Positions 1-64,000 are shown, numbered from the stretch's first letter. The stretch: 64,000 nt of DNA from Nitrospirota bacterium (GCA_021825295.1 JAKAHV010000003.1:22150-86149); one strand, 5' to 3'. Notes: a model not told the origin generated them from the sequence alone. Program-made: numbers and translations.

Positions 1-2
1 TC

Positions 3-212
3 CCCTCCATAAAGCTCTACAACGCAACCAGGCATTCAATCGCCTCTCAGGCCGTCCATAACGGCGTTGACCTTTCTCTCGTTTCCCGTGCCCTCGGACA
101 CAGCTCCCTAGAGATGACAAAACGCTATGCGAGCGTAAGCGTCAGAATGCTCCGGGCAGTGGTCGATGGTGCACGTTTGGTGCAAAACGGGAAAAAGGCC
201 GATTCTAACTAA
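3..212 (+). CDS. Tyrosine recombinase/integrase, C-terminal fragment (5' part outside window)
   Basis: Manual translation from nt 3: PSIKLYNATRHSIASQAVHNGVDLSLVSRALGHSSLEMTKRYASVS...DSN*. Contains the ..RH box and the LGH-x7-Y catalytic Tyr motif. Not in the ORF track because it has no start in the window. Confidence 0.9.
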   Translation, partial: PSIKLYNATRHSIASQAVHNGVDLSLVSRALGHSSLEMTKRYASVSVRMLRAVVDGARLVQNGKKADSN

Positions 213-232
213 TTGATTTTATAAGGGAAATT

Positions 233-309
233 TGGCGGGGTGGACGGGGCTCGAACCCGCGACCTTCGGCGTGACAGGCCGACGTTCTAACCAACTGAAC
301 TACCACCCC
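233..309 (-). tRNA. tRNA-Asp (GTC)
   Basis: Reverse complement GGGGTGGTAGTTCAGTTGGTTAGAACGTCGGCCT-GTC-ACGCCGAAGGTCGCGGGTTCGAGCCCCGTCCACCCCGCCA: cloverleaf, GTTCGA T-loop, encoded CCA. Confidence 0.97.
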
Positions 310-327
310 TGGGGGTAAATATTTACA

Positions 328-403
328 TGGTAGGCGGAACAGGGATCGAACCTGTGACCTCAGCCTTGTAAGGGCTGCGCTCTCCCAATTGAGCTATCCG
401 CCC
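328..403 (-). tRNA. tRNA-Val (TAC)
   Basis: Reverse complement GGGCGGATAGCTCAATTGGGAGAGCGCAGCCCT-TAC-AAGGCTGAGGTCACAGGTTCGATCCCTGTTCCGCCTACCA. Confidence 0.97.
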
Positions 404-509
404 GGTTTTTAAAAAAAAAATTCAGCACCCTCCGGGAATTTATATTTAACACCAGGGCAGACGGGTTTGTCAAATCATCCTCGCAAATCAAGGCCGCCTG
501 CCGGGCGCA

Positions 510-1025
510 TTAAAACTCTATCCCCTCCCTCGCCTTCAGGCCGGTCTTCAGGGGGTGTTTCACGGCCTTCATGTCCGTCACGTAATCCGCCGCATTCACA
601 AGGGATTCCGGCGCGCGCCTTCCCGTCAGCACCAGCTCAACCTTCGGCGGCTTCTGCCTCATGAAGGCCAGGGCCTCAGCCTCCGTAACGAGTCCGTAGG
701 AGACCAGGTGCATGAACTCGTCCAGGACCACGAGGTCATAGCCCGGCATGAGGAGTTTCAACTGCTCCAGAGCGCCCAGCGCCCGTTCACGGAGCTGGCC
801 CAGGTCCGCGCCCGGGTGGAAGTAGGGAGAGAGGACCTCGCCGAACTTGATCACCCGCACCGTGAGTTTCTCAAGCATGGGGATTTCGCTGCCGCCAACC
901 GGCTTCATGAACTGCGAGAAGAGCACCTTCATGCCCCTGCCCTTCGCCCTCACCGCAAGGCCAACGCTGGCCGTAGTCTTCCCCTTGCCCTCCCCGGTAT
1001 ATATATGAATGAACCCTTTTTCCAT
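510..1025 (-). CDS. cobO: Cob(I)alamin adenosyltransferase (CobO/BtuR/CobA type)
   Basis: IHIYTGEGKGKTTAS P-loop, YDLVVLDE, ELVLTGR, and C-terminal KHP...AREGIEF. Confidence 0.92.
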   Translation of the reverse strand: MEKGFIHIYTGEGKGKTTASVGLAVRAKGRGMKVLFSQFMKPVGGSEIPMLEKLTVRVIKFGEVLSPYFHPGADLGQLRERALGALEQLKLLMPGYDLVVLDEFMHLVSYGLVTEAEALAFMRQKPPKVELVLTGRRAPESLVNAADYVTDMKAVKHPLKTGLKAREGIEF

Positions 1026-1121
1026 CGGAGGCGAATCTTACAGGGCAATTATAACAGATGAACCGGGCTGAGATTTTTCCGGGAAAGGAAACGAGATTTT
1101 CTCCGGAAAAGGAAACGCCTG

Positions 1122-2324
1122 TCAGGAGGCGAAGAACTCCCGCACAAGGCCCGCCACATGGCGGACATCCTCTTCCGGCATGAACGGCTCTATGGGGAGG
1201 CTCAGCACCTCTTTTACCGCCTGCTCGCTTTCGCCAAGGCTGTAGGGCCCGGCGCACCTGCCGTGGAAAACCTTCATCTTGTGCAGGGGCACCGGATAAT
1301 AGACCATCGTATCGACGCCGCGCTGCCTGAGATGGTCCTGCAGGTCGTCCCTTGCCCCGTTTCTGAGCCCGGTCCTGCGTCCGTCCGGCAGGACGCCCCT
1401 CACACGGATCGTGTATTGATTGTAGACATGGAGACCCTCGCTGGGCGCGGCCGGCAGAACGATCTCCTGCATCCCTGAAAGCGCCTCGGAGTAAATGCCC
1501 GCGACAGCGCGCCTCCCTGCGTTTAGTTCCTCTATGTGGCCGAGTTTTGAAAGAACGACCGCAGCCTGCAGGGTGTCCAGCCTCGCGTTATAACCCACGT
1601 GCTCCACGTTGTACTTGTCCCTGCCGCCGTGTTTTATGAGCATCCGGACGATGCTGTCCAGCCCGGCATCCCCGGTGGCCAGCATCCCCCCGTCCCCGAA
1701 GCCGCCCAGATTTTTGGAAGGAAAGAAGCTGAAGGCCCCGGCGTCCCCGATTGAGCCAAGCCTCCGCCCCCCAAAAACCCCTCCGAAGGCCTGGGCCACG
1801 TCTTCAACCACAAAGAGCTTGAACCGCCTGGCCAGCTCCATTATCTCTTTCATATCGCACGGACAGCCATAGAGGTGAACGGGCACTATTCCCACGGGCC
1901 GGCCGGCCCCCGATTCGAGGTAGCGCTTCAGCACGGCGGCATCCAGGTTATACGTCGCCGGGTCTATGTCTATGAAAACCGGAGTCGCGCCGGAGCGCAA
2001 AATGGCGTCCCCAGTGGCGGTGAAGGTAAAGGGCGTGGTTATTATCATATCTTCCCTGTCGAAGTATTCACGTCCGCTCTTTATGGCCAGCGCCCGCAGG
2101 GCCAGCACCAGCGCCTCCGTTCCTGAAGACGTCCCGACACAGTGCGCCGCCCCAAGATATGCGCCGGCTTTTTCCTCCAGCTCGCGCACCTCCGGCCCGA
2201 ATATCCATCTCTGATGGTCCAGGCACCTCGTTATCGCCCGGTCGACGTCCTCTTTCATCCGTTCGTACTCCAACCTGAGATCCAGCATGGGGATCATCCT
2301 TCTCTGCGCGGTCTGTGCCTTCAT
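1122..2324 (-). CDS. DegT/DnrJ/EryC1/StrS aminotransferase (WbpE-like)
   Basis: [30 protein letters not shown] (PLP lysine), GYNARLD; overlaps the stop of the WbpB/WbpD-like gene. Confidence 0.92.
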
Positions 2325-3913
2325 ATCATCTCCTCTATAGGGACGAGTTTTTCATCCTTCCGGCCGTCAATGCTCAACTCGTAGGTGCTGCCGCACTGGG
2401 CGCACACGCCCCGTTTTTTTTCATCGAACCCCTTGAGCGTGGCGCCGCATTTGCAGACCCAGCCGATCCTCCTGGCGGGAACCCCGGCATACAGGGCGTA
2501 AGCCGGCACGTCTTCCCTTACAAGCGCCCCGGCCCCTATAAAGGCATACTCCCCTATCGTTGTGCCGCACACAATAGTGGCGTTTGCGCCCACCGTGGCC
2601 CCCTTTTTAACGAGCGTCTCCCGGAATTCCCTTTTCCTCTCGATGAACGCCCTCGGGTTGTACACGTTTGTAAAAACAGAGGACGGGCCGCAGAAGACGC
2701 CGTCTTCCAGCCTGACGCCCTTGTAGAGCGAGACGTTGTTCTGGAGCTTACAGCCCTCGCCTATGGTCACATCCGGCCCGATCATCACGTTTTGGCCTAT
2801 GGTGCAGTTTTTCCCGATCTTCGTGCCCGAAAGCACATGGCTGAAATGCCAGATCCTCGTGCCGGGGCCTATCTCGGCCCCGGTGTCGATAAAGGCGCTT
2901 TCGTGGGTGAAATACGCCTGCCCCCCCGAACTTATCCGTCCCCCTCCCGAGAGGGACCTTTCGGCGGCCTCGAGGATCTGTAGCACCTTCAGGCCCTCCT
3001 CTCCGTCGGTAACGGGCCTCCGCCTGCCCCTGACGCACTCTATGAAGTGGCTGAGCTCGGCCTTCAGAGGCTCCTGCCTTTCAAAGGGTATGACGGAGAA
3101 GTCGGCCCGCCTTGCAACCGGTATCTTGCCTTCCTCCCAGTCGATCTGGTGCGGATAGAGAAAGAGTTTTTCCTCGCTTACATCATCAAAGACGGCCATG
3201 GCCTTCGATCCGACCACTATCAGCTTCTGCTCCTTGAAGGGGTTTAGCCAGCTTACGAAGATATGCCCCTTGATGCCGTTTTTAAACTCAAGCGTCGTGA
3301 GCGTTATGTCGGAGACTCCCCTGTTCAGGTAGTCGCCGCCGAAGGCCGACACCGAGGAAGGCTCCATTCCGGTAAGAAAGAGCATCACACTGATGTCGTG
3401 AGGGGCGAAGCTCCACCAGATGTTCTCCTCGGTCCTCAGCTTGCCGATGTTCAGCCGGTTTGAATATATGTACTGGACCTTCCCCAGCCCGCCCGAATCG
3501 ATCAGTTCCTTGAGCTTCGCGACTGCCGGATGGTACCGGAGTATATGCCCCACCATCAGGAGCCTGCCCAGCCTGCCGGCAAGTTCCACAAGCTCCATCC
3601 CCTGCCTGACCGTAAGAGAAAGCGGCTTTTCCACAAAGATGTCCTTACCCGCGCGCAGCGCCCTCACGGCAAATTCGTGATGCGTAGCGGCCGGAGTGGC
3701 AATGGCTACGGCCTTTATCTCCGGGTCGTCAAAGATGCAGTCGAATGTGGATGAATAGGCCGGTCCCGGATACATGCGGCCATGCTTTTCAAGCACGGCG
3801 GGGTTTTGATCGCAGGCGGCGCGCAGCACACCCATTTCATGGAAGTTCCTCAGGAGATTTTTGCCCCAGTAGCCCAGCCCCAGAAGGCCTATGAATCCGC
3901 CGTTATTCGCCAT
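2321..3913 (-). CDS. Fused Gfo/Idh/MocA dehydrogenase (WbpB-like) and hexapeptide-repeat N-acetyltransferase (WbpD-like)
   Basis: N-terminal GLGYWG, EKP and PHD motifs. C-terminal [44 protein letters not shown]. Confidence 0.9.
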
Positions 3914-4130
3914 TTTTCACCTGTTGTTCCTCTGAAGTGAATTGAATTGTCTTTGACGAACTTTGAACGCCCCGGGATTCTTGTATAAGACTAGCAGCAA
4001 ATGAGGGGATGCGCAACAGGCTTGCCGGCAAATGGGAAGAGGGCCCCGGATGCCCTCGGGCACCCCGGAATCCCCCGCGGCAAAACGCTTAAAAAAACGC
4101 TTTCCGGGAGAAAATCAGGCGGATGCTACT

Positions 4131-4535
4131 TCATTTTTCCGGATCGGCGGGCTTGCCGGCCATGGCGGCCATTACAGCCCTGCCCGGGAAAAGCCAGCAG
4201 GCCAGCCTGGAGCGCGACTTAAGGTAAAAAAGGGCCGTCACGGCCCCGGCGTTTATGAAACCAACCATGGTGGCCAGGCTGATGCCCCAGGCCGCCAGCC
4301 TCTCCTCCTGCACGGAACGCCCCACCAGGTACAGCGTCAGCGCCGCGGAGCATAAAAGGCCGATGGCTATGCCGTCCCGGTAAGGATGGGAGACCTTCCC
4401 CCGCGCCCGGTGAGTCATGTAGAAATAGAGTGACAGAGGGATGAAGCTCAAAGCGAGTGTAAGAAGCGGCACCGTTACCCACAACACAAGCATGCAAGCC
4501 ATGTCAAATTCCCCCGTAAAATAAAAAAAAAGCAC
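4131..4535 (-). CDS. Hypothetical membrane protein (start may be ATG at 4502)
   Basis: ORF with about three hydrophobic segments; no recognisable family. Confidence 0.45.
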   Translation of the reverse strand: MLFFYFTGEFDMACMLVLWVTVPLLTLALSFIPLSLYFYMTHRARGKVSHPYRDGIAIGLLCSAALTLYLVGRSVQEERLAAWGISLATMVGFINAGAVTALFYLKSRSRLACWLFPGRAVMAAMAGKPADPEK

Positions 4536-4569
4536 GGCAGGGCTGATAGCCTTACGCTTCTACCCTACC
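4523..4569 (-). terminator. Probable intrinsic terminator downstream of tRNA-Arg
   Basis: Minus strand GGTAGGGT...GCCCTGCC hairpin followed by GTGC and a T8 tract. Confidence 0.45.
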
Positions 4570-4644
4570 TTAATCGGACCCATAAATTCCAGTGTCAATT
4601 CCCAGGCATCAGGCGGGCTTATTATTGGAATTTCATGGAATTCC

Positions 4645-4721
4645 TGGTGCCCCCTGCAGGAATCGAACCTGCGACACCAGGTTTAGGAAACCTGTGCTCT
4701 ATCCTACTGAGCTAAGGGGGC
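4645..4721 (-). tRNA. tRNA-Arg (CCT)
   Basis: Reverse complement GCCCCCTTAGCTCAGTAGGATAGAGCACAGGTTT-CCT-AAACCTGGTGTCGCAGGTTCGATTCCTGCAGGGGGCACCA. Confidence 0.96.
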
Positions 4722-4775
4722 TCCGAATATATTAGCAAAAAAGATCCCCTTTCGTCCAGAAAACCCGGCGCCAGC

Positions 4776-4994
4776 GCCAAGGGCCTTCTTCAGATTTGTG
4801 GGGCAAGGCGGGGCATCTGCCAGTTCCTTCCGTTCAGCGCGCGGTTCCGGGCGTAAGTCCCGCCGCGGCGGGATTGCCGCTAAGGGCGAATATCAAGTCA
4901 TTGTTAAGATGCGGCCCGCCGTATCCGTCCGCTCTTCGCTTCTCTCCAGAAACAGGCAGATACCAGCCCCGCAAATCCGAAGAAAGCCCTTGGC
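4776..4994. repeat. Structured intergenic repeat family, copy 1
   Basis: Outer IR GCCAAGGGCCTTCTTCAGATTTGTGGGGC / GCCCCGCAAATCCGAAGAAAGCCCTTGGC; inner arms at about 4812-4827 and 4949-4964. Core GCGCGGTTCCGGGCGT...AGGGCGAAT...ATCCGTCCGC is shared with the copies at 39 kb and 59 kb. Confidence 0.8.
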
Positions 4995-5053
4995 CCTAAA
5001 AAGCCCCGGGGATGGTTTTTAAGGCGACCTAAACCTGTAGTTTTAATTTTTAC

Positions 5054-5083
5054 TTGACTTGTACATGGTAATTGAAGTATAAA
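5054..5083 (+). promoter_or_regulatory. sigma70-type promoter of nuo operon (probably leaderless)
   Basis: TTGACT-N18-TATAAA, ending 8 nt before the nuoA ATG, with no Shine-Dalgarno sequence. Confidence 0.6.
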
Positions 5084-5091
5084 AAAACATT

Positions 5092-5460
5092 ATGTCCAGT
5101 TACGGGCTGCCCCAATATCTTCCGATCTTCGTTCTAATGCTCATATCCCTGGCTTTCGGGCTGGGTTCCCTTCTTGTCGGCATGCTTGTGAGGCCACGGC
5201 GCCCGTACCGCGAGAAACTCCTGCCGTATGAATCGGGCAATCCGCCGGTCGGCGAGCCCCGCTACAGGTTTTCCGTCAAGTTCTATATCATAGCCATGCT
5301 TTTCGTCATCTTTGATGTCGAGGCCATTTTCCTTTATCCTTGGGCCATAACCTTTGACAAGCTGGGCCTTTATGCGTTTGTGGAAATGGTGCTATTTATA
5401 GCAATCCTGCTGGTGGGGTACATCTATGCCTGGAAAAAAGAAGCCTTCCGATGGGAGTGA
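5092..5460 (+). CDS. nuoA: NADH-quinone oxidoreductase subunit A
   Basis: [25 protein letters not shown], ends in WE; three TM segments. Confidence 0.96.
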
Positions 5461-5986
5461 AACAAGGCTGCTAACCGGCAACGCCGGAGTGGTCGAGCTT
5501 GAAGCGGGGCTCAAGGTCATCCCTGGAGCCAATACGATCATTGCCTCTCTTGACAAGCTGGTAAACTGGGGCAGGCAGTCATCCCTCTGGCCCATGACGT
5601 TCGGGCTCGCGTGCTGCGCCATAGAGATGATGACCACCGGCTCCTCCCATTACGACCTTGACAGACTGGGCGTAATATTCAGGGGCTCCCCGAGGCAGGC
5701 GGACTTCGTCATAATCGCCGGCACCGTAACCAAGAAGATGGCCCCCATAGTGCGCCGGGTCTACGACCAGATGCCGGAGCCCAGGTACGTCATCTCGATG
5801 GGGAGCTGCGCGTGCTCGGGCGGCATCTTCAATACATACAGCACGGTGCAGGGCGTGGACACCTTCCTGCCGGTGGATGTCTACATACCCGGTTGCCCTC
5901 CGAGACCTGAAGCGCTCCTGGAGGGCATAATCAAGCTTCAGGAAAAGATAAAAAAGGAGCAATTAAGGTGGAGCCCCTTCAGATAG
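5426..5986 (+). CDS. nuoG-associated nuoB: NADH-quinone oxidoreductase subunit B (start uncertain)
   Basis: [27 protein letters not shown] and [10 protein letters not shown] (N2 cluster ligands). Confidence 0.93.
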
Positions 5987-6507
5987 CGGAAAAGATCAAG
6001 GAGACCTTCCCGGACGAGGTTGCGGCCGTTTCCCAGTTCCGCGACCAGGTCTCGGTGCACCTTAAAAAAGACCGTATCTTCGAAATCTGCCAATATCTGC
6101 ACGATACGCCGGAGCTGGACTTCGACTACCTGGTGGACGTCTGCGGCGTCGATTACCTTGGGAAAAAGACGCCGCGCTTCGAGGTCGTCTACCACATGTA
6201 TTCCATAGCGCAGAGGCATTTCATCAGGCTGAGGGCCCAGGTGCCCGAGGAAGAACCCGTAATCCGGTCCGTGGTGCCTGTCTGGAGGGGGGCGGACTGG
6301 CATGAGAGGGAATGCTTCGACATGATGGGCATACGGTTTGAAGGCCATCCGGACTTAAGAAGGATACTGCTGCCGGAGGACTGGGTGGGCCACCCCTTGA
6401 GAAAAGATTATCCCGTTGAGGGGTATTCGGGAGAGGAAGACTGGGCCGGCTACAGGGAAGTAGTTGAAAAGTCGAAAAAACTCAAGGAGTTTGAATGGGG
6501 GAGATAG
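5968..6507 (+). CDS. nuoC: NADH-quinone oxidoreductase subunit C
   Basis: [40 protein letters not shown]. Confidence 0.96.
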
Positions 6508-7721
6508 AAAAGGAGACACCGGGCGCAAACGGCGACGGTAAAAATCTGAGCACGCAGGAGCTCACGCTCAGCATGGGCCCCCAGCATCCCGCCACACACG
6601 GGGTCCTCAGGCTTGTGCTGGAACTGGACGGCGAGACCGTCACCAAATGCACCCCTTATGTCGGCTACCTCCACAGGGGGGTCGAGAAACTAGGCGAAAA
6701 CAGAACTTATCTTTCGGCCCTGCCGCTTTCCGACCGGCTGGACTACATATCCTCCATGGCAAACAACGTTGGCTACGTTAACGCGGTCGAAAAACTCTTC
6801 GGCATAGAGGCCCCCGAAAGGGCCAAGTACATCCGGACCATAATGGCCGAGATGACGAGGATATCGAGCCACATAATATGGGTCGCCACGCACGCCCTCG
6901 ACATTGGCGCGATGACCGTCTTTCTCTATTCCTTCAGGGAGCGGGAATGGCTGCTGGATCTGTTTGAGATGACCTGCGGGGCCAGGCTCACCGTGAGCTA
7001 TCCAAGAATAGGGGGGGTAAGAAACGATGTCTCCCAGCAGTTCCTGGACAGCCTCTATGAGTTCACGGAGGAGTTCCCCCGAAGGATATCCGAGTACGAG
7101 ACCCTCATAGACCAAAACCGCATCTGGCTTAAAAGGACGAAGGGCATAGGCGTCATCTCCGCGAAGGAGGCCATGAACTGGGGCCTTACCGGCGCGACGC
7201 TGCGCGGCTCCGGCGTGAACTACGACGTAAGAAAGGCCTTCCCCTACGATGCCTACGACAAGGTGGAATTCGATGTGCCGCTGGGCACCGAGGGCGACGT
7301 CTACGACAGATACCGCTGCAGGATGGAGGAGCTGCGCCAGTCAAACCGCATCATAAGGCAGTGCATCGAGCAGTTGCCGAAGGGCCCCATACTGGCGCCC
7401 GAGGCGTCGAAATTTGTCCTCCCTCCAAAGGAAAACCTGTTTAAGAACATGGAGCCTCTTATCCATCATTTCGTGCTCCTCACGAAAGGGCCGCTCACCG
7501 CGCCGGAGGGCGAGATATACTGCGGCAGCGAGGTGCCGAAGGGCGAACTGGGCTTCTACATAGTGAGCGACGGCACCGGCAAACCCTACAGGATGAGGGT
7601 AAGGGCGCCCTCCTTCGTGCATGCATCGGTGCTGCCCAGGCTCTGTGAAGGCGGACTGGTCGCCGACGTGATAGCCAACATAGGGACCATAGACATCGTT
7701 CTCGGGGAATGCGACAGATGA
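6495..7721 (+). CDS. nuoD: NADH-quinone oxidoreductase subunit D
   Basis: [41 protein letters not shown]. Confidence 0.97.
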
Positions 7722-8194
7722 GTCCCGCGCCGTCAGCCGAAAAACCGCTGGCCGGACTGGAAGAGATAAAAAAAAATTACCCGGCATCCAGCGCGGCGCT
7801 CATGCCCGCTCTCTACGAGGCCCGGAGGCAGTTCGGATGGCTCAGTCCCGAGGCCCTCTCGGCCGTTGCTGACGCGCTGAACCTGCCGAAGGCTGCGGTC
7901 AGAAGCACAGCCAGTTTCTACGGCATGTTCAACCAGGGAAAGACAGGCAGGCACCTGGTCCGCATCTGCACGAATGTTGCCTGCATGGTCCTCGGGGCCG
8001 GCAGCGTGCTTGAGAAGCTGGAGGCCCGCTACGGCCTCACGCCAGGGGGGACGAGCCGGGACGGGCGCTTCTCGCTTGCGGTCACTGAATGCATCGGGGC
8101 CTGCGACAAGGGGCCGGCGATGCTCGTAGACGACGACATGCATACGGATTTGACGGGGGAAAGGATAACAGAAGTCCTGGAGCGCTACGAGTAA
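7718..8194 (+). CDS. nuoE: NADH-quinone oxidoreductase subunit E
   Basis: CTNVAC...CIGAC [2Fe-2S] ligands; ATG at 7718 overlaps the nuoD stop. Confidence 0.93.
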
Positions 8195-9433
8195 ATGATA
8201 AAATACCTTCTGGGCAACATCGATAACCCCAACGCTGCCGAGATTGAGGAGTACGAAAAGGCGGGCGGGTATCGGGCGCTCACGAAGGCCCTGTCGATGG
8301 AGCCGGAGGATGTCATCGGGGAAGTAAGGAAATCCGGCCTCAGGGGAAGGGGCGGGGCTGGTTTCCCCACCGGGATGAAGTGGATGTTCGCCGCAAACGA
8401 CCCGAAATTCCCCAAATACGTAATCTGCAACGCCGACGAGGGCGAGCCTGGCACCTTCAAGGACAGACACATACTGGAGAAAAACCCCCACGTCCTGATA
8501 GAGGGCATGGCGATCGCCGTACACGCGCTGAAGGCTGAGCGCGGCTATATCTATCTGAGAGGCGAATACCCGGAGGCGGAAAAGTCGCTGCAGAAGGCCA
8601 TAAACGATGCGTACCGCAAGGGATACCTGGGGTTCCCCCTCCATATCCACCGGGGCGCGGGCGCCTATATCTGCGGCGAGGAGACGGCCCTCATAGAGTC
8701 GCTGGAAGGCAAAAGAGGACAGCCCAGGCTGAAACCGCCTTTCCCCGTCAATGCGGGATTTTTTGGTGGACCGACGGTCATAAATAACGTGGAGACCCTC
8801 GCCAACCTGCCCTTCATCATGGCAAGCGGGGCGGACTCATACCTTAAGATAGGGAGCCCGGAGTGCCCGGGCAACAAACTGTTTCCGGTAAGCGGCCATG
8901 TGGAGAGGCCGGGCGTATTCGAGCTGCCGATGGGGACCACCCTGAGGGAAATCATATACGAGCACGCCGGGGGCATCAAAAACGGCAGGGCGTTGAAGGC
9001 CGTCATCCCGGGGGGAATATCCGCCCCGGTGCTGCCGCCGGACAAGATCGACTGCCCGATGGATTTCGTCTCGGTCCAGAAATATGGCAGCATGCTCGGC
9101 TCCGGGGCCGTGATGGTTTTTGCCGAGGGCACATGCCTGGTGAAGGTGGCCTGGCGGGCACTGAAATTCTTTGAACACGAGTCATGCGGCAAGTGCACCC
9201 CCTGCCGCGAGGGTACGGGCTGGCTCAGGTCCATACTGGAGAGGATCGAAAACGGACAGGGGCGCGAGGGCGACATAGAACTCATGGAAGACGTGGCCGG
9301 CAATATCGCCGGAAACACTTTCTGCCCGCTGGGTGACGGCGCCGCCAGCGTGGCCCTCAATTTCATCAGGCATTTCAGGAGCGAGTTCGAGGACCATATC
9401 GGGACGGACTGCCGCAAGATGGCGGTCCTCTAA
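8195..9433 (+). CDS. nuoF: NADH-quinone oxidoreductase subunit F
   Basis: GLRGRGGAGFPTGMKW, NADEGEPGTFKDR, YICGEETAL, ESCGKCTPCREG, TFCPLG. Confidence 0.96.
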   Translation: MIKYLLGNIDNPNAAEIEEYEKAGGYRALTKALSMEPEDVIGEVRKSGLRGRGGAGFPTGMKWMFAANDPKFPKYVICNADEGEPGTFKDRHILEKNPHVLIEGMAIAVHALKAERGYIYLRGEYPEAEKSLQKAINDAYRKGYLGFPLHIHRGAGAYICGEETALIESLEGKRGQPRLKPPFPVNAGFFGGPTVINNVETLANLPFIMASGADSYLKIGSPECPGNKLFPVSGHVERPGVFELPMGTTLREIIYEHAGGIKNGRALKAVIPGGISAPVLPPDKIDCPMDFVSVQKYGSMLGSGAVMVFAEGTCLVKVAWRALKFFEHESCGKCTPCREGTGWLRSILERIENGQGREGDIELMEDVAGNIAGNTFCPLGDGAASVALNFIRHFRSEFEDHIGTDCRKMAVL

Positions 9434-9465
9434 GGGACAGCTTTAAACAGGTACAAATACTTCCG

Positions 9466-12084
9466 ATGATGACACTGACCATAAACGGCAGAAAGGTGGA
9501 GCTTGAGGCCCCGGTGACCATTCTGGAGGCCGCAAAAAGAAACGGGATAGACATCCCCACCCTCTGCCATCACCCCGCGCTTGAGCTCTGGGGCGGCTGC
9601 CGCATGTGCCTGGTGGAAGTGGAAAAGATGCCAAGGCTGCAGACCGCCTGCACCGTGCGTGTGGCCGACGGGATGGCCGTTCGCACCGAAACGCCCAGGG
9701 TCGTCGCGGCCAGAAAGGCCATACTTGAATTCCTCCTCATAAACCACCCGCTTGAGTGTCCCACATGTGACAAGGCCGGCATCTGCGCGCTTCAGGACCT
9801 GACAGTCAGGTACGGCGCGGTCGCCGGAAGGTTCGAGGAGGGCAAGCGGGTATTCCCGGAAGTCGTGGACGACCCGGTGATAGTCAGGAACATGAAGCGC
9901 TGCATAATGTGCACGCGCTGCGTAAGGATGTGCGACGGGGTGCAGGGCGCCTCCGCAATCGGGGTCATCGAAAAGGGCGCGAGGTCCCATATAGAACCCT
10001 TCTCTGGCGGCAGATACAACTGTGAATACTGCGGCAACTGCCTGGCCGTCTGTCCCGTCGGGGCGATCATGTCAAAACTCCACAGGTACACCTACAGGCC
10101 GTGGCAGATGGAAAAGACGGTAAAGACAATATGCTCCTTCTGCGGGGTGGGCTGCACGCTCCGGCTGGAGGTAAGGGACGAATCCATAAAGCGGGTCAGC
10201 GCGGAGTTTGGCGACGGGGTGAACAATGGTCTTCTCTGCGGGCGGGGCAGGTTCGGTTACGAGTATGTGGACAGCCCGGAGAGGCTCAAAACCCCTATGA
10301 TCAGAAGAGACGGACGGCTCGAGCGCGCGACCTGGGACGAGGCGCTGGACTACGCGGCCGGAAGACTCCTCGAGATAAAGAAGGAAAACGGCGGCGGGGC
10401 TATCGGGGGCATTGCCGGCGGCAGGGCCACGAATGAGGAGATATATCTGTTCCAAAAACTCCTCCGGGCGGGCTTCGGCTCCAACAACATAGACTCCATA
10501 GCCAGGCTGGGGCTTCTGCCCGCGCAGAAAATCCTGGAGGACATCTTCGGGCAGGGCGCCGTGGCCAACCTGATTTCCGGCATACCGCGTTCCGAGGCGG
10601 TGCTGGTCGTAGCCTCCGATCCCACGCGGACGAACCCAGTGATGGGGCTGGAGGTGAGGGCAGCGGCCAGGGCCGGCAGGAAGGTAATAGCCATCGGGCA
10701 CATAGACGGGCTCAGGCGGCACAGGACCCGCCGGCTCGAGGCGAAGACGGGGCCGGGCCAGGAAACCATGATCATGGCCGGCCTCCTGAGCGAACTCCTG
10801 AAGATAAAACCCCTTTCGGGGGAAAACCCGGAGTTCGAGGAGGCGATAAAGGCCTGGGGGAAGACGCTTCCGGGGCCGGATGAGGTCGAAAAGGCCACCG
10901 GAGTCTCCGCGTTGCTGATATCCGGGACCGCCGCGGACCTGAAGGACGTCTCCACTTCGAGCATAATCGCCGGGCGCGAGCTGGCATCCAGCATGGATAT
11001 CAGGACAAACATGATGATGCTTGCAGCATTGGGTTATATCCTGAACTCCCGCATCTTCCTTATCTCGGAGCACCCCAACGAGCAGGGCCTCATAGAGATG
11101 GGCTGTTCTCCGGAGATGCTGCCGGGCGAAAGGCCGGTTGATGTGCGCACATTCAGGGAGAAATGCGAACAGGCCTGGGGCGCCGGCATCAATCCGGAGG
11201 CGGGCCTGACGCTCATGGAGATGATCGAGCAGGCAGGCGCCTCCATAAAGGCCCTCTATGTGATGGGGGAAGACCCCGCCTTCGGTCTTCCTTCAAGAGG
11301 ACGAGTGAAAGAGGCCCTGGGGAGGCTCGATTTTCTGATAGTGCAGGACATATTCATGACCGGGACGGCCGCCATGGCTGACGTCGTGTTCCCGGCGCTG
11401 GCCTGGTCTGAGAAGGACGGCACTTATACGAACCTCGAAAAGAGGATCCAGAGGCTCAAAAAGGCGGTTATAAAGGAGGGGATAGAGGATTGGAGGATAC
11501 TGGCCGAAATCGGCAAGCGGGCGGGGCTTCCGTCACGTTACCGCGGGGTGGCGGACATATTCAGGGAGATCGCCCAGGTCTCGCCCATTCACGCGGGGCT
11601 GGGTTTTGAGTCGATAGAGGAAGGCGGGGTCCTTTGGCCCTACAAGGGCAAGCCCCTTTCGGTATCGTCTTCCCCTTCGTCCGCGGCCGGCAGATTTCCA
11701 GGCTCCGGTAAAGCGGTAAGCATCAGCCCGCCCCCGGACCGGAACGTGCTTAAACTCGTGCTGGACAAACCGCTGCTTCATTCGGGCACATTAAGCACTC
11801 ACTCGGACGCCCTCATGGACCTGACGGGCGGGCCCGAGGCGAGGCTGTGCCCCGAAACCGGCGGCAAACTGGGTATAGCGGACGGAGACGCCGTAAAGGT
11901 CTCGACCGGGGAGGGACAGATATCGCTCAGGGCAAGGCTGGAGAGCGGCCTGCCCGAGGACGCCCTTTTCATAAGCAACGATTTCAGGGAGGCCGGGGCC
12001 TTCGAGCTTTTCGGCTATCAGCTTGAACCGGAATCGAAAACCCCGGTGTTGACGGTCCAAAATCTCAAGGTGGAGAGGCTATGA
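9466..12084 (+). CDS. nuoG: NADH-quinone oxidoreductase subunit G, long formate-dehydrogenase-like form
   Basis: PTLCHH..CRMC (N1b), HPLECPTC..C (N5), CIMCTRC..C and CEYCGNC..CP, CSFCGVGC..C (N7), followed by a molybdopterin-oxidoreductase fold and a C-terminal Molydop-binding-like domain. Confidence 0.92.
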   Translation: MMTLTINGRKVELEAPVTILEAAKRNGIDIPTLCHHPALELWGGCRMCLVEVEKMPRLQTACTVRVADGMAVRTETPRVVAARKAILEFLLINHPLECPTCDKAGICALQDLTVRYGAVAGRFEEGKRVFPEVVDDPVIVRNMKRCIMCTRCVRMCDGVQGASAIGVIEKGARSHIEPFSGGRYNCEYCGNCLAVCPVGAIMSKLHRYTYRPWQMEKTVKTICSFCGVGCTLRLEVRDESIKRVSAEFGDGVNNGLLCGRGRFGYEYVDSPERLKTPMIRRDGRLERATWDEALDYAAGRLLEIKKENGGGAIGGIAGGRATNEEIYLFQKLLRAGFGSNNIDSIARLGLLPAQKILEDIFGQGAVANLISGIPRSEAVLVVASDPTRTNPVMGLEVRAAARAGRKVIAIGHIDGLRRHRTRRLEAKTGPGQETMIMAGLLSELLKIKPLSGENPEFEEAIKAWGKTLPGPDEVEKATGVSALLISGTAADLKDVSTSSIIAGRELASSMDIRTNMMMLAALGYILNSRIFLISEHPNEQGLIEMGCSPEMLPGERPVDVRTFREKCEQAWGAGINPEAGLTLMEMIEQAGASIKALYVMGEDPAFGLPSRGRVKEALGRLDFLIVQDIFMTGTAAMADVVFPALAWSEKDGTYTNLEKRIQRLKKAVIKEGIEDWRILAEIGKRAGLPSRYRGVADIFREIAQVSPIHAGLGFESIEEGGVLWPYKGKPLSVSSSPSSAAGRFPGSGKAVSISPPPDRNVLKLVLDKPLLHSGTLSTHSDALMDLTGGPEARLCPETGGKLGIADGDAVKVSTGEGQISLRARLESGLPEDALFISNDFREAGAFELFGYQLEPESKTPVLTVQNLKVERL

Positions 12085-13094
12085 ACTTTTTCGAGGTGGT
12101 ATTTCAGCCGGGGATAATGGATATAATAGTAAAGATGCTTATCATACTGGTAAAAGCGGTCGTCGTCGTGGGCGTCCTCATGCTCCACGTCACCTACGCA
12201 ACTTATTTCGAGAGGAAAAGCATCGGCCACATGCAGGTGAGGCTGGGGCCGATGCAGGTGGGCCCCCACGGGCTGCTGCAACCCATCGCGGACTTCATAA
12301 AGCTCTTCTTCAAGGAAGACATCATCCCGGCGGGCGCGGACAAGCCGATATTCTTCATAGCGCCCGTGATATCGATCTTCGCGGGGATGACGGCCATCTC
12401 GGTAATACCGTTTTTCAACGGCTTCGTCATCGCGGACATAAACATCGGGCTGTTGTTCATACTGGCCATGAGCTCGCTGAACGCATACGGCGTGATGCTG
12501 GCCGGATGGGCGTCCAATTCGAAATATTCCTTCCTGGGGAGCCTCCGGTCGTCGGCCCAGGTGATCAGCTATGAGATCGCGATGGGGCTGTCGCTGGTTG
12601 GAGTGATGATGATGTCCGGCTCGTTGAACCTCTCGGACATCGTGCGGGCGCAGGAAAGGTTCCCCGGCGGGTTTTACTGGCCGCAGGCGCTCGGTTTCTT
12701 CGTATTCATGGTTGCGGCCTTCGCCGAGACCAACCGCACGCCGTTTGACCTGCCGGAGGCAGAAAGCGAGCTGGTTGCGGGCTACTTCACGGAATACAGC
12801 GGCATGCGCTTCGCCCTCTTCTACGTGGCCGAGTACGTCGGGATGATCCTTATGTCTCTTGTGGCGATAACCTGTTTCCTGGGCGGCTGGGACGGCCCGT
12901 TTGCGATACCCTATGTGCCCTTCGCCTGGCTGTTTTTAAAGCTCTACTTCTTCATATTCCTCTTCTACTGGATAAGGGCCACGGTGCCCCGCTACAGGTA
13001 CGATCAGCTCATGGCGCTCGGCTGGAAACTGCTTATCCCCCTTGCCCTTCTGAACATATTGGGCACGGGGCTTGTAAAGGTGCTCCTAAGATAG
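12081..13094 (+). CDS. nuoH: NADH-quinone oxidoreductase subunit H
   Basis: ERK..GHMQVRLGP, QPIAD, ISYEI, RTPFDLPEAESELVAG, PRYRYDQLM. Confidence 0.97.
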   Translation: MNFFEVVFQPGIMDIIVKMLIILVKAVVVVGVLMLHVTYATYFERKSIGHMQVRLGPMQVGPHGLLQPIADFIKLFFKEDIIPAGADKPIFFIAPVISIFAGMTAISVIPFFNGFVIADINIGLLFILAMSSLNAYGVMLAGWASNSKYSFLGSLRSSAQVISYEIAMGLSLVGVMMMSGSLNLSDIVRAQERFPGGFYWPQALGFFVFMVAAFAETNRTPFDLPEAESELVAGYFTEYSGMRFALFYVAEYVGMILMSLVAITCFLGGWDGPFAIPYVPFAWLFLKLYFFIFLFYWIRATVPRYRYDQLMALGWKLLIPLALLNILGTGLVKVLLR

Positions 13095-13102
13095 GGGAAA
13101 AG

Positions 13103-13702
13103 ATGAACACCAAGAAAATCGTAAAGACAATATTCATGACCGAGATCCTCCAGGGGATGGCCCTCACGCTTAAATCCCTCTTCTCCCCGGCCGTGACCAG
13201 GCAGTACCCCAAGGAAAAAAGGCAGCCCTTCCCCGGCTTCAGGGGGCAGCACGCCTTCGTGCGGGACGCGAAGACGGGGAAGGAAAAGTGCATAGCATGC
13301 GGTCTCTGCGGCGCGGTGTGCCCCTCCAAGTGCATATACATATACACGAAGGAAGACGAGGAGACGAGGAAAAAGACGATAGACCGCTACGAGATCGAGC
13401 TGCTCCGGTGCGTCTACTGCGCCTTCTGCGTGGAGGCCTGCCCCGTCGGGGCGATAGCGCTTACGGAAAACTACGAGTATTCGGACTACTCACGTGAGGC
13501 CCTCTATATGACCAAGGAGAAACTCCTCGACAACTGGGACAGGTTCATGGCGGGGCCGAAGGGCGATGAGTATTTCGAGAAGTTCTGGACCCCGAAGCAG
13601 CAGAGCTTCCGGGCCCATGACGATCAGGCGGTCTTCAGGCCGAAGGGCTCCAACGGGGCGGCGCGGCCCGAAGCGGACACCAGGCCGGAGGGGGTAAAAT
13701 GA
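13103..13702 (+). CDS. nuoI: NADH-quinone oxidoreductase subunit I
   Basis: TRQYP, FRG, CIACGLCGAVCP, CVYCAFCVEACP. Confidence 0.96.
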   Translation: MNTKKIVKTIFMTEILQGMALTLKSLFSPAVTRQYPKEKRQPFPGFRGQHAFVRDAKTGKEKCIACGLCGAVCPSKCIYIYTKEDEETRKKTIDRYEIELLRCVYCAFCVEACPVGAIALTENYEYSDYSREALYMTKEKLLDNWDRFMAGPKGDEYFEKFWTPKQQSFRAHDDQAVFRPKGSNGAARPEADTRPEGVK

Positions 13703-14205
13703 ACCCTTATCTCTTCGGATATCTTGCCGCAGCCATAGTGGGGCTTTCGGCGGTCGCGCTGACGCGGAAAAACCCGGTCCATGCCGTCCTGCTGATGATA
13801 GTAATGTTCTTCCACCTCGCGGTCCTGTACCTCGGGCTTGGGGCGGAGTTCCTGGCGGCCGTCCAGATAATCGTCTACGCCGGCGCCATCATGGTCCTCT
13901 TCCTGTTTGTCATCATGATGCTGAACATAAAAGAGGAGATCGAGGGGGAGCGGTTCACGGGGGGCTGGCCCCTGGGCATTTCCCTGGCGAGCGGCCTGTT
14001 CCTGCTGCTGATCATCATGACCGGCAATGTGCTGCCCGGCCAGCAGGGGATATACACCGCGCAGGTGATTGCAAGCCAGACAGACACGAAGGCCCTGGGC
14101 TCGGTCCTCTACACGCAGTACATCTTCCCCTTCGAGCTGGCCTCCCTGGTGCTGCTTGTGGCGGTGGTGGGCGCTATCGTGCTTGCCAAAAAGAAACTGA
14201 GATGA
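13699..14205 (+). CDS. nuoJ: NADH-quinone oxidoreductase subunit J
   Basis: NPVHAVL, AEFLAAVQIIVYAGAIMVLFLFVIM, FPFELAS. Confidence 0.95.
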   Translation: MNPYLFGYLAAAIVGLSAVALTRKNPVHAVLLMIVMFFHLAVLYLGLGAEFLAAVQIIVYAGAIMVLFLFVIMMLNIKEEIEGERFTGGWPLGISLASGLFLLLIIMTGNVLPGQQGIYTAQVIASQTDTKALGSVLYTQYIFPFELASLVLLVAVVGAIVLAKKKLR

Positions 14206-14218
14206 AGGGAGAGATGAT

Positions 14219-14527
14219 ATGAACCCGGTCCCTCTTCAGGGGTATATATGGCTCAGCCTGGCCCTCTTCATGACGGGCGTGTTCGGATTCCTCACCAGGA
14301 GGAGCATCATCCTGATGTTCCTCTCGATAGAGGTGATGCTGAACGCCGTGAACCTGTCTCTGGTGGCGTTCTCCCATTTCCTCAATGACCTGCGCGGGCA
14401 GGTGCTCGTGCTCTTTGTCATAACGGTCGCGGCGAGCGAGGCGGCCATAGGGCTCGCCATACTCGTCTCGCTCTTCAGAAACAGGGCCACCGCCCAGATA
14501 GACAAGATCTCGGAGATGAAGGGATGA
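14219..14527 (+). CDS. nuoK: NADH-quinone oxidoreductase subunit K
   Basis: SIEVMLNAVNL, VAASEAAIGLA, C-terminal MKG. Confidence 0.95.
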   Translation: MNPVPLQGYIWLSLALFMTGVFGFLTRRSIILMFLSIEVMLNAVNLSLVAFSHFLNDLRGQVLVLFVITVAASEAAIGLAILVSLFRNRATAQIDKISEMKG

Positions 14528-16467
14528 ACAACACCTATCTGCTCATTCCGGCCTTGCCCCTCCTGGCCTTCATCGTGAACATCACGCTTGGAAGGGGCTT
14601 CCTGAAGGACAAGGCGTACCTGGTGTCCATACCGGCGCTCGCCGCCTCATGGGCGCTGGCGATGTCGGCCGTCTATCAGGTCATGCACGGCAGGACGTTC
14701 GAGGGCGACCTTTACACGTGGGTGGCCGCGGGCGGCTTTAAAGTGAGCGTGGGCTTCCTGATAGACCAGCTCACGGCCGTGATGCTCGTCGTGGTCACCA
14801 CCGTGGGGCTCCTCGTGAACATCTACTCCGTGGGCTACATGCATGGGGACAAAGGTTTTTACCGTTTCTTCGCTTACCTGAACCTCTTTGTCTTCTCCAT
14901 GCTGATGCTCGTAATGGCCAACAACTTCCTGCAGCTCTATTTCGGCTGGGAGGCGGTGGGCCTCTGCTCCTATTTCCTCATAGGTTTCTGGTACGAGAAA
15001 AAGTCCGCCTCCGACGCCGGCAAGAAGGCCTTCATCGTGAACCGTTTCGGGGATTTCGGCTTCGGCCTCGGAATCATGCTCATATTCCTGACCTTCGGGA
15101 GCCTCCAGTACGGCACGGTCTTCCAGGCCGTCCACGGCATCGCCGGCCGGACTGTCGACATCCTCGGCCATCCCGTGGGGCTTCCCACACTGATTGCGCT
15201 TCTTCTTTTCTGCGGCGCGATGGGCAAATCGGCCCAGTTCCCGCTGCACGTCTGGCTTCCCGACGCGATGGAGGGCCCGACGCCAGTCTCCGCCCTCATC
15301 CACGCGGCCACGATGGTGACCGCGGGCGTGTTCATGGTATCCAGGTGCAGCCCCATATTCGACCTCTCGCCGACTGCGATGGCGGTAGTGGCCGTCACCG
15401 GGGCCTTCACTGCCCTTTTCGCAGCCACCATAGCGCTCACGCAAAACGACATAAAGCGCGTCATCGCGTACTCCACCGTAAGCCAGCTCGGCTACATGTT
15501 CCTGGCCTGCGGCGTGGGCGCCTACGGCGCCGGCATATTCCACCTGTACACGCACGGCTTCTTCAAGGCCCTGCTCTTCCTGGGCGCGGGCTCCGTCATG
15601 CACGGCATGTCCGGGGAGCTGGACATCCGGAAGATGGGCGGGCTGAAGAAATTCATGCCCGTCACCTACTGGACCTTCCTGCTTGCCTCAATAAGCATCT
15701 CGGGCATCCCGCCCTTCGCGGGCTTCTTCAGCAAGGACGAGATACTGTGGCGGGCATACTCCTCCGGCCCGCTCGGCAAGGTGCTCTGGGCAGTGGCGGC
15801 CTTCACGGCGTTTCTGACGGCCTTCTACTCGTTCAGGCTGATCTTTGTGGCGTTCCACGGCAAATTCCGCGGCACTCACGAGCAGCAGCACCATCTGCAT
15901 GAATCCCCCAAGTCCATGACCGTGCCGCTGCTGCTGCTGGCCATTGGCGCCGTGGCCGCGGGCTGGGTCGGCATACCTTCTTCCATCGGCGACCTGCTCG
16001 GCCTGCACATGGACAAGATAGGGCCCTTCCTCGGCCCGGTGGTCGGGGAGCCGCAGGGCGCGGGTGCGCCGGGGGCGGAGATGCTGCTGATGGGCGTCTC
16101 GGTCCTGCTGGGGGTGCTCGGCATACTGGTTGCCGCCTACATGTACGTTTGGAACCCGGAGCTGCCCGGCTTGCTTGCGCGCATCTTCAGCTGGCCGTAC
16201 AAGGTCTCCCTGAACAAATATTATGTTGATGAGTTATACGACCGCACGATCGTGAGGCCCACCCTCTGGGTCGCAAACAGCATCATAGTGGGCATCACCG
16301 ACGGCAAGTGGATAGAGGGCATCGTAAACGGCGTGCCCGCGGCCATAGGCCGCTTCGGGCAGTCCCTCAGGAAAATCCAGACCGGCGTTGTGCAGCATTA
16401 CGCGGACATGATGGCGCTGGGGCTCTTCGTATTCGTCGCGGTGGCCCTGGTTTTGTTTATAAAATAG
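14524..16467 (+). CDS. nuoL: NADH-quinone oxidoreductase subunit L
   Basis: YSVGYM, WEAVGLCSY, KSAQFPLHVWLPDAMEGPTPVSALIHAATMV, HGFFKALLFL. Confidence 0.97.
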   Translation: MNNTYLLIPALPLLAFIVNITLGRGFLKDKAYLVSIPALAASWALAMSAVYQVMHGRTFEGDLYTWVAAGGFKVSVGFLIDQLTAVMLVVVTTVGLLVNIYSVGYMHGDKGFYRFFAYLNLFVFSMLMLVMANNFLQLYFGWEAVGLCSYFLIGFWYEKKSASDAGKKAFIVNRFGDFGFGLGIMLIFLTFGSLQYGTVFQAVHGIAGRTVDILGHPVGLPTLIALLLFCGAMGKSAQFPLHVWLPDAMEGPTPVSALIHAATMVTAGVFMVSRCSPIFDLSPTAMAVVAVTGAFTALFAATIALTQNDIKRVIAYSTVSQLGYMFLACGVGAYGAGIFHLYTHGFFKALLFLGAGSVMHGMSGELDIRKMGGLKKFMPVTYWTFLLASISISGIPPFAGFFSKDEILWRAYSSGPLGKVLWAVAAFTAFLTAFYSFRLIFVAFHGKFRGTHEQQHHLHESPKSMTVPLLLLAIGAVAAGWVGIPSSIGDLLGLHMDKIGPFLGPVVGEPQGAGAPGAEMLLMGVSVLLGVLGILVAAYMYVWNPELPGLLARIFSWPYKVSLNKYYVDELYDRTIVRPTLWVANSIIVGITDGKWIEGIVNGVPAAIGRFGQSLRKIQTGVVQHYADMMALGLFVFVAVALVLFIK

Positions 16468-16548
16468 CTCTGTTCATGAAATAGTTTCGTCCATGAGACG
16501 CAGAGAAAAAATAAAAAATTGCCTTTTGTGTAAGAAAGCGGGGACAAG

Positions 16549-18078
16549 ATGATAATGAATTCACTTCCCTACCCGGTGTTGAGCACGGTGATATTTCTGC
16601 CGGTTGCGGGCGCGGTGCTGCTGGCGCTGATATCCAGGAGGCAGGAGGGGCTCATAAAGGCTCTTGCGCTGCTGTTTACGCTGGCGAATTTCGCGGCCTC
16701 TCTCCCCATATTCCTGAATTTCGACAAGACCACGGCAAACATGCAGTTTGTCGAATGGCGCGAGTGGATACCCGCTTTCCACACGGACTACCTGCTGGGC
16801 ATAGACGGAATAAGCGCCCTCTTCGTGCTGCTGTCGGCGCTCGTCTGCATACTCTGCGTCCTCATATCGTGGAATGCCATCAAGAACAAGGCGAAGGAGT
16901 TCTACATGTCCATCCTCCTCATAGAGGGGGCCATGATAGGGGTCTTCTGCTCGCTTGATTTCCTTCTCTTCTACGTGTTCTGGGAGGCGATGCTGATACC
17001 CATGTACCTGCTCATCGGCGTCTGGGGCGGCCCCAACAGGCTCTATGCCTCCATAAAGTTCTTCCTCTACACCCTGGTGGGCAGCGTGCTGATGCTTGTG
17101 GGCATCGTCTATCTCTATAACTACGCGGGGACCTTCAACATCCTGAAGCTTGAAAGCCTCAGGTACCCGCTTGCGATGCAGATGTGGCTTTTCTGGGCCT
17201 TCTTCGCGGCCTTTGCCGTGAAGGTGCCGATGTTCCCGGTGCACACCTGGCTGCCCGACGCCCACACGGAGGCCCCGACGGCAGGCAGCGTCATACTGGC
17301 GGCGGTCCTCATAAAGATGGGGGCCTACGGCTTTTTGCGGTTCTCCATCCCCATGCTGCCGGACGCGTCCAGGGCGATGGCCCTGCCCATGATGGTTTTG
17401 TCGGTAATCGCCATAATTTACGGGGCCGTTGTATGCCTTGCCCAGACCGATCTCAAGAGGCTTATCGCTTACAGCTCGGTAAGCCACATGGGTTTTGTGA
17501 CGCTCGGCATCTTCGCCCTGAACATCCAGGGCGTGGAAGGGGGCATCCTCCAGATGCTCAACCACGGTGTTGTGACCGGCGCCCTCTTTTTGTGCATAGG
17601 CATCATCTACGAGCGGACGCACACCCGCCAGATCGCCGATTACGGCGGGGTGGCCACCGCGCTTCCCATATACGCGGCCTTCTTCATGATCTTCACCCTG
17701 GCCTCAATAGGGCTTCCCGGCACCAACGGTTTCATAGGCGAATTCCTGATAATACTTGGGGGCTTCACCGCAAACAGGCTCGCCGGCGTGTTTGCCGCCA
17801 CAGGGATAATCATCGGCGCCGGCTACATGCTCTGGCTTTATCAGAGGGTCTTCTTCCTTGACGTAAACCAGAAGGTGAAGGGGCTCGCGGACATAAGCGG
17901 CCGGGAGCTGCTGGCCATACTGCCGATGGCCGCCCTCGTCTTCTGGATCGGGGTCTACCCCAACGCCTTTCTGGGGTTTCTGCAGCCCTCGGTCGCCAAC
18001 CTGCTTGGCAGGATGCAGCCGGGCGGCGCCACGGGGTTGACCGCCTTCACACAGTTTATAAGGTCAGTCTTCGCCTAA
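16549..18078 (+). CDS. nuoM: NADH-quinone oxidoreductase subunit M
   Basis: GIDGIS, FWEAMLIPMY, KVPMFPVHTWLPDAHTEAPTAGS, YSSVSHMG, GLPGTNGFIGEF. Confidence 0.97.
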   Translation: MIMNSLPYPVLSTVIFLPVAGAVLLALISRRQEGLIKALALLFTLANFAASLPIFLNFDKTTANMQFVEWREWIPAFHTDYLLGIDGISALFVLLSALVCILCVLISWNAIKNKAKEFYMSILLIEGAMIGVFCSLDFLLFYVFWEAMLIPMYLLIGVWGGPNRLYASIKFFLYTLVGSVLMLVGIVYLYNYAGTFNILKLESLRYPLAMQMWLFWAFFAAFAVKVPMFPVHTWLPDAHTEAPTAGSVILAAVLIKMGAYGFLRFSIPMLPDASRAMALPMMVLSVIAIIYGAVVCLAQTDLKRLIAYSSVSHMGFVTLGIFALNIQGVEGGILQMLNHGVVTGALFLCIGIIYERTHTRQIADYGGVATALPIYAAFFMIFTLASIGLPGTNGFIGEFLIILGGFTANRLAGVFAATGIIIGAGYMLWLYQRVFFLDVNQKVKGLADISGRELLAILPMAALVFWIGVYPNAFLGFLQPSVANLLGRMQPGGATGLTAFTQFIRSVFA

Positions 18079-18110
18079 AGGCAAACCCCGGATTCACCGC
18101 CACATATAAC

Positions 18111-18147
18111 AAGGGGCAGATGCTTGGCATCTGCCCCTTTCTTGTTT
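18111..18147 (+). terminator. Intrinsic terminator after nuoM
   Basis: AAGGGGCAGATGC-TTG-GCATCTGCCCCTT followed by TCTTGTTT. Confidence 0.75.
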
Positions 18148-18176
18148 ATCCCCCATCACCCCTTTTTGGGCTTTAC

Positions 18177-18425
18177 GGGATTCCTGCGGGCAGGTAGCTG
18201 GCATTCCCGGGGAATGCTGATATCCGTATGGTCCTTGAGGCAGGGAGTGAGCAGGACCCCCGCGTGGCTGAGTGTGAGGGATGGATGGAAAGTCCGGCGG
18301 CCGGCGCATGACACCGTCGGCCACCGGGAATTTTTCCCCCGTGGGTTCACGCGGTTTCCCGGCAGTGGAGGACTGATATCCGCCCGGTCCCGCGGTCAAA
18401 CGAAAGGACCGGGCGGATACTGGCA
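18177..18425. repeat. Structured intergenic repeat family, variant/composite copy
   Basis: 18177-18240 aligns with 59026-59092. 18373-18424 is arm CTGATATCCGCCCGGTCC, a short core remnant, then arm AAAGGACCGGGCGGATA. Confidence 0.65.
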
Positions 18426-18450
18426 GTAACACAAATCGGAAGGGCAGAAA

Positions 18451-19734
18451 CTATTTTATCCTGACGAATTCAACCCTTCTGTTGTTCGCCCTTCCCTCGG
18501 GCGTATCGTTGGTGTCAATGGGCTTCGAGTCTCCCCATCCCTTCGACTGCAGCCTGTCTGAGGCGATTCCCTTGCTCACCAGCCATGCCAGGACCGCCTT
18601 TGCCCGTCTTTCGGACAACGGCTGATTAAGACCCTTCGTGCCCTGATTGTCGGTATGCCCTTCTATGGAGAATTTAAGGCCGGGAGATTCTTTCAGGAGC
18701 GCCAGAATCCTTTTGAGTGTGGGAAGGGATTCCGGCCTTATCCTGTCGGACCCCGTGTCGAAAAGAATGCCGTGCGTCACGATCCGGCCGTCCGTATCAA
18801 GCGCCGATTTAATGTCTTTTCCGCCCTCGGCCACCCGGAAGCCGGTGAACATTACGGTATCCGAATAGCCGTGGTTGGCATGCAGGAGGATGCCTATATA
18901 TTCTATCGGCCTGGTTACGGCGTCCGGGTCGTTCACCACCCTCTGGTTGTCTATGTACGCCTTTACAAATGTCCCGTTGACGCTGACGGCGATGTGATGG
19001 ACCCTGCCGTCGTTCTTCTCGACCGAAGTGGTGGTATTCTTCGAGCGCCCCGCTTCGCCGGAGATGTAGATTGTCCCATCGCCGTGGTCCGGCCATCCGT
19101 TTTTGCCGTACATAAGAAGATAATACTGATTGGGATACTCCGCCGGACTGCCAAGCACGGCATCGAACTCGACAGTGAATTTTTCGGGCATGTCCCCTTT
19201 TGTGTTCAACCTTATGTACAAGGTTGCCGAGGCAAGCCCATCCTGCTTTGAGGACGGGGGGACAGACCGGAGGAACCTCCTGCCCTTGTATTCAACCACC
19301 TCCACGGTGTTGCCTCCCCCGTCGGGCCCTTTCAGGGTCCACTTGCGGGGGAATTCGCCTATGTCGGTGTCGCTGAAATCGTCGGAGAATATTGTCTTGT
19401 CGCCTGGGACGAAGTCATACTTGCCGTAAATGCCTTCCGCGGACACGATGTCCGCGCCCTCCCCGGCCGCGCTGCCTGTCGCCCGGGCCTGATTGCCCGG
19501 CTTTTCGTTGCCGGCATTCGATGAAGGGGAGGACTTGTTGCCCTCACTCCCGGATTTGCCCGCATTTTTCAATTGCCCCTTGGCGCCTTCGTACGCTTTG
19601 TCCGCCCCTTCGTTGACGGCCTTGCCGCCGATGCCCTGGACTGCGCCTTTAAGCACGTCGCCAAACCAACCTGCATAAGCCGGTCTTAGGACAAACATTG
19701 ACAGGACAAAAAATACTGCTGCAGTTTTCTTCAT
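18451..19734 (-). CDS. Exported OmpA-family protein (N-terminal beta-sandwich-like region plus peptidoglycan-binding domain)
   Basis: Signal peptide; C-terminal GILFDTGS, IEGHTDN, NQPLSERRA, NRRVEF. Confidence 0.9.
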   Translation of the reverse strand: MKKTAAVFFVLSMFVLRPAYAGWFGDVLKGAVQGIGGKAVNEGADKAYEGAKGQLKNAGKSGSEGNKSSPSSNAGNEKPGNQARATGSAAGEGADIVSAEGIYGKYDFVPGDKTIFSDDFSDTDIGEFPRKWTLKGPDGGGNTVEVVEYKGRRFLRSVPPSSKQDGLASATLYIRLNTKGDMPEKFTVEFDAVLGSPAEYPNQYYLLMYGKNGWPDHGDGTIYISGEAGRSKNTTTSVEKNDGRVHHIAVSVNGTFVKAYIDNQRVVNDPDAVTRPIEYIGILLHANHGYSDTVMFTGFRVAEGGKDIKSALDTDGRIVTHGILFDTGSDRIRPESLPTLKRILALLKESPGLKFSIEGHTDNQGTKGLNQPLSERRAKAVLAWLVSKGIASDRLQSKGWGDSKPIDTNDTPEGRANNRRVEFVRIK

Positions 19735-19840
19735 AACGCCCCTCCCGCGTTTGGTATTTCAGGAGGAATTATATCACAGGGGCACAATGCCCGGCGTCCG
19801 GCAGGTGATAAAAAACATATCTTCCCACGGGACACCTGAT

Positions 19841-19869
19841 TTGACAATTCACCCGCCCCCTAATAGTTT
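19841..19869 (+). promoter_or_regulatory. sigma70-type promoter of tamAB (probably leaderless)
   Basis: TTGACA-N17-TAGTTT, 8 nt before ATG 19878, no SD. Confidence 0.55.
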
Positions 19870-19877
19870 TTAATAAG

Positions 19878-21629
19878 ATGATAAGGAAAATCCCCTGCGC
19901 GCTGCTGATCGTATTTCTGTCCGGCCTGTTTCAGACGGCCGTGGCAGCCACCCCTTTGAGCATCGAGGTGAAGGTGGAGGGGGTCGAAGGGAAGCTCAAA
20001 AAAAACGTCCTCAGTTTCCTCAGCATCGAGCGCCAGAAAAAGGCCCCGGAATTAAACGAGGAGTTACTGAAGGCCCTGTTTGACAGGGCCCCGGATGAGA
20101 TACGCACGGCCCTTCAGCCATTTGGTTTTTATACCCCCTCCATAAAAAGCTCGCTCATCAGGAAAGACGGGGGCTGGCAGGCCGTCTTCAGGATAAATCC
20201 AGGCCAGCCCGTGATAATCACGAAGCTGGACCTCCGGATTACGGGAGAAGGCGCGGGGCAGGCGCTTTTCGTCAATTTCAAAAAAGACTATCCCCTGAGG
20301 GTTGGCCAGTCGCTTGACGAGCAGGCTTATGAAGAGTCCAAGCGCAACCTGGAGCAGACGGCCGCGGACCACGGTTTTTTGAATGCCGCGTGGATGGAAC
20401 ACCGCATCCTGGTCAATCCGGCGCTGCATACGGCCGAAATATATCTGGGATACGACACCGGCCCGCAGTTTAAATTCGGGGATGTCTCGTTCATACAAAG
20501 CAAAAAAATCCTCAGCACCCGGTTTCTGGAGAAGTTCGTCACATTTAAAAAAGGCGACCCCTATGACGTCACGGTCCTCCTGGCGCTCCAGAACGCCCTG
20601 AGCACGAGCGGATACTTCAGCCGGGCAAACGTCACGCCGCTGCCCAAAAAGGCCGCCGGGCTTCTCGTCCCGATAGAGGTCAGTCTTACGCCGGCGAAAC
20701 GTTACGAGATATCCGTGGGCGCAGGCTACGGGACCGATACCGGCATCAGGGGCCGCATCGACTGGCTGGACCGCTGGGTCAACAGCCGGGGGCACCGTAT
20801 GGAGGTGAACCTGGGCATGGCGATGATAAGGCAAAGTGCCATCTGGCGGTACATAGTGCCCTATCGCCCCCCGGCCACGCACCTGGACTACACGCTCGGA
20901 TATCTCGCCGAGGACACTACAATCGAGACGAGCGAGACCTACATGGGCGGGGTCAGTTTTACCCGGCCGCTTAGCCCCCGCTGGCTTCAGACGCTCTATT
21001 TCAATGTGGAGCGGGAACATTTTACTGTCGCCGGGGAGACCGCGACCTCCTGGCTGGTGCTGCCCGGCGGCACATGGACCTATAAAAAGGCGCCGGACAC
21101 GCCTTATGTCAATGAAGGCATAAGGCTCATTGCGGACGCCAGGGGCACCGCCAGGGCCATGGCCTCCAGCGTTTCGTTTATCCAGGGGCGGCTGCGGCCG
21201 AAATACGTCCGCGGGATAGGCGGCTTCGGGAACCTTGTCCTGAGGGGCGACATCGGGGCCACCGAAGTGGACAATTTCCAAAGGCTGCCCGCGTCCCTCC
21301 GGTTCTTCGCGGGCGGCGACAACAGCATCCGCGGCTACAGTTACAAGACCCTGGGCCCTAAAAACGCGGAGGGCCTCGTTGAAGGGGGCAAATACCTGCT
21401 CGTTGGCAGCATCGAATATGACCAGAAGGTCTATAGGAAATGGGGCACGGCCATCTTCTACGACGGCGGCAATGCCTTCAGCAGCTTCCCGCCGGTCTGG
21501 AAGTCCGGGGCTGGCGTGGGCATCAGATGGCTCTCCATCGTGGGACCCGTGAAGATAGATTTCGCCTGGTCCATTAGCGATCCCAGCCCGGCCTTCCACG
21601 TCTATGTAAGCATAGGGCCCGAGATATGA
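19878..21629 (+). CDS. tamA: Translocation and assembly module outer-membrane subunit (Omp85 family)
   Basis: Signal peptide, POTRA-like N-terminus, GAGYGTDTG, RFFAGGDNSIRGY, C-terminal IGPE. Confidence 0.9.
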   Translation: MIRKIPCALLIVFLSGLFQTAVAATPLSIEVKVEGVEGKLKKNVLSFLSIERQKKAPELNEELLKALFDRAPDEIRTALQPFGFYTPSIKSSLIRKDGGWQAVFRINPGQPVIITKLDLRITGEGAGQALFVNFKKDYPLRVGQSLDEQAYEESKRNLEQTAADHGFLNAAWMEHRILVNPALHTAEIYLGYDTGPQFKFGDVSFIQSKKILSTRFLEKFVTFKKGDPYDVTVLLALQNALSTSGYFSRANVTPLPKKAAGLLVPIEVSLTPAKRYEISVGAGYGTDTGIRGRIDWLDRWVNSRGHRMEVNLGMAMIRQSAIWRYIVPYRPPATHLDYTLGYLAEDTTIETSETYMGGVSFTRPLSPRWLQTLYFNVEREHFTVAGETATSWLVLPGGTWTYKKAPDTPYVNEGIRLIADARGTARAMASSVSFIQGRLRPKYVRGIGGFGNLVLRGDIGATEVDNFQRLPASLRFFAGGDNSIRGYSYKTLGPKNAEGLVEGGKYLLVGSIEYDQKVYRKWGTAIFYDGGNAFSSFPPVWKSGAGVGIRWLSIVGPVKIDFAWSISDPSPAFHVYVSIGPEI

Positions 21630-24600
21630 GCCGCACGAGACAGATTCCCATCAAGGCGGCACTCGTCCTGATCGCCGCCATCGCCTCCGCAGGTTTCTTC
21701 CTGTTTAACTCCCAGTTGGCGCTGCGGATGCTGTTTGCCAGGTTTGCCCCGGAGGGGCTCTCTGTTAAAAAAATCAGCGGCACCCTCGCCGGGCCTGTAA
21801 GGCTGGAAGGGATAACCTACAGCCGGGGCGCAAACGGGACCCGGGTGAGCATTGAGAAACTCGGCATGGACTGGAGGCTGACTGAACTCATGGCCATGGA
21901 CCTCCATATTACCGGGATCACTGTCTCAAAAATGCAGATAAAGATCGAACAACCTGTAAAACCGCGCCCTCCGGGGCCGCTTCCAAGCCTGCGGCTTCCG
22001 GCTTTTTTCTCCATTACACTGGACAAGGCCGTGGCCAGGGATGTTGAATATATGCCCCCATCCCCCCAAAAACCACTCCTTCTGGAGAGGTTAAGCCTGA
22101 GCGCGCACATGCGCGGCGACATCCTCCACATAAGGCATATGGAGGCGGAGGCCCCCCGGTATTCGGTTTCCATTCGGGGCAGGATAAAGACCGCGGGCAA
22201 TTACCAGATGGCGCTCAGGACAAAATGGGGTTTTGCGCCGGTGGGCTATCCGCGCGCGGAGGGCGCCGGAGACCTTTCGGGCTCGCTGAAGCAAATCCAT
22301 ATACTGCAAACGATAGGGCCTCCGTACAACACAAACATTGACTTTACAGTTGACGGTCTCCTCCCCCAGCCCGGCCTTAAACCCGGCGCCCGGCCTACCT
22401 GGAAAGGAAAGGTCAGATGGCGCAGCCTTCAATTGAAAGTCCCCCCCGCGGGCAATAAAACACTGAACAGCCCCAGGGGTGAGCTGGCCACGGAAGGCAG
22501 CACGGGGGCCTACCGCTTCCGCCTGGATACCGAGATTTACTTGAAGGGAAAAGCCCTGCCAGGCCGGCTCCGGGCGGAGGGCTCAGGCAACATGGCCGGC
22601 CTGAGGATCGAGAGTTTCAGGGCGGCTTTTCCCGGCGGGCAACTGTACGGGAGCGGCAGTCTCACCCTTAGGGCCGGCCCCCCGGAGGCCAGCCCCCTCG
22701 CGGCAAAAACAAAAACCTCTGTCGGATGGATGTTTACAGTTGCCGGGAAAGGAGTGAATCCCGCCTGGGTCTCGCCAAAATGGGGTGGCAACATCAATTT
22801 CGCCGCCAGGATTTCGGGCAGCATTGCGGGTGTGAAGCGAAATATCTCTCTGGATATAGACAGCCTCGGCGGCAGGCTAAGGGGATATCCGTTTGGCGGA
22901 AGCGGGCGGATCCGCATCACGGACCACGACTATTACATCCCAGGAATCCACATGCGTTCCGGCTCGGCGGTCATGTCCGCTTCCGGCAGTTTCGTGCGGG
23001 GGCGATGGGACCTTTCCTGGGACCTGAACGCAAAAAATCTGGGCGAACTTCTGCCGGATGCCGGGGGATCTTTATTGGCCAGGGGGACTTTCACCGGGCG
23101 GGGAAAACCCGTTGTAAAGGCCCTCATAACGGGAAGCGGCACCCGGTACAAAAAATATAAAACCAAATCCCTTTCATCGGCCATCGATATAGACCTCTCG
23201 GACCGAACGAATTCAAATATCGACCTGTCGGCAACGGGCCTTGAATTCCCCCAGGCAGGCCGCGAGATAAGAAAAATCCGGCTGAAGGCCTCGGGACGGC
23301 TCGTCCGGCACCGGATATTCTTGTCGGCCGTTGGCCCGAAGACCTCCATGGGGCTGTACGCAAAAGGCGGCTACAGCCGGGGCGCATGGGCCGGAAGCAT
23401 CAGCAGGCTTAATATTTCCGAACAGCAGTACGGGACATGGTCCCTATCCCGTCCCGCGCCCCTGAAGGTCTCGAAGGAATTCGCATCCGCGGACATCTGT
23501 CTTTCAAAGCGTAACGGAGCCGCTGCGATCTGCCTCAACGCCAACCTGCAAAGACCCAAAGGGCTTCGCGCCCGGCTAACCGCTTCACGCGTGCCGCTTG
23601 GCCTGTTTCAACCGCTTCTTCCGCCGGGTCTGCTCGTTGCGGGAACGCTCAGCGGAAACGCCGGCATTTTCTACTCCAAGGCCGGCGCGCTTGCAGGCAG
23701 CGCGGACATAAGGCTTTCCGGAGGCTCGATTGTCTACAGCCTTGCGGGGAAAAAGGTGCGGCTTGCCTTCAGGGAAAGCACTATACGGATGCAAAGCGCA
23801 AACCAGACGGTAACGCTTGTCCTGAACATGCCTTTCGCCCCCGGCGGTGGGATAGCAGGCAGCATTATCGTCCTCCGGCAGACGGGCGCCCGGGCGGCAG
23901 CCGCCCCCGCAAAGGTGCATGTCCGGCTCGCGGCTTCCCGCGTGCCGCTTGGCCTGTTTCAACCGCTCCTTCCGCCGGGCCTGATCGTCACGGGGACACT
24001 CAACGGAAACGCCGGCATTTTCTACTTCAGGGCCGGGGGCTCCACAGCCGGGGCGCTTGCGGGCAATGCGGACATAAGGCTTTCGGGCGGCTCGATTATC
24101 TACAGCCTTGCGGACAAAAAGATTCAGCTTGCATTCAGGGAAAGCGTCATGCGGATGCAAAGCAAAAACCGGACGGTAACCCTTTCCTGGAATATGCCTT
24201 TTGTGGAGGGCGGGGGGATAACAAGCAATTTTGTGGTCTTCAGGCGGCAAAAGACAAGCCTCGTTAAGGGAGGCATCCGGATGAGCATCCCGAATATCGG
24301 CATCATCCCCGTCGTGCTGCCTTCAGTAAGGGACGTCCATGGCGTCCTGACGGCGGCCCTCGATATATCGGGACCTTTCCGGCGGCCCGACATAAGCGGA
24401 AGACTGGCCGTAGAGAAGGCCTCCGCCGCCCTGCCCCGCCTCGGCATAAGCCTTACCGGGGTCTCCCTTGCGGCGGCGAGCGAAGGAAAAGGCAGGTTCC
24501 GCATCGAAGGCGTTTTTCATTCCGGCGCGGGCTTCATCGGCGTCAACGGCAATCTGGCTTATTCCCGCACTCAGGCGGGAATAAAAAACTTGCAGGCCTC

Positions 24601-25555
24601 ACTGGGCATAAAAGGAGAGAACTTCCAGGCCCTGAAGGTCCCCGAGGCGCAGGTGGCGGTGAACCCTGATCTCAACGTCTCGTTCGCAAATAACGCGGTC
24701 CGCCTGGGCGGCTCAGTGGAAATCCCCCAGGCGGACATAAGGATAAAGGAGATATCCGGGGCGGTCAACCCCTCGCGGGACGTGGTGATTACAGGCAAAA
24801 AAAGCGGCCTGAAAAAAACCGCGAAACTTAAACTCCTTGCCGACATAAAGGTGATGCTCGGCAATAAGATAACCTTTGCCGGTTTCGGCCTTACAGCCCG
24901 CATTGCCGGAGGCGTCACTGTCCACGAGGAGCCGGGCAGGATCGCCTCGGGGCAGGGGGAGCTGGTGATCGTGAAAGGCAAATACAAGGCATACGGACAG
25001 AACCTCGATATCAAACAGGGGAAACTCTTCTTCACCGGAGGGCCGGTGGACAACCCCGGCCTCGATATCCGGGCCACCAGAAAGGCGGAAGACAATGTGA
25101 TTGCAGGTATTAACGTATCTGGGACGCTGAAATCGCCAAGGCTCAGCATATTTTCCGAGCCGCCCATGGACCAGACGGACGCCCTTTCCTATCTGGTCCT
25201 GGGCAAACCCCTGCATTCCGCTTCCGGTTCCCAGGGCAACCTTCTCTACAGCGCCGCCACCACGGCGGGACTTGCCGGCGGAGAATTTTTGGCCAAAAGG
25301 ATCGGGGCCATATTCGGAATAGCAAAGATATCCGTGGAGAAGGGGCCTCCGCAGGCAACCACGGGACAGCAGCAGGCCACCCTCTTTCTCGGGAGGTATC
25401 TCTCGCCCAGGCTTTACGTGGCATACGGGATAGGGCTGTTTGAGACAAGCAATGTATTCCGGGTCCGCTACCGGATCACCAGGGATTGGGTGGTGCAGAC
25501 CGAAACCGGGACGGCAACCGGCGGCGACGTGCTCTATAAACTGGAATGGGAATGA
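21626..25555 (+). CDS. tamB: Translocation and assembly module TamB (DUF490), with internal duplication
   Basis: N-terminal TM anchor; C-terminal DUF490 motifs (GKYKAYGQ, NPGLDIRA, ALSYLVLG, GRYLSPRLY); translationally coupled to tamA. Confidence 0.9.
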   Translation: MSRTRQIPIKAALVLIAAIASAGFFLFNSQLALRMLFARFAPEGLSVKKISGTLAGPVRLEGITYSRGANGTRVSIEKLGMDWRLTELMAMDLHITGITVSKMQIKIEQPVKPRPPGPLPSLRLPAFFSITLDKAVARDVEYMPPSPQKPLLLERLSLSAHMRGDILHIRHMEAEAPRYSVSIRGRIKTAGNYQMALRTKWGFAPVGYPRAEGAGDLSGSLKQIHILQTIGPPYNTNIDFTVDGLLPQPGLKPGARPTWKGKVRWRSLQLKVPPAGNKTLNSPRGELATEGSTGAYRFRLDTEIYLKGKALPGRLRAEGSGNMAGLRIESFRAAFPGGQLYGSGSLTLRAGPPEASPLAAKTKTSVGWMFTVAGKGVNPAWVSPKWGGNINFAARISGSIAGVKRNISLDIDSLGGRLRGYPFGGSGRIRITDHDYYIPGIHMRSGSAVMSASGSFVRGRWDLSWDLNAKNLGELLPDAGGSLLARGTFTGRGKPVVKALITGSGTRYKKYKTKSLSSAIDIDLSDRTNSNIDLSATGLEFPQAGREIRKIRLKASGRLVRHRIFLSAVGPKTSMGLYAKGGYSRGAWAGSISRLNISEQQYGTWSLSRPAPLKVSKEFASADICLSKRNGAAAICLNANLQRPKGLRARLTASRVPLGLFQPLLPPGLLVAGTLSGNAGIFYSKAGALAGSADIRLSGGSIVYSLAGKKVRLAFRESTIRMQSANQTVTLVLNMPFAPGGGIAGSIIVLRQTGARAAAAPAKVHVRLAASRVPLGLFQPLLPPGLIVTGTLNGNAGIFYFRAGGSTAGALAGNADIRLSGGSIIYSLADKKIQLAFRESVMRMQSKNRTVTLSWNMPFVEGGGITSNFVVFRRQKTSLVKGGIRMSIPNIGIIPVVLPSVRDVHGVLTAALDISGPFRRPDISGRLAVEKASAALPRLGISLTGVSLAAASEGKGRFRIEGVFHSGAGFIGVNGNLAYSRTQAGIKNLQASLGIKGENFQALKVPEAQVAVNPDLNVSFANNAVRLGGSVEIPQADIRIKEISGAVNPSRDVVITGKKSGLKKTAKLKLLADIKVMLGNKITFAGFGLTARIAGGVTVHEEPGRIASGQGELVIVKGKYKAYGQNLDIKQGKLFFTGGPVDNPGLDIRATRKAEDNVIAGINVSGTLKSPRLSIFSEPPMDQTDALSYLVLGKPLHSASGSQGNLLYSAATTAGLAGGEFLAKRIGAIFGIAKISVEKGPPQATTGQQQATLFLGRYLSPRLYVAYGIGLFETSNVFRVRYRITRDWVVQTETGTATGGDVLYKLEWE
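23572..24250 (+). repeat. In-frame internal tandem duplication in tamB (about 351 bp period)
   Basis: RL.ASRVPLGLFQPLLPPGL.V.GTL.GNAGIFY...NMPF..GGGI occurs twice with near-identical DNA. Confidence 0.9.
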
Positions 25556-26991
25556 AGGTGGCGCTCGCCTGCAAGCCGCTTCAATATCTCCCTGGCCGCG
25601 ATTACGCCGGATACCGAAGACTGCACAAGCCCCCTGCTCACACCCGCGCCGTCGCCCACGGCGAAAAGGTTTTCTATCTCGGTTTCGAGTGAGCCTGTTA
25701 GCCTTGGCTTCATCGAGTAGAATTTCACCTCCACCCCGTAGAGCAGCGTGTGTCTGGAGTTCACGCCGGGAGCCAGCCCGTCAATGGCTGTTATCATCTC
25801 GATTATATCGGTCAGATACCGGTAGGGGACAACAAAACTCAAATCCCCGGGGGTTGCGTCTTTCAGGGTCGGACTGCAAACCCCGCGCCCTATCCGCTCC
25901 GGCGTGGAGCGCCTGCCGCTCAAGAGATCGCCCAGCCTCTGCACAATCACGCCCTGCCCCAGGAAGTTTGCGAGCCTGGCTATGTGTCTGCCGTAGGAGA
26001 CAGGCTCATGGAAGGGCTCGGTGAAGGTGGTGCTCACCAGCAGGGCGAAATTGGTATTTGGCGTCTTTCTTTTTGCGTAGCTGTGGCCGTTTACCGTCCA
26101 GATGCCCTTCAGGTATTCCTTTACGACCTCGCCGTAAGGGTTCACGCAAAAGGTCCGCACCTTGTCATCGAAGGCCTTCGAATAAAAAATGAACTTGGGC
26201 TCGTACGTGACTTCCGTGAGGCGCTCCATCACCGGGGCCGGCACCTCAACGCGCACCCCTACGTCGACGGGGTTGTTGACCGTGGAGAGTTTCAGCCTCT
26301 TTACCTCCTGCTCCAGCCACTTGGAGCCCTCCCGGCCGGGGGCCACCATGACGAAACCCGCGCCGATCTCCTGCCCGCTTTTCAGCCTTACGCCGGCCGC
26401 TTTGGCCCCGTCGGCGGCGGTCAGTATGCGTTCCACCTCCGTCTCGAAGAGCACATCCACCTTGCCTTCCAGGTGCTCCCTCATTTTTTTCAGGAGCCCT
26501 TTTGCCCTGTCCGTCCCTATATGTCTTATCTTCGAGCGAACGAAAAAAAGGCCGCATTTGGCCGCCTCTCGGCCTATGTCGTCCAGCCGCTCCTGGTCGC
26601 CCCCGAAATATTGCCTGGGAGCGCCAAACCGGATATATATGCCGTCGACGTAGTCGATCAACCCGGCCAGCTCGGCCTCTGGAATGTATTCCTTGAGGTA
26701 GCCCCCGACATCGGGGGAGAGACTCAGCTTGCCGTCGCTGAATGCCCCGGCCCCGCCCCAGCCGCTCAAAAGCCCGCATTCGGCGCAGGCCGCGCAGGAT
26801 ATCTCACGGAGCTTCATGGGACAGCTCCGTTTGGTTATGTCCCTTCCCTTTTCGATCATCAGGACCTTCGGCCTTTTGCCCCTTCCCGTCTTCAGTGAAA
26901 ACCCGGAGAGTTCGAGGGCGGCGAAGATGCCCGCGGGGCCGGCGCCCACGATTACGACATCGTATTGATTTTCCCGTTTATTCATTGACAT
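25534..26991 (-). CDS. Uncharacterised FAD-dependent oxidoreductase (COG2509-like)
   Basis: VGAGPAG, GWGGAGAFSDGKL, VRTFCVNP, VNGHS, GDGAGVSRG; 3' end overlaps the tamB 3' end. Confidence 0.85.
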   Translation of the reverse strand: MSMNKRENQYDVVIVGAGPAGIFAALELSGFSLKTGRGKRPKVLMIEKGRDITKRSCPMKLREISCAACAECGLLSGWGGAGAFSDGKLSLSPDVGGYLKEYIPEAELAGLIDYVDGIYIRFGAPRQYFGGDQERLDDIGREAAKCGLFFVRSKIRHIGTDRAKGLLKKMREHLEGKVDVLFETEVERILTAADGAKAAGVRLKSGQEIGAGFVMVAPGREGSKWLEQEVKRLKLSTVNNPVDVGVRVEVPAPVMERLTEVTYEPKFIFYSKAFDDKVRTFCVNPYGEVVKEYLKGIWTVNGHSYAKRKTPNTNFALLVSTTFTEPFHEPVSYGRHIARLANFLGQGVIVQRLGDLLSGRRSTPERIGRGVCSPTLKDATPGDLSFVVPYRYLTDIIEMITAIDGLAPGVNSRHTLLYGVEVKFYSMKPRLTGSLETEIENLFAVGDGAGVSRGLVQSSVSGVIAAREILKRLAGERHLHSHSSL

Positions 26992-27060
26992 TCCCCCTCC
27001 ATGAAACCCTCACCACGGGAGAGGATTTTTAATCCCCGATAAGTTGAGGGAACCCGGGCT

Positions 27061-27459
27061 TCAGCCCTGTATGATCTTGACAACGCACCTTCGGTGGCGG
27101 GGGCCGTCAAACTCGCAGAAATAGATGGACTGCCAGGTGCCCAGAGTAAGTTTGCCATCTTCAACCGGCACGTGAAGGCTGACCCCGGTCATGCTGGATT
27201 TGATGTGGGCGTCGGCGTTTCCCTCGCGGTGGGAATATCCCAGGTCGTGAGGCACCAGGCGGCTGAAATTGTTTATGACGTCTCGGGCAACGGCGGGGTC
27301 TGCCCCCTCGTTTATCGTGACGCCGGCGGTCGTATGGGGCACGTATATGTAGCAGATGCCTTCGGAGACGCCCGATTCCTTCAACGCCTGTTCGACATCG
27401 CCCGTGATGTCTATGAACTCGTTTCTCTGCCTGCTGCGGACGTTCAGGTACTTGATCAT
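27061..27459 (-). CDS. yjbQ: YjbQ/UPF0047 family protein
   Basis: PHTTAG..INE, NADAHIKS, LGTWQSIYFCEFDGPR; start placed at ATG 27459. Confidence 0.9.
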   Translation of the reverse strand: MIKYLNVRSRQRNEFIDITGDVEQALKESGVSEGICYIYVPHTTAGVTINEGADPAVARDVINNFSRLVPHDLGYSHREGNADAHIKSSMTGVSLHVPVEDGKLTLGTWQSIYFCEFDGPRHRRCVVKIIQG

Positions 27460-27466
27460 GATTTTT

Positions 27467-28465
27467 TCAGCGGGCCCCGCCGGGCAGGTTCCGGACCCGG
27501 TCAAGCACCCCGGTAAAAAAACCCTCCCCCGTGCGCATCTCCACGCAAAGGGCATAAAGGCCGGCCCTCTCCTTCCCAAGCCTCATTATATCCTTTTCGG
27601 TGGTGATAATCCACAGCCCCCGCGCTTTTTCCCTGATCCGGCCCAACTCAGCCTCCCGGAACATGTGATGGTCGCGAAATTTCCAAAAAACCTTTACATC
27701 GGCGCCCGCATCGAGGAGGCTCTGCCTGAAGGCGGAAGGCTCCCCGATCCCGGCGAATGCAAAGACCTCCCTGCCCTTAAGCCATGCCGGGGGATATTTT
27801 TTGCCGCTGCCGCAGTCGATCACACCTGAAGCCTCGAACCATGCCGGGAATATGGGCGCGTGTGGGTTGTGCACCCTTATCCGCCGCTCGAAATCAGGCG
27901 GCACTTCCCTGTTTTCGCACTTGCTGACCACGATTATCCCGGCCCGTCCAATCCCGGAGGCCGGCTCCCTCAGGTCGCCGACCGGCAGGAGCTTGTCGTG
28001 ATAAAAGGGGGACCGGGCGCTCAGCACGAGTATATCCAGGTCCCGCTTGAGCCGCCAGTGCTGGAAACCGTCGTCCAGGATGAACGTATCGGGCTTCGGC
28101 TGAAGGGAAAGCGCGTAGAGGCCCGCGGCATACCTGTCCCCGCCCTTTACAACCGGCACGCCCGGAAGCCTTGCGGCCATAAGGAGGGGTTCATCGCCCG
28201 CGTCCGCCGCGCTCATTTCCGCGGTTATAACGGCGGGCCCGGCAAGCGCGCCCTTGTAGCCCCTGGTGAGGATGCAGACGCGCCGGCCGTTCGCTGCGAG
28301 TCTTTCGGCAAGCGCGATTACAAGCGGGGTCTTGCCGGTGCCGCCGGTCGTAAGGTTGCCTACGCTTATTACCGCCGCGCCGGGCAGCGATCCAGCCTTC
28401 GCCGATTTCCGCCGCCGGTCGAATTTTTGGCCCAGCAGATAAGCCAGTTCAAATAGACCCTTCAC
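27467..28465 (-). CDS. lpxK: Tetraacyldisaccharide 4'-kinase
   Basis: VISVGNLTTGGTGKTP, TRGY, GDEP, LDDGFQH, TTEKD. Confidence 0.95.
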   Translation of the reverse strand: MKGLFELAYLLGQKFDRRRKSAKAGSLPGAAVISVGNLTTGGTGKTPLVIALAERLAANGRRVCILTRGYKGALAGPAVITAEMSAADAGDEPLLMAARLPGVPVVKGGDRYAAGLYALSLQPKPDTFILDDGFQHWRLKRDLDILVLSARSPFYHDKLLPVGDLREPASGIGRAGIIVVSKCENREVPPDFERRIRVHNPHAPIFPAWFEASGVIDCGSGKKYPPAWLKGREVFAFAGIGEPSAFRQSLLDAGADVKVFWKFRDHHMFREAELGRIREKARGLWIITTEKDIMRLGKERAGLYALCVEMRTGEGFFTGVLDRVRNLPGGAR

Positions 28466-28497
28466 CGTTTTCTATCTTACCGCAAGGCATTCTCATT

Positions 28498-29757
28498 TTA
28501 TATGCCTCCCAATACGCCCATCATCGCATTCACCGTCTTTTCCACGGCCCCGGAGCGTTCGAGATAGAATTTTTTTGCGGCCGCGCCCATCGCGGCCATC
28601 CTGCCCTCATCCATCAGAAGCCCCGGCAAAATTTCTAACAGGGTCTCCCTGTCGGCCATCAGGGCGCCGCCGGACTTCAGGAAATCCGGCATGAACGGAA
28701 AATTTCTCATATCGGGCCCGCAGATGACCGGCTTCCCCCAGTACGCCGGCTCCAGAGGGTTTTGCCCGCCTCGTGCAATGAAGCTGCCGCCCACTATGGC
28801 AACATCCGCCTTGGAGTAAATACCGAAAAGCTCCCCCACGGTGTCCACCAAAACGACGCCCGTCAGTTCTTTCCCGCTGGCGCCGGCCGCCGAGCTTTTC
28901 AGATACCCGAGGCCCGCCTTTTTTATCAGCGCCTCCACCTCCGGCACGCGCTCCGGATGCCTTGGGACAAGCACCAGGGAAAGCAGGGGGAATTTTTGCC
29001 TCAGTTTCCCGTAAGCATCAATTACAAGCTCTTCCTCTCCCGCGTGCGTGCTGCCCGCGACGATGACGGGACTGGTGACCCTCTGCGCCCAGGCGGGGGC
29101 TGGGGGGATGCCTTTTCCGCCCATCTCGAATTTGAAATTTCCGGTCACGAGGACCTTCCGCTGCGGCGCGCCTATCAGGGCCGCCCTTTCCGCGTAGACC
29201 TCGTCCTGCACGCACATCAGAGACAGCCTGCTCAGCACGGGCTTGAAGAAAAAGCGAAGTCTCCGGTAGCCCGCTGTGGACTTCTCCGAGAGCCTGCCGT
29301 TTACGATGAAAACCGGGATGCCCAGCCCGTGCATGGTCCTTACCGCGTTTGGCCAGAGCTCCGTCTCCATGAGGACGAAGGCGCCCGGTTTCAGCGCCCT
29401 TGCCGCCCTTTTATATGCAAACGGCAGGTCGAATGGCAGATAGACTATCCGGCAGTCCGGGAGTTTTTTCCGCGCAACCTGCTGCCCCGTCTCAGTGATC
29501 GTAGAGACGACGGGATCGAACCCCCTTGCCTTCAGGGCCTCGATAAAGGGGACTGCCGCCATCACCTCGCCCACGCTTACCGCGTGGACCCATACTGTTC
29601 TGCCTTCTTCTTTTCGCGTCTGGCCTGCCTCTTTCCCGATGCGGCCGAATTTCATGGCAAGCCACTGCATGCGCGCTGCCTTCGGCCTTTTCAAAAGCTC
29701 CCCTGGCAGGAAAAAAGGAAGGATGGCGGCGTATAAAACCGTATAGATGAAAAACAA
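28498..29757 (-). CDS. waaA: Kdo transferase
   Basis: WVHAVSVGE, ETELWPN, NGRLS, AGSTH..EE, PRHPER, GGQNPLEPA. Confidence 0.95.
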   Translation of the reverse strand: MFFIYTVLYAAILPFFLPGELLKRPKAARMQWLAMKFGRIGKEAGQTRKEEGRTVWVHAVSVGEVMAAVPFIEALKARGFDPVVSTITETGQQVARKKLPDCRIVYLPFDLPFAYKRAARALKPGAFVLMETELWPNAVRTMHGLGIPVFIVNGRLSEKSTAGYRRLRFFFKPVLSRLSLMCVQDEVYAERAALIGAPQRKVLVTGNFKFEMGGKGIPPAPAWAQRVTSPVIVAGSTHAGEEELVIDAYGKLRQKFPLLSLVLVPRHPERVPEVEALIKKAGLGYLKSSAAGASGKELTGVVLVDTVGELFGIYSKADVAIVGGSFIARGGQNPLEPAYWGKPVICGPDMRNFPFMPDFLKSGGALMADRETLLEILPGLLMDEGRMAAMGAAAKKFYLERSGAVEKTVNAMMGVLGGI

Positions 29758-29766
29758 GGGCCCCCT

Positions 29767-30897
29767 TTACCTCCAGCCCGCCATCTCGCAGACCATTTCA
29801 GCAACGCGCGCCGAGGCGCTCCTGCCCCCGAACATGGCCCGGACATCACGGAACACCGAGACCATCTGCCTCCTGTAGCCGGCATCCTTCACTATCCGCC
29901 TCAGTTCGGCCATGACATCGCCGGAATTGGCCTTGTCCTGCAAAAACTCCTTCACGGCCTGCCCCCCGGAGAGGATATTCACAAGCGAGACATATTTTAC
30001 CTTTACGAGGGCCTTCGCTATATGAAACGTCAGCGGCGAGAGCCTGTAGACGACGGTGAAAGGTCTTTCAAGAAAGGCGGCCTGCAGCGTTGCCGTGCCG
30101 GAGGCGATAAGGGCGGCATCCGATGCGGCAAGCGCCCCGACGGCGTTTTCCTTCCTGATGACGACGCCGCTTTCACGGAATGCCCTGAATTGTTCGCTGA
30201 AAGGCCCGGTCTTCAGATTGGGGGCAACAGGCATGAAAAACTGCCACTCCGGGAATTCCCGCCTGAAAAGCGACATGACATCGAAGAAAAGCGGCAGATG
30301 CCTTTTGAGTTCGGACGGCCTGCTGCCCGGAAGAAGGGACAGAAGCGGCCTGGCCCCGTCCAGCCCCATGTCCGCCTTTTTGGGCGGCGTCATGCCTGAA
30401 ATCTCATCCAGGACCGGGTGGCCCACAAACTCATGCGGTACTGCCGCCTTCCGGTAAATCTCCTCCTCGAACGGCAGGATGAGGGCGACCCGGTCCGCCA
30501 GGGCCTTCATCTTTTTTATCCTGCCCGCCCGCCAGGCCCAGAGCTGCGGGCTTACGTAATAGAGGACGGGCACTCCCCTTCTTTTAAGCTCGGCGGCGGC
30601 CCGGAAATTGAAATCTGGGAAATCTATGAGTATGGCCGCCTGCGGCCGGTCTTGATCTATCCTTTGAAGGATCTCCCGGAATGTGGCCCGGAGCTCCCTG
30701 ATGTGGGAGACAAGCTCGGTAAGCCCGAACGCCCCTGATACCCGCCGGATGATCTCGACGCCCTCGGCCTCCATCCGTTCCCCCCCGACGCCCATTATCC
30801 TCACATCGGGGGCCATCCTTCGAAGCTCCGCAGCCAGGAGCGCCCCGTACAGCTCGCCCGAGGACTCTCCGGCCACTATGAGCAGTCTTTTAGACAC
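29767..30897 (-). CDS. lpxB: Lipid-A-disaccharide synthase
   Basis: AGESSG, IDFPDFN, YVSPQLWAWR, VGHP, LPGSR. Confidence 0.95.
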   Translation of the reverse strand: MSKRLLIVAGESSGELYGALLAAELRRMAPDVRIMGVGGERMEAEGVEIIRRVSGAFGLTELVSHIRELRATFREILQRIDQDRPQAAILIDFPDFNFRAAAELKRRGVPVLYYVSPQLWAWRAGRIKKMKALADRVALILPFEEEIYRKAAVPHEFVGHPVLDEISGMTPPKKADMGLDGARPLLSLLPGSRPSELKRHLPLFFDVMSLFRREFPEWQFFMPVAPNLKTGPFSEQFRAFRESGVVIRKENAVGALAASDAALIASGTATLQAAFLERPFTVVYRLSPLTFHIAKALVKVKYVSLVNILSGGQAVKEFLQDKANSGDVMAELRRIVKDAGYRRQMVSVFRDVRAMFGGRSASARVAEMVCEMAGWR

Positions 30898-32002
30898 CGA
30901 TTACGATCTTCGAGATGCGCTCTATTTCTGCGTCCTCCAGTTCAGGGTATATGGGCAGCGAGAGCACCTCGCGGCAGGCAGCCTCTGCGCAGGGGAAGTC
31001 CCCCTCCTTGTGCCCCATGAATCCCAGGGCCGGTTGAAGGTGCATGGGGACCGGATAATAGATCATGGAGGATATCTGCTGCTGCCGGAGTTTTTCCTTC
31101 ACGGCGTCTCTCCGGCGGTGCCGAATGGTGTACTGGTGAAAGACGTGCCTTGAACCGCCGTCTTCGCCCATAGGCGGGCATTTGATGCCGTCTAGGCCGG
31201 AAAGCAATCTGTTGTAGAGGGCGGCCTTATGCCTCCTTTTTTCATTATAGTCGTCCAGCCGCTTGAGCTTTACAAGGAGGATTGCCGCCTGAAGCTCGTC
31301 CAGCCTGCTGTTGAAGCCGATGGATTGGTGGATATAACTGCCTGAGGAGCCGTGATTCCTGAGAAGCCTTATCTCCCTCGCCATCTCATCGCTGTTCGTC
31401 GTTATAAGCCCGCCGTCGCCATAGGCGCCCAGGTTCTTGCTCGGATAGAAGCTGAATGCCCCTGCATCCCCGAAGCCGCCGGTTTTCCGGGCATTTTGTC
31501 CAAGGGTGGCGCCGAAGGACTGGGCGCAGTCCTCGACCACCTTCAGATTGTGCCGGCCTGCCAGCTCCATGATCCTCCCCATCGCTGCGGGGTACCCGAA
31601 CAGATGAACGGGCAGGATGGCCCTGGTCCTCTCCGTTATCTTCTCTTCGACCTTCGACGGGTCGATATTGAAAGTCTCAATATCCATGTCGGCGAAAACG
31701 GGCTTCGCGCCCAGGTAGAGTATCGCCTCTACGGTGGAGAAGAATGTGAAAGGGGTGGTGATAACCTCGTCCGCGGGTCCTATCCCAAGGGCCTTCAGGG
31801 AAAGGGCCAGCGCATCGGTCCCCGAGGCCACGCCTATTGCGTGCCTTGTTCCGATATAGGCCGCGGCGCTCTCTTCAAACCGGCCGACCATCCGGCCCAG
31901 GATGTACTGGCCGCTTTCAATGACGCCCAGAACCTCGCGGACCACTTCATCTCTGATTCCGGCAAGCTGTTTCTTCAAATCGAGCATCGGGATGGAAGAC
32001 AT
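30890..32002 (-). CDS. DegT-family aminotransferase, GnnB-like
   Basis: SGTDAL, EDCAQSFG, SFYPSKNLG, NSRLDE; overlaps the lpxB start. Confidence 0.88.
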   Translation of the reverse strand: MSSIPMLDLKKQLAGIRDEVVREVLGVIESGQYILGRMVGRFEESAAAYIGTRHAIGVASGTDALALSLKALGIGPADEVITTPFTFFSTVEAILYLGAKPVFADMDIETFNIDPSKVEEKITERTRAILPVHLFGYPAAMGRIMELAGRHNLKVVEDCAQSFGATLGQNARKTGGFGDAGAFSFYPSKNLGAYGDGGLITTNSDEMAREIRLLRNHGSSGSYIHQSIGFNSRLDELQAAILLVKLKRLDDYNEKRRHKAALYNRLLSGLDGIKCPPMGEDGGSRHVFHQYTIRHRRRDAVKEKLRQQQISSMIYYPVPMHLQPALGFMGHKEGDFPCAEAACREVLSLPIYPELEDAEIERISKIVIGV

Positions 32003-32005
32003 TTT

Positions 32006-32923
32006 TCAGAAAGCGCTCCTTATGGTCGCTGATATGCCGAGCGCAAGCTCAAGCGCCCGGCGCGCCTCCAGGGGGCTTACCCTGGGGGCCATTCTGGTCT
32101 TTATGCACCTCGCAAAATCCATCAGTTCCTCTCTAAGCGGCTCGGCGGGGCCGGCCTCCGTCCGCTCCTCGGCGTCCTGCGTCTTAAGCGTGACCTGCTT
32201 TGCCAGAAGGTCGGCCTTCACGAGCCTGCCGTCCTCGACGAATTCCATTACCCTTCTTTTTTCCGCCGCGACCCGGCTTACGCTGAAAAACGCGGACCCG
32301 CCGTTATCAAAATCCACCCACGCCTGCGCGGTGTCCAGGTTGCGGGTGATTATGCGGGCCCCGGCCGCCTTTATGTCCTTCACCCCCGGACAGCCAAAGG
32401 CGGCGAGCGCAAGGTCTATGTCATGTATCATCATGTCCAGCGTGACATCCACGTCCAGAGACCTCTCGGGAAACGGGGACGTCCTCTGGGCCTCTATGAA
32501 GACAGGCTTCCGCAACAGCGAGAGGGCCTTGCGGGCGGCCGGGTTGAACCTCTCTATGTGCCCGGCCTGGAGGATGAGGCCCCTTTGCCGGGCCAGCTCG
32601 CAGACATCTTCGGCCTCCGCCATCGTGGCGCAGATGGGTTTTTCCAGCAGGACGTCCTTTCCCGCCTGAAGACAGCCCATGGCCACCCCATAATGCGCGC
32701 TGGTCGGCGTCACGATGCTCACCGCGTCCACCAGGGGCAGCATATCACGGTAGTCCGTGAAAAATCTTGCCCCGTAGGTCTCCGCCACCTCGCGCGCCCT
32801 CTCAGCGTCCGTGTCGCAGACGGCGGCAAGCTCCATGCCGCCCGTCTCCTGCCCCAGAACGCAATATACCCTGGCGTGGTGCCGGCCCAGATAGCCGGCC
32901 CCGATTACTCCGAATCTAAGCAT
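32006..32923 (-). CDS. Gfo/Idh/MocA oxidoreductase, GnnA-like
   Basis: GAGYLGRHHAR, EKP, GHIERFNP, DVTLDMMIHDIDL. Confidence 0.88.
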   Translation of the reverse strand: MLRFGVIGAGYLGRHHARVYCVLGQETGGMELAAVCDTDAERAREVAETYGARFFTDYRDMLPLVDAVSIVTPTSAHYGVAMGCLQAGKDVLLEKPICATMAEAEDVCELARQRGLILQAGHIERFNPAARKALSLLRKPVFIEAQRTSPFPERSLDVDVTLDMMIHDIDLALAAFGCPGVKDIKAAGARIITRNLDTAQAWVDFDNGGSAFFSVSRVAAEKRRVMEFVEDGRLVKADLLAKQVTLKTQDAEERTEAGPAEPLREELMDFARCIKTRMAPRVSPLEARRALELALGISATIRSAF

Positions 32924-33037
32924 ATGCCCCCATTTTCAATACCATCTGATATTTTGCATTAAAACCGGAAATTTCGGCAAGTTTTTTTACCCGCGGGCCT
33001 GCGTCAGATCTGTGGGGCAAGGCGGCAGGGAAAACTC

Positions 33038-33673
33038 TCAGATATTATTCGAGGGGCAGATGTCGAAGAGCACGCACTGCCCGTGCTTCGGGGCGCGCGC
33101 GGTGCAGATGCGGCGGCCATGGAGTATAAGCATGTGCGAGAGGTTCGCCCACTCGCTCCCGGGCGTCATGGCCATGAGGTCTTCCTCTATCTTGTTGGGG
33201 TCGGTCTTTTTTGTAATCCCCAGCCTCTGGCTGAGCCGCTTCACATGGGTGTCCACCGCTATGCCTTCATTCCTGCCGTAGGCGTTTGAAAGCACGATGT
33301 TGGCCGTCTTCCTTGCCACGCCCGGCAGCTCGACAAGCGCGGCCATGGAGTCCGGCACCTTCCCCCCGTGGCTTTCGAGGATTATCGCCGCGCACCTCTT
33401 AATGTTTTTTGCCTTGTTCCGGTAGAAATTGATCCCGGCCACGTCCCTTTCAAGCTCCTCAAGCGGAGCGGCATCAAAATCCTTCACGCTCCTGTATTTT
33501 CTGAAGAGTTTTTCCGTGACGCGGTTTACGCTGGCGTCCGTGGCCTGGGCCGAGAGGATTGTGGCGGCCAGAAGCTCGAAAGGGGTCTCGTAATTCAGCT
33601 CGGTCTTCGGGTTGGGATACAGTTTCTTGAGGCGCCTGATTATCTCCTGCACATGCTGCCGGTTTCCGAACAT
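33038..33673 (-). CDS. nth: Endonuclease III
   Basis: ILSAQATD, LPGVARKTAN HhH motif, AVDTHV, C-terminal Fe-S loop C-x6-H-x2-C-x5-C. Confidence 0.95.
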   Translation of the reverse strand: MFGNRQHVQEIIRRLKKLYPNPKTELNYETPFELLAATILSAQATDASVNRVTEKLFRKYRSVKDFDAAPLEELERDVAGINFYRNKAKNIKRCAAIILESHGGKVPDSMAALVELPGVARKTANIVLSNAYGRNEGIAVDTHVKRLSQRLGITKKTDPNKIEEDLMAMTPGSEWANLSHMLILHGRRICTARAPKHGQCVLFDICPSNNI

Positions 33674-33698
33674 CCGCCCGCCCCCTTCCAGCGCAGTT

Positions 33699-33762
33699 TA
33701 GAACCTATCTCAAAATAGCCTTTGGCTGCAAGAGGCCGAAATCAATTTTGAGATAGGTTCTA
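33699..33762. mobile_element. 64-bp MITE-like element with perfect 18-bp terminal inverted repeat
   Basis: TAGAACCTATCTCAAAAT, a 28-nt spacer, then ATTTTGAGATAGGTTCTA; lies between acpS and nth. Confidence 0.6.
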
Positions 33763-33769
33763 GGCTTTT

Positions 33770-34177
33770 TCAAAAGCCCGCCTTCCTTTTTTCATTATTA
33801 CCGGCCCCCTCGGCCACGACCATTGCGACCCCGTATTCCTCCTCATGGCTCAGGCTCAGAAACAGGTTTTCTATACCCGATTCGGCAAGCGCCACGGCGA
33901 GCCTGCCTTCCTTTTTTATCACGGGAGCGCCGCCCGCGCGGTTGACGATCTCGATCTCCCGGAAGGCTATCCCTGAGAGTTTCCCCCCGGAGGCCTTTAT
34001 GAGGGCCTCTTTCGCGGCGAAGCGCACCGCCAGGGAGGCGTAGGGCTGCGCCTTTTCATAGCAGGCGGCTATCTCGGCCGCGGTAAAGACACGGTCGAGG
34101 AAACGCCTCCCCCATCTGTCCACGGCGGATTTGAGCCTCTTTATCCTCACGATGTCCACGCCGACGCCCTTTATCAT
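33770..34177 (-). CDS. acpS: Holo-[acyl-carrier-protein] synthase
   Basis: From ATG 34177: MIKGVGVDIV, RFAAKEA, LSLSH; overlaps the pdxJ stop. Confidence 0.93.
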   Translation of the reverse strand: MIKGVGVDIVRIKRLKSAVDRWGRRFLDRVFTAAEIAACYEKAQPYASLAVRFAAKEALIKASGGKLSGIAFREIEIVNRAGGAPVIKKEGRLAVALAESGIENLFLSLSHEEEYGVAMVVAEGAGNNEKRKAGF

Positions 34178-34899
34178 TTCCGGTCCGGGCCTGCAATGAG
34201 GGCCTTCATCCGGGCCACGGCCTCCTGCATCCCGACAAGCACCGCCCTGCTCACTATGCTGTGGCCTATGTAAAGCCCCCTGAGCCCCGGAAGAAAGGCT
34301 ATCCCCGCGACATTTGAGTAATCCAGACCGTGCCCCGCGTTGACCAGAAGCCCCGCGCTTTTTGCAAGGCCCATGGAGGCCTCCACCTTCCTGAGTTCCT
34401 TCGCTTTGGCCGCCGCGCCGGCGTTCGAGTAGTAGCCCGTGTGCAGCTCCACCATGTCCGCGCCCGTCTTCGCGGCCCATTCGACGGCTTTCTCGTCCGG
34501 GTCTATGAAGAGGCTGACCGGGATGCCGCCGTCCTTCAGCCTTTTTACCGCCTCGGATATTTTTTTGAAATCCCCTTTCGCGTCCAGCCCGCCTTCGGTC
34601 GTAAGCTCGCGCCTTTTCTCGGGCACAAGGGTGGCCATGTCGGGTTTCGTTTCGAGGGCTATCTTCACCATCTCCCCTACCGGCGCCATTTCCAGGTTGA
34701 GCTCTATGGAGACAAGCTGCCGCATCAGCCTCAAGTCGCGGTCGTTTATGTGGCGCCTGTCCTCCCTCAGATGGACGGTGATGCCGTCCGCCCCGCCAAG
34801 GATGGCGAGGGTTGCGCCCATCAGAGGGTCCGGCTCCCGGCCGCCCCTTGCCTGCCTGAGTGTTGCGACATGATCGACGTTTACTCCCAGAAGGACCAC
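34174..34899 (-). CDS. pdxJ: Pyridoxine 5'-phosphate synthase
   Basis: LGVNVDHVATLRQAR, HLREDRRHI, TTEGGL, NAGHGL, IGHSI. Confidence 0.97.
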   Translation of the reverse strand: MVLLGVNVDHVATLRQARGGREPDPLMGATLAILGGADGITVHLREDRRHINDRDLRLMRQLVSIELNLEMAPVGEMVKIALETKPDMATLVPEKRRELTTEGGLDAKGDFKKISEAVKRLKDGGIPVSLFIDPDEKAVEWAAKTGADMVELHTGYYSNAGAAAKAKELRKVEASMGLAKSAGLLVNAGHGLDYSNVAGIAFLPGLRGLYIGHSIVSRAVLVGMQEAVARMKALIAGPDRK

Positions 34900-34913
34900 T
34901 TCAGATCCACCCC

Positions 34914-36647
34914 CTAATCCACAAGATCCGCCAGGTTTGTCACTTCAGTAAGCCTCACCAGCGCCCCCCTCTTCTTTGTGCCGGAACGAAAGACCGTGAT
35001 TCCCTTGCACCCACTATCATAAGCCAAAAGATATGCTTTTGCCACATCTTCCCTGGTGGCGTTCCGGGGGAGGTTGATCGTCTTTGAGACCGCATTGTCG
35101 GTGTATTTCTGGAACACGGCCTGCATCCGGACATGATCTTCGGGGGCGATCTCGTGGGCCGTCCTGAAAATTTCCTTTATGTCCGCGGGCACCCCTCTGA
35201 CGCCTTTCAGCGAGCCCTTGTGTACGACCTGCTGCATCAGCTCATCGCTGTAAAAACCGCGCTCCCTGGCCATCCGGACGAAATGCTTGTTTACGTCGAA
35301 TATCTCGGTGTCCAGTACAAGGCGCTTGAAGGCTATCTTGAATATGGGCTCTATGCCGCTTGAGCAGTCGGCTATTATCGATATGGTGCCGGTGGGCGCT
35401 ATCGTGGTGACGGTCGCGTTTCTCATGGGCGGCGCACCCGGCCTGTCCCATATGGAGCCCTTGAAATTCGGGAACGCGCCCCTTTCCTCCGCCAGGCCCG
35501 CGGACGCCGCATGCGATTGCTCCTGTATGAGGCCCATCAGTTCCCCGGCCAGATCGAAGCCGCCGGGGCTGTCGTAGCGGATGCCAAGCAGGATAAGCAG
35601 GTCCGCAAAACCCATCACGCCCAGGCCGATCTTTCTGTTTCCCCTGTGCATGGCCTCTATCTCCGGCACGGGGTATTGGTTCACGTCTATAACGTCGTCC
35701 AGGAACCGCACGGCCGTCCGGACGTCCGCGGCGAGCGCGCCCCGGTCCAGCTCCGCCCTGCCGCCATCCGAAACCACGTATTTCGCCAGGTTGATGGAGC
35801 CCAGCACGCACGCCTCATTGGGCAGCAGCGGCTGCTCGCCGCAGGGGTTGGTGCTTTCTATCCGGCCCAGTTGCGGGGTGGGGTTGTGCCTGTTGATGAC
35901 GTCTATGAATACAAGCCCGGGGTCGCCGGTCTCCCAGGCGCAGGAGACGATCTCGTCGAAGACCTCCCCCGCATCCGCCTCTTTTACTGACTCTCCCGTG
36001 CGGGGGTTTACGAGCCAGTACCTTCCGCCCCGCTTGAGCGCGTCCATGAAGGCGTCGGTCACCGCGATCGAGATATTGAAATTCGTAAGCTCGCCTGCCG
36101 TCCTCTTGGCCCTTATGAAATCCAGGACGTCCGGGTGGTCCACGCGGAGGATGCCCATGTTGGCTCCCCTCCGGGCCCCGCCCTGTTTTATGACGTCCGT
36201 TGCCGTGTTGTATATCCTCATGAAGGAGACGGGACCGCTGGCTATTCCCATGGTGGAGCGAACTATGTCCGATTTCGGCCTCAGGTGGGAAAAGGAAAAC
36301 CCGGTGCCCCCGCCGCTTTGAAGTATCTTGGCGGCGTTTTTGAGGGTGCCGAATATGCTGTCCATCGAGTCGTCCACGGGCAGGACGAAGCAGGCGGCAA
36401 GCTGGCCCATCGCCTTGCCCGCGTTCATCAGCGCCGGGGAATTGGGGAGAAACTTCAAGCCGGCAAGAAGTCCGTAATAACGCCCTTCCCAGAGGGCGGT
36501 CTCTCCGCCGTAATTCTTCTCCGCAAGGCCCGCATGATGGGCAACCCGCCTCATCAGTTCCTCTGGGGTCTCGATGGCGGCGCCATGCTCGTCCTTCAGA
36601 AGATACCTTGCCCTCAGCACCTTCTGAGCGTTCCGGGTAAGCTCCAA
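34914..36647 (-). CDS. nrdJ: Class II (adenosylcobalamin-dependent) ribonucleotide reductase, short form
   Basis: PNSPALMNAG, LAACFV, GGARRGANM, TNPCGEQPL, IAPTGT, AVSKTIN, GCKGITVFR. Confidence 0.92.
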   Translation of the reverse strand: MELTRNAQKVLRARYLLKDEHGAAIETPEELMRRVAHHAGLAEKNYGGETALWEGRYYGLLAGLKFLPNSPALMNAGKAMGQLAACFVLPVDDSMDSIFGTLKNAAKILQSGGGTGFSFSHLRPKSDIVRSTMGIASGPVSFMRIYNTATDVIKQGGARRGANMGILRVDHPDVLDFIRAKRTAGELTNFNISIAVTDAFMDALKRGGRYWLVNPRTGESVKEADAGEVFDEIVSCAWETGDPGLVFIDVINRHNPTPQLGRIESTNPCGEQPLLPNEACVLGSINLAKYVVSDGGRAELDRGALAADVRTAVRFLDDVIDVNQYPVPEIEAMHRGNRKIGLGVMGFADLLILLGIRYDSPGGFDLAGELMGLIQEQSHAASAGLAEERGAFPNFKGSIWDRPGAPPMRNATVTTIAPTGTISIIADCSSGIEPIFKIAFKRLVLDTEIFDVNKHFVRMARERGFYSDELMQQVVHKGSLKGVRGVPADIKEIFRTAHEIAPEDHVRMQAVFQKYTDNAVSKTINLPRNATREDVAKAYLLAYDSGCKGITVFRSGTKKRGALVRLTEVTNLADLVD

Positions 36648-36707
36648 GGCCTTATCTCCTGACCCTCCCCCTTCGACGTTTCCTCTCCGGCAGAACCGGG
36701 CAACAAT

Positions 36708-37604
36708 TTACCCTTCGCACATCCTGCCCAGCAGGACGGAGCATTTGGCATGGTCCAGCACCCTGCGGGAGACGCTCCCCATCATGCCCCGTATTCCTCT
36801 TAGTCCCCTGCAACCCACGGCTATGAGGTCCGCCCCCGTCCGGTCGGCCTCCGCGAGTATCTCCGCCGCCGGGTCGCCGATCCTGGTTTCCTCGCTTATG
36901 TCCCTGAATTTCACCTGGAGCCGGGCTCTGGCCGCCTTCAGGAGTTTGCCGGAGGCGATGTACTCCTTTTCTCTTGCCCTTGCTATCTCCTCCCGCACCA
37001 GTTGGTCCACTTCGATTATGTAGCGCTCCGGGACGTCGGAAACCGCGGACCAGGTCGCGTTCACCACACAGACCGTTGTGTCCTGAGGAAACGGCAGAGT
37101 GATGAGAAGATCGGCCGTGGCCATAGCCGAATCGGAGCCGTCTGTGGCCAGCAGTATTTTGGTTTTCCCCGGCGCCGCGCTTTGCGCGCCCTTCACCACG
37201 AGCACCGGCCTCATGGAATTAAGGGCCACCGCCCTTGTCACGCTTCCAAGCAGAAAGGCCCCCGCTCCCTTCAGTCCCCTCGCCCCCATGACGATAAGGT
37301 CCGCGCCTGAGGCCGCCGCGGCGTCCAGAATGGCCTTGTCCGCGAAACCCTCCTTGACAGCGGTGCTTATCCTGGCGGGGACAGGTTTTAATATGTCCAC
37401 GGCCGAGTCCAGGATTTTAGCGGCGACCTCTTTCCGCAGGAAAGCGATATTTCTGTAAAGGGATTCGATATCCTCCTGGAAGGGGACCCAGCCTATGGCG
37501 TGCAGGACGGTTATCTCGTCATCCGGGGTGAGTCCGAACCTGAAGAGAAACCTTGCGGCGTTTTCCGAATGTTCCGAACCGTCGGTGGCAAGAAGGATTT
37601 TCAT
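36708..37604 (-). CDS. Tandem-domain universal stress protein
   Basis: Two KILLATDGS...DLI..G.RG..G...GSV units. Confidence 0.92.
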   Translation of the reverse strand: MKILLATDGSEHSENAARFLFRFGLTPDDEITVLHAIGWVPFQEDIESLYRNIAFLRKEVAAKILDSAVDILKPVPARISTAVKEGFADKAILDAAAASGADLIVMGARGLKGAGAFLLGSVTRAVALNSMRPVLVVKGAQSAAPGKTKILLATDGSDSAMATADLLITLPFPQDTTVCVVNATWSAVSDVPERYIIEVDQLVREEIARAREKEYIASGKLLKAARARLQVKFRDISEETRIGDPAAEILAEADRTGADLIAVGCRGLRGIRGMMGSVSRRVLDHAKCSVLLGRMCEG

Positions 37605-37651
37605 CTTAACCGAATCCTACCACAGAATGAAGCGGCCCGGAACAAGCCTCC

Positions 37652-38269
37652 TTAATAGCCGGCTGCCGTCTTTCCCAGGTTTTCCCTCACCTGCCTGGCG
37701 AGAATCCGGCAGGCCTCCGGGTACTGGGTTTCCACCGCCTTCTGTTCGCTCCAGAAATTTGCTATCCCGGTCTTCGCGGCAAGCGGGGTTGATTTGCCGC
37801 CGGCCGTCAGCCTGTAATCTATCTGCATGTACCAGCCCGCGGTGTAAGCGCTCCGGAATTCCGCCCCGGTGATTTTAATTTCGACATACGGGCCGCGCAG
37901 GCCCTTTTTGTCAAACACTATCCTTGCACTGTCCCCGAACTCCTCCGCCAGGGCCTTTGCCACGCAGATATCCGCGTCCCCGCGGTTGACCGGCCCGAAA
38001 AGAGACGCGCCGAACGACCCCCCGACCCTCTGGCTGATCGTGTAGGGATCAACGACAAATACATATTCCGGCGCCTCCGGGTTCGGCAGATTGAGGTCCT
38101 TCAGGCACTGCGCCCTGGTGGCGCAGGCAGTGCCGGTCACGGCATGGTTTAAATTGACGGTCTCGCATCCCGCGACGGCAAGCAGCAAAAAAAGGGCGGC
38201 CAGAACTTTGAAGGTTCCAGCCCCTCCCGCTGCCCGTCCCGATTCAGCCCCCCGGGATTTTCCGCCCAT
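37652..38269 (-). CDS. Hypothetical lipoprotein
   Basis: Hydrophobic stretch ending in lipobox-like LAVAGC; no family recognised. Confidence 0.6.
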   Translation of the reverse strand: MGGKSRGAESGRAAGGAGTFKVLAALFLLLAVAGCETVNLNHAVTGTACATRAQCLKDLNLPNPEAPEYVFVVDPYTISQRVGGSFGASLFGPVNRGDADICVAKALAEEFGDSARIVFDKKGLRGPYVEIKITGAEFRSAYTAGWYMQIDYRLTAGGKSTPLAAKTGIANFWSEQKAVETQYPEACRILARQVRENLGKTAAGY

Positions 38270-38301
38270 ACTGGGTATATATACGTCTTTATGGGGAATC
38301 A

Positions 38302-38338
38302 GTCAAGGCAAATTGCAAAATTGTCAAGGCAAATTGCA
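38302..38338. promoter_or_regulatory. 16-bp direct repeat (21-bp period) in a divergent promoter region
   Basis: GTCAAGGCAAATTGCA at 38302-38317 and 38323-38338. Confidence 0.5.
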
Positions 38339-38484
38339 CAACCCGGATAAGCTCCGGCCCCGCCCGATAAGGAAATCATCAGCCGGATGTTTATGTATAC
38401 TATAGAAGAAACCGCGGAGGCATAAGTCCGCCCGTTTAACGGACGATAAAAATTGCGGCATGGAAGACCAATGAGGAGGCGCTG

Positions 38485-38982
38485 ATGGCTGACGAGCATT
38501 CTTTCGATATCGTATGCGAGGTGGACAAGCAGGAAGTGACCAACGCCGTGACCCAGGCCGTGAAAGAGATCGGCCAGAGGTTTGACTTCAAGGGCAGCAA
38601 AAGCTCAATCGAATTCGACAAGGGGAAAGGAACCATCACGCTTGTGTCCGACGATGAGCAGAAGATGAAGAGCGTCGTCGATATCCTCCAGTCAAAAATG
38701 GTGAAGCGCGGCATCGCGCTCAAGGCGCTCAGTTACGGCAAGCTTGAACCGGCGGCCGGCAACACGGTGAGGCAGGTCATCACGCTCCAGCAGGGCATCC
38801 CCCAGGAAAAGGCAAAGGAGATTGTCAAGCTCGTCAAAGACATGAAGCTTAAAGTAAGCCCGGAAATTCAGAAGGACCAGGTGCGCATCAGGGGGAAAAA
38901 GATAGACGATCTGCAGGCCATAATGACGCATCTGAAGGAAAAGGATTTCGGCATACACCTGCAGTTTTCAAATTACCGCTGA
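38485..38982 (+). CDS. yajQ: YajQ family nucleotide/c-di-GMP-binding protein
   Basis: SFDIV..VD.QEV.NA, RFDFKGS, GKKIDDLQ, QFSNYR; SD GAGGAGG. Confidence 0.95.
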   Translation: MADEHSFDIVCEVDKQEVTNAVTQAVKEIGQRFDFKGSKSSIEFDKGKGTITLVSDDEQKMKSVVDILQSKMVKRGIALKALSYGKLEPAAGNTVRQVITLQQGIPQEKAKEIVKLVKDMKLKVSPEIQKDQVRIRGKKIDDLQAIMTHLKEKDFGIHLQFSNYR

Positions 38983-39010
38983 GTGCGGATTAGGGCGGCA
39001 TCTGAAAATT

Positions 39011-39257
39011 ATTATCAGTCTCATAATAATTTGTACACTCCTCGCCCACTGATATCCGCCCGGCCCTTTCGTTCGGTCGCGCGGTTCCGGGCGTTACCAT
39101 GGCTATGTTGCCTCATCCCTAGGGCGAATGGCGAAAGGTCGTCAAGTTGCGACACGCTGTGATCCGTCCGCTTGCTCTCTCACTCAAGGACCGGGCGGAT
39201 ATCTGCCTTGCCATAAAGGGCGCAGGCATGATGTTATCCTATTAGGAGACTGTTAAT
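39011..39257. repeat. Structured intergenic repeat family, copy 2
   Basis: Outer IR ATTATCAGTCTCATAATA / TATTAGGAGACTGTTAAT (16/18 match). Inner arms 39051-39068 and 39186-39203 enclose the shared core. Confidence 0.82.
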
Positions 39258-40047
39258 ATTTCATCTCCAGCCAGGCGCGCCCGCTTCTCCAGCGCAGGGC
39301 TACGGGGACCCCGAAAAAAGAGGAGAGGTTCCCGGCCGTCAGGATTTTCCGGGTCTCGCCGGCGGAGTGTATCTGCCCGCCCTTTAAAAGAAGCACATGC
39401 GTGAAGACCGGCAGTATCTCCTCCAGGTGGTGGGTCACATAGATGAGGGTGAGGGGGGATTTCGCCGATGAGTTCGATTCGGCGAACCCGTGAACGCCGG
39501 CCAGGAATTCCTCTCTTGAAAAGAAATCCAGGCCGGTCGAGGGCTCATCCATTATCAGGAGCCTGGGGCGGCTCACGAGGGCCCGCGCTATAAGCACCTT
39601 CTGCTTTTCACCCTGCGACAGCGAGGAGTAATTATGCCCCGCCAGGGGACCGCACTTCAGTCTCTCCAGGATGGAGCGGGCCATGGCAATGTCCTTGCGG
39701 CGCGGAGAATCGTAAAGCCCGATGGTGCTGAATATGCCGCTTAGCACTATCTCCAGCGCGGTCTCTCCGCCGTAAAACCTTTCCTGCAGCGAGGAGCTTA
39801 TGAATCCGACTCTTTTCCTGAGCGCCCTCCAGTCGTATGCGCCGTAACGCCTGCCCAGCACCCGCATCACGCCCGATGAAAGCGGCACGTAGCCGTTCAG
39901 GAGGTTTAGCAGGCTGGTCTTGCCGGAGCCGTTCAGGCCCAGCACGGCCCAGTGCTCGCCGGCCCTCACAACCCAGTCTATCCCGCGCAAAAGCTCCGTG
40001 TCCCCCGTAATCGAGGAGGCCGCCTTAAGCTCTATGATCATCCGCAT
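39253..40047 (-). CDS. ABC ATP-binding protein (ModF/YlmA-like, stand-alone)
   Basis: GEHWAVLGLNGSGKT, LSQGEKQ, LIMDEP, YVTHH. Confidence 0.9.
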   Translation of the reverse strand: MRMIIELKAASSITGDTELLRGIDWVVRAGEHWAVLGLNGSGKTSLLNLLNGYVPLSSGVMRVLGRRYGAYDWRALRKRVGFISSSLQERFYGGETALEIVLSGIFSTIGLYDSPRRKDIAMARSILERLKCGPLAGHNYSSLSQGEKQKVLIARALVSRPRLLIMDEPSTGLDFFSREEFLAGVHGFAESNSSAKSPLTLIYVTHHLEEILPVFTHVLLLKGGQIHSAGETRKILTAGNLSSFFGVPVALRWRSGRAWLEMKY

Positions 40048-40063
40048 ATTAAAATAAAATTGC

Positions 40064-41065
40064 CTACAGGGCCTTCCCTATGGCCTCCAAAACCTCGCCG
40101 GCTTCGATCTGCATGCACCGCATGGCCTTGCAGGTCCTTTTTCTGCATGGCGAACAATCCGCGCGCCCTCTTATCACTACCCTCCTGCCTTTTCCGTAGG
40201 GCCCGGTAAGCTCCGGGTCGGTCGGGCCGAAGATGGCAAAGACCGGCACCCCGAGGGCGGCGGCCATATGCATCGGGCCGGAGTCGTTCGTGACCATGAA
40301 CGCGGCATGGCGTATTATCTCCACAAGTATTTTCAGCGAGCTTTTGCCGGCGAACTGGACCGCCCTCCCCCCGGAACACTCCACCACCTGCCGGGCAAGC
40401 CCGATTTCATCCGTCCCCCCGATTATCAGCGATTCGATGGGCAGCCGCCGGGCCAGCTCGCCGAACCTCTCAGCCGGCCATCTCTTTGACGGCCACCTGG
40501 CCCCTGGCGCAATCACCGCATATTCCTTCATGGGCGGCACAAAATCCTCGATCACCGGAAGCGGGAACTCCTCCACGGCCTTGAAGCCCGCGAATTCGGC
40601 CATCCTCAAGTATCTCCGGACGGCGTGCATCTTCCCGGGGACGCTCACCTTGTGGTCATAGAAAAGGCCCGCCCCCTCCCTTGCCCCCTTGAAGCCGATG
40701 GCCGTCCGGGCCCCCGCGGCCCGCGCAATGACCGCGCTCCGCAAAAGGCCCTGCAGATCGAAGACGGCATCGAACTTCTCCGCCCTGAGCCCCTTTGAGA
40801 GGGCCGAAAGCTCCCTGCCCGTTTCAAATATCCTGCCCGGTTTTTTCCATTCGTCCTTTTTTATCTTCCAGAGCCGCTCTATAAGCAGATGGTTTTCCAG
40901 CAGCGGCGCAAGCTGCTCCGCTATCACCCAGTGGACCCGCAAACCCGGCATCTGCCGCTTCAGCGAATAGAGGAAGGGCAGGGAATGGATGACGTCCCCG
41001 AGGGAGCTTGGTTTTACAACGAGGACCTTTCCCCTTATGATTTCCGGTAGAGACTGCTCGTCCAT
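40064..41065 (-). CDS. waaC: LPS heptosyltransferase (GT9, WaaC-like)
   Basis: VKPSSLGDVIH, DLQGLLRS, SKRWP, NDSGPMHMAAA, FGPT. Confidence 0.85.
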   Translation of the reverse strand: MDEQSLPEIIRGKVLVVKPSSLGDVIHSLPFLYSLKRQMPGLRVHWVIAEQLAPLLENHLLIERLWKIKKDEWKKPGRIFETGRELSALSKGLRAEKFDAVFDLQGLLRSAVIARAAGARTAIGFKGAREGAGLFYDHKVSVPGKMHAVRRYLRMAEFAGFKAVEEFPLPVIEDFVPPMKEYAVIAPGARWPSKRWPAERFGELARRLPIESLIIGGTDEIGLARQVVECSGGRAVQFAGKSSLKILVEIIRHAAFMVTNDSGPMHMAAALGVPVFAIFGPTDPELTGPYGKGRRVVIRGRADCSPCRKRTCKAMRCMQIEAGEVLEAIGKAL

Positions 41066-41691
41066 ATGACGTTGAAGATATAGGACTCCTGTGTCAGGAA
41101 GTCCTCCAGCGTGCCCCCGGGGTTTTTGTTCTTTTTATAGCGCGCAAACTGGCTGCCTATTGAGTCTGTAACGGACTGCCTCATCGAGGGGCTGAAGGGA
41201 TACATGCAGGCGCCCATGACATCCTGGCCGGCCAGCCGCATGATCCTGGTGGCGAAAAGGCTGCCGGCCTGCAGGCCCTGGAAAGGGACGGTTTTCAGCG
41301 CGCGGGTCCCGCCAATGAGCGCGTCCTCAAGCTCCGCCCCGCCGCCGGCGGCCGATTTCACTTCATACAGGCTTATGTAAGAGCGTTTAAGCGCAGCAAA
41401 CGCGGCCGCTTTCCCCTCGTCCCCCTCCTGTCCCGTCTCCTCAAGGTAGAGGTCCGTGACATAATTCGTTTCAGAGACGTTGTAATTGCATATGAACCAG
41501 TCCTCGAAGTTCATGAACCCAAGCTCCAGGGGCAGGCCGCTCAGGAAATCCTCCGGGTACTCCTCCTCCCAGAAAAACTCGTACGCCGCGTCTATAAGCT
41601 CCGGGTGCTTCTGTCTCATGTAAACAATCACTTCGTTGTACAGCGCCGCCCTTAATCCGTTTGCGTCCTGAGCGTTATTTTTTTCGTTCAC
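41035..41691 (-). CDS. Hypothetical protein
   Basis: 218-aa acidic ORF packed between waaF-gmhB and waaC in the same orientation. Confidence 0.75.
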   Translation of the reverse strand: MNEKNNAQDANGLRAALYNEVIVYMRQKHPELIDAAYEFFWEEEYPEDFLSGLPLELGFMNFEDWFICNYNVSETNYVTDLYLEETGQEGDEGKAAAFAALKRSYISLYEVKSAAGGGAELEDALIGGTRALKTVPFQGLQAGSLFATRIMRLAGQDVMGACMYPFSPSMRQSVTDSIGSQFARYKKNKNPGGTLEDFLTQESYIFNVIWTSSLYRKS

Positions 41692-43245
41692 CTATGCGTT
41701 CTCCGATTCGATTATGTAATTGATGGCCTCCTCCAGAGACCTTGCCGTAAAATCGGCCTTTTCGATTCCGTCCTTCGCCCGCCCCTCCGCCCCGATAATT
41801 ATCGCCTTTGCCCCGGCCGCGCGGGCGGCCAGGATGTCGGAGTCCCTGTCCCCTATCATATACGAATTCTTCAGGTCTATGCCCAAATCCCGCCTCGCGT
41901 TGAGGAGCATGCCGGGGGAAGGTTTCCTGCACGAACAGAACTCCCCGGGATAATGCGGACAGTAGTAGAACGCGTCAAACCCATACTCCCTGCCGAAATA
42001 CCCGTTCACCTCTTTTACAAAATCCTCCTTTATGATCCCCCTGTTTATGCCGGACTGGTTGGTGACGCCTATGAGTTTGAAACCCGCGCGCCTCAGGCGG
42101 GAGAGCCCTGAAAGCCCTTCCCTGAAAGGTTCAAAATCCTCCCAGCGGGACAGGTAATTGGAATCCCGGCAGAGGGTGCCGTCCCGGTCGAAGAAAACGG
42201 CCCTCTTGCCTGGCAGGACGGACTTCAACCCGGCGAAAACCTCGGAGACCGTGATGGCGTCCATGCAGCCGGCCAGGGAGGCGGATGCGCCATCTTTGGG
42301 ACACTCCCGCTTGAAACACGGGGAGCAGGGCAGGTCCTTTTTTATCACGACGGCGCTGCCCTCCGGCGGGCCGGTAAAGGCAGGCTCGGTCGAGCCGAAA
42401 AGGGCGACAAGAGGAGTGCCCACCGCGTAACCCACGTGCATCGCGCCGGAGTCGTTTGAGACAAGGGCGTCACACTCCGAGATAAAGGCGGCAAGCATCC
42501 GCAGCGTCGTCCTGCCGGCCAGGGAGACCGCGCCAGGCAGCCCGCTTGTGATCTCGTGGGCGGCCTCGGCCTCTTTTTCGGAGCCGAAGACCAGAACGCC
42601 ACCTCCAAGCTCCCCGGTAATCGCCTCGGCCAGCTCCCTGAACCTGGCCGGGGGCCATCTCTTTGCGGGGCCGAATGCCGCCCCCGGGTTAAGCCCCACG
42701 AGGGGTCTGCCAAGGCCAAACCCCGCAATCGCCTCGCGGGCCCTCAGCCGCTCTTCAAGCGCGAGATAAATCCAGGGGTCCTGCCGCCCGCTGTCCTTGA
42801 TTATCCCCGCTTTTTCGAGGAGGTTCATATAATATTGCGAGTGGTGCATCTGCCGGTCCTCCCCGTGCCATGGGATGGACCTTGTCAGGAGCCATCCCCT
42901 GGCATCCCTTCCGTATCCGATCCTCTCCGGTATGCCGGCGAGAAAGCAGATGAGCGCGGCGTCAAAGGCATTTTGAAGAAGGACCGCCTCTTTAAAATCC
43001 TTTTGCCTCAGAGCCAGGGCGAGTCTGAGTTTTCCGTTTATGCCGCCGAACTCCGCCCCGTAAAGCATCAGCCCGTCTATGTTGGGGTCCTTCTCGAAAA
43101 GCCCCGAGACCCAGGGTTTTACAAGCAGCGTGACCGCAGCCTCCGGCATCGCCCGCCTTATCGCCCTTATGGCTGGCATTGTCATGACGGCATCGCCGAC
43201 CCAGTTTACACCGCGCACCAGAACCGAAAACTCCCCGGACCCCAT
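41692..43245 (-). CDS. waaF: Fused heptosyltransferase II (WaaF) and heptose-1,7-bisphosphate phosphatase (GmhB)
   Basis: RGVNWVGDAVM, NPGAAFGPAKRWP, NDSGAMH; C-terminal HAD motif FFDRDGTL, TNQSG, YCPH..CSCRKP, MIGD. Confidence 0.92.
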   Translation of the reverse strand: MGSGEFSVLVRGVNWVGDAVMTMPAIRAIRRAMPEAAVTLLVKPWVSGLFEKDPNIDGLMLYGAEFGGINGKLRLALALRQKDFKEAVLLQNAFDAALICFLAGIPERIGYGRDARGWLLTRSIPWHGEDRQMHHSQYYMNLLEKAGIIKDSGRQDPWIYLALEERLRAREAIAGFGLGRPLVGLNPGAAFGPAKRWPPARFRELAEAITGELGGGVLVFGSEKEAEAAHEITSGLPGAVSLAGRTTLRMLAAFISECDALVSNDSGAMHVGYAVGTPLVALFGSTEPAFTGPPEGSAVVIKKDLPCSPCFKRECPKDGASASLAGCMDAITVSEVFAGLKSVLPGKRAVFFDRDGTLCRDSNYLSRWEDFEPFREGLSGLSRLRRAGFKLIGVTNQSGINRGIIKEDFVKEVNGYFGREYGFDAFYYCPHYPGEFCSCRKPSPGMLLNARRDLGIDLKNSYMIGDRDSDILAARAAGAKAIIIGAEGRAKDGIEKADFTARSLEEAINYIIESENA

Positions 43246-43368
43246 CTGATTAGTTTAACTCATATGCGCCGGCAAGGGACAAGGCGGGGGATAGTTTCTT
43301 GCATGGCCAAACTGAGGCACTACCTGCAGGGGCGCGGCGGCGGAGCCCCATGTATTAATTGGCTAAAA

Positions 43369-43704
43369 TCAATCGGCCGCCACCACTACGGCCATTACGA
43401 CCAGCCTCTGCCCCTTTGATGCCTTGAAACCGTGCTCCACCATGGGGTCGCAGAGGATGGCCGTCTGAGGGCCCGCCTCTATCTGCTCCCCGCCGACGGT
43501 GAATGCGCCGCTACCTTCCACCGCATACATCAGCAGCCTCATTGGCGCCTTGTGCGGGGCCAGTTCCTGCCCTGGCTCCAGGCACATCAGAGCAACCCTC
43601 ATCTCCGGGGTCTCGGCGAGCATCTCCCTGGATACCTTGTCCGGATAGAATTTCATGAGCTTCTTCAGATCAAGCACCTGAAAGGCCGATTTTTCCTGTT
43701 TCAT
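43369..43704 (-). CDS. Cupin-domain protein
   Basis: From ATG 43704: LEPGQELAPH..., VEHG cupin motifs. Confidence 0.8.
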   Translation of the reverse strand: MKQEKSAFQVLDLKKLMKFYPDKVSREMLAETPEMRVALMCLEPGQELAPHKAPMRLLMYAVEGSGAFTVGGEQIEAGPQTAILCDPMVEHGFKASKGQRLVVMAVVVAAD

Positions 43705-43858
43705 GATTTTAATTTTCCTCCTTTGGTGTCTCCATGGGCCCGGTGCCTTCACGGGCCTGTCTGTTCCCCCAAATTCTATCACCACCGCCGCCCCGCATCC
43801 AAAAAAACTCCCTTGACAAGCCGCCGCAATTGGGGCAGTCTTTTGGGGAGGCAAAAAA

Positions 43859-45085
43859 ATGGAAGACAAAAAACCGGAAAAGAGGAAAGCGGCAAAGGGC
43901 TCCGCCTACAGGCTCATCGTCCTCATGGGGATGGTGAGCCTTTTTGGCGACGTAACCTACGAGGGGGCAAGGAGCATCACGGGCCCGTATCTTGCCGTGC
44001 TTGGCGGCGGGGCTGCCATCGTCGGCCTCGTATCGGGCCTGGGAGATTTCCTTGGTTACGCCCTGCGCCTGGCCTCGGGATATATTGCCGACCGCACGAA
44101 GGCATACTGGCCGCTCACCTTCACCGGATACGCCCTGATATTCGCCATTCCCGCAATGGCGTTTGCCGGAAACTGGAAAATCGCCGCCCTGCTCATAGTG
44201 CTGGAACGGCTCGGAAAAGCGATAAGGACCCCCGCCAGGGACACGATACTCTCGCACGCTGCAAAGGAGGTGGGGCGGGGATGGGGGTTCGGACTCCATG
44301 AGCTTTTCGACCAGATCGGGGCGGTGCTCGGCCCCCTCATCTTCACTACCGTCTTCATCTTCCGTGGCAACTACCGCCAGGGTTTTGGCATCCTCTGGAT
44401 ACCGGCGGCCCTTGCAATGCTGTTTCTGGCCAGGGCCGCGATAAAGATGCCGTCTCCCGAGAAACTTGAAATCCAAAAAGCCGGCACGGGCGAGCGTGCG
44501 GACATCCTGAAAGAGGAGGAGTTGAAAAAACTGCCCCGCCTGTTCTGGTTTTATGCAATTTTCACGTTCTTCAGTGTGGCGGGGATAATGCATTTTCAGC
44601 TTATCGCGTTTCATTTGAAAGTGCAGCGTCTGGCCCCGGATGTGCTCATACCGGTGCTGTATATAATCGAGATGGCCGTGGACGGCGGCGCTGCGCTTGT
44701 GATGGGAAAGGCGTACGACACCGGGGGCATGAGGTTTCTCGTAATAGCGCCGCTGCTGTCGCTGCCCGTGGCATGGCTGTCGCTTTCCGGCGGTTTCGGA
44801 CTTGCGGTGGCAGGCATTGCATTCCTGGGCGTGGTCATAGGCATTCATGAGACCATCATGCGGGCCGCAATCGCGGACCTGACGGTCACCGCCAAAAGGG
44901 GTGTCGCTTACGGCATTTTCAACACCGTTTACGGGCTGGCTTATCTCGTGGGCGGGGTGACAATGGGCCTGCTCTACGAGAAGGTCTCCATTGCCGGCGT
45001 GGTCGCATTCTCAGCCGTCATGGAGGCGCTGGCCATATCGGTATTCGTTCTGACCGGCTTCTCGCGCCTGAAGGCCGCGAGGTAA
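43859..45085 (+). CDS. MFS transporter
   Basis: About 12 TM segments; SLFGDVTYEGARS, ERLGKAIRTPARD, DQIGAVLGP. Confidence 0.92.
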   Translation: MEDKKPEKRKAAKGSAYRLIVLMGMVSLFGDVTYEGARSITGPYLAVLGGGAAIVGLVSGLGDFLGYALRLASGYIADRTKAYWPLTFTGYALIFAIPAMAFAGNWKIAALLIVLERLGKAIRTPARDTILSHAAKEVGRGWGFGLHELFDQIGAVLGPLIFTTVFIFRGNYRQGFGILWIPAALAMLFLARAAIKMPSPEKLEIQKAGTGERADILKEEELKKLPRLFWFYAIFTFFSVAGIMHFQLIAFHLKVQRLAPDVLIPVLYIIEMAVDGGAALVMGKAYDTGGMRFLVIAPLLSLPVAWLSLSGGFGLAVAGIAFLGVVIGIHETIMRAAIADLTVTAKRGVAYGIFNTVYGLAYLVGGVTMGLLYEKVSIAGVVAFSAVMEALAISVFVLTGFSRLKAAR

Positions 45086-45105
45086 GAAGCCGGTCTTCTC
45101 AAGGC

Positions 45106-45140
45106 AAAAAAGGCCGGATGGCTTTTCCCCATCCGGCCTT
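45106..45140. terminator. Terminator hairpin between convergent genes
   Basis: AAAAAAGGCCGGATGG...CCATCCGGCCTT. Confidence 0.7.
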
Positions 45141-45167
45141 CTCATTTCAAGTGATTCCGGGAAACGG

Positions 45168-45464
45168 CTAGCAGCCCTCTATCATCCTCCTGGGCGGCGC
45201 TGCCGCTGCGGGCTTTACACTCGTGACCATGCCGTTTGAGACCACTATCTCGGCCTTGCCCGTCTTTATGCTCCTGATATTCAGGCCATGACCGACCTTC
45301 AGGTTCTGCTCCTTCGTGGTGCCGGCGGGGCAAAACGAGATCGTGCCGGCGCTGATGTTTACGGATTTTATCGTGCCGGACATGGATTTGGCCGCGGCGG
45401 CCGCCACGGCTACCAGAGACAACGTGAGGGCGATAAATACAAGAACAGTCAACGTCTTTTTCAT
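45168..45464 (-). CDS. Small secreted protein with C-terminal IEGC motif
   Basis: SD GGAGG, Sec signal peptide MKKTLTVLV...AAAAA, small beta-rich domain, tail PPRRMIEGC*. Confidence 0.8.
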   Translation of the reverse strand: MKKTLTVLVFIALTLSLVAVAAAAAKSMSGTIKSVNISAGTISFCPAGTTKEQNLKVGHGLNIRSIKTGKAEIVVSNGMVTSVKPAAAAPPRRMIEGC

Positions 45465-45609
45465 CCCATCCTCCTTTTTGGTTTTTAATGAATGCATGAA
45501 TTTCTGGACACTAATTTATCATATTTCCATAATTTTTTAAACCCCCGGTTTCCGTTTTTTGTTTTTCAAGGGGTTTCACATTGCTAGAGAAAAAGCCTTT
45601 GAAAAAAGC

Positions 45610-45642
45610 AAAAAACGGGGCCGGATCCGGCCCCGTTTTTTT
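45610..45642 (-). terminator. Intrinsic terminator downstream of glnA
   Basis: AAAAAACGGGGCCGGATCCGGCCCCGTTTTTT palindrome. Confidence 0.8.
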
Positions 45643-45665
45643 GTCCATTTCCCGCCAGGGACGGC

Positions 45666-47078
45666 TTATATGTCGTAGTAAAGGAAGAACTCGTAGGGAT
45701 GGGGCCTCAGCCTCAGGGCATCCACCTCGCTTTTCCTCTTGTAGTCCATCCAGGTCTCGAGCGCGTCCTCCGTAAAGACGCCGCCCTTGAGGAGGAATTT
45801 ATGGTCCTTCTCCAGGTTGTCAAGCGCCTGCTCAAGAGAGCCCGGCATCTGCGGCACTTTGGCAAGCTCCGCGGCCGACATCTCGAAGATGTCCTTGTCC
45901 AGCGGGGCGCCCGGTTTTATCTTGTTCTCTATGCCGTCAAGCCCGGCCATCAGCATGGCGGAAAAGGCAAGGTACGGGTTGCAGGAGGGGTCCGGGAACC
46001 TTACCTCCGCCCTTTTCGCCTTGGGGTTTTCGGAGTACATGGGTATCCTTACCGCGGCCGAACGGTTCCTGGCGGAATAGGCAAGGTTGACCGGGGCCTC
46101 GTACCCGGGCACGAGCCTCTTGTAGGAGTTCGTGGTCGGGTTGGTGAGGGCCGCCAGAGCCTGGGCGTGTTTCAGTATGCCGCCTATGTAATAAAGCGCC
46201 ATCTCGCTTAAGCCGGCGTATTCCTTGCCCGCAAACAGGGGCTTGCCGCCCTTCCAGAGGCTCTGGTGGACGTGCATGCCGGAGCCGTTGTCGCCGAACA
46301 CAGGCTTGGGCATGAAGGTGACCGTCTTTCCGTTTTTGACCGCCACGTTCTTTATGATGTATTTGAAGAGCAGCAGGTTGTCGGCCATTTTTAAAAGCGG
46401 CGAGAAGCGCATATCGATCTCGGCCTGGCCGGCGGTTGCGACTTCGTGGTGCTCCGCCTCCACATCTATGCCGCACTGCTGCATCACGGCGACCATTTCG
46501 CACCTGAGGTCCTCGATGCTGTCTGTCGGCGGGACCGGGAAGTACCCTTCCTTATACCTGGGCTTATATCCGAGATTGGGGTTTTCCTCCTTGCCGGAAT
46601 TCCAGATGCCTTCCTTTGAATCGAGGAAGTAATAGCCGCTGTGCGAAGTCTGATCGTACCTGATGTCGTCGAAGATGAAGAACTCCGCCTCCGGGCCGAA
46701 GAAGGCTGTGTCGGCGATGCCGGTGGACTTAAGATAATCTTCGGCCTTTTTGGCCACGTACCTGGGGTCCCTGGTATAGGGTTCCTTCGTCACCGGGTCT
46801 ATGATGTTGCAGACCAGGCTGAGCGTCGGATACTTCCTGAACGGGTCCAGTATGGCTGTGGCCGGGTCCGGCACAACCAGCATGTCGGAGGCGTGTATCG
46901 CCTGCCAGCCCCTTATCGAGGAGCCGTCAAAACCCAGGCCGTCCACAAAGGTCTTTTCGTCGATTTGGCTCACGGGCACGGCGAAGTGCTGCCATATGCC
47001 GGGGAAATCGATGAATTTCAGGTCGACCATCATGACCTTGTTCTTTTTCGCAAACTCCAGTACTTCCTTTGGCGTCAT
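45666..47078 (-). CDS. glnA: Glutamine synthetase type I
   Basis: [57 protein letters not shown]. Confidence 0.98.
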
Positions 47079-47141
47079 ATCTTCCTCCAGATTGGTTTTG
47101 GATGCCAGGCCAAAAAATGCCCGTTTTACCTGTGATTGTAA

Positions 47142-47193
47142 TCGGCAATAGATTGCCGAAGGTAGTATAGAAAAAGGCTTCTCACGGTGTCAA
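47142..47193 (-). promoter_or_regulatory. glnA sigma70 promoter with adjacent palindrome
   Basis: Minus strand TTGACA(47193-47188)-N18-TATACT(47169-47164), then TCGGCAAT-N2-ATTGCCGA at 47142-47159. Confidence 0.6.
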
Positions 47194-47245
47194 GCGGAAA
47201 AAAGTGCCGGAAAATACAAAAAAGTACGCTCCTCCGGGCATGCGG

Positions 47246-48280
47246 CTATTCGTACTTCACCCGGCCCGCGCCCTTCACGGCGCTGCCTATGACGGAGGAC
47301 TCATAACCCGCCTTCCGCAGGACCGAGACGGCCTTTTTCGCCTCTTCCGCCGGGGTTACGGCCACAAAGCCTATGCCCATGTTGAAGGCCTTCTTCATCT
47401 CCTCTTTCGAGATGCCGCCCGCCTCGCGGATGAGTCCAAAAATCGGAGGGGCGGTCCAGGCGCCTTCATCTACAAGGGCGTCTATCCTCCGGGGCAGTAT
47501 CCTGTTGAGGTTCCCCGGTATGCCGCCTCCCGTTATGTGCGCCATCCCCTTTACGGTCACCCTGTTTTTCCTCAGGGCCTGAAATGCCTTTACATATATC
47601 CTGGTCGGCTCAAGCAGCTCCGCGCCGAGACTCCGCCCGGCCAGAACGCGCGGCCGCGAGGCAAGCGAATAGCGGGCGGCCTCAAGAAGCGCCTTTCTTG
47701 CCAGCGAATAGCCGTTTGAGTGCAGCCCCGAGGAGGCAAGCCCTACCAGGGCGTCGCCGGGCCGGATGGAAGAGCCGTCTATTATGGCCTCTTTTTCAAC
47801 CACGCCCACGGCAAAGCCCGCCAGGTCGTATTCCCCCTCCCCGTAAAACTCAGGCATCTCGGCCGTCTCGCCGCCAACCAGGGCGCAGCCCGCCTCCTCG
47901 CATCCCCTCGCGATTCCCCCGATCACCATGGCGGCCTTCCTTGCCGCGAGCTTCCCCGTCGCGAAATAGTCCAGGAAAAAGAGCGGCTCGGCCCCGCAGG
48001 TGAGGATGTCGTTTACGCACATGGCCACAAGATCGATGCCGACCGTGTCGTGTCTGCCGGTCATGAAGGCGATCTTCAGCTTCGTGCCAACCCCGTCCGT
48101 GCCGCTTACGAGGACGGGGCGTTTGTATCTTTTCGCGTCCAGCTCGAAGAGCGCGCCAAAAAGGCCGATACCCTTCAGGACTTCCCTTCTTTTCGTCCTG
48201 CCGGCCATGGGGGCTATAAGCTCCACAAGCTTCTCGCCCTCTCTTATGTCGACGCCCGCCTTTTTATATGTCAAACCCAT
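47246..48280 (-). CDS. purM: Phosphoribosylformylglycinamidine cyclo-ligase
   Basis: [51 protein letters not shown]. Confidence 0.97.
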
Positions 48281-48360
48281 AAGAAACACCTTCCCCCTTT
48301 TGAAGAAACCCCGCCTTCAGCATGAAGCCATTTGGAAATCCATTAATGATACAATTAATC

Positions 48361-49131
48361 ATGAAAAAAATAATACTCGTCACAAATGACGACGGCGTCC
48401 ATTCCCCCGGCATAAAGGCCCTTTTCAGGGCGATGGAGCCAATCGGGGACGCGTACATGGTGGCGCCGGACAGGGAGCGCTCGGCCGTAAGCCATGCCCT
48501 TACTCTTCACAGGCCCCTGAAGGTGGAAAAGCTTGGGTCAAATGTCTGGAGCGTAAACGGCACCCCCACGGACTGTGTCGCCCTCGGGATAGAAAAGCTC
48601 CTTCCCCGAAGGCCGGACCTCATAGTGTCCGGCATTAACAGGGGGGGCAATCTGGGCGACGACATCACATATTCCGGGACCGTCTCGGCGGCAATAGAGG
48701 GGACTATTTTCGGGATAGCTTCCCTCGCCTTTTCCCTGCTGTCAGATGGCCCCCCGGACTCGAAACTCGACTATGGCACCGCCGCGCACCTGGCCCTGCA
48801 GGTCGCCCGGTTCACTCTTGAAAACGGACTGCCCTACGATACCCTTCTTAACGTGAATATCCCCAATGCCGCTATAAAAGGGGTACGGTTCACCAGGCAG
48901 TCCAAACGGATATATCACGGGGCCATACACGAGACCAAATCCCCGTGGGGAGAGGTCCACTACTGGATTGGAGGGGGCAAACCCTTCTGGGAGCGCGGAG
49001 ACGATACGGACATGGATGCCGTAATGGAGGGTTATGTATCGATAACCCCGATACACCTGGATTTCACAAACAACGCCGCGATGGACTGGCTAAAAAGGAA
49101 ATGGGGCGGGGACGGGTTTTCAGTTGGATGA
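48361..49131 (+). CDS. surE: 5'/3'-nucleotidase SurE
   Basis: ILVTNDDG, GTPTDCV, SGINRG.N, YSGTVSAA; start placed at ATG 48361. Confidence 0.96.
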   Translation: MKKIILVTNDDGVHSPGIKALFRAMEPIGDAYMVAPDRERSAVSHALTLHRPLKVEKLGSNVWSVNGTPTDCVALGIEKLLPRRPDLIVSGINRGGNLGDDITYSGTVSAAIEGTIFGIASLAFSLLSDGPPDSKLDYGTAAHLALQVARFTLENGLPYDTLLNVNIPNAAIKGVRFTRQSKRIYHGAIHETKSPWGEVHYWIGGGKPFWERGDDTDMDAVMEGYVSITPIHLDFTNNAAMDWLKRKWGGDGFSVG

Positions 49132-49771
49132 GTTCGTAGAGTTGCGCCGCCGGATGGTCGACATTCAGCTCATCGCGAGGGGGATAACGGATGAGAGGGT
49201 GCTCGATGCCATGGCCAGGGTCCCGAGGCACCTTTTCATGACCCCGGAGTATGCGGGCATGGCCTACAGCGATATGGCCCTGCCTGCGGGGGAGGAGCAG
49301 ACGGTCTCTCAGCCGTACATGGTTGCGGTAATGACCGAGGTGCTGGGTCTGAAAGGGGACGAGAGGGTCCTTGAGGTGGGCACGGGCTCCGGTTACCAGA
49401 CCGCGGTCCTCGCCGAGCTGGCCGGGGAGGTCTACACAATCGAATACCGCCCGAAACTGGCCGCGGCGGCAAAACGGAGGCTGGATGAGCTTGGTTACGC
49501 CAACATAAGGTTCATGACCGGAGACGGCTCCCTTGGATGGCCGGAGGCAGCCCCCTTCCAGGGCATCCTTGTGACCGCCGGCGCCCCGGCCGTGCCGCCT
49601 CCGCTGGTGGAGCAGCTCGATGAGGGCGGCATTATGGCCATCCCCATAGGGCCCAGGGACTCCCAGAGGCTGCTGAGGGCAAAAAAACAGCGCGGGCGGC
49701 TCATCGAGGAATATCACACCTTCTGCGTCTTCGTCCCCCTCCTGGGAGAGTACGGCTGGCACGATGCCTGA
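49124..49771 (+). CDS. pcm: Protein-L-isoaspartate O-methyltransferase
   Basis: VPRHLF, QTVSQP, VLEVGTGSGYQTA, GDGSLGW, FVPL; follows surE. Confidence 0.96.
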   Translation: MDEFVELRRRMVDIQLIARGITDERVLDAMARVPRHLFMTPEYAGMAYSDMALPAGEEQTVSQPYMVAVMTEVLGLKGDERVLEVGTGSGYQTAVLAELAGEVYTIEYRPKLAAAAKRRLDELGYANIRFMTGDGSLGWPEAAPFQGILVTAGAPAVPPPLVEQLDEGGIMAIPIGPRDSQRLLRAKKQRGRLIEEYHTFCVFVPLLGEYGWHDA

Positions 49772-49890
49772 GGGGTAAAAGGGCCCGTTACATTTGACAC
49801 CCCACGCTTTTTTATATAGCATTTTGTTGAGGACAGAGTAAAAAACCCTGGATTTTTTCCCAAGGACGCATCACGTCAGGGAGGTGCCGG

Positions 49891-50082
49891 ATGATAACCA
49901 TCGAAATCGACGAGGAGGAGAAAGGGATACTCAGGCACGCGCTGGAGATATACCTTTCGGATTTAAGGGAGGAGATTTACAAGACCGAAAGCCACGAGAC
50001 GAAACCCCCGCTCAAAAAAGAGGAAACGATAATCAAGGGGCTTCTGAGGAAGATCGAAGCCGTCAAGGAGGCGGGAGTGTAG
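49891..50082 (+). CDS. Small hypothetical protein (63 aa)
   Basis: SD GGGAGG and upstream TTGACA; charged helical sequence (YLSDLREEIYKTE). Confidence 0.7.
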   Translation: MITIEIDEEEKGILRHALEIYLSDLREEIYKTESHETKPPLKKEETIIKGLLRKIEAVKEAGV

Positions 50083-50088
50083 GGGAAA

Positions 50089-50871
50089 TCAGGGGTTCGA
50101 AAGCTGCAGCCTCGAGACGGAAGACGCCCTTCCGTCTTTTTCGTTTATCTCAACCAGCAGGGCCGACAGCAGCGCCCCGCCTGCGGGGATTTCAAACCTT
50201 GTGGGCATCTGGGTGAGGAACTTGCCCACTATCTGCTCCTTTTTTACCCCTATGACCGATTCGGCGGGTCCAGTCATCCCGGCGTCCGTGATGTACGCCG
50301 TGCCGCCTGGCAGTATCTTTTCATCGGCGGTCTGGACATGGGTATGCGTCCCGATGACCGCGCTGACCTTGCCGTCAAGGAAGTAGCCCAGCGCGGTCTT
50401 CTCGGATGTGGCCTCGGCATGAAAATCCACGATGATACTGGCTGTGCGCTGCCTGAGCCGTTTCGCCTCATCCAGGGCGGCCCGGAAGGGACAGTCTATG
50501 GCCGGCATGAATACACGCCCCTGAAGATTGATCACGGCCAGGACGCCCGCGCCCGGCACCTCCGCCACGACGCTGCCGAAGCCTGGCACGCCGGGCGGAA
50601 AGTTAAGCGGCCTGAGCAGCCTGTCGTCTTTCGTGATAAAGGGGATTATCTCTTTCTTGTCCCAGATATGGTTGCCGCTGGTGATGATGTTTATGCCGGA
50701 GGCGAACAGCTCGGAGGCGGAGGACTCGGTTATTCCGAAACCGCCGGCGGCGTTCTCCCCGTTTGCGATGACGAAATCGACTTTATATCTTTCGATTATA
50801 CGGGGCAGAAGGGCCCTCACCGCAGTCCGGCCCGGCTTGCCGACGATGTCTCCGATGAAAAGGACCTTCAC
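50089..50871 (-). CDS. ymdB: YmdB/TIGR00282 metallophosphoesterase
   Basis: GDIVG, NGEN, TSGNH, DFHAEATSEK, GTHTH; directly downstream of rny. Confidence 0.95.
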   Translation of the reverse strand: MKVLFIGDIVGKPGRTAVRALLPRIIERYKVDFVIANGENAAGGFGITESSASELFASGINIITSGNHIWDKKEIIPFITKDDRLLRPLNFPPGVPGFGSVVAEVPGAGVLAVINLQGRVFMPAIDCPFRAALDEAKRLRQRTASIIVDFHAEATSEKTALGYFLDGKVSAVIGTHTHVQTADEKILPGGTAYITDAGMTGPAESVIGVKKEQIVGKFLTQMPTRFEIPAGGALLSALLVEINEKDGRASSVSRLQLSNP

Positions 50872-50889
50872 GGTTTCGCTGAGCTGAGG

Positions 50890-52437
50890 CTATTTGGCGT
50901 AGTCAACGAACCTGTTTTCCCGGATGACGGTCACCTTTATCTGGCCTGGATAAGTCATCTCGGCCTCAATCCTCTTGGCCAGGTCCTTTGAGAGCATCCA
51001 CGAGGCTTCGTCCGTAACCTCCTCGGGCTTTACTATTATGCGGACCTCACGGCCCGCCTGAATGGCGTAGCACTTCTCCACGCCCTTGTAAGACATGGCC
51101 AGGTCTTCAAGCTTGGCCAGCCTCTTCAGGTAATTTTCTATACTCTCGCTCCTCACACCCGGCCTCGCGGCAGAGATGGCGTCCGCGGCGGCAACGAGCG
51201 CGGCCTCCACCGTCTTCACCTCGCCGTCATGGTGGGTGAGTATCGCGTCCACCACGATCTGGGGTTCACCGTATTTCCTGGCCAGGTTGGCGCCTATTTC
51301 GGGGTGCGGGCCCTCGACCTCATGGTCCACGGCCTTGCCAAGGTCGTGCAGGAGCCCGGCCCTTTTGGCGATCTTTACATCGACGCCCAGCTCGGAGGCC
51401 ATGATGCCGGAGAAATACGCCACTTCCCTTGAATGCTGAAGCACGTTCTGGCCGTATGAGGTCCTGTACCTGAGCCTGCCTATCAGTTTTATCACCTCCG
51501 GGTTCATGCCGGAGAGACCAAGCTCGAAGACCGCCTTTTCCCCTTCTTCCCGGATGGTGTTTTCCACTTCCTTCCGGCAGCGTTCGACAATCTCCTCGAT
51601 CCTGGCGGGATGTATACGGCCGTCGGCGATCAGCCTCTCCAGGGCAAGCCTGGCAACTTCTCTCCTGACTGGGTTGAAAGTGGAGAGGGTTATGAGCTCC
51701 GGCGTGTCATCGACTATAAGATCAACCCCCGTGGCCGCCTCGAGGGCGCGGATGTTCCTGCCCTCGCGCCCGATTATCCGGCCTTTCATGTCGTCGCTGG
51801 GCAGGCTCACGGCGGAGACGGTCGCATCGGCCACATATTCCCCCGAATACCGCTGCACCGCCAGCCCGATGATCTCCTTTGCCTTCTTCTCGGCGCCCTC
51901 GCGCGCCTCGTCCTCTACCTGTTTTGCTAGCTTCGCGGACTCAAAGCGGGCGTCTTCCTCCACCTTCCTTAAAAGCTCCGCCCTGGCCTCCTCGGCGCTG
52001 AGCCCCGCCAGCCTCTCCAGAAAACTCTTCTGCTGGCCGATAACCTCATCGAGCTGCTTTTCCTTGCCCTGAAGCCCTCGTTCCCTGGCCGCAAAATCCT
52101 TCTCTCTGCGGGAAAACTCACGTTCCCTGTGCTCCTGGTGGTCCAGCTTCCTTTCGAGGGTCTCCTCTCTGGCCCTGAGCCTTTTCTCCTGGTGCAGGAG
52201 CTCTCCTCGCTTTTCCTTGATTTCCTTCTCCGCTTCGGTGCGCGCCTGGTAAAGTATGCCCTTGGCCTCGTACGACGCGTCCTTTTTTATCCTTTCGGCA
52301 GTGCTCTGGGCTTCCGCGGCGAGGGCTTCGGCTTCGCGCCTCATACTCTCCCATTTGTTCTTGAGACTGAATCTGTAAACAAGGCCGACGGCAACGCCCA
52401 CGGCAGCAGCAATTACAACATAGAGCGCCTGGATCAT
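50890..52437 (-). CDS. rny: Ribonuclease Y
   Basis: N-terminal TM, coiled coil, KH domain ([13 protein letters not shown]), HD domain (LLHDLGK), AIQAGRE; SD GGAGGGAG before ATG 52437. Confidence 0.97.
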
Positions 52438-52630
52438 CTGAAACTCCCTCCTCTCCTTTATGTGCATAGGGAGGCGGACGAAGTTCTATGGGACGGGTTT
52501 CTGCCCTTCAGCTCTCAGCCCGAAGGCCCGGGGAGATATCCGAAGGGGATCTATATTTTGCTTTAAAATTCAAAATTTTCTTACCTTTCCCCTTTATGCT
52601 GAAGGCGGTTTCGCCAGCGCCATAGAATAA

Positions 52631-52809
52631 GACCCACCCTGCCGTGCAAGCGAAAGCGTTAGATCCACTTGTTCCAAGTGGGTGCCCAAAGGGGGACATC
52701 AGGCTATCTTCAACTGGGAAGACATGCACACCGTACCCCCTTATCCAGCTCCCTAAAGATCTAACTTGGTGGATTAACATCATCCCTTGTCACGCGCAGG
52801 GCAGGCTCC
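52631..52809 (-). ncRNA. ssrS: 6S RNA
   Basis: About 180-nt rod with closing stem CCTGCCCTGCGCGTG / CACGGCAGGGTGGG and central AGGGAGC...CACCCAC; sits upstream of rny, a known 6S position. Confidence 0.8.
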
Positions 52810-52929
52810 AATTTTGTCCGACCCCTTTATCCTTTTATAGCAGAAAATAACGTTTTTTGGCAATCAAAATTGATTGGGGGCGCGGGCGGCGCGTTGTTTT
52901 TAATTGCTTGTTTATGTTAATTTCTCTGA

Positions 52930-53478
52930 ATGGTAAAAAATGACCGCTGGATAAAGGAAATGGCGATGAAGGGCATGATAGAGCCCTTCGCCGACAGGAT
53001 GCTGGTGAAGACGGGGATATCATTCGGCCTGGGCTCATACGGCTACGACATGAGACTTTCCGAGGATTTCAAGCTCCTGAAACCCGGCAACGGGGCCGTA
53101 CTGGACCCCAAAAACTGCGATGCCGCATATTTCGAGGCGATAAAAGGCCCCAGTTGCGTCATTCCGTCCGGCTCTTTCGTCCTTGGCCGTTCGCTCGAAT
53201 ATTTCAGGCTGCCCAGGGACATAATCGTCTTAAGCACCGGGAAATCGACCTACGCCAGATGCGGGGTCATAGTAAACGTCACACCGCTTGAGCCCGAGTG
53301 GCAGGGATACGTGACAATCTGTGTCGCCAACACCGGGCCGTTGCCGGTGAAAATCTACGCTGGAGAGGGGATATCCCAGCTGGTCTTTCTCGGCGCAAGC
53401 GAGGCCTGCCAGGTCTCCTACGCGGACAAAGCTGGGAAATACCAGGCCCAAAAAGAGATAACCCACTCAAGGACATAG
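52930..53478 (+). CDS. dcd: dCTP deaminase
   Basis: ISFGLGSYGYD, GKSTYARCG, TPLEPEW, YADKAGKYQ. Confidence 0.95.
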   Translation: MVKNDRWIKEMAMKGMIEPFADRMLVKTGISFGLGSYGYDMRLSEDFKLLKPGNGAVLDPKNCDAAYFEAIKGPSCVIPSGSFVLGRSLEYFRLPRDIIVLSTGKSTYARCGVIVNVTPLEPEWQGYVTICVANTGPLPVKIYAGEGISQLVFLGASEACQVSYADKAGKYQAQKEITHSRT

Positions 53479-53544
53479 GATGCCCGTTTGCGGCAGGACC
53501 GCCGTTGACTGTCTGCGCGCAGACAGGGGCATCACCCGGTAAGC

Positions 53545-55092
53545 ATGATCAGGGAAGCGGTTTCACTCACCAAGGCGGCGTTCCTGGAAGAAATCGAAAA
53601 GGCAGCGGGGGCCGTGCCGCCTCTCCATCTGAAAATCCCCTATGCCAGCCCGCATGAGCTCTATCCCGCCTTTCCCGGGCGGGGCAGTCTGCTTTTTGAA
53701 AGCGTAAAAGGTCCGGAAAACATAGCGAGGCATTCCTTCATAATCTTCGAGCCTTACGCCTGCCTGGTGGTGAAAGACGGGCTTGTGGAGGTCGAATGGG
53801 GCGGCAAGCGGGCCATATCCTCGAAAAAAGATCCGCTTGGAAGGCTCGAAGAGCTGATGGGCGCATATAACCAAAAGCCCGCGGCCGGGCTTCCGCCGTT
53901 TCAGGGAGGCGCGGCCGGGCTTATCTGCTACGACTTCGCCAGGTACCTTGAAACGTTCCCCGATAATGGCCCCCCCGACGAACTCGGCCTGCCCGATGCC
54001 TGTTTTTTCATGGCCGACCGCCTGCTCGCCTTCGACCATGTCCGGAGGGAGGCATGGATCGTGGTCTGCCCCGGGGCAAGGCATGCAGCTTTCGCCCTGG
54101 GTTACGGCGGCGCGCCTGTCCCGGATTGGGCCGAAAGCTATGATGAGGCCGTGGAGCAACTGGGACGCATCCTGGAGCGGACGGCCCGGCGCACCCAAAG
54201 CCCCGCCCCCCTGGCCGGAGGCGCAATAAACATAGAGCATGAGATGAGTGAAAGCCGGTACGTTCAGATGGTCGGCAGGGCAAAGGAATACATAGCCGCG
54301 GGCGATATATTCCAGGCAAACCTTTCACTGCGTGTGCGCGCGCAGATCGGGCGGACGGACCCATGGGGGGTATACTGCCTGCTCAGGGAAATAAACCCCT
54401 CCCCTTTCGCGGCCTTCATGGATTTCGGGGATTTCTTCGTAGCCGGATCCTCCCCGGAGAGGCTGGTAAAGCTGGCCGGCGGCGTGGTCGAAACCAGGCC
54501 GATAGCCGGGACAAGGCCAAGGGGCAAAGACGCACGGGAGGACCTCGCCCTCAGGTCGGAACTGCTCCTCAATGAAAAGGAGAAGGCCGAGCACATAATG
54601 CTGATCGACCTCGAAAGAAACGACATGGGCAGGGTGGCCGGATACGGCAGCATCGAGGTAAACGAGCTCATGACAACGGAGGATTATTCGCACGTCATGC
54701 ACATCGTGTCGAACATAAGGGGCAGGCTCGCCGGCGGCAGGGGGATGTTCGACTGCCTGCGCGCGACTTTTCCGGGCGGCACGATAACGGGCGTGCCAAA
54801 GGTGCGGTGCATGGAGATCATAAACGAGCTTGAACCGGCAAGGAGGGGGCCCTACACGGGCTCGGCCGGATATTTCGGCTTCTCAGGCGCAATGGACATG
54901 AACATAGTGATAAGGACATTCCTCATCAAAAACGGCATGGCATATGCCCAGGCCGGGGCCGGCATCGTGGCGGACTCCGTCGCTGAAAGGGAATACAGGG
55001 AAAGCATGAAAAAGGCAGAGGCCCTGCTCATGGCGCTCAAAATGGCCGGCGGAGGCGGCAGGGGGCGGAAAACGGACCGCATTCGCCAATGA
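53545..55092 (+). CDS. Chorismate-binding anthranilate synthase component I / PabB family protein
   Basis: LFES, GDIFQANLS, SSPE, TRPIAGTRPR, EHIMLIDLERND, PGGTITGVPK, RTF. Confidence 0.88.
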   Translation: MIREAVSLTKAAFLEEIEKAAGAVPPLHLKIPYASPHELYPAFPGRGSLLFESVKGPENIARHSFIIFEPYACLVVKDGLVEVEWGGKRAISSKKDPLGRLEELMGAYNQKPAAGLPPFQGGAAGLICYDFARYLETFPDNGPPDELGLPDACFFMADRLLAFDHVRREAWIVVCPGARHAAFALGYGGAPVPDWAESYDEAVEQLGRILERTARRTQSPAPLAGGAINIEHEMSESRYVQMVGRAKEYIAAGDIFQANLSLRVRAQIGRTDPWGVYCLLREINPSPFAAFMDFGDFFVAGSSPERLVKLAGGVVETRPIAGTRPRGKDAREDLALRSELLLNEKEKAEHIMLIDLERNDMGRVAGYGSIEVNELMTTEDYSHVMHIVSNIRGRLAGGRGMFDCLRATFPGGTITGVPKVRCMEIINELEPARRGPYTGSAGYFGFSGAMDMNIVIRTFLIKNGMAYAQAGAGIVADSVAEREYRESMKKAEALLMALKMAGGGGRGRKTDRIRQ

Positions 55093-55119
55093 ACGGGTTA
55101 TTTTGGATATAATAGGTCG

Positions 55120-56043
55120 ATGAAAAAGGCCTTTATTGCCGTCTTTCTGCTGGCCATGCTGGCGCCGCCCTGCGCGGCCTGGGCCGGCAACACGGTAGGG
55201 GTCATACTGACGAGGGGGAACCCCTTGTATGAGGACTCTTATAACGCCCTTGCCAAATATGTGTCCGGCCCCTCCCACGGTGGGATAAGATTCCTGTTGC
55301 TGAGACCCTACCCGGACCCCATATCCTGGAGCAACTCGGCAAGGAAACTTATAGCCGTCGACGTCAACGCGATAGTCACTTTCGGGGCGTCGGCCACCTT
55401 CGCGGCCCTCAGGGAAAACCCGGGGGTTCCGGTGATATACGCCGGCCTCACCAGGACGACCGCCGCAATGATAAAGGGGAAAAACGCCGCCGGGGTATAC
55501 AGTTCGCTTCCGCTTGCCAGCGTTATCCGGTATCTCAAGGATATCCGCGCAACCAGGACCCTCGGGATTCTTTACGACAGCAGGGAGGCGGACTCGGCGT
55601 ACGATACGGCGGAAATCGCCAGGGTCGCAAAAGAATACGGAATGAACCCTGTCAGGCTGAACCTCGTAAAGTCCGGAGAGGTCGCCTCGCTTCTTGCGGG
55701 CGCAAAGATAGACTCCCTTTACGTGACGGAATGCGCGACGGCCGGCTCCGCATACCAGTCGGTCCTCGGAGAGATGTGGCGCAGAAAGATACCCGTGGCC
55801 TCGCTTATCAGCAACCCACAGCAGCCGGCGCAGGCCCTTATAACACTTTCTCCCGATCCGCAGGAGCAGGGACAGATGGCCGGACAGCTTCTGCTTCAGG
55901 CCCTCGAGAGGTCTTCGGCGCGCGGCCTGGGGCCGCTTGAAAGCAGGCGCTTCTCATTGATCTATAATTACAGGCAGTCCGTGGTATTGGGCCTCAGGAT
56001 CTCCCTGGGCCTGGTCACGGAGGCAACCCGGGTGATTTACTGA
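55120..56043 (+). CDS. Periplasmic ABC-type substrate-binding protein (ABC_sub_bind-like)
   Basis: Signal peptide; PVIYAG, TLGILYD and EQGQMAG segments typical of COG2984-like binding proteins. Confidence 0.7.
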   Translation: MKKAFIAVFLLAMLAPPCAAWAGNTVGVILTRGNPLYEDSYNALAKYVSGPSHGGIRFLLLRPYPDPISWSNSARKLIAVDVNAIVTFGASATFAALRENPGVPVIYAGLTRTTAAMIKGKNAAGVYSSLPLASVIRYLKDIRATRTLGILYDSREADSAYDTAEIARVAKEYGMNPVRLNLVKSGEVASLLAGAKIDSLYVTECATAGSAYQSVLGEMWRRKIPVASLISNPQQPAQALITLSPDPQEQGQMAGQLLLQALERSSARGLGPLESRRFSLIYNYRQSVVLGLRISLGLVTEATRVIY

Positions 56044-56924
56044 TGTTGAGAAAGATAATGCTTGCGATCGTTCTGGTGCTGTCGGCGGCATCCATTGCCC
56101 GGGCGCAGGAGAAGGTAACGCTCCTTATAGGGCTTGTCCCGGAGGAGAATATATTCCGCATGATAGAAAAGCACCTGCCCCTCGCCGACTACATAGAGAA
56201 AAGGACCGGAATAAAAATCCAGTTCACGATACTCTCCCGCTATGGGGATATCATCGACCGCTTCACGAGCAGGAATATGGACGGGGCGTTCTTCGGCGCC
56301 TTCACCGGCCTGCTGGCCAACCGCAAACTGGGGGTCCAGCCGCTGGTCCGGCCTGTCGGACCCGACGGGCTCGTGTCGGCCCAGAGCATCGTCATTGTAA
56401 GGAAAGACAGCGGGATAAGGACGTTCTCCCAGTTGAGGGGCAAGCGGGCCGTCTTCGTCGACAAGGCGACGGCCACCGGTTTCATCTACCTGCTTTACCG
56501 CCTCAAACAGATAGGAGTCACCGATTACGCCAGGTTCTTTCCCCAGTACTACTTCACCGGCAACCACGAGGAGTCCATATACGCCGTCCTGGACGGCAGG
56601 GCGGATGTCGGGGTGGTCAAGAGCCGCTTCTTCGACAAGCTCTCCGCCAGGGACCCCCTGGTTTCCGAAAACCTCCTCGTCCTGGCAAAGTCAGGCAAAC
56701 TGCCCGACATCATCCTCTGCCTGAGGAAGAACATACCCGCGGCGATACGAAATGAACTCAAGAGTACCCTGATAAACATGAAGAACGACCCCGACGGGGT
56801 CAGGGTGCTGAAGACCCTGGGGTACTCGGGATTCGAGGAAGCCAACCTGGCCGATTTCGCCCCGGTCGCGGCCCTCACAAGGGACGCGGGCATAAACATA
56901 ATGAAGTATCAGTACACCAGATGA
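56043..56924 (+). CDS. Phosphate/phosphite/phosphonate (PhnD-like) substrate-binding protein
   Basis: Signal peptide; IVRKDSGI...LRGK..VFVDKATATG, GNHEESIYAVLDGRADVG. Confidence 0.85.
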   Translation: MLRKIMLAIVLVLSAASIARAQEKVTLLIGLVPEENIFRMIEKHLPLADYIEKRTGIKIQFTILSRYGDIIDRFTSRNMDGAFFGAFTGLLANRKLGVQPLVRPVGPDGLVSAQSIVIVRKDSGIRTFSQLRGKRAVFVDKATATGFIYLLYRLKQIGVTDYARFFPQYYFTGNHEESIYAVLDGRADVGVVKSRFFDKLSARDPLVSENLLVLAKSGKLPDIILCLRKNIPAAIRNELKSTLINMKNDPDGVRVLKTLGYSGFEEANLADFAPVAALTRDAGINIMKYQYTR

Positions 56925-58972
56925 AAAAAAGGCTTGTATATTCGCTGTTCCTGCTCTTTACGCTGTTCACGCTCGGCGCAACGCTCACCATCCTCTATAT
57001 ATACCGGACCACGTCCAACCTGCGCACGATCATAGCCCTGCACCGCGTGGAGATAATCAGGCAGAACCTGGTCATCAACGCGCAGACCGTCCAGAGCCAC
57101 CTCTACACGATAGGGACGGTCTTCGGCCCGGACGTGGACCAGATAGTAAAGAGCGTCCTCAATCTGGACAACTCCGTCCACTCCTGCCTCGGCTGCCACC
57201 ATACCCCGCAGATGACGGCCCGCCTGCAGGAGATGAACAGGCTGGTGGAGGACTACAAGGAGGCCCTGAGCTATCTCATAACCACGTCGGCGAACCAGGA
57301 GCGCGTGGAAAGGCTGAGGACCGCTGCCATCGGGATAGGCAACGTCTTTCTGAACAAGTCCCAGGAGATGGCGCTCATCGCAAACGAGAGGCTCAACGAG
57401 CAGACCGTGAAGGCCATGCAGCAGATAAACAACTCGCGCTCCATCCTCCTTGTGACGCTCATGCTCTCTTTCTTCATCGCGCTGGTCATAGCCGTCACGA
57501 TGACCAGGCAGATAACCGTGCCGATAAACGAGCTTGTGGACGCGACAAGGCGCATAAAGGCGGGCAATCTGGGCTACATCACGCCTTACAAAAGCAGGGG
57601 CGAGTTCGGAGAACTGATAAACTCCTTCAATGACATGAGCCTTACGCTCAAGGAATCGAACGAAAAAGTACTGCGCTACCTCCACAACCTCTCCGACCTC
57701 TACAGTATTACCATAACGTTCCACAGCGTCACTTCCATGCCCGACATATTCAAGGAGCTTTCGGCCGGCATCGAGGAGCTTACGGGGGCCAGCCAGAGCG
57801 GCATATTGCTAAGAGACGAGAAAGGGGAGTTCTTCAGGCACATGTACCCGGCCTCCGGCATCTCCAGGGAACAGGCGGATTCGATAAGGATAGTATCGTC
57901 CGTCATGGACGGCCTTTACCACTCGTCCATGAGAAGGGCCCTCATGCTGAATACGGACATCCGGCGGTCTCCAACCGCGCAGGCGGACGGGCAGCTCGGG
58001 GTGAAAAACATCCTGTTCGTATGGGTCAGGAACAAGGGCGAGCTTATCGGGGCCATCAGGGCGGCCAATAAAAAGACTGGGGATTTCACGGAGGAAGACG
58101 CGAGCCTGCTGGCCATCCTGGGCAACAACTTCAGCGTCGCCCTGGAAAACGCGAGGCTCTGGGAAAGCCTGAAACTCCAGATGAAGGAGCTCAAGGACAC
58201 GCAGGAGCAGCTCGTCCAGGCCGCCAAGTTCGCCGCCATCGGCGAGCTCGCCTCAAACGTGGCCCACGAGATAAACAACCCCCTTACGAGCATTCTGGGC
58301 TTCACGGAACTCATGAGGGAAGAGGCGGACATGGGCATCATCCAGCGGGACCTGGATATCATAGAGAAGGAATCCCTGAGGGCAAGGGACATAGTGAACC
58401 ACCTTCTCGAGTTCTCCAGGAAGAGGCCCCTCAAGATAGGGCCGGTTGACATGAACGCGCTGCTGAAGAACGTCATGGAGCTTGTCAGCTTCCAGCTGAA
58501 GGACACCCTCATAAAGCTTGTCGCCGACTTCGGCGAGATCCCGCCCATAGAGGGCGACCCCGACCAGTTGAAACAGGTCTTTTTGAACCTGGTCAACAAT
58601 GCCGTCTTCGCGATGGAGAAATCCGGCACCCTCGGCATCAAGACTTATGTGAAAGGCAATTTCGCATGCGTGCAGATAACGGACACCGGCAAGGGCATCC
58701 CCCCGGAGGTTATGGGACGCATTTTCGAACCCTTCTTCACGACAAAAAGCGAAAAGGGCACCGGACTGGGCCTTTCGATAAGCTACAAGATAGTGCAGAG
58801 CCACAAGGGGCTCTTCGAGGTGGAAAGCGCGCCAGGCAAAGGCAGTTTATTTACAGTGAAGCTGCCCCTCAGAGACAAACCCCCGGGGCAGAAAAATCCG
58901 GGGGAAGACAGGTCCGTCACGGCAAAGACCATGGCAGACCCTCCCGCCAAAACACCCGCCTGCGAAAACTAA
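56921..58972 (+). CDS. Sensor histidine kinase (periplasmic CxxCH, HAMP, GAF, HisKA, HATPase)
   Basis: Two TM segments flanking SCLGCHH; HAMP; GAF (FTEEDASLL..LENARL); VAHEINNPL, QVFLNLVNNA, DTGKGI, FFTTK, GTGLGL. Confidence 0.93.
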   Translation: MKKRLVYSLFLLFTLFTLGATLTILYIYRTTSNLRTIIALHRVEIIRQNLVINAQTVQSHLYTIGTVFGPDVDQIVKSVLNLDNSVHSCLGCHHTPQMTARLQEMNRLVEDYKEALSYLITTSANQERVERLRTAAIGIGNVFLNKSQEMALIANERLNEQTVKAMQQINNSRSILLVTLMLSFFIALVIAVTMTRQITVPINELVDATRRIKAGNLGYITPYKSRGEFGELINSFNDMSLTLKESNEKVLRYLHNLSDLYSITITFHSVTSMPDIFKELSAGIEELTGASQSGILLRDEKGEFFRHMYPASGISREQADSIRIVSSVMDGLYHSSMRRALMLNTDIRRSPTAQADGQLGVKNILFVWVRNKGELIGAIRAANKKTGDFTEEDASLLAILGNNFSVALENARLWESLKLQMKELKDTQEQLVQAAKFAAIGELASNVAHEINNPLTSILGFTELMREEADMGIIQRDLDIIEKESLRARDIVNHLLEFSRKRPLKIGPVDMNALLKNVMELVSFQLKDTLIKLVADFGEIPPIEGDPDQLKQVFLNLVNNAVFAMEKSGTLGIKTYVKGNFACVQITDTGKGIPPEVMGRIFEPFFTTKSEKGTGLGLSISYKIVQSHKGLFEVESAPGKGSLFTVKLPLRDKPPGQKNPGEDRSVTAKTMADPPAKTPACEN

Positions 58973-59025
58973 ACCCGGAATTGGATTGCCACCCGCCGGG
59001 CGATGACTGAAAAAAGGGCTCTTCA

Positions 59026-59270
59026 GGAATGCCTGTGGGTAGATCGCTGAGATTTCCGGGAGTATAAGGCTGATACCTGCCTGGTCCTTGAGAGAGATAG
59101 CAGGCGGACGGATCACGACGCGCCGCATCCTGCCAATCTTTCGCCATTCGCCCTCGAAGACGATCTAAATCCCGCCGTCTGGATACGTCCGGAACCGCGC
59201 GACCGGACGAAAGGGCCTGGCAGGTATCGGCAAGCGCGAAATATGCAAATTATTTTTGAGACTGCTGATA
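59026..59270. repeat. Structured intergenic repeat family, copy 3 (opposite orientation to copies 1 and 2)
   Basis: Arms at 59069-59089 and 59211-59231. Reverse complement contains GTCGCGCGGTTCCGGACGT...AGGGCGAATGGCGAAAG...GTGATCCGTCCGC; outer end CAGTCTCA.AATAATTTG matches copy 2. Confidence 0.82.
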
Positions 59271-59294
59271 ACCCACACAAAAGCCAGAAGAGCC

Positions 59295-59331
59295 AAAAAA
59301 AGACGCCATGCCAGGGCATCAGCCGGCGTCT
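59295..59331 (-). terminator. Probable asd terminator
   Basis: AGACGCC...GGCGTCT hairpin followed by a T tract on the minus strand. Confidence 0.55.
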
Positions 59332-59365
59332 GTTCTTATCTGAAGCGAATCCCTGCGGTCCGGGG

Positions 59366-60394
59366 CTATGCCATCCCGATGAGTTTTTCGGCTATCTGGA
59401 CGGCGTTCAGGGCCGCGCCTTTCCTCAAATTGTCCGAGACGAGCCACAGGTTGAGGCCGTTTTCAATCGATTCGTCTTCCCTGATCCTGCCCACGAAAGT
59501 CTCATCCTTTCCGGCCGCGTATATGGGCAGCGGATAGATGTTTTTCTCCGGCGCGTCATAGACGATGACGCCGGGCGCAACCGAAAGCACAGCCCTGGCC
59601 TCGCTGGCGGACAATTTCTTTTCCGTCTCGATGTTCACGCTCTCGGAATGGCCCCTGAAGACCGGCACCCGCACGGTGGTCGCCGTCAGCCTGATGCTCG
59701 AGTCCCCCATGATCTTCTTCGTCTCGTTGACCATCTTCATCTCTTCCTTGGTGTAGCCGTTTTCAAGGAACTTGTCTATGTGGGGCAGCACGTTGAAGGC
59801 TATCTGGTGCGGGTAGACCTTGCAGGAGACGTCCTGGAAACTCAAAAGGGCCCTCGTCTGCTCAAGCAGCTCATCCATGGCCTTCCTGCCAGTGCCGGAA
59901 ACCGCCTGGTAGGTGCTGACGACCACCCTTTTTATCCTTGCCGCGTCATGGATGGGTTTCAGGACCACGACCATCTGGATGGTCGAGCAGTTGGGATTGG
60001 CTATTATCCCCTTGTGCCATTTAAGGTCGTGCGGGTTTACTTCCGGCACCACCAGGGGCACCTCCGGGTCCATGCGCCACTGGCTGGAGTTGTCCACGAC
60101 TACGCAGCCGCTTGCCGCGGCGACGGGCGCCCACTTCGCGGACCTCTCCGCTCCGGCTGAAAAAAGCGCTATGTCCAGGCCCTTGAAGGAGTCATCCTTG
60201 AGCGTCTCGACAACGACATCCCTCCCCATGAAAGGAAGCCTTTTCCCCTCAGAGCGCTCGGAGGCAAAAAGCCGGAGGCCCCGGACGGGAAATTTCCGTT
60301 GCTCCAGGACCTCTATCATCTCGTTTCCGACGGCGCCGGTCGCGCCGACCACCGCCACGTTGTATTTATCTTTCCTTTTAAGCATGCGCTTCAA
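59366..60394 (-). CDS. asd: Aspartate-semialdehyde dehydrogenase (start may be ATG 60385)
   Basis: VVGATGAVG, DNSSQWR, ANPNCSTIQ, YQAVSG, DNLRKGAA. Confidence 0.97.
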   Translation of the reverse strand: MKRMLKRKDKYNVAVVGATGAVGNEMIEVLEQRKFPVRGLRLFASERSEGKRLPFMGRDVVVETLKDDSFKGLDIALFSAGAERSAKWAPVAAASGCVVVDNSSQWRMDPEVPLVVPEVNPHDLKWHKGIIANPNCSTIQMVVVLKPIHDAARIKRVVVSTYQAVSGTGRKAMDELLEQTRALLSFQDVSCKVYPHQIAFNVLPHIDKFLENGYTKEEMKMVNETKKIMGDSSIRLTATTVRVPVFRGHSESVNIETEKKLSASEARAVLSVAPGVIVYDAPEKNIYPLPIYAAGKDETFVGRIREDESIENGLNLWLVSDNLRKGAALNAVQIAEKLIGMA

Positions 60395-60525
60395 ACGCTC
60401 CTTGAATATGTATTGAAAAACTTGAATTTTATATTAGCGCAATTTAAACCGTACAGGCAAGGAACTTTCTGGCGCGGGCCCCTTGACGCCATGCGGGACG
60501 CGGCATATTCGCAAATGGCGCCCCT

Positions 60526-60570
60526 AAAAAAAATACAGGGAGTCAGCCGATATCCAAGGCCGACCCCCTG
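60526..60570 (-). terminator. Terminator downstream of the sulfurtransferase operon
   Basis: Minus strand CAGGGGGTCGGCC...GGCTGACTCCCTG followed by TA and a T8 tract. Confidence 0.7.
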
Positions 60571-60585
60571 AAATGGAGGGAGTGC

Positions 60586-61536
60586 TTATTTCCCCTGGCC
60601 CTTGAGGGCCTTTATCTCGGCCTGCAGTTTTTTGATGCTCTTTAAAACGGAAACGAAATTGAAGTAGCTCACATCATCAGCCGGCAAGCTGGGATTGCTC
60701 CCCCACTGGATCCATGAGGCGTCATAGACCCGGACCCTCGGGAACCCCAATTCCCTCAGCACGAAATAGGTATTGGCCGCCCTGGTGCCGGTCTGGCAGT
60801 AGGTGACGATCTGCTGGCCCCTGTCCAGCTTCGCATATATTTTTTTCAGCTCACTAGCCGGCTTCAGCACCGTGGTATTTTTTTGGAAGTTCTCTGCGTA
60901 ATTGATATTTATCGCGCCGGGGATATGCCCGCCCCGCAGGGACCTCACATCGGTTCCCGCATATTCGCCCGGAGTGCGGACATCCAGCAGGATTATGCCC
61001 GGTTTTTTCAGGCGCCCCCGGACAAAGGCGGTGGTGGCATACCTTGCGGGGTCCGGCCTGGCTTTGAATACGGCGGGGGAGAGTTTCGTCTCACCGGTCG
61101 CAAGCTGCCCTCTCCATTGCTCTATGCCCCCGTTTAGCACATGAATCCTCCGCATCCCGAGATAATCGAGCATCCAGAATTCCAGATATGCCATTTCCCT
61201 TCCCGCGCCGTAAAGGACCACATCCCTGTTGATGTCGAGGCCATCCGCTCCGAGTATCTTCTCTTCCCTTGAGACCGGAAACATGATGGCGTCTGGGCTG
61301 GTCTGCAGGCTGTTTACGGGAATATTTATGGCGCCCGGGAGATGCCCCTTGGCATATTCACTGCTTTTCCTTACGTCCACCACGACCACCTTGCCGCCAT
61401 GCAGGCCGAGCCAATTCGCGTCCACAAGAAACTGCGGGCCGGCCACGGCCCCCGCACAAACCGGCAAAAACAATAAACTGGCGATTACAACGGCAGCCGG
61501 AACCAAAATCCTGAATGCGCCTCTCATATTTCCCAT
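60586..61536 (-). CDS. Exported tandem-domain rhodanese (sulfurtransferase)
   Basis: Signal peptide; GHLPGA and GHIPGA, LNGG, active-site loop YCQTGTR, YDASWIQW. Confidence 0.92.
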   Translation of the reverse strand: MGNMRGAFRILVPAAVVIASLLFLPVCAGAVAGPQFLVDANWLGLHGGKVVVVDVRKSSEYAKGHLPGAINIPVNSLQTSPDAIMFPVSREEKILGADGLDINRDVVLYGAGREMAYLEFWMLDYLGMRRIHVLNGGIEQWRGQLATGETKLSPAVFKARPDPARYATTAFVRGRLKKPGIILLDVRTPGEYAGTDVRSLRGGHIPGAININYAENFQKNTTVLKPASELKKIYAKLDRGQQIVTYCQTGTRAANTYFVLRELGFPRVRVYDASWIQWGSNPSLPADDVSYFNFVSVLKSIKKLQAEIKALKGQGK

Positions 61537-61580
61537 TTTCTCCTTTCACCCGATATGACTGTCTTTTTTCGTACTCCCCA

Positions 61581-61823
61581 TTACAATTCCTGCCCGGCAG
61601 CTCCTTTTTCAGGGAGCCGGCGCTCGAAGCAGCCGCACCGGACCCCACGGGGCGCAAGGAGGATATCGAACCGGCGGCAGATGCCGGCCTCGCCCCTGAC
61701 CGATCCGTACGCGGAACTGAGCGTGTTTAACCCCGGGATGGACATCTCTATCTGCCCGGGATTGTTGCTGAAATGCCTGCAGCCGAAACAGGTGACCGTC
61801 CGCTTGTCCTTTCCTCCTCTCAT
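61581..61823 (-). CDS. Small Cys-rich hypothetical protein (80 aa)
   Basis: ATG lies just after the YeiH stop; CFGCRHF...PGLNTLSSAYGSVR..GIC...CGCF. Confidence 0.7.
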   Translation of the reverse strand: MRGGKDKRTVTCFGCRHFSNNPGQIEMSIPGLNTLSSAYGSVRGEAGICRRFDILLAPRGVRCGCFERRLPEKGAAGQEL

Positions 61824-61824
61824 T

Positions 61825-63243
61825 TTATTTTCCGAGGGCCGACCAGTGCCCGCCGAACACATATACCGAAAGGACGAACCCCAGCACCACGTTTACGACC
61901 ACGCCCGTTGTGAAGGCCAGAAAGGGCTTCAGGCCGGCCGACTTAAGCTCCCTGAACCGGGTGGTAAGCCCTATGGAGAGGAAGCAGAATATGAAGGCCC
62001 ACGTGCGCAGGGAGACTATGGGCAGGATGAGTCCCGGCTTTACAACCTTACCGAAGTCGGCGCTCGCATAGCCGGCCGTGACAGCGGTCATGAAAAGAGA
62101 GGCGGCCAGGAAGCCTATCACGAACTTGGGGAACCTCCACCATATCTCCATGGCGTTGGGCGTTGTGCCGCACTCCTCCTTCTCCCATTTCAGGCATGCT
62201 ATCAGGGCGAATATGAAAGACCAGATGCCTATCCACATGTCCCTGCCGATGACCTTCATTAGGGTGAACCCCTGGATGGCGGCGTTCTCGTTTCCGGCCA
62301 TCTTGCCGTATGCCGTGGCGGCCGCGAAGCCCGCCGCATCGGCGAATTCGGAGGTGCCCACCCATGCGCCCGCTATGCCGGGGTGAAGCCCCAGGGCCTT
62401 CGACACGAAGGGGATAAAGAGTATCATTATCAGGGCGTAAACCACCACCAGTGTCACGGTCGTGTAGAGGTAGTCTTTTTTGGCGCCCACCGAACTGGCT
62501 ATCGCCATCGACGCCGACACCCCGCAGACGGCGCCTCCCACCCCCAGGACCGAACCGAACCTCTTGTCGAGGCCGAAGACCTTTGTGGCCATAAAGTAAA
62601 TCACGAGGCAGGTGGACACGGAGATGAGCGTTGCCTGGAAGAGGGCGACCGGTCCGGCCGAGACTATGAGGGTTATCGGGAAGGTCGCCCCGAGGAGCAC
62701 GATTCCTGTCTTGATGTAGTACTCGACCCTGAAGCCCGAATCCAGCCACTTGGGGAGGCGCACCACATTTGCAATGATCAGCCCCGCTATCAGGGCCACA
62801 AGCGGAGGCTCCAGGTTGTACTTCGACGCGTTTGCCCAGCCGCTTATGGAGAACATCGCCACCGACAGCACGTAGAGGATTATGAAGGAAGGAATGAATT
62901 CCCGGGTCTTTATCCCCATAATCCTGGTCGATACGCCGAATACCGCAAGCCAGCACATCATCTGGATGAAATAAAGCGGCAGGTTCCTGCTGAAATGGTC
63001 CGCCAGTTGCCCGAAGGTAGACCATTTCAGCCCGCCCGGGTTGATCGACAGCGCCTTTACAACGTTGCTGCCGCTAAGGAATGAAACCAGGGCAACTATC
63101 GTGATGCCAATGCCCAGGTAAATGGCCCACCAGTCCTCCTTGAGGTACAGCTCCCTCCATCCCATCGCCGGTTTCGGCGGCGCCTCAGCGCACGCCTTGG
63201 TTTCGCAGTAGTCCATTGACCCGCTTGCTTCTTTCTCCGACAT
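61825..63243 (-). CDS. YeiH/UPF0324 putative sulfur-oxyanion exporter
   Basis: EDWWA, EYYIKTGIVLLGA, VCGVSA, KVIGRD, RFPKFV; multi-TM; SD GGAGGG. Confidence 0.88.
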   Translation of the reverse strand: MSEKEASGSMDYCETKACAEAPPKPAMGWRELYLKEDWWAIYLGIGITIVALVSFLSGSNVVKALSINPGGLKWSTFGQLADHFSRNLPLYFIQMMCWLAVFGVSTRIMGIKTREFIPSFIILYVLSVAMFSISGWANASKYNLEPPLVALIAGLIIANVVRLPKWLDSGFRVEYYIKTGIVLLGATFPITLIVSAGPVALFQATLISVSTCLVIYFMATKVFGLDKRFGSVLGVGGAVCGVSASMAIASSVGAKKDYLYTTVTLVVVYALIMILFIPFVSKALGLHPGIAGAWVGTSEFADAAGFAAATAYGKMAGNENAAIQGFTLMKVIGRDMWIGIWSFIFALIACLKWEKEECGTTPNAMEIWWRFPKFVIGFLAASLFMTAVTAGYASADFGKVVKPGLILPIVSLRTWAFIFCFLSIGLTTRFRELKSAGLKPFLAFTTGVVVNVVLGFVLSVYVFGGHWSALGK

Positions 63244-63288
63244 GTTCCCTCCTTCTGAAAAAATTCGCTAAAGACTCAATTGCGGCAA

Positions 63289-63304
63289 TGCAATGAACAT
63301 GCCA
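63289..63304 (-). promoter_or_regulatory. sigma54 (-24/-12) promoter for the YeiH operon
   Basis: Minus strand TGGCAT-GTTCA-TTGCA fits the TGGCAC-N5-TTGCW consensus; a sigma54 activator gene lies immediately upstream. Confidence 0.8.
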
Positions 63305-63398
63305 TTGCAGATGGGATAAAAAATCATTAAAAATAGAAGGGTTTTAAAGAAGATAAACGCGTTTGGCGGGAGATCAGCGCAAAAATCCGGCGATGGTG

Positions 63399-64000
63399 CT
63401 ATATTTTTTTTGCATCCCGCCTGAATGCGGAAGGCTTTATACCGTACTTCCTTATCAGGTGCTGGAGGGATTGCCTTTCGAGCCCGGCTTTTTTTGAGGC
63501 GAGCGTGATATTGCCGCCCGTTTCATTCAGTATGCGGCCAATGTAATGCCGGTCGAACTGCTCCAGGACGCAGCGGCGCCCCTTCTTGTAATCCATCCCG
63601 GCGAAAACGCTCATATCGCTGTCCCCCGGACAAAGGCTGATGGTTTCGCAGCCGAAGTCGGCCGCGGTGATGGTGTCGCTTTTTGAGAAGATGACAGCCC
63701 TTTTCACCTCGTTCTGAAGCTGTCTTACATTGCCGCTCCATTTTCTGGAAGCCAGCATTCTCATGGCGTCCTCGGAAAACTTCTTTTGCGCCACGTCCAG
63801 CTCCCGGCAGAAGGAGGAAAGAAAGCTCGTTGCCATCAGCGGGATGTCCTCGGAAATTTCCCTCAGCGGGGGCGTATGCACGGAAACAACATTAAGCCGG
63901 TAATAAAGGTCTTCCCTGAACTGGCCGGAAGAGATTTTCGCCTTCAGGTCCTGATTGGTGGAAGCCAGTATCCGCACATCGACTCTGCAAGTGCTGTTGT
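63399..64000 (-). CDS. sigma54-dependent Fis-family transcriptional activator, C-terminal part (start outside window)
   Basis: RILASTNQDL, FREDLYYRLNV, PPLRE, WSGNVRQLQN, C-terminal HTH (GNITLASKKAGLERQSL). Confidence 0.93.
   Translation of the reverse strand, partial: NSTCRVDVRILASTNQDLKAKISSGQFREDLYYRLNVVSVHTPPLREISEDIPLMATSFLSSFCRELDVAQKKFSEDAMRMLASRKWSGNVRQLQNEVKRAVIFSKSDTITAADFGCETISLCPGDSDMSVFAGMDYKKGRRCVLEQFDRHYIGRILNETGGNITLASKKAGLERQSLQHLIRKYGIKPSAFRRDAKKI

Follow-up and report, generated by a model that had tools for sequence, protein, structure and literature searches.

Three copies in the window and their insertion sites

The window, a 64,000-nt stretch of contig C22 of the source genome (a Nitrospirota bacterium assembly, here G000), contains three related intergenic stretches, at 4776-4994 (plus strand), 39011-39257 (plus strand) and 59026-59270 (reverse orientation). 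The first-pass annotation had singled out these three places as copies sharing blocks in a fixed order, and exact block counts, alignment and a covariance model all confirm it: GCGCGGTTCCGGRCGT occurs exactly three times in the window, solely in the three copies (3 exact matches, 7 at ≤3 mismatches), as does ATCCGTCCGC (3 exact matches, 12 at ≤1 mismatch), and the copies align with a mean column identity of 72%, with the same block order and a variable insert between blocks. The core of each copy was placed by cmsearch with a covariance model built in this analysis (R1).

The 4.8-kb copy is a whole element of 209 bp (4781-4989, plus strand) of the type we call A below, with inverted ends GGGCCTTCTTCAGATTTG... 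and ...CAAATCCGAAGAAAGCCC (end pair C22:26931-27137) and a degenerate target duplication (5/8). Its core (4813-4963, plus strand; 120.5 bits, E 8e-28) is made up of the outer stem P1, the invariant P2 blocks, a variable hairpin and a non-palindromic centre. Empty orthologous sites had been suggested as a check, and this copy provides one: in the congener G002 the site is exactly empty, with the flanks abutting at G002:C64 13816/13817, so that the ~246 nt present here are an insertion in the source genome. The block missing from G002 in the pairwise alignment spans 4781-5027 (plus strand) and consists of the element plus ~38 nt containing a CCCCGGGG hairpin and then a T run. This additional segment (4990-5027), past the end of the element, lies between a tRNA-Arg gene (4645-4721, minus strand) and the next ORF.

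The 59-kb copy is a type-B whole element of 278 bp (59017-59294, minus strand) with inverted ends GGCTCTTCTGGCTTTTGTGTGGG and CCCACAGGCATTCCTGAAGAGCC (end pair C22:81166-81443); its core occupies 59073-59227 (minus strand; 160.5 bits, E 1.1e-37), and BLAST finds at least five other copies ~96% identical to it. On the element's strand, the upstream copy of the target-site duplication, CTTTTTTT (59295-59302, minus strand), is 7/8 identical to the downstream copy read in the flank, CTTTTTTC (59009-59016, minus strand), and CTTTTTTT sits within the T run of a terminator-like hairpin. At the corresponding place G002 has 158 unrelated nt, compared with 432 nt in the source genome: the element is absent and the junction has diverged. 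The sequencing runs recorded as containing the window stretch are four DNA runs of one mine-drainage study, with no RNA run among them. In the contigs of these runs that fall on 44001-64000, summed depth is ~tenfold higher over 58675-59341, as expected for a repeat, and none of the 15 joints listed (of 60) skips the 59-kb element. Several other features were recorded in this part of the window. A 6S RNA gene lies at 52627-52810 (minus strand; its 77.7 bits exceed the gathering threshold of 46.4), and contigs of run X4 carry variant letters at 60023-60041. A 95-nt 'tRNA-???' with a four-base anticodon, called by ARAGORN at 59941-60035 (plus strand), is probably false, and Rfam gives nothing there at E values up to 1.

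The 39-kb copy (39011-39257, plus strand) is an older form in a degenerate B-like shell, as judged from the flank alignment (row C22/61194-61361). Its core is well preserved in the model search (39052-39202, plus strand; 151.5 bits, E 1.8e-35), and neither clear ends nor a duplication can be read in its aligned flanks. In each of G002, G003 and G010 the left and right flanks fall on separate contigs; either this copy marks a synteny break or its site cannot be judged. From the copy rightwards to 59 kb the window keeps the gene order of G002 contig C86 (collinear), and the copy may mark the point of a rearrangement (window 38300-39900).

The two partial copies that had been reported alongside the full ones could also be accounted for. 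One is an internally deleted derivative, a 45-nt remnant (18376-18420, minus strand; cmsearch 36.5 bits, E 4e-7), in which the outer-stem arms are linked via a ~15-nt loop, with remnants of a B-type shell on either side. The other is a solo type-A end, GGGCCTGCGTCAGATCTGTGGGGCAAGGCGG, at 32995-33025 (plus strand), followed by unrelated sequence (BLAST match C22:55144-55174, and the end scan).

Shells, target duplications and the extent of the family

When the flanks of all near-full copies are aligned, the core is seen to lie within outer shells bounded by inverted repeats; these terminal repeats were read on more than 60 copies. Type-A ends are GGGCCTGCGTCAGATTTGTGGGGC and its complement, type-B ends are GGCTCTTCAGGCTTTTGTGTGGG ... 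CCCACAGGAATCTGAAGAGCC, and a third shell, type C, begins CTAGTGTAGCGTCCC. The same core occurs inside shells A, B and C in the source genome and in A and B shells in both G001 and G010, and has other flanks again in G002. Matches to the type-A end number 81 in the source genome, 60 of them adjoining a core; for the type-B end the corresponding numbers are 61 and 24, and 37 type-B-like ends lie away from any core. We also observed a second, core-less MITE family of ~290-310 bp in the source genome; its ends are GGCTCTTCAGGGTTTAGTATGGG ... CCCACAGAAAACCCGGTAGAGCC, and the 8-bp duplications around it are perfect and AT-rich (for example C12:2904-3208, C39:28265-28575, C63:22430-22739 and C22:931-1097).

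Elements with readable ends are commonly flanked by short direct repeats. Direct repeats of 8 bp (at least 7/8 identical) flank 8 of the 10 elements with type-B ends examined, 6 of which belong to the second, core-less family with the same ends, compared with 0/10 at three control offsets. Among type-A elements, 12 of 23 have 8-bp duplications at the same threshold, 9 of them perfect, while permuting the partners in 200 trials gave a mean of 0.1 and a maximum of 2. The flanking 8-mers vary from copy to copy, and they are therefore target duplications rather than part of the element.

These duplications bear on one alternative, that the family is a REP/REPIN-like palindrome spread by a Y1 transposase (RAYT or IS200-type) acting on single-stranded DNA hairpins. 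REPINs and REPs are likewise high-copy and intergenic, and the compensatory changes in their arms are interpreted as selection on single-stranded structure; our family shares the hairpin arms with compensatory changes, the high copy number and the intergenic location. In addition, the source genome encodes two Y1_Tnp proteins (C12:80256-80573, plus strand, and C22:15540-15863, minus strand). However, Y1/HUH transposition is not known to leave a target duplication, and the copy-specific 8-mers at 8/10 and 12/23 elements, together with GG...-type inverted repeats like those of DDE elements, argue against such an enzyme. REPINs are, moreover, shorter, have no target duplication and are paired with a RAYT gene, which is normally flanked by its own repeats, whereas the distance from each of the two Y1 genes to the closest member of the present family exceeds 11 kb. 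We consider spread by a Y1 enzyme extremely improbable. The Y1 gene on C22 (IS200/RAYT-type) is situated ~6.3 kb before the start of the window, and a 638-bp repeat beside it is common to C15:11524-12161.

The first-pass annotation predicted many more copies genome-wide, and the prediction was correct. The source assembly (2.89 Mb, 65 contigs, 57% G+C, 91% complete) contains 105 nhmmer matches after two rounds, of which 75 cover nearly the whole profile, and many family members are found at contig ends. Full copies measure 209-278 bp, elements bounded by scanned ends 167-311 bp genome-wide, and cores 144-173 nt with length differences that are not multiples of three; as in a MITE, the element is short (<~500 bp) and, judging from its sequence, non-coding. 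The type-A subfamily, which includes the 4.8-kb copy, has ~25 copies that are ~90% alike; copies of the type-B subfamily, which includes the 59-kb copy, are ~96% alike; and the 39-kb copy is ~80% similar to the others. Two further repeats of this assembly were seen in passing. Contigs C11, C18, C24 and C48 share segments of 4.3-6.9 kb at ~89% identity, possibly a diverged multi-copy region or a strain mixture. A tandem repeat at C12:78715-79668 has 6.8 copies of a 141-nt unit with 87% matches; the unit is a multiple of three, and therefore the repeat is probably a protein repeat.

Outside the source genome the family is narrowly distributed. In 151 genomes sampled from the order, a pattern of three blocks is found in four: the source genome has 53 matches, its congeners G002 and G001 have 9 and 6, and G010, which belongs to a neighbouring genus, has 4. 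With the covariance model the copies number 58 in G001, 18 in G002 and 21 in G010, and 0 in both G003 and G008. A loose three-block pattern, run on one genome per species, matched at least 78 loci; nhmmer identified 19 of the 78 listed as true, all of which, among the matches listed, lie in four 'Nitrospirae bacterium' assemblies, and rejected the other 59, mostly chance matches. The bursts in copy number are thus restricted by lineage. No Rfam family was found at the copies in a whole-window scan at gathering thresholds, and permissive scans of the individual copies gave for one copy a best score of 16 bits (threshold 38), for another no match and for the third a single match at 15.9 bits (threshold 87), in line with the earlier judgement that this is no named Rfam family. 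A plasmid blastn search with the 59-kb copy returned nothing, and we found no description of the element in the literature. This is a previously undescribed MITE family from an uncultured mine-drainage lineage.

Mobility follows from the inverted repeats, the 8-bp duplications, the empty orthologous site and the lineage-restricted bursts. The family thus has the ends, the fixed 8-bp duplication and the dispersed copies with an empty site that mark a MITE, and a cognate autonomous element was not found in the genomes searched (see below). The three stretches in the window are probably copies of an ISL3-type MITE whose core is not conserved as an RNA gene.

The hairpin core: constraint and the question of RNA

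In the 153-nt core, a covarying 17-bp stem (P1) is accompanied by an invariant, interrupted 7-bp stem (P2), by a small hairpin of variable sequence and by a centre that is not palindromic. We aligned 69 copies from four genomes by fitting them to the covariance model. In this alignment 16 of the 17 P1 pairs show changes on both sides, with 89% of cells paired, and on an unfitted MAFFT alignment the number is 13 of 17; the arms do diverge between copies while keeping their pairing, as had been proposed from the three window copies. The covariation of the whole structure was reached in none of 500 shuffles and slid controls were 32-46% paired, both controls being lenient in that the alignment is model-fitted and the sequences are related. 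The variable hairpin Pv (AGACG...CGTCT) has changed on both sides at all 5 pairs, with 74% of cells paired, and the small hairpin H3 at 2 of 4 pairs.

The inner stem P2 (GCGG-TTC-CGG / CCG-T-CCGC) behaves differently from P1. The GCGG / CCGC pairing, noticed earlier in all three window copies, is possible in every copy (97-99% paired), and the stem is almost invariant, with one compensatory change, from G-C to C-G, in 3 sequences of a divergent subfamily. A competing inner helix, H2 (CGTTCGG/CCGGRCG), has 0/7 pairs changed on both sides in the MAFFT alignment, and P2 was preferred; a further helix, H4, has 1/4 and was dropped. A mini-hairpin, TCCCGCC-N(3-6)-GGCGGGA, lies within the variable region of several copies (for example at window 4859-4874). 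Of its 12 genomic occurrences, 5 fall within family members, at differing positions of the element, and it may be a small nested palindrome.

A structure of this kind invites the question of whether the core is a functional structured RNA, either a multicopy small RNA or a cis module altering the stability or termination of neighbouring transcripts, that was captured by several MITE shells. The covariation of P1 (16/17) and Pv (5/5) and the compensatory change in P2 speak for it, as do the recurrence of the core within at least three shells of unrelated outer sequence and the invariance of its 10-nt blocks over ~200 copies, drawn from four genomes that represent two genera. However, covarying arms in a transposon are not by themselves a sign of RNA, because selection at the level of the element or repair of DNA hairpins can also yield them, and hairpin-preserving changes are expected of DNA hairpins as well. 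Folding gives the RNA reading little encouragement: pair probabilities averaged over 57 non-redundant copies predict the outer stem alone, on either strand, and RNAalifold gives -2.55 kcal/mol for the forward strand (a first run, on HMM columns, gave -4.8 forward and -14.8 reverse).

The first-pass annotation had placed the wobble pairs on one consistent strand, which holds for P1 and fails for the inner hairpins. Non-Watson-Crick cells in P1 comprise 87 A.C against 29 G.T over 57 copies, and 90 against 50 in the 69-copy alignment, an A.C cell being U.G on the reverse strand of the alignment (minus at 4.8 and 39 kb, plus at 59 kb). This near-uniformity of the high-frequency P1 mismatches, nearly all C.A and hence U.G on one strand, would fit an RNA. 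These frequent mismatches are, however, confined to about five column pairs and therefore represent few events, and the two inner hairpins, Pv and H3, lean the opposite way (47 G.T against 36 A.C, and 77 against 24). The helices conflict, and the asymmetry singles out no transcribed strand. Nor do the surroundings of the copies indicate a single transcribed strand: the orientation of 75 copies relative to flanking long ORFs, taken from crude ORF picks, shows no significant bias (++ 20, -- 12, -+ 20, +- 12, with 10 inside an ORF call and 1 at a contig edge), and no promoter-like site turned up when the 59-kb copy was scanned. With no Rfam match either, we regard the captured-RNA explanation as unlikely. 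The initial proposal of a structured ncRNA or a mobile element carrying a functional RNA is thus borne out in its mobile element, by the ends, duplications, empty site and bursts, whereas folding, wobble and orientation count against the functional RNA; there is only a slim chance that the element has such a role.

If the core is probably not an RNA gene, could its conserved blocks simply come from recent common descent, with the matched arms ancestral, in a plain repeat that is decaying without constraint? Subfamilies that are 90-97% identical do indicate recent bursts, and many copies are truncated, internally deleted or interrupted. Against this, blocks of 7-10 nt (GCGGTTCCGG, GGGCGAA and TCCGTCCGC) show little or no variation even among copies whose remaining sequence has diverged by 25-30%, in other genera too, and the arms differ on both sides at 13-16 of the 17 pairs between subfamilies, which neutral decay of a palindrome does not yield. 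We then defined conserved columns solely from 32 copies of the three relatives and examined them in 25 type-A copies of the source genome. The conserved columns hold low-frequency variants (≤2 copies) at 8 of 869 site-copies and the remaining columns at 80 of 2823, an odds ratio of 0.32 (p 8e-4); for singletons alone the values are 8/869 and 48/2823, which is not significant (p 0.11). The depletion of low-frequency variants hints at constraint that is unexpected for a purely selfish, decaying repeat, and it is one more point on which the RNA explanation can draw. Unconstrained decay is, on this evidence, highly unlikely.

Something selects on the core, because it is found in at least three different shells and is conserved across two genera. 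Selection on the copies that serve as sources is clear. The core is also conserved more strongly than the outer ends, whereas recognition by a transposase alone would predict the opposite. There is some small likelihood that the core is a portable functional module, either RNA or single-stranded DNA (e.g. a protein-binding platform), that was taken up by at least three unrelated shells and is under purifying selection in ~200 copies and two genera. Such a module would take the form of a hairpin with the invariant, interrupted GCGG-UUC-CGG / CCG-U-CCGC stem and the invariant motif AGGGCGAA. Were this true, it would be a bacterial case of functional nucleic-acid cargo spread by MITEs.

Likeness to ISL3 elements and meaning for the lineage

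Returning to the preferred reading, an ISL3-type MITE, it is instructive to compare the ends of the family with those of ISL3-family insertion sequences. We made this comparison against ISL3 elements of related genomes, with the general end consensus of the ISL3 family as background, and found a resemblance in both the ends (GGTTCTTC...) and the 8-bp duplication. The closest element, in G029, is flanked by an 8-bp direct repeat, TATTTAAA, and carries an open frame of 422 aa between its ends, GGTTCTTCGCTGATTTGAGTGGG / GGTTCCTCGCTGATTTAGGTGGG; its end and the type-B end agree in 19 of 25 aligned columns, compared with 16 of 24 for type A and 8 of 25 for type C. The ISL3 element of the congener G002 ends in GGTTCTTTCGCAAAAAAGTTGAAA, which matches the type-B end at just 11 of 25. 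The type-B ends (GG(C/T)TCTT...) and the duplication are therefore ISL3-like, type A less closely so and type C not. ISCg1, the ISL3-family member of C. glutamicum, is reported to have an 8-bp target with an AT-rich centre (PMC8715038).

The mobiliser itself was sought in the source genome and 40 relatives. The ISL3 transposase domain PF01610 is present in 9 of these 41 genomes, the congener G002 included, and has 0 matches in the source assembly, where the G029 ISL3 protein also has 0 (the assembly is 91% complete, and repeats often go unassembled); PF01609 gave no match there, and self-BLAST of the assembly revealed no multicopy element of IS size. The first-pass annotation had proposed looking for a transposase flanked by the same ends: ISL3 elements with similar ends exist in relatives, but among the 41 genomes none has identical ends, the best being the G029 element with its 19 of 25 columns. 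None of the six ISL3 loci retrieved contains the MITE ends, exactly or nearly so, and a comparison of the core with these loci revealed no similarity (best E 0.54). A further abundant repeat of the source genome, GAACCTATCTCAAAAT (142 occurrences at ≤2 mismatches) with GAAGCGAAAGAGAGAGG (58), adjoins several family members; its end, ...CTCTTTCGC..., resembles that of the G002 ISL3 element, and it may be a further ISL3-type MITE.

Together, these observations suggest how the family may have spread. As a MITE, the element is a short, non-coding DNA transposon relying on a transposase made elsewhere. This is most likely a DDE transposase of ISL3 type, for which the terminal inverted repeats would be the binding sites (GGCTCTTCAGGCTTTTGTGTGGG in type B and GGGCCTGCGTCAGATTTGTGGGGC in type A). 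We infer such an ISL3 enzyme as the mobiliser; it would have inserted the element, 210-280 bp long, at further intergenic sites, many of them AT-rich, duplicating 8 bp of target. The 153-nt core would in turn be maintained through selection on the element lineage, possibly as a DNA hairpin, or as a site for a host or transposase protein, that aids transposition or persistence; alternatively, repair within the hairpin may keep the arms matched.

The family can be set beside several known kinds of repeat. ISL3 elements and the MITEs derived from them have ends of the same kind (GG(C/T)TCTT, then ...TTTG.GTGGG) and the same 8-bp, often AT-rich, duplication. The present element differs from them in having no transposase gene of its own, with none of ISL3 type in the source assembly, in an interior unrelated to that of the ISL3 elements fetched, and in type-C ends that are unlike ISL3. 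Correia elements (NEMIS) of Neisseria and ERIC/IRU sequences of enterobacteria are intergenic repeats of 100 to 200 bp in about a hundred copies; they are imperfect palindromes forming long hairpins, with subfamilies and internal insertions at fixed places, as is also the case here. The target duplication of Correia elements is TA, and they contain promoters and an IHF site, while ends, a duplication and a mobiliser are not known for ERIC; compared with these descriptions, the 8-bp duplication and the ISL3-like ends belong to the family reported here. The Tn3-derived inverted-repeat miniature elements (TIMEs) are characterized as non-autonomous elements moved in trans that insert into AT-rich DNA, with 5- or 6-bp duplications and Tn3-type ends (PMC4133298). 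The two families are alike in being non-autonomous and in their AT-rich targets, and differ in the 8-bp duplication and ISL3-type ends found here.

For the annotation of this lineage the consequences are practical. The repeat breaks assembly, with many copies at contig ends, and marks at least one synteny break; its insertions lie beside terminators and tRNA genes, and annotators should mask it and not call an RNA gene. The element is a MITE of the ordinary bacterial repeat kind, and the family provides a clean example of an ISL3-type burst, with ~100 copies in one genome and ~20-60 in three relatives. Its unusual feature is a hairpin core that is more conserved than the transposase-binding ends and that recurs in different shells. 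If the conservation of this core reflects a function of the hairpin, whether in transposition or as DNA or RNA, it would help to explain the long-hairpin form that many bacterial MITEs take.
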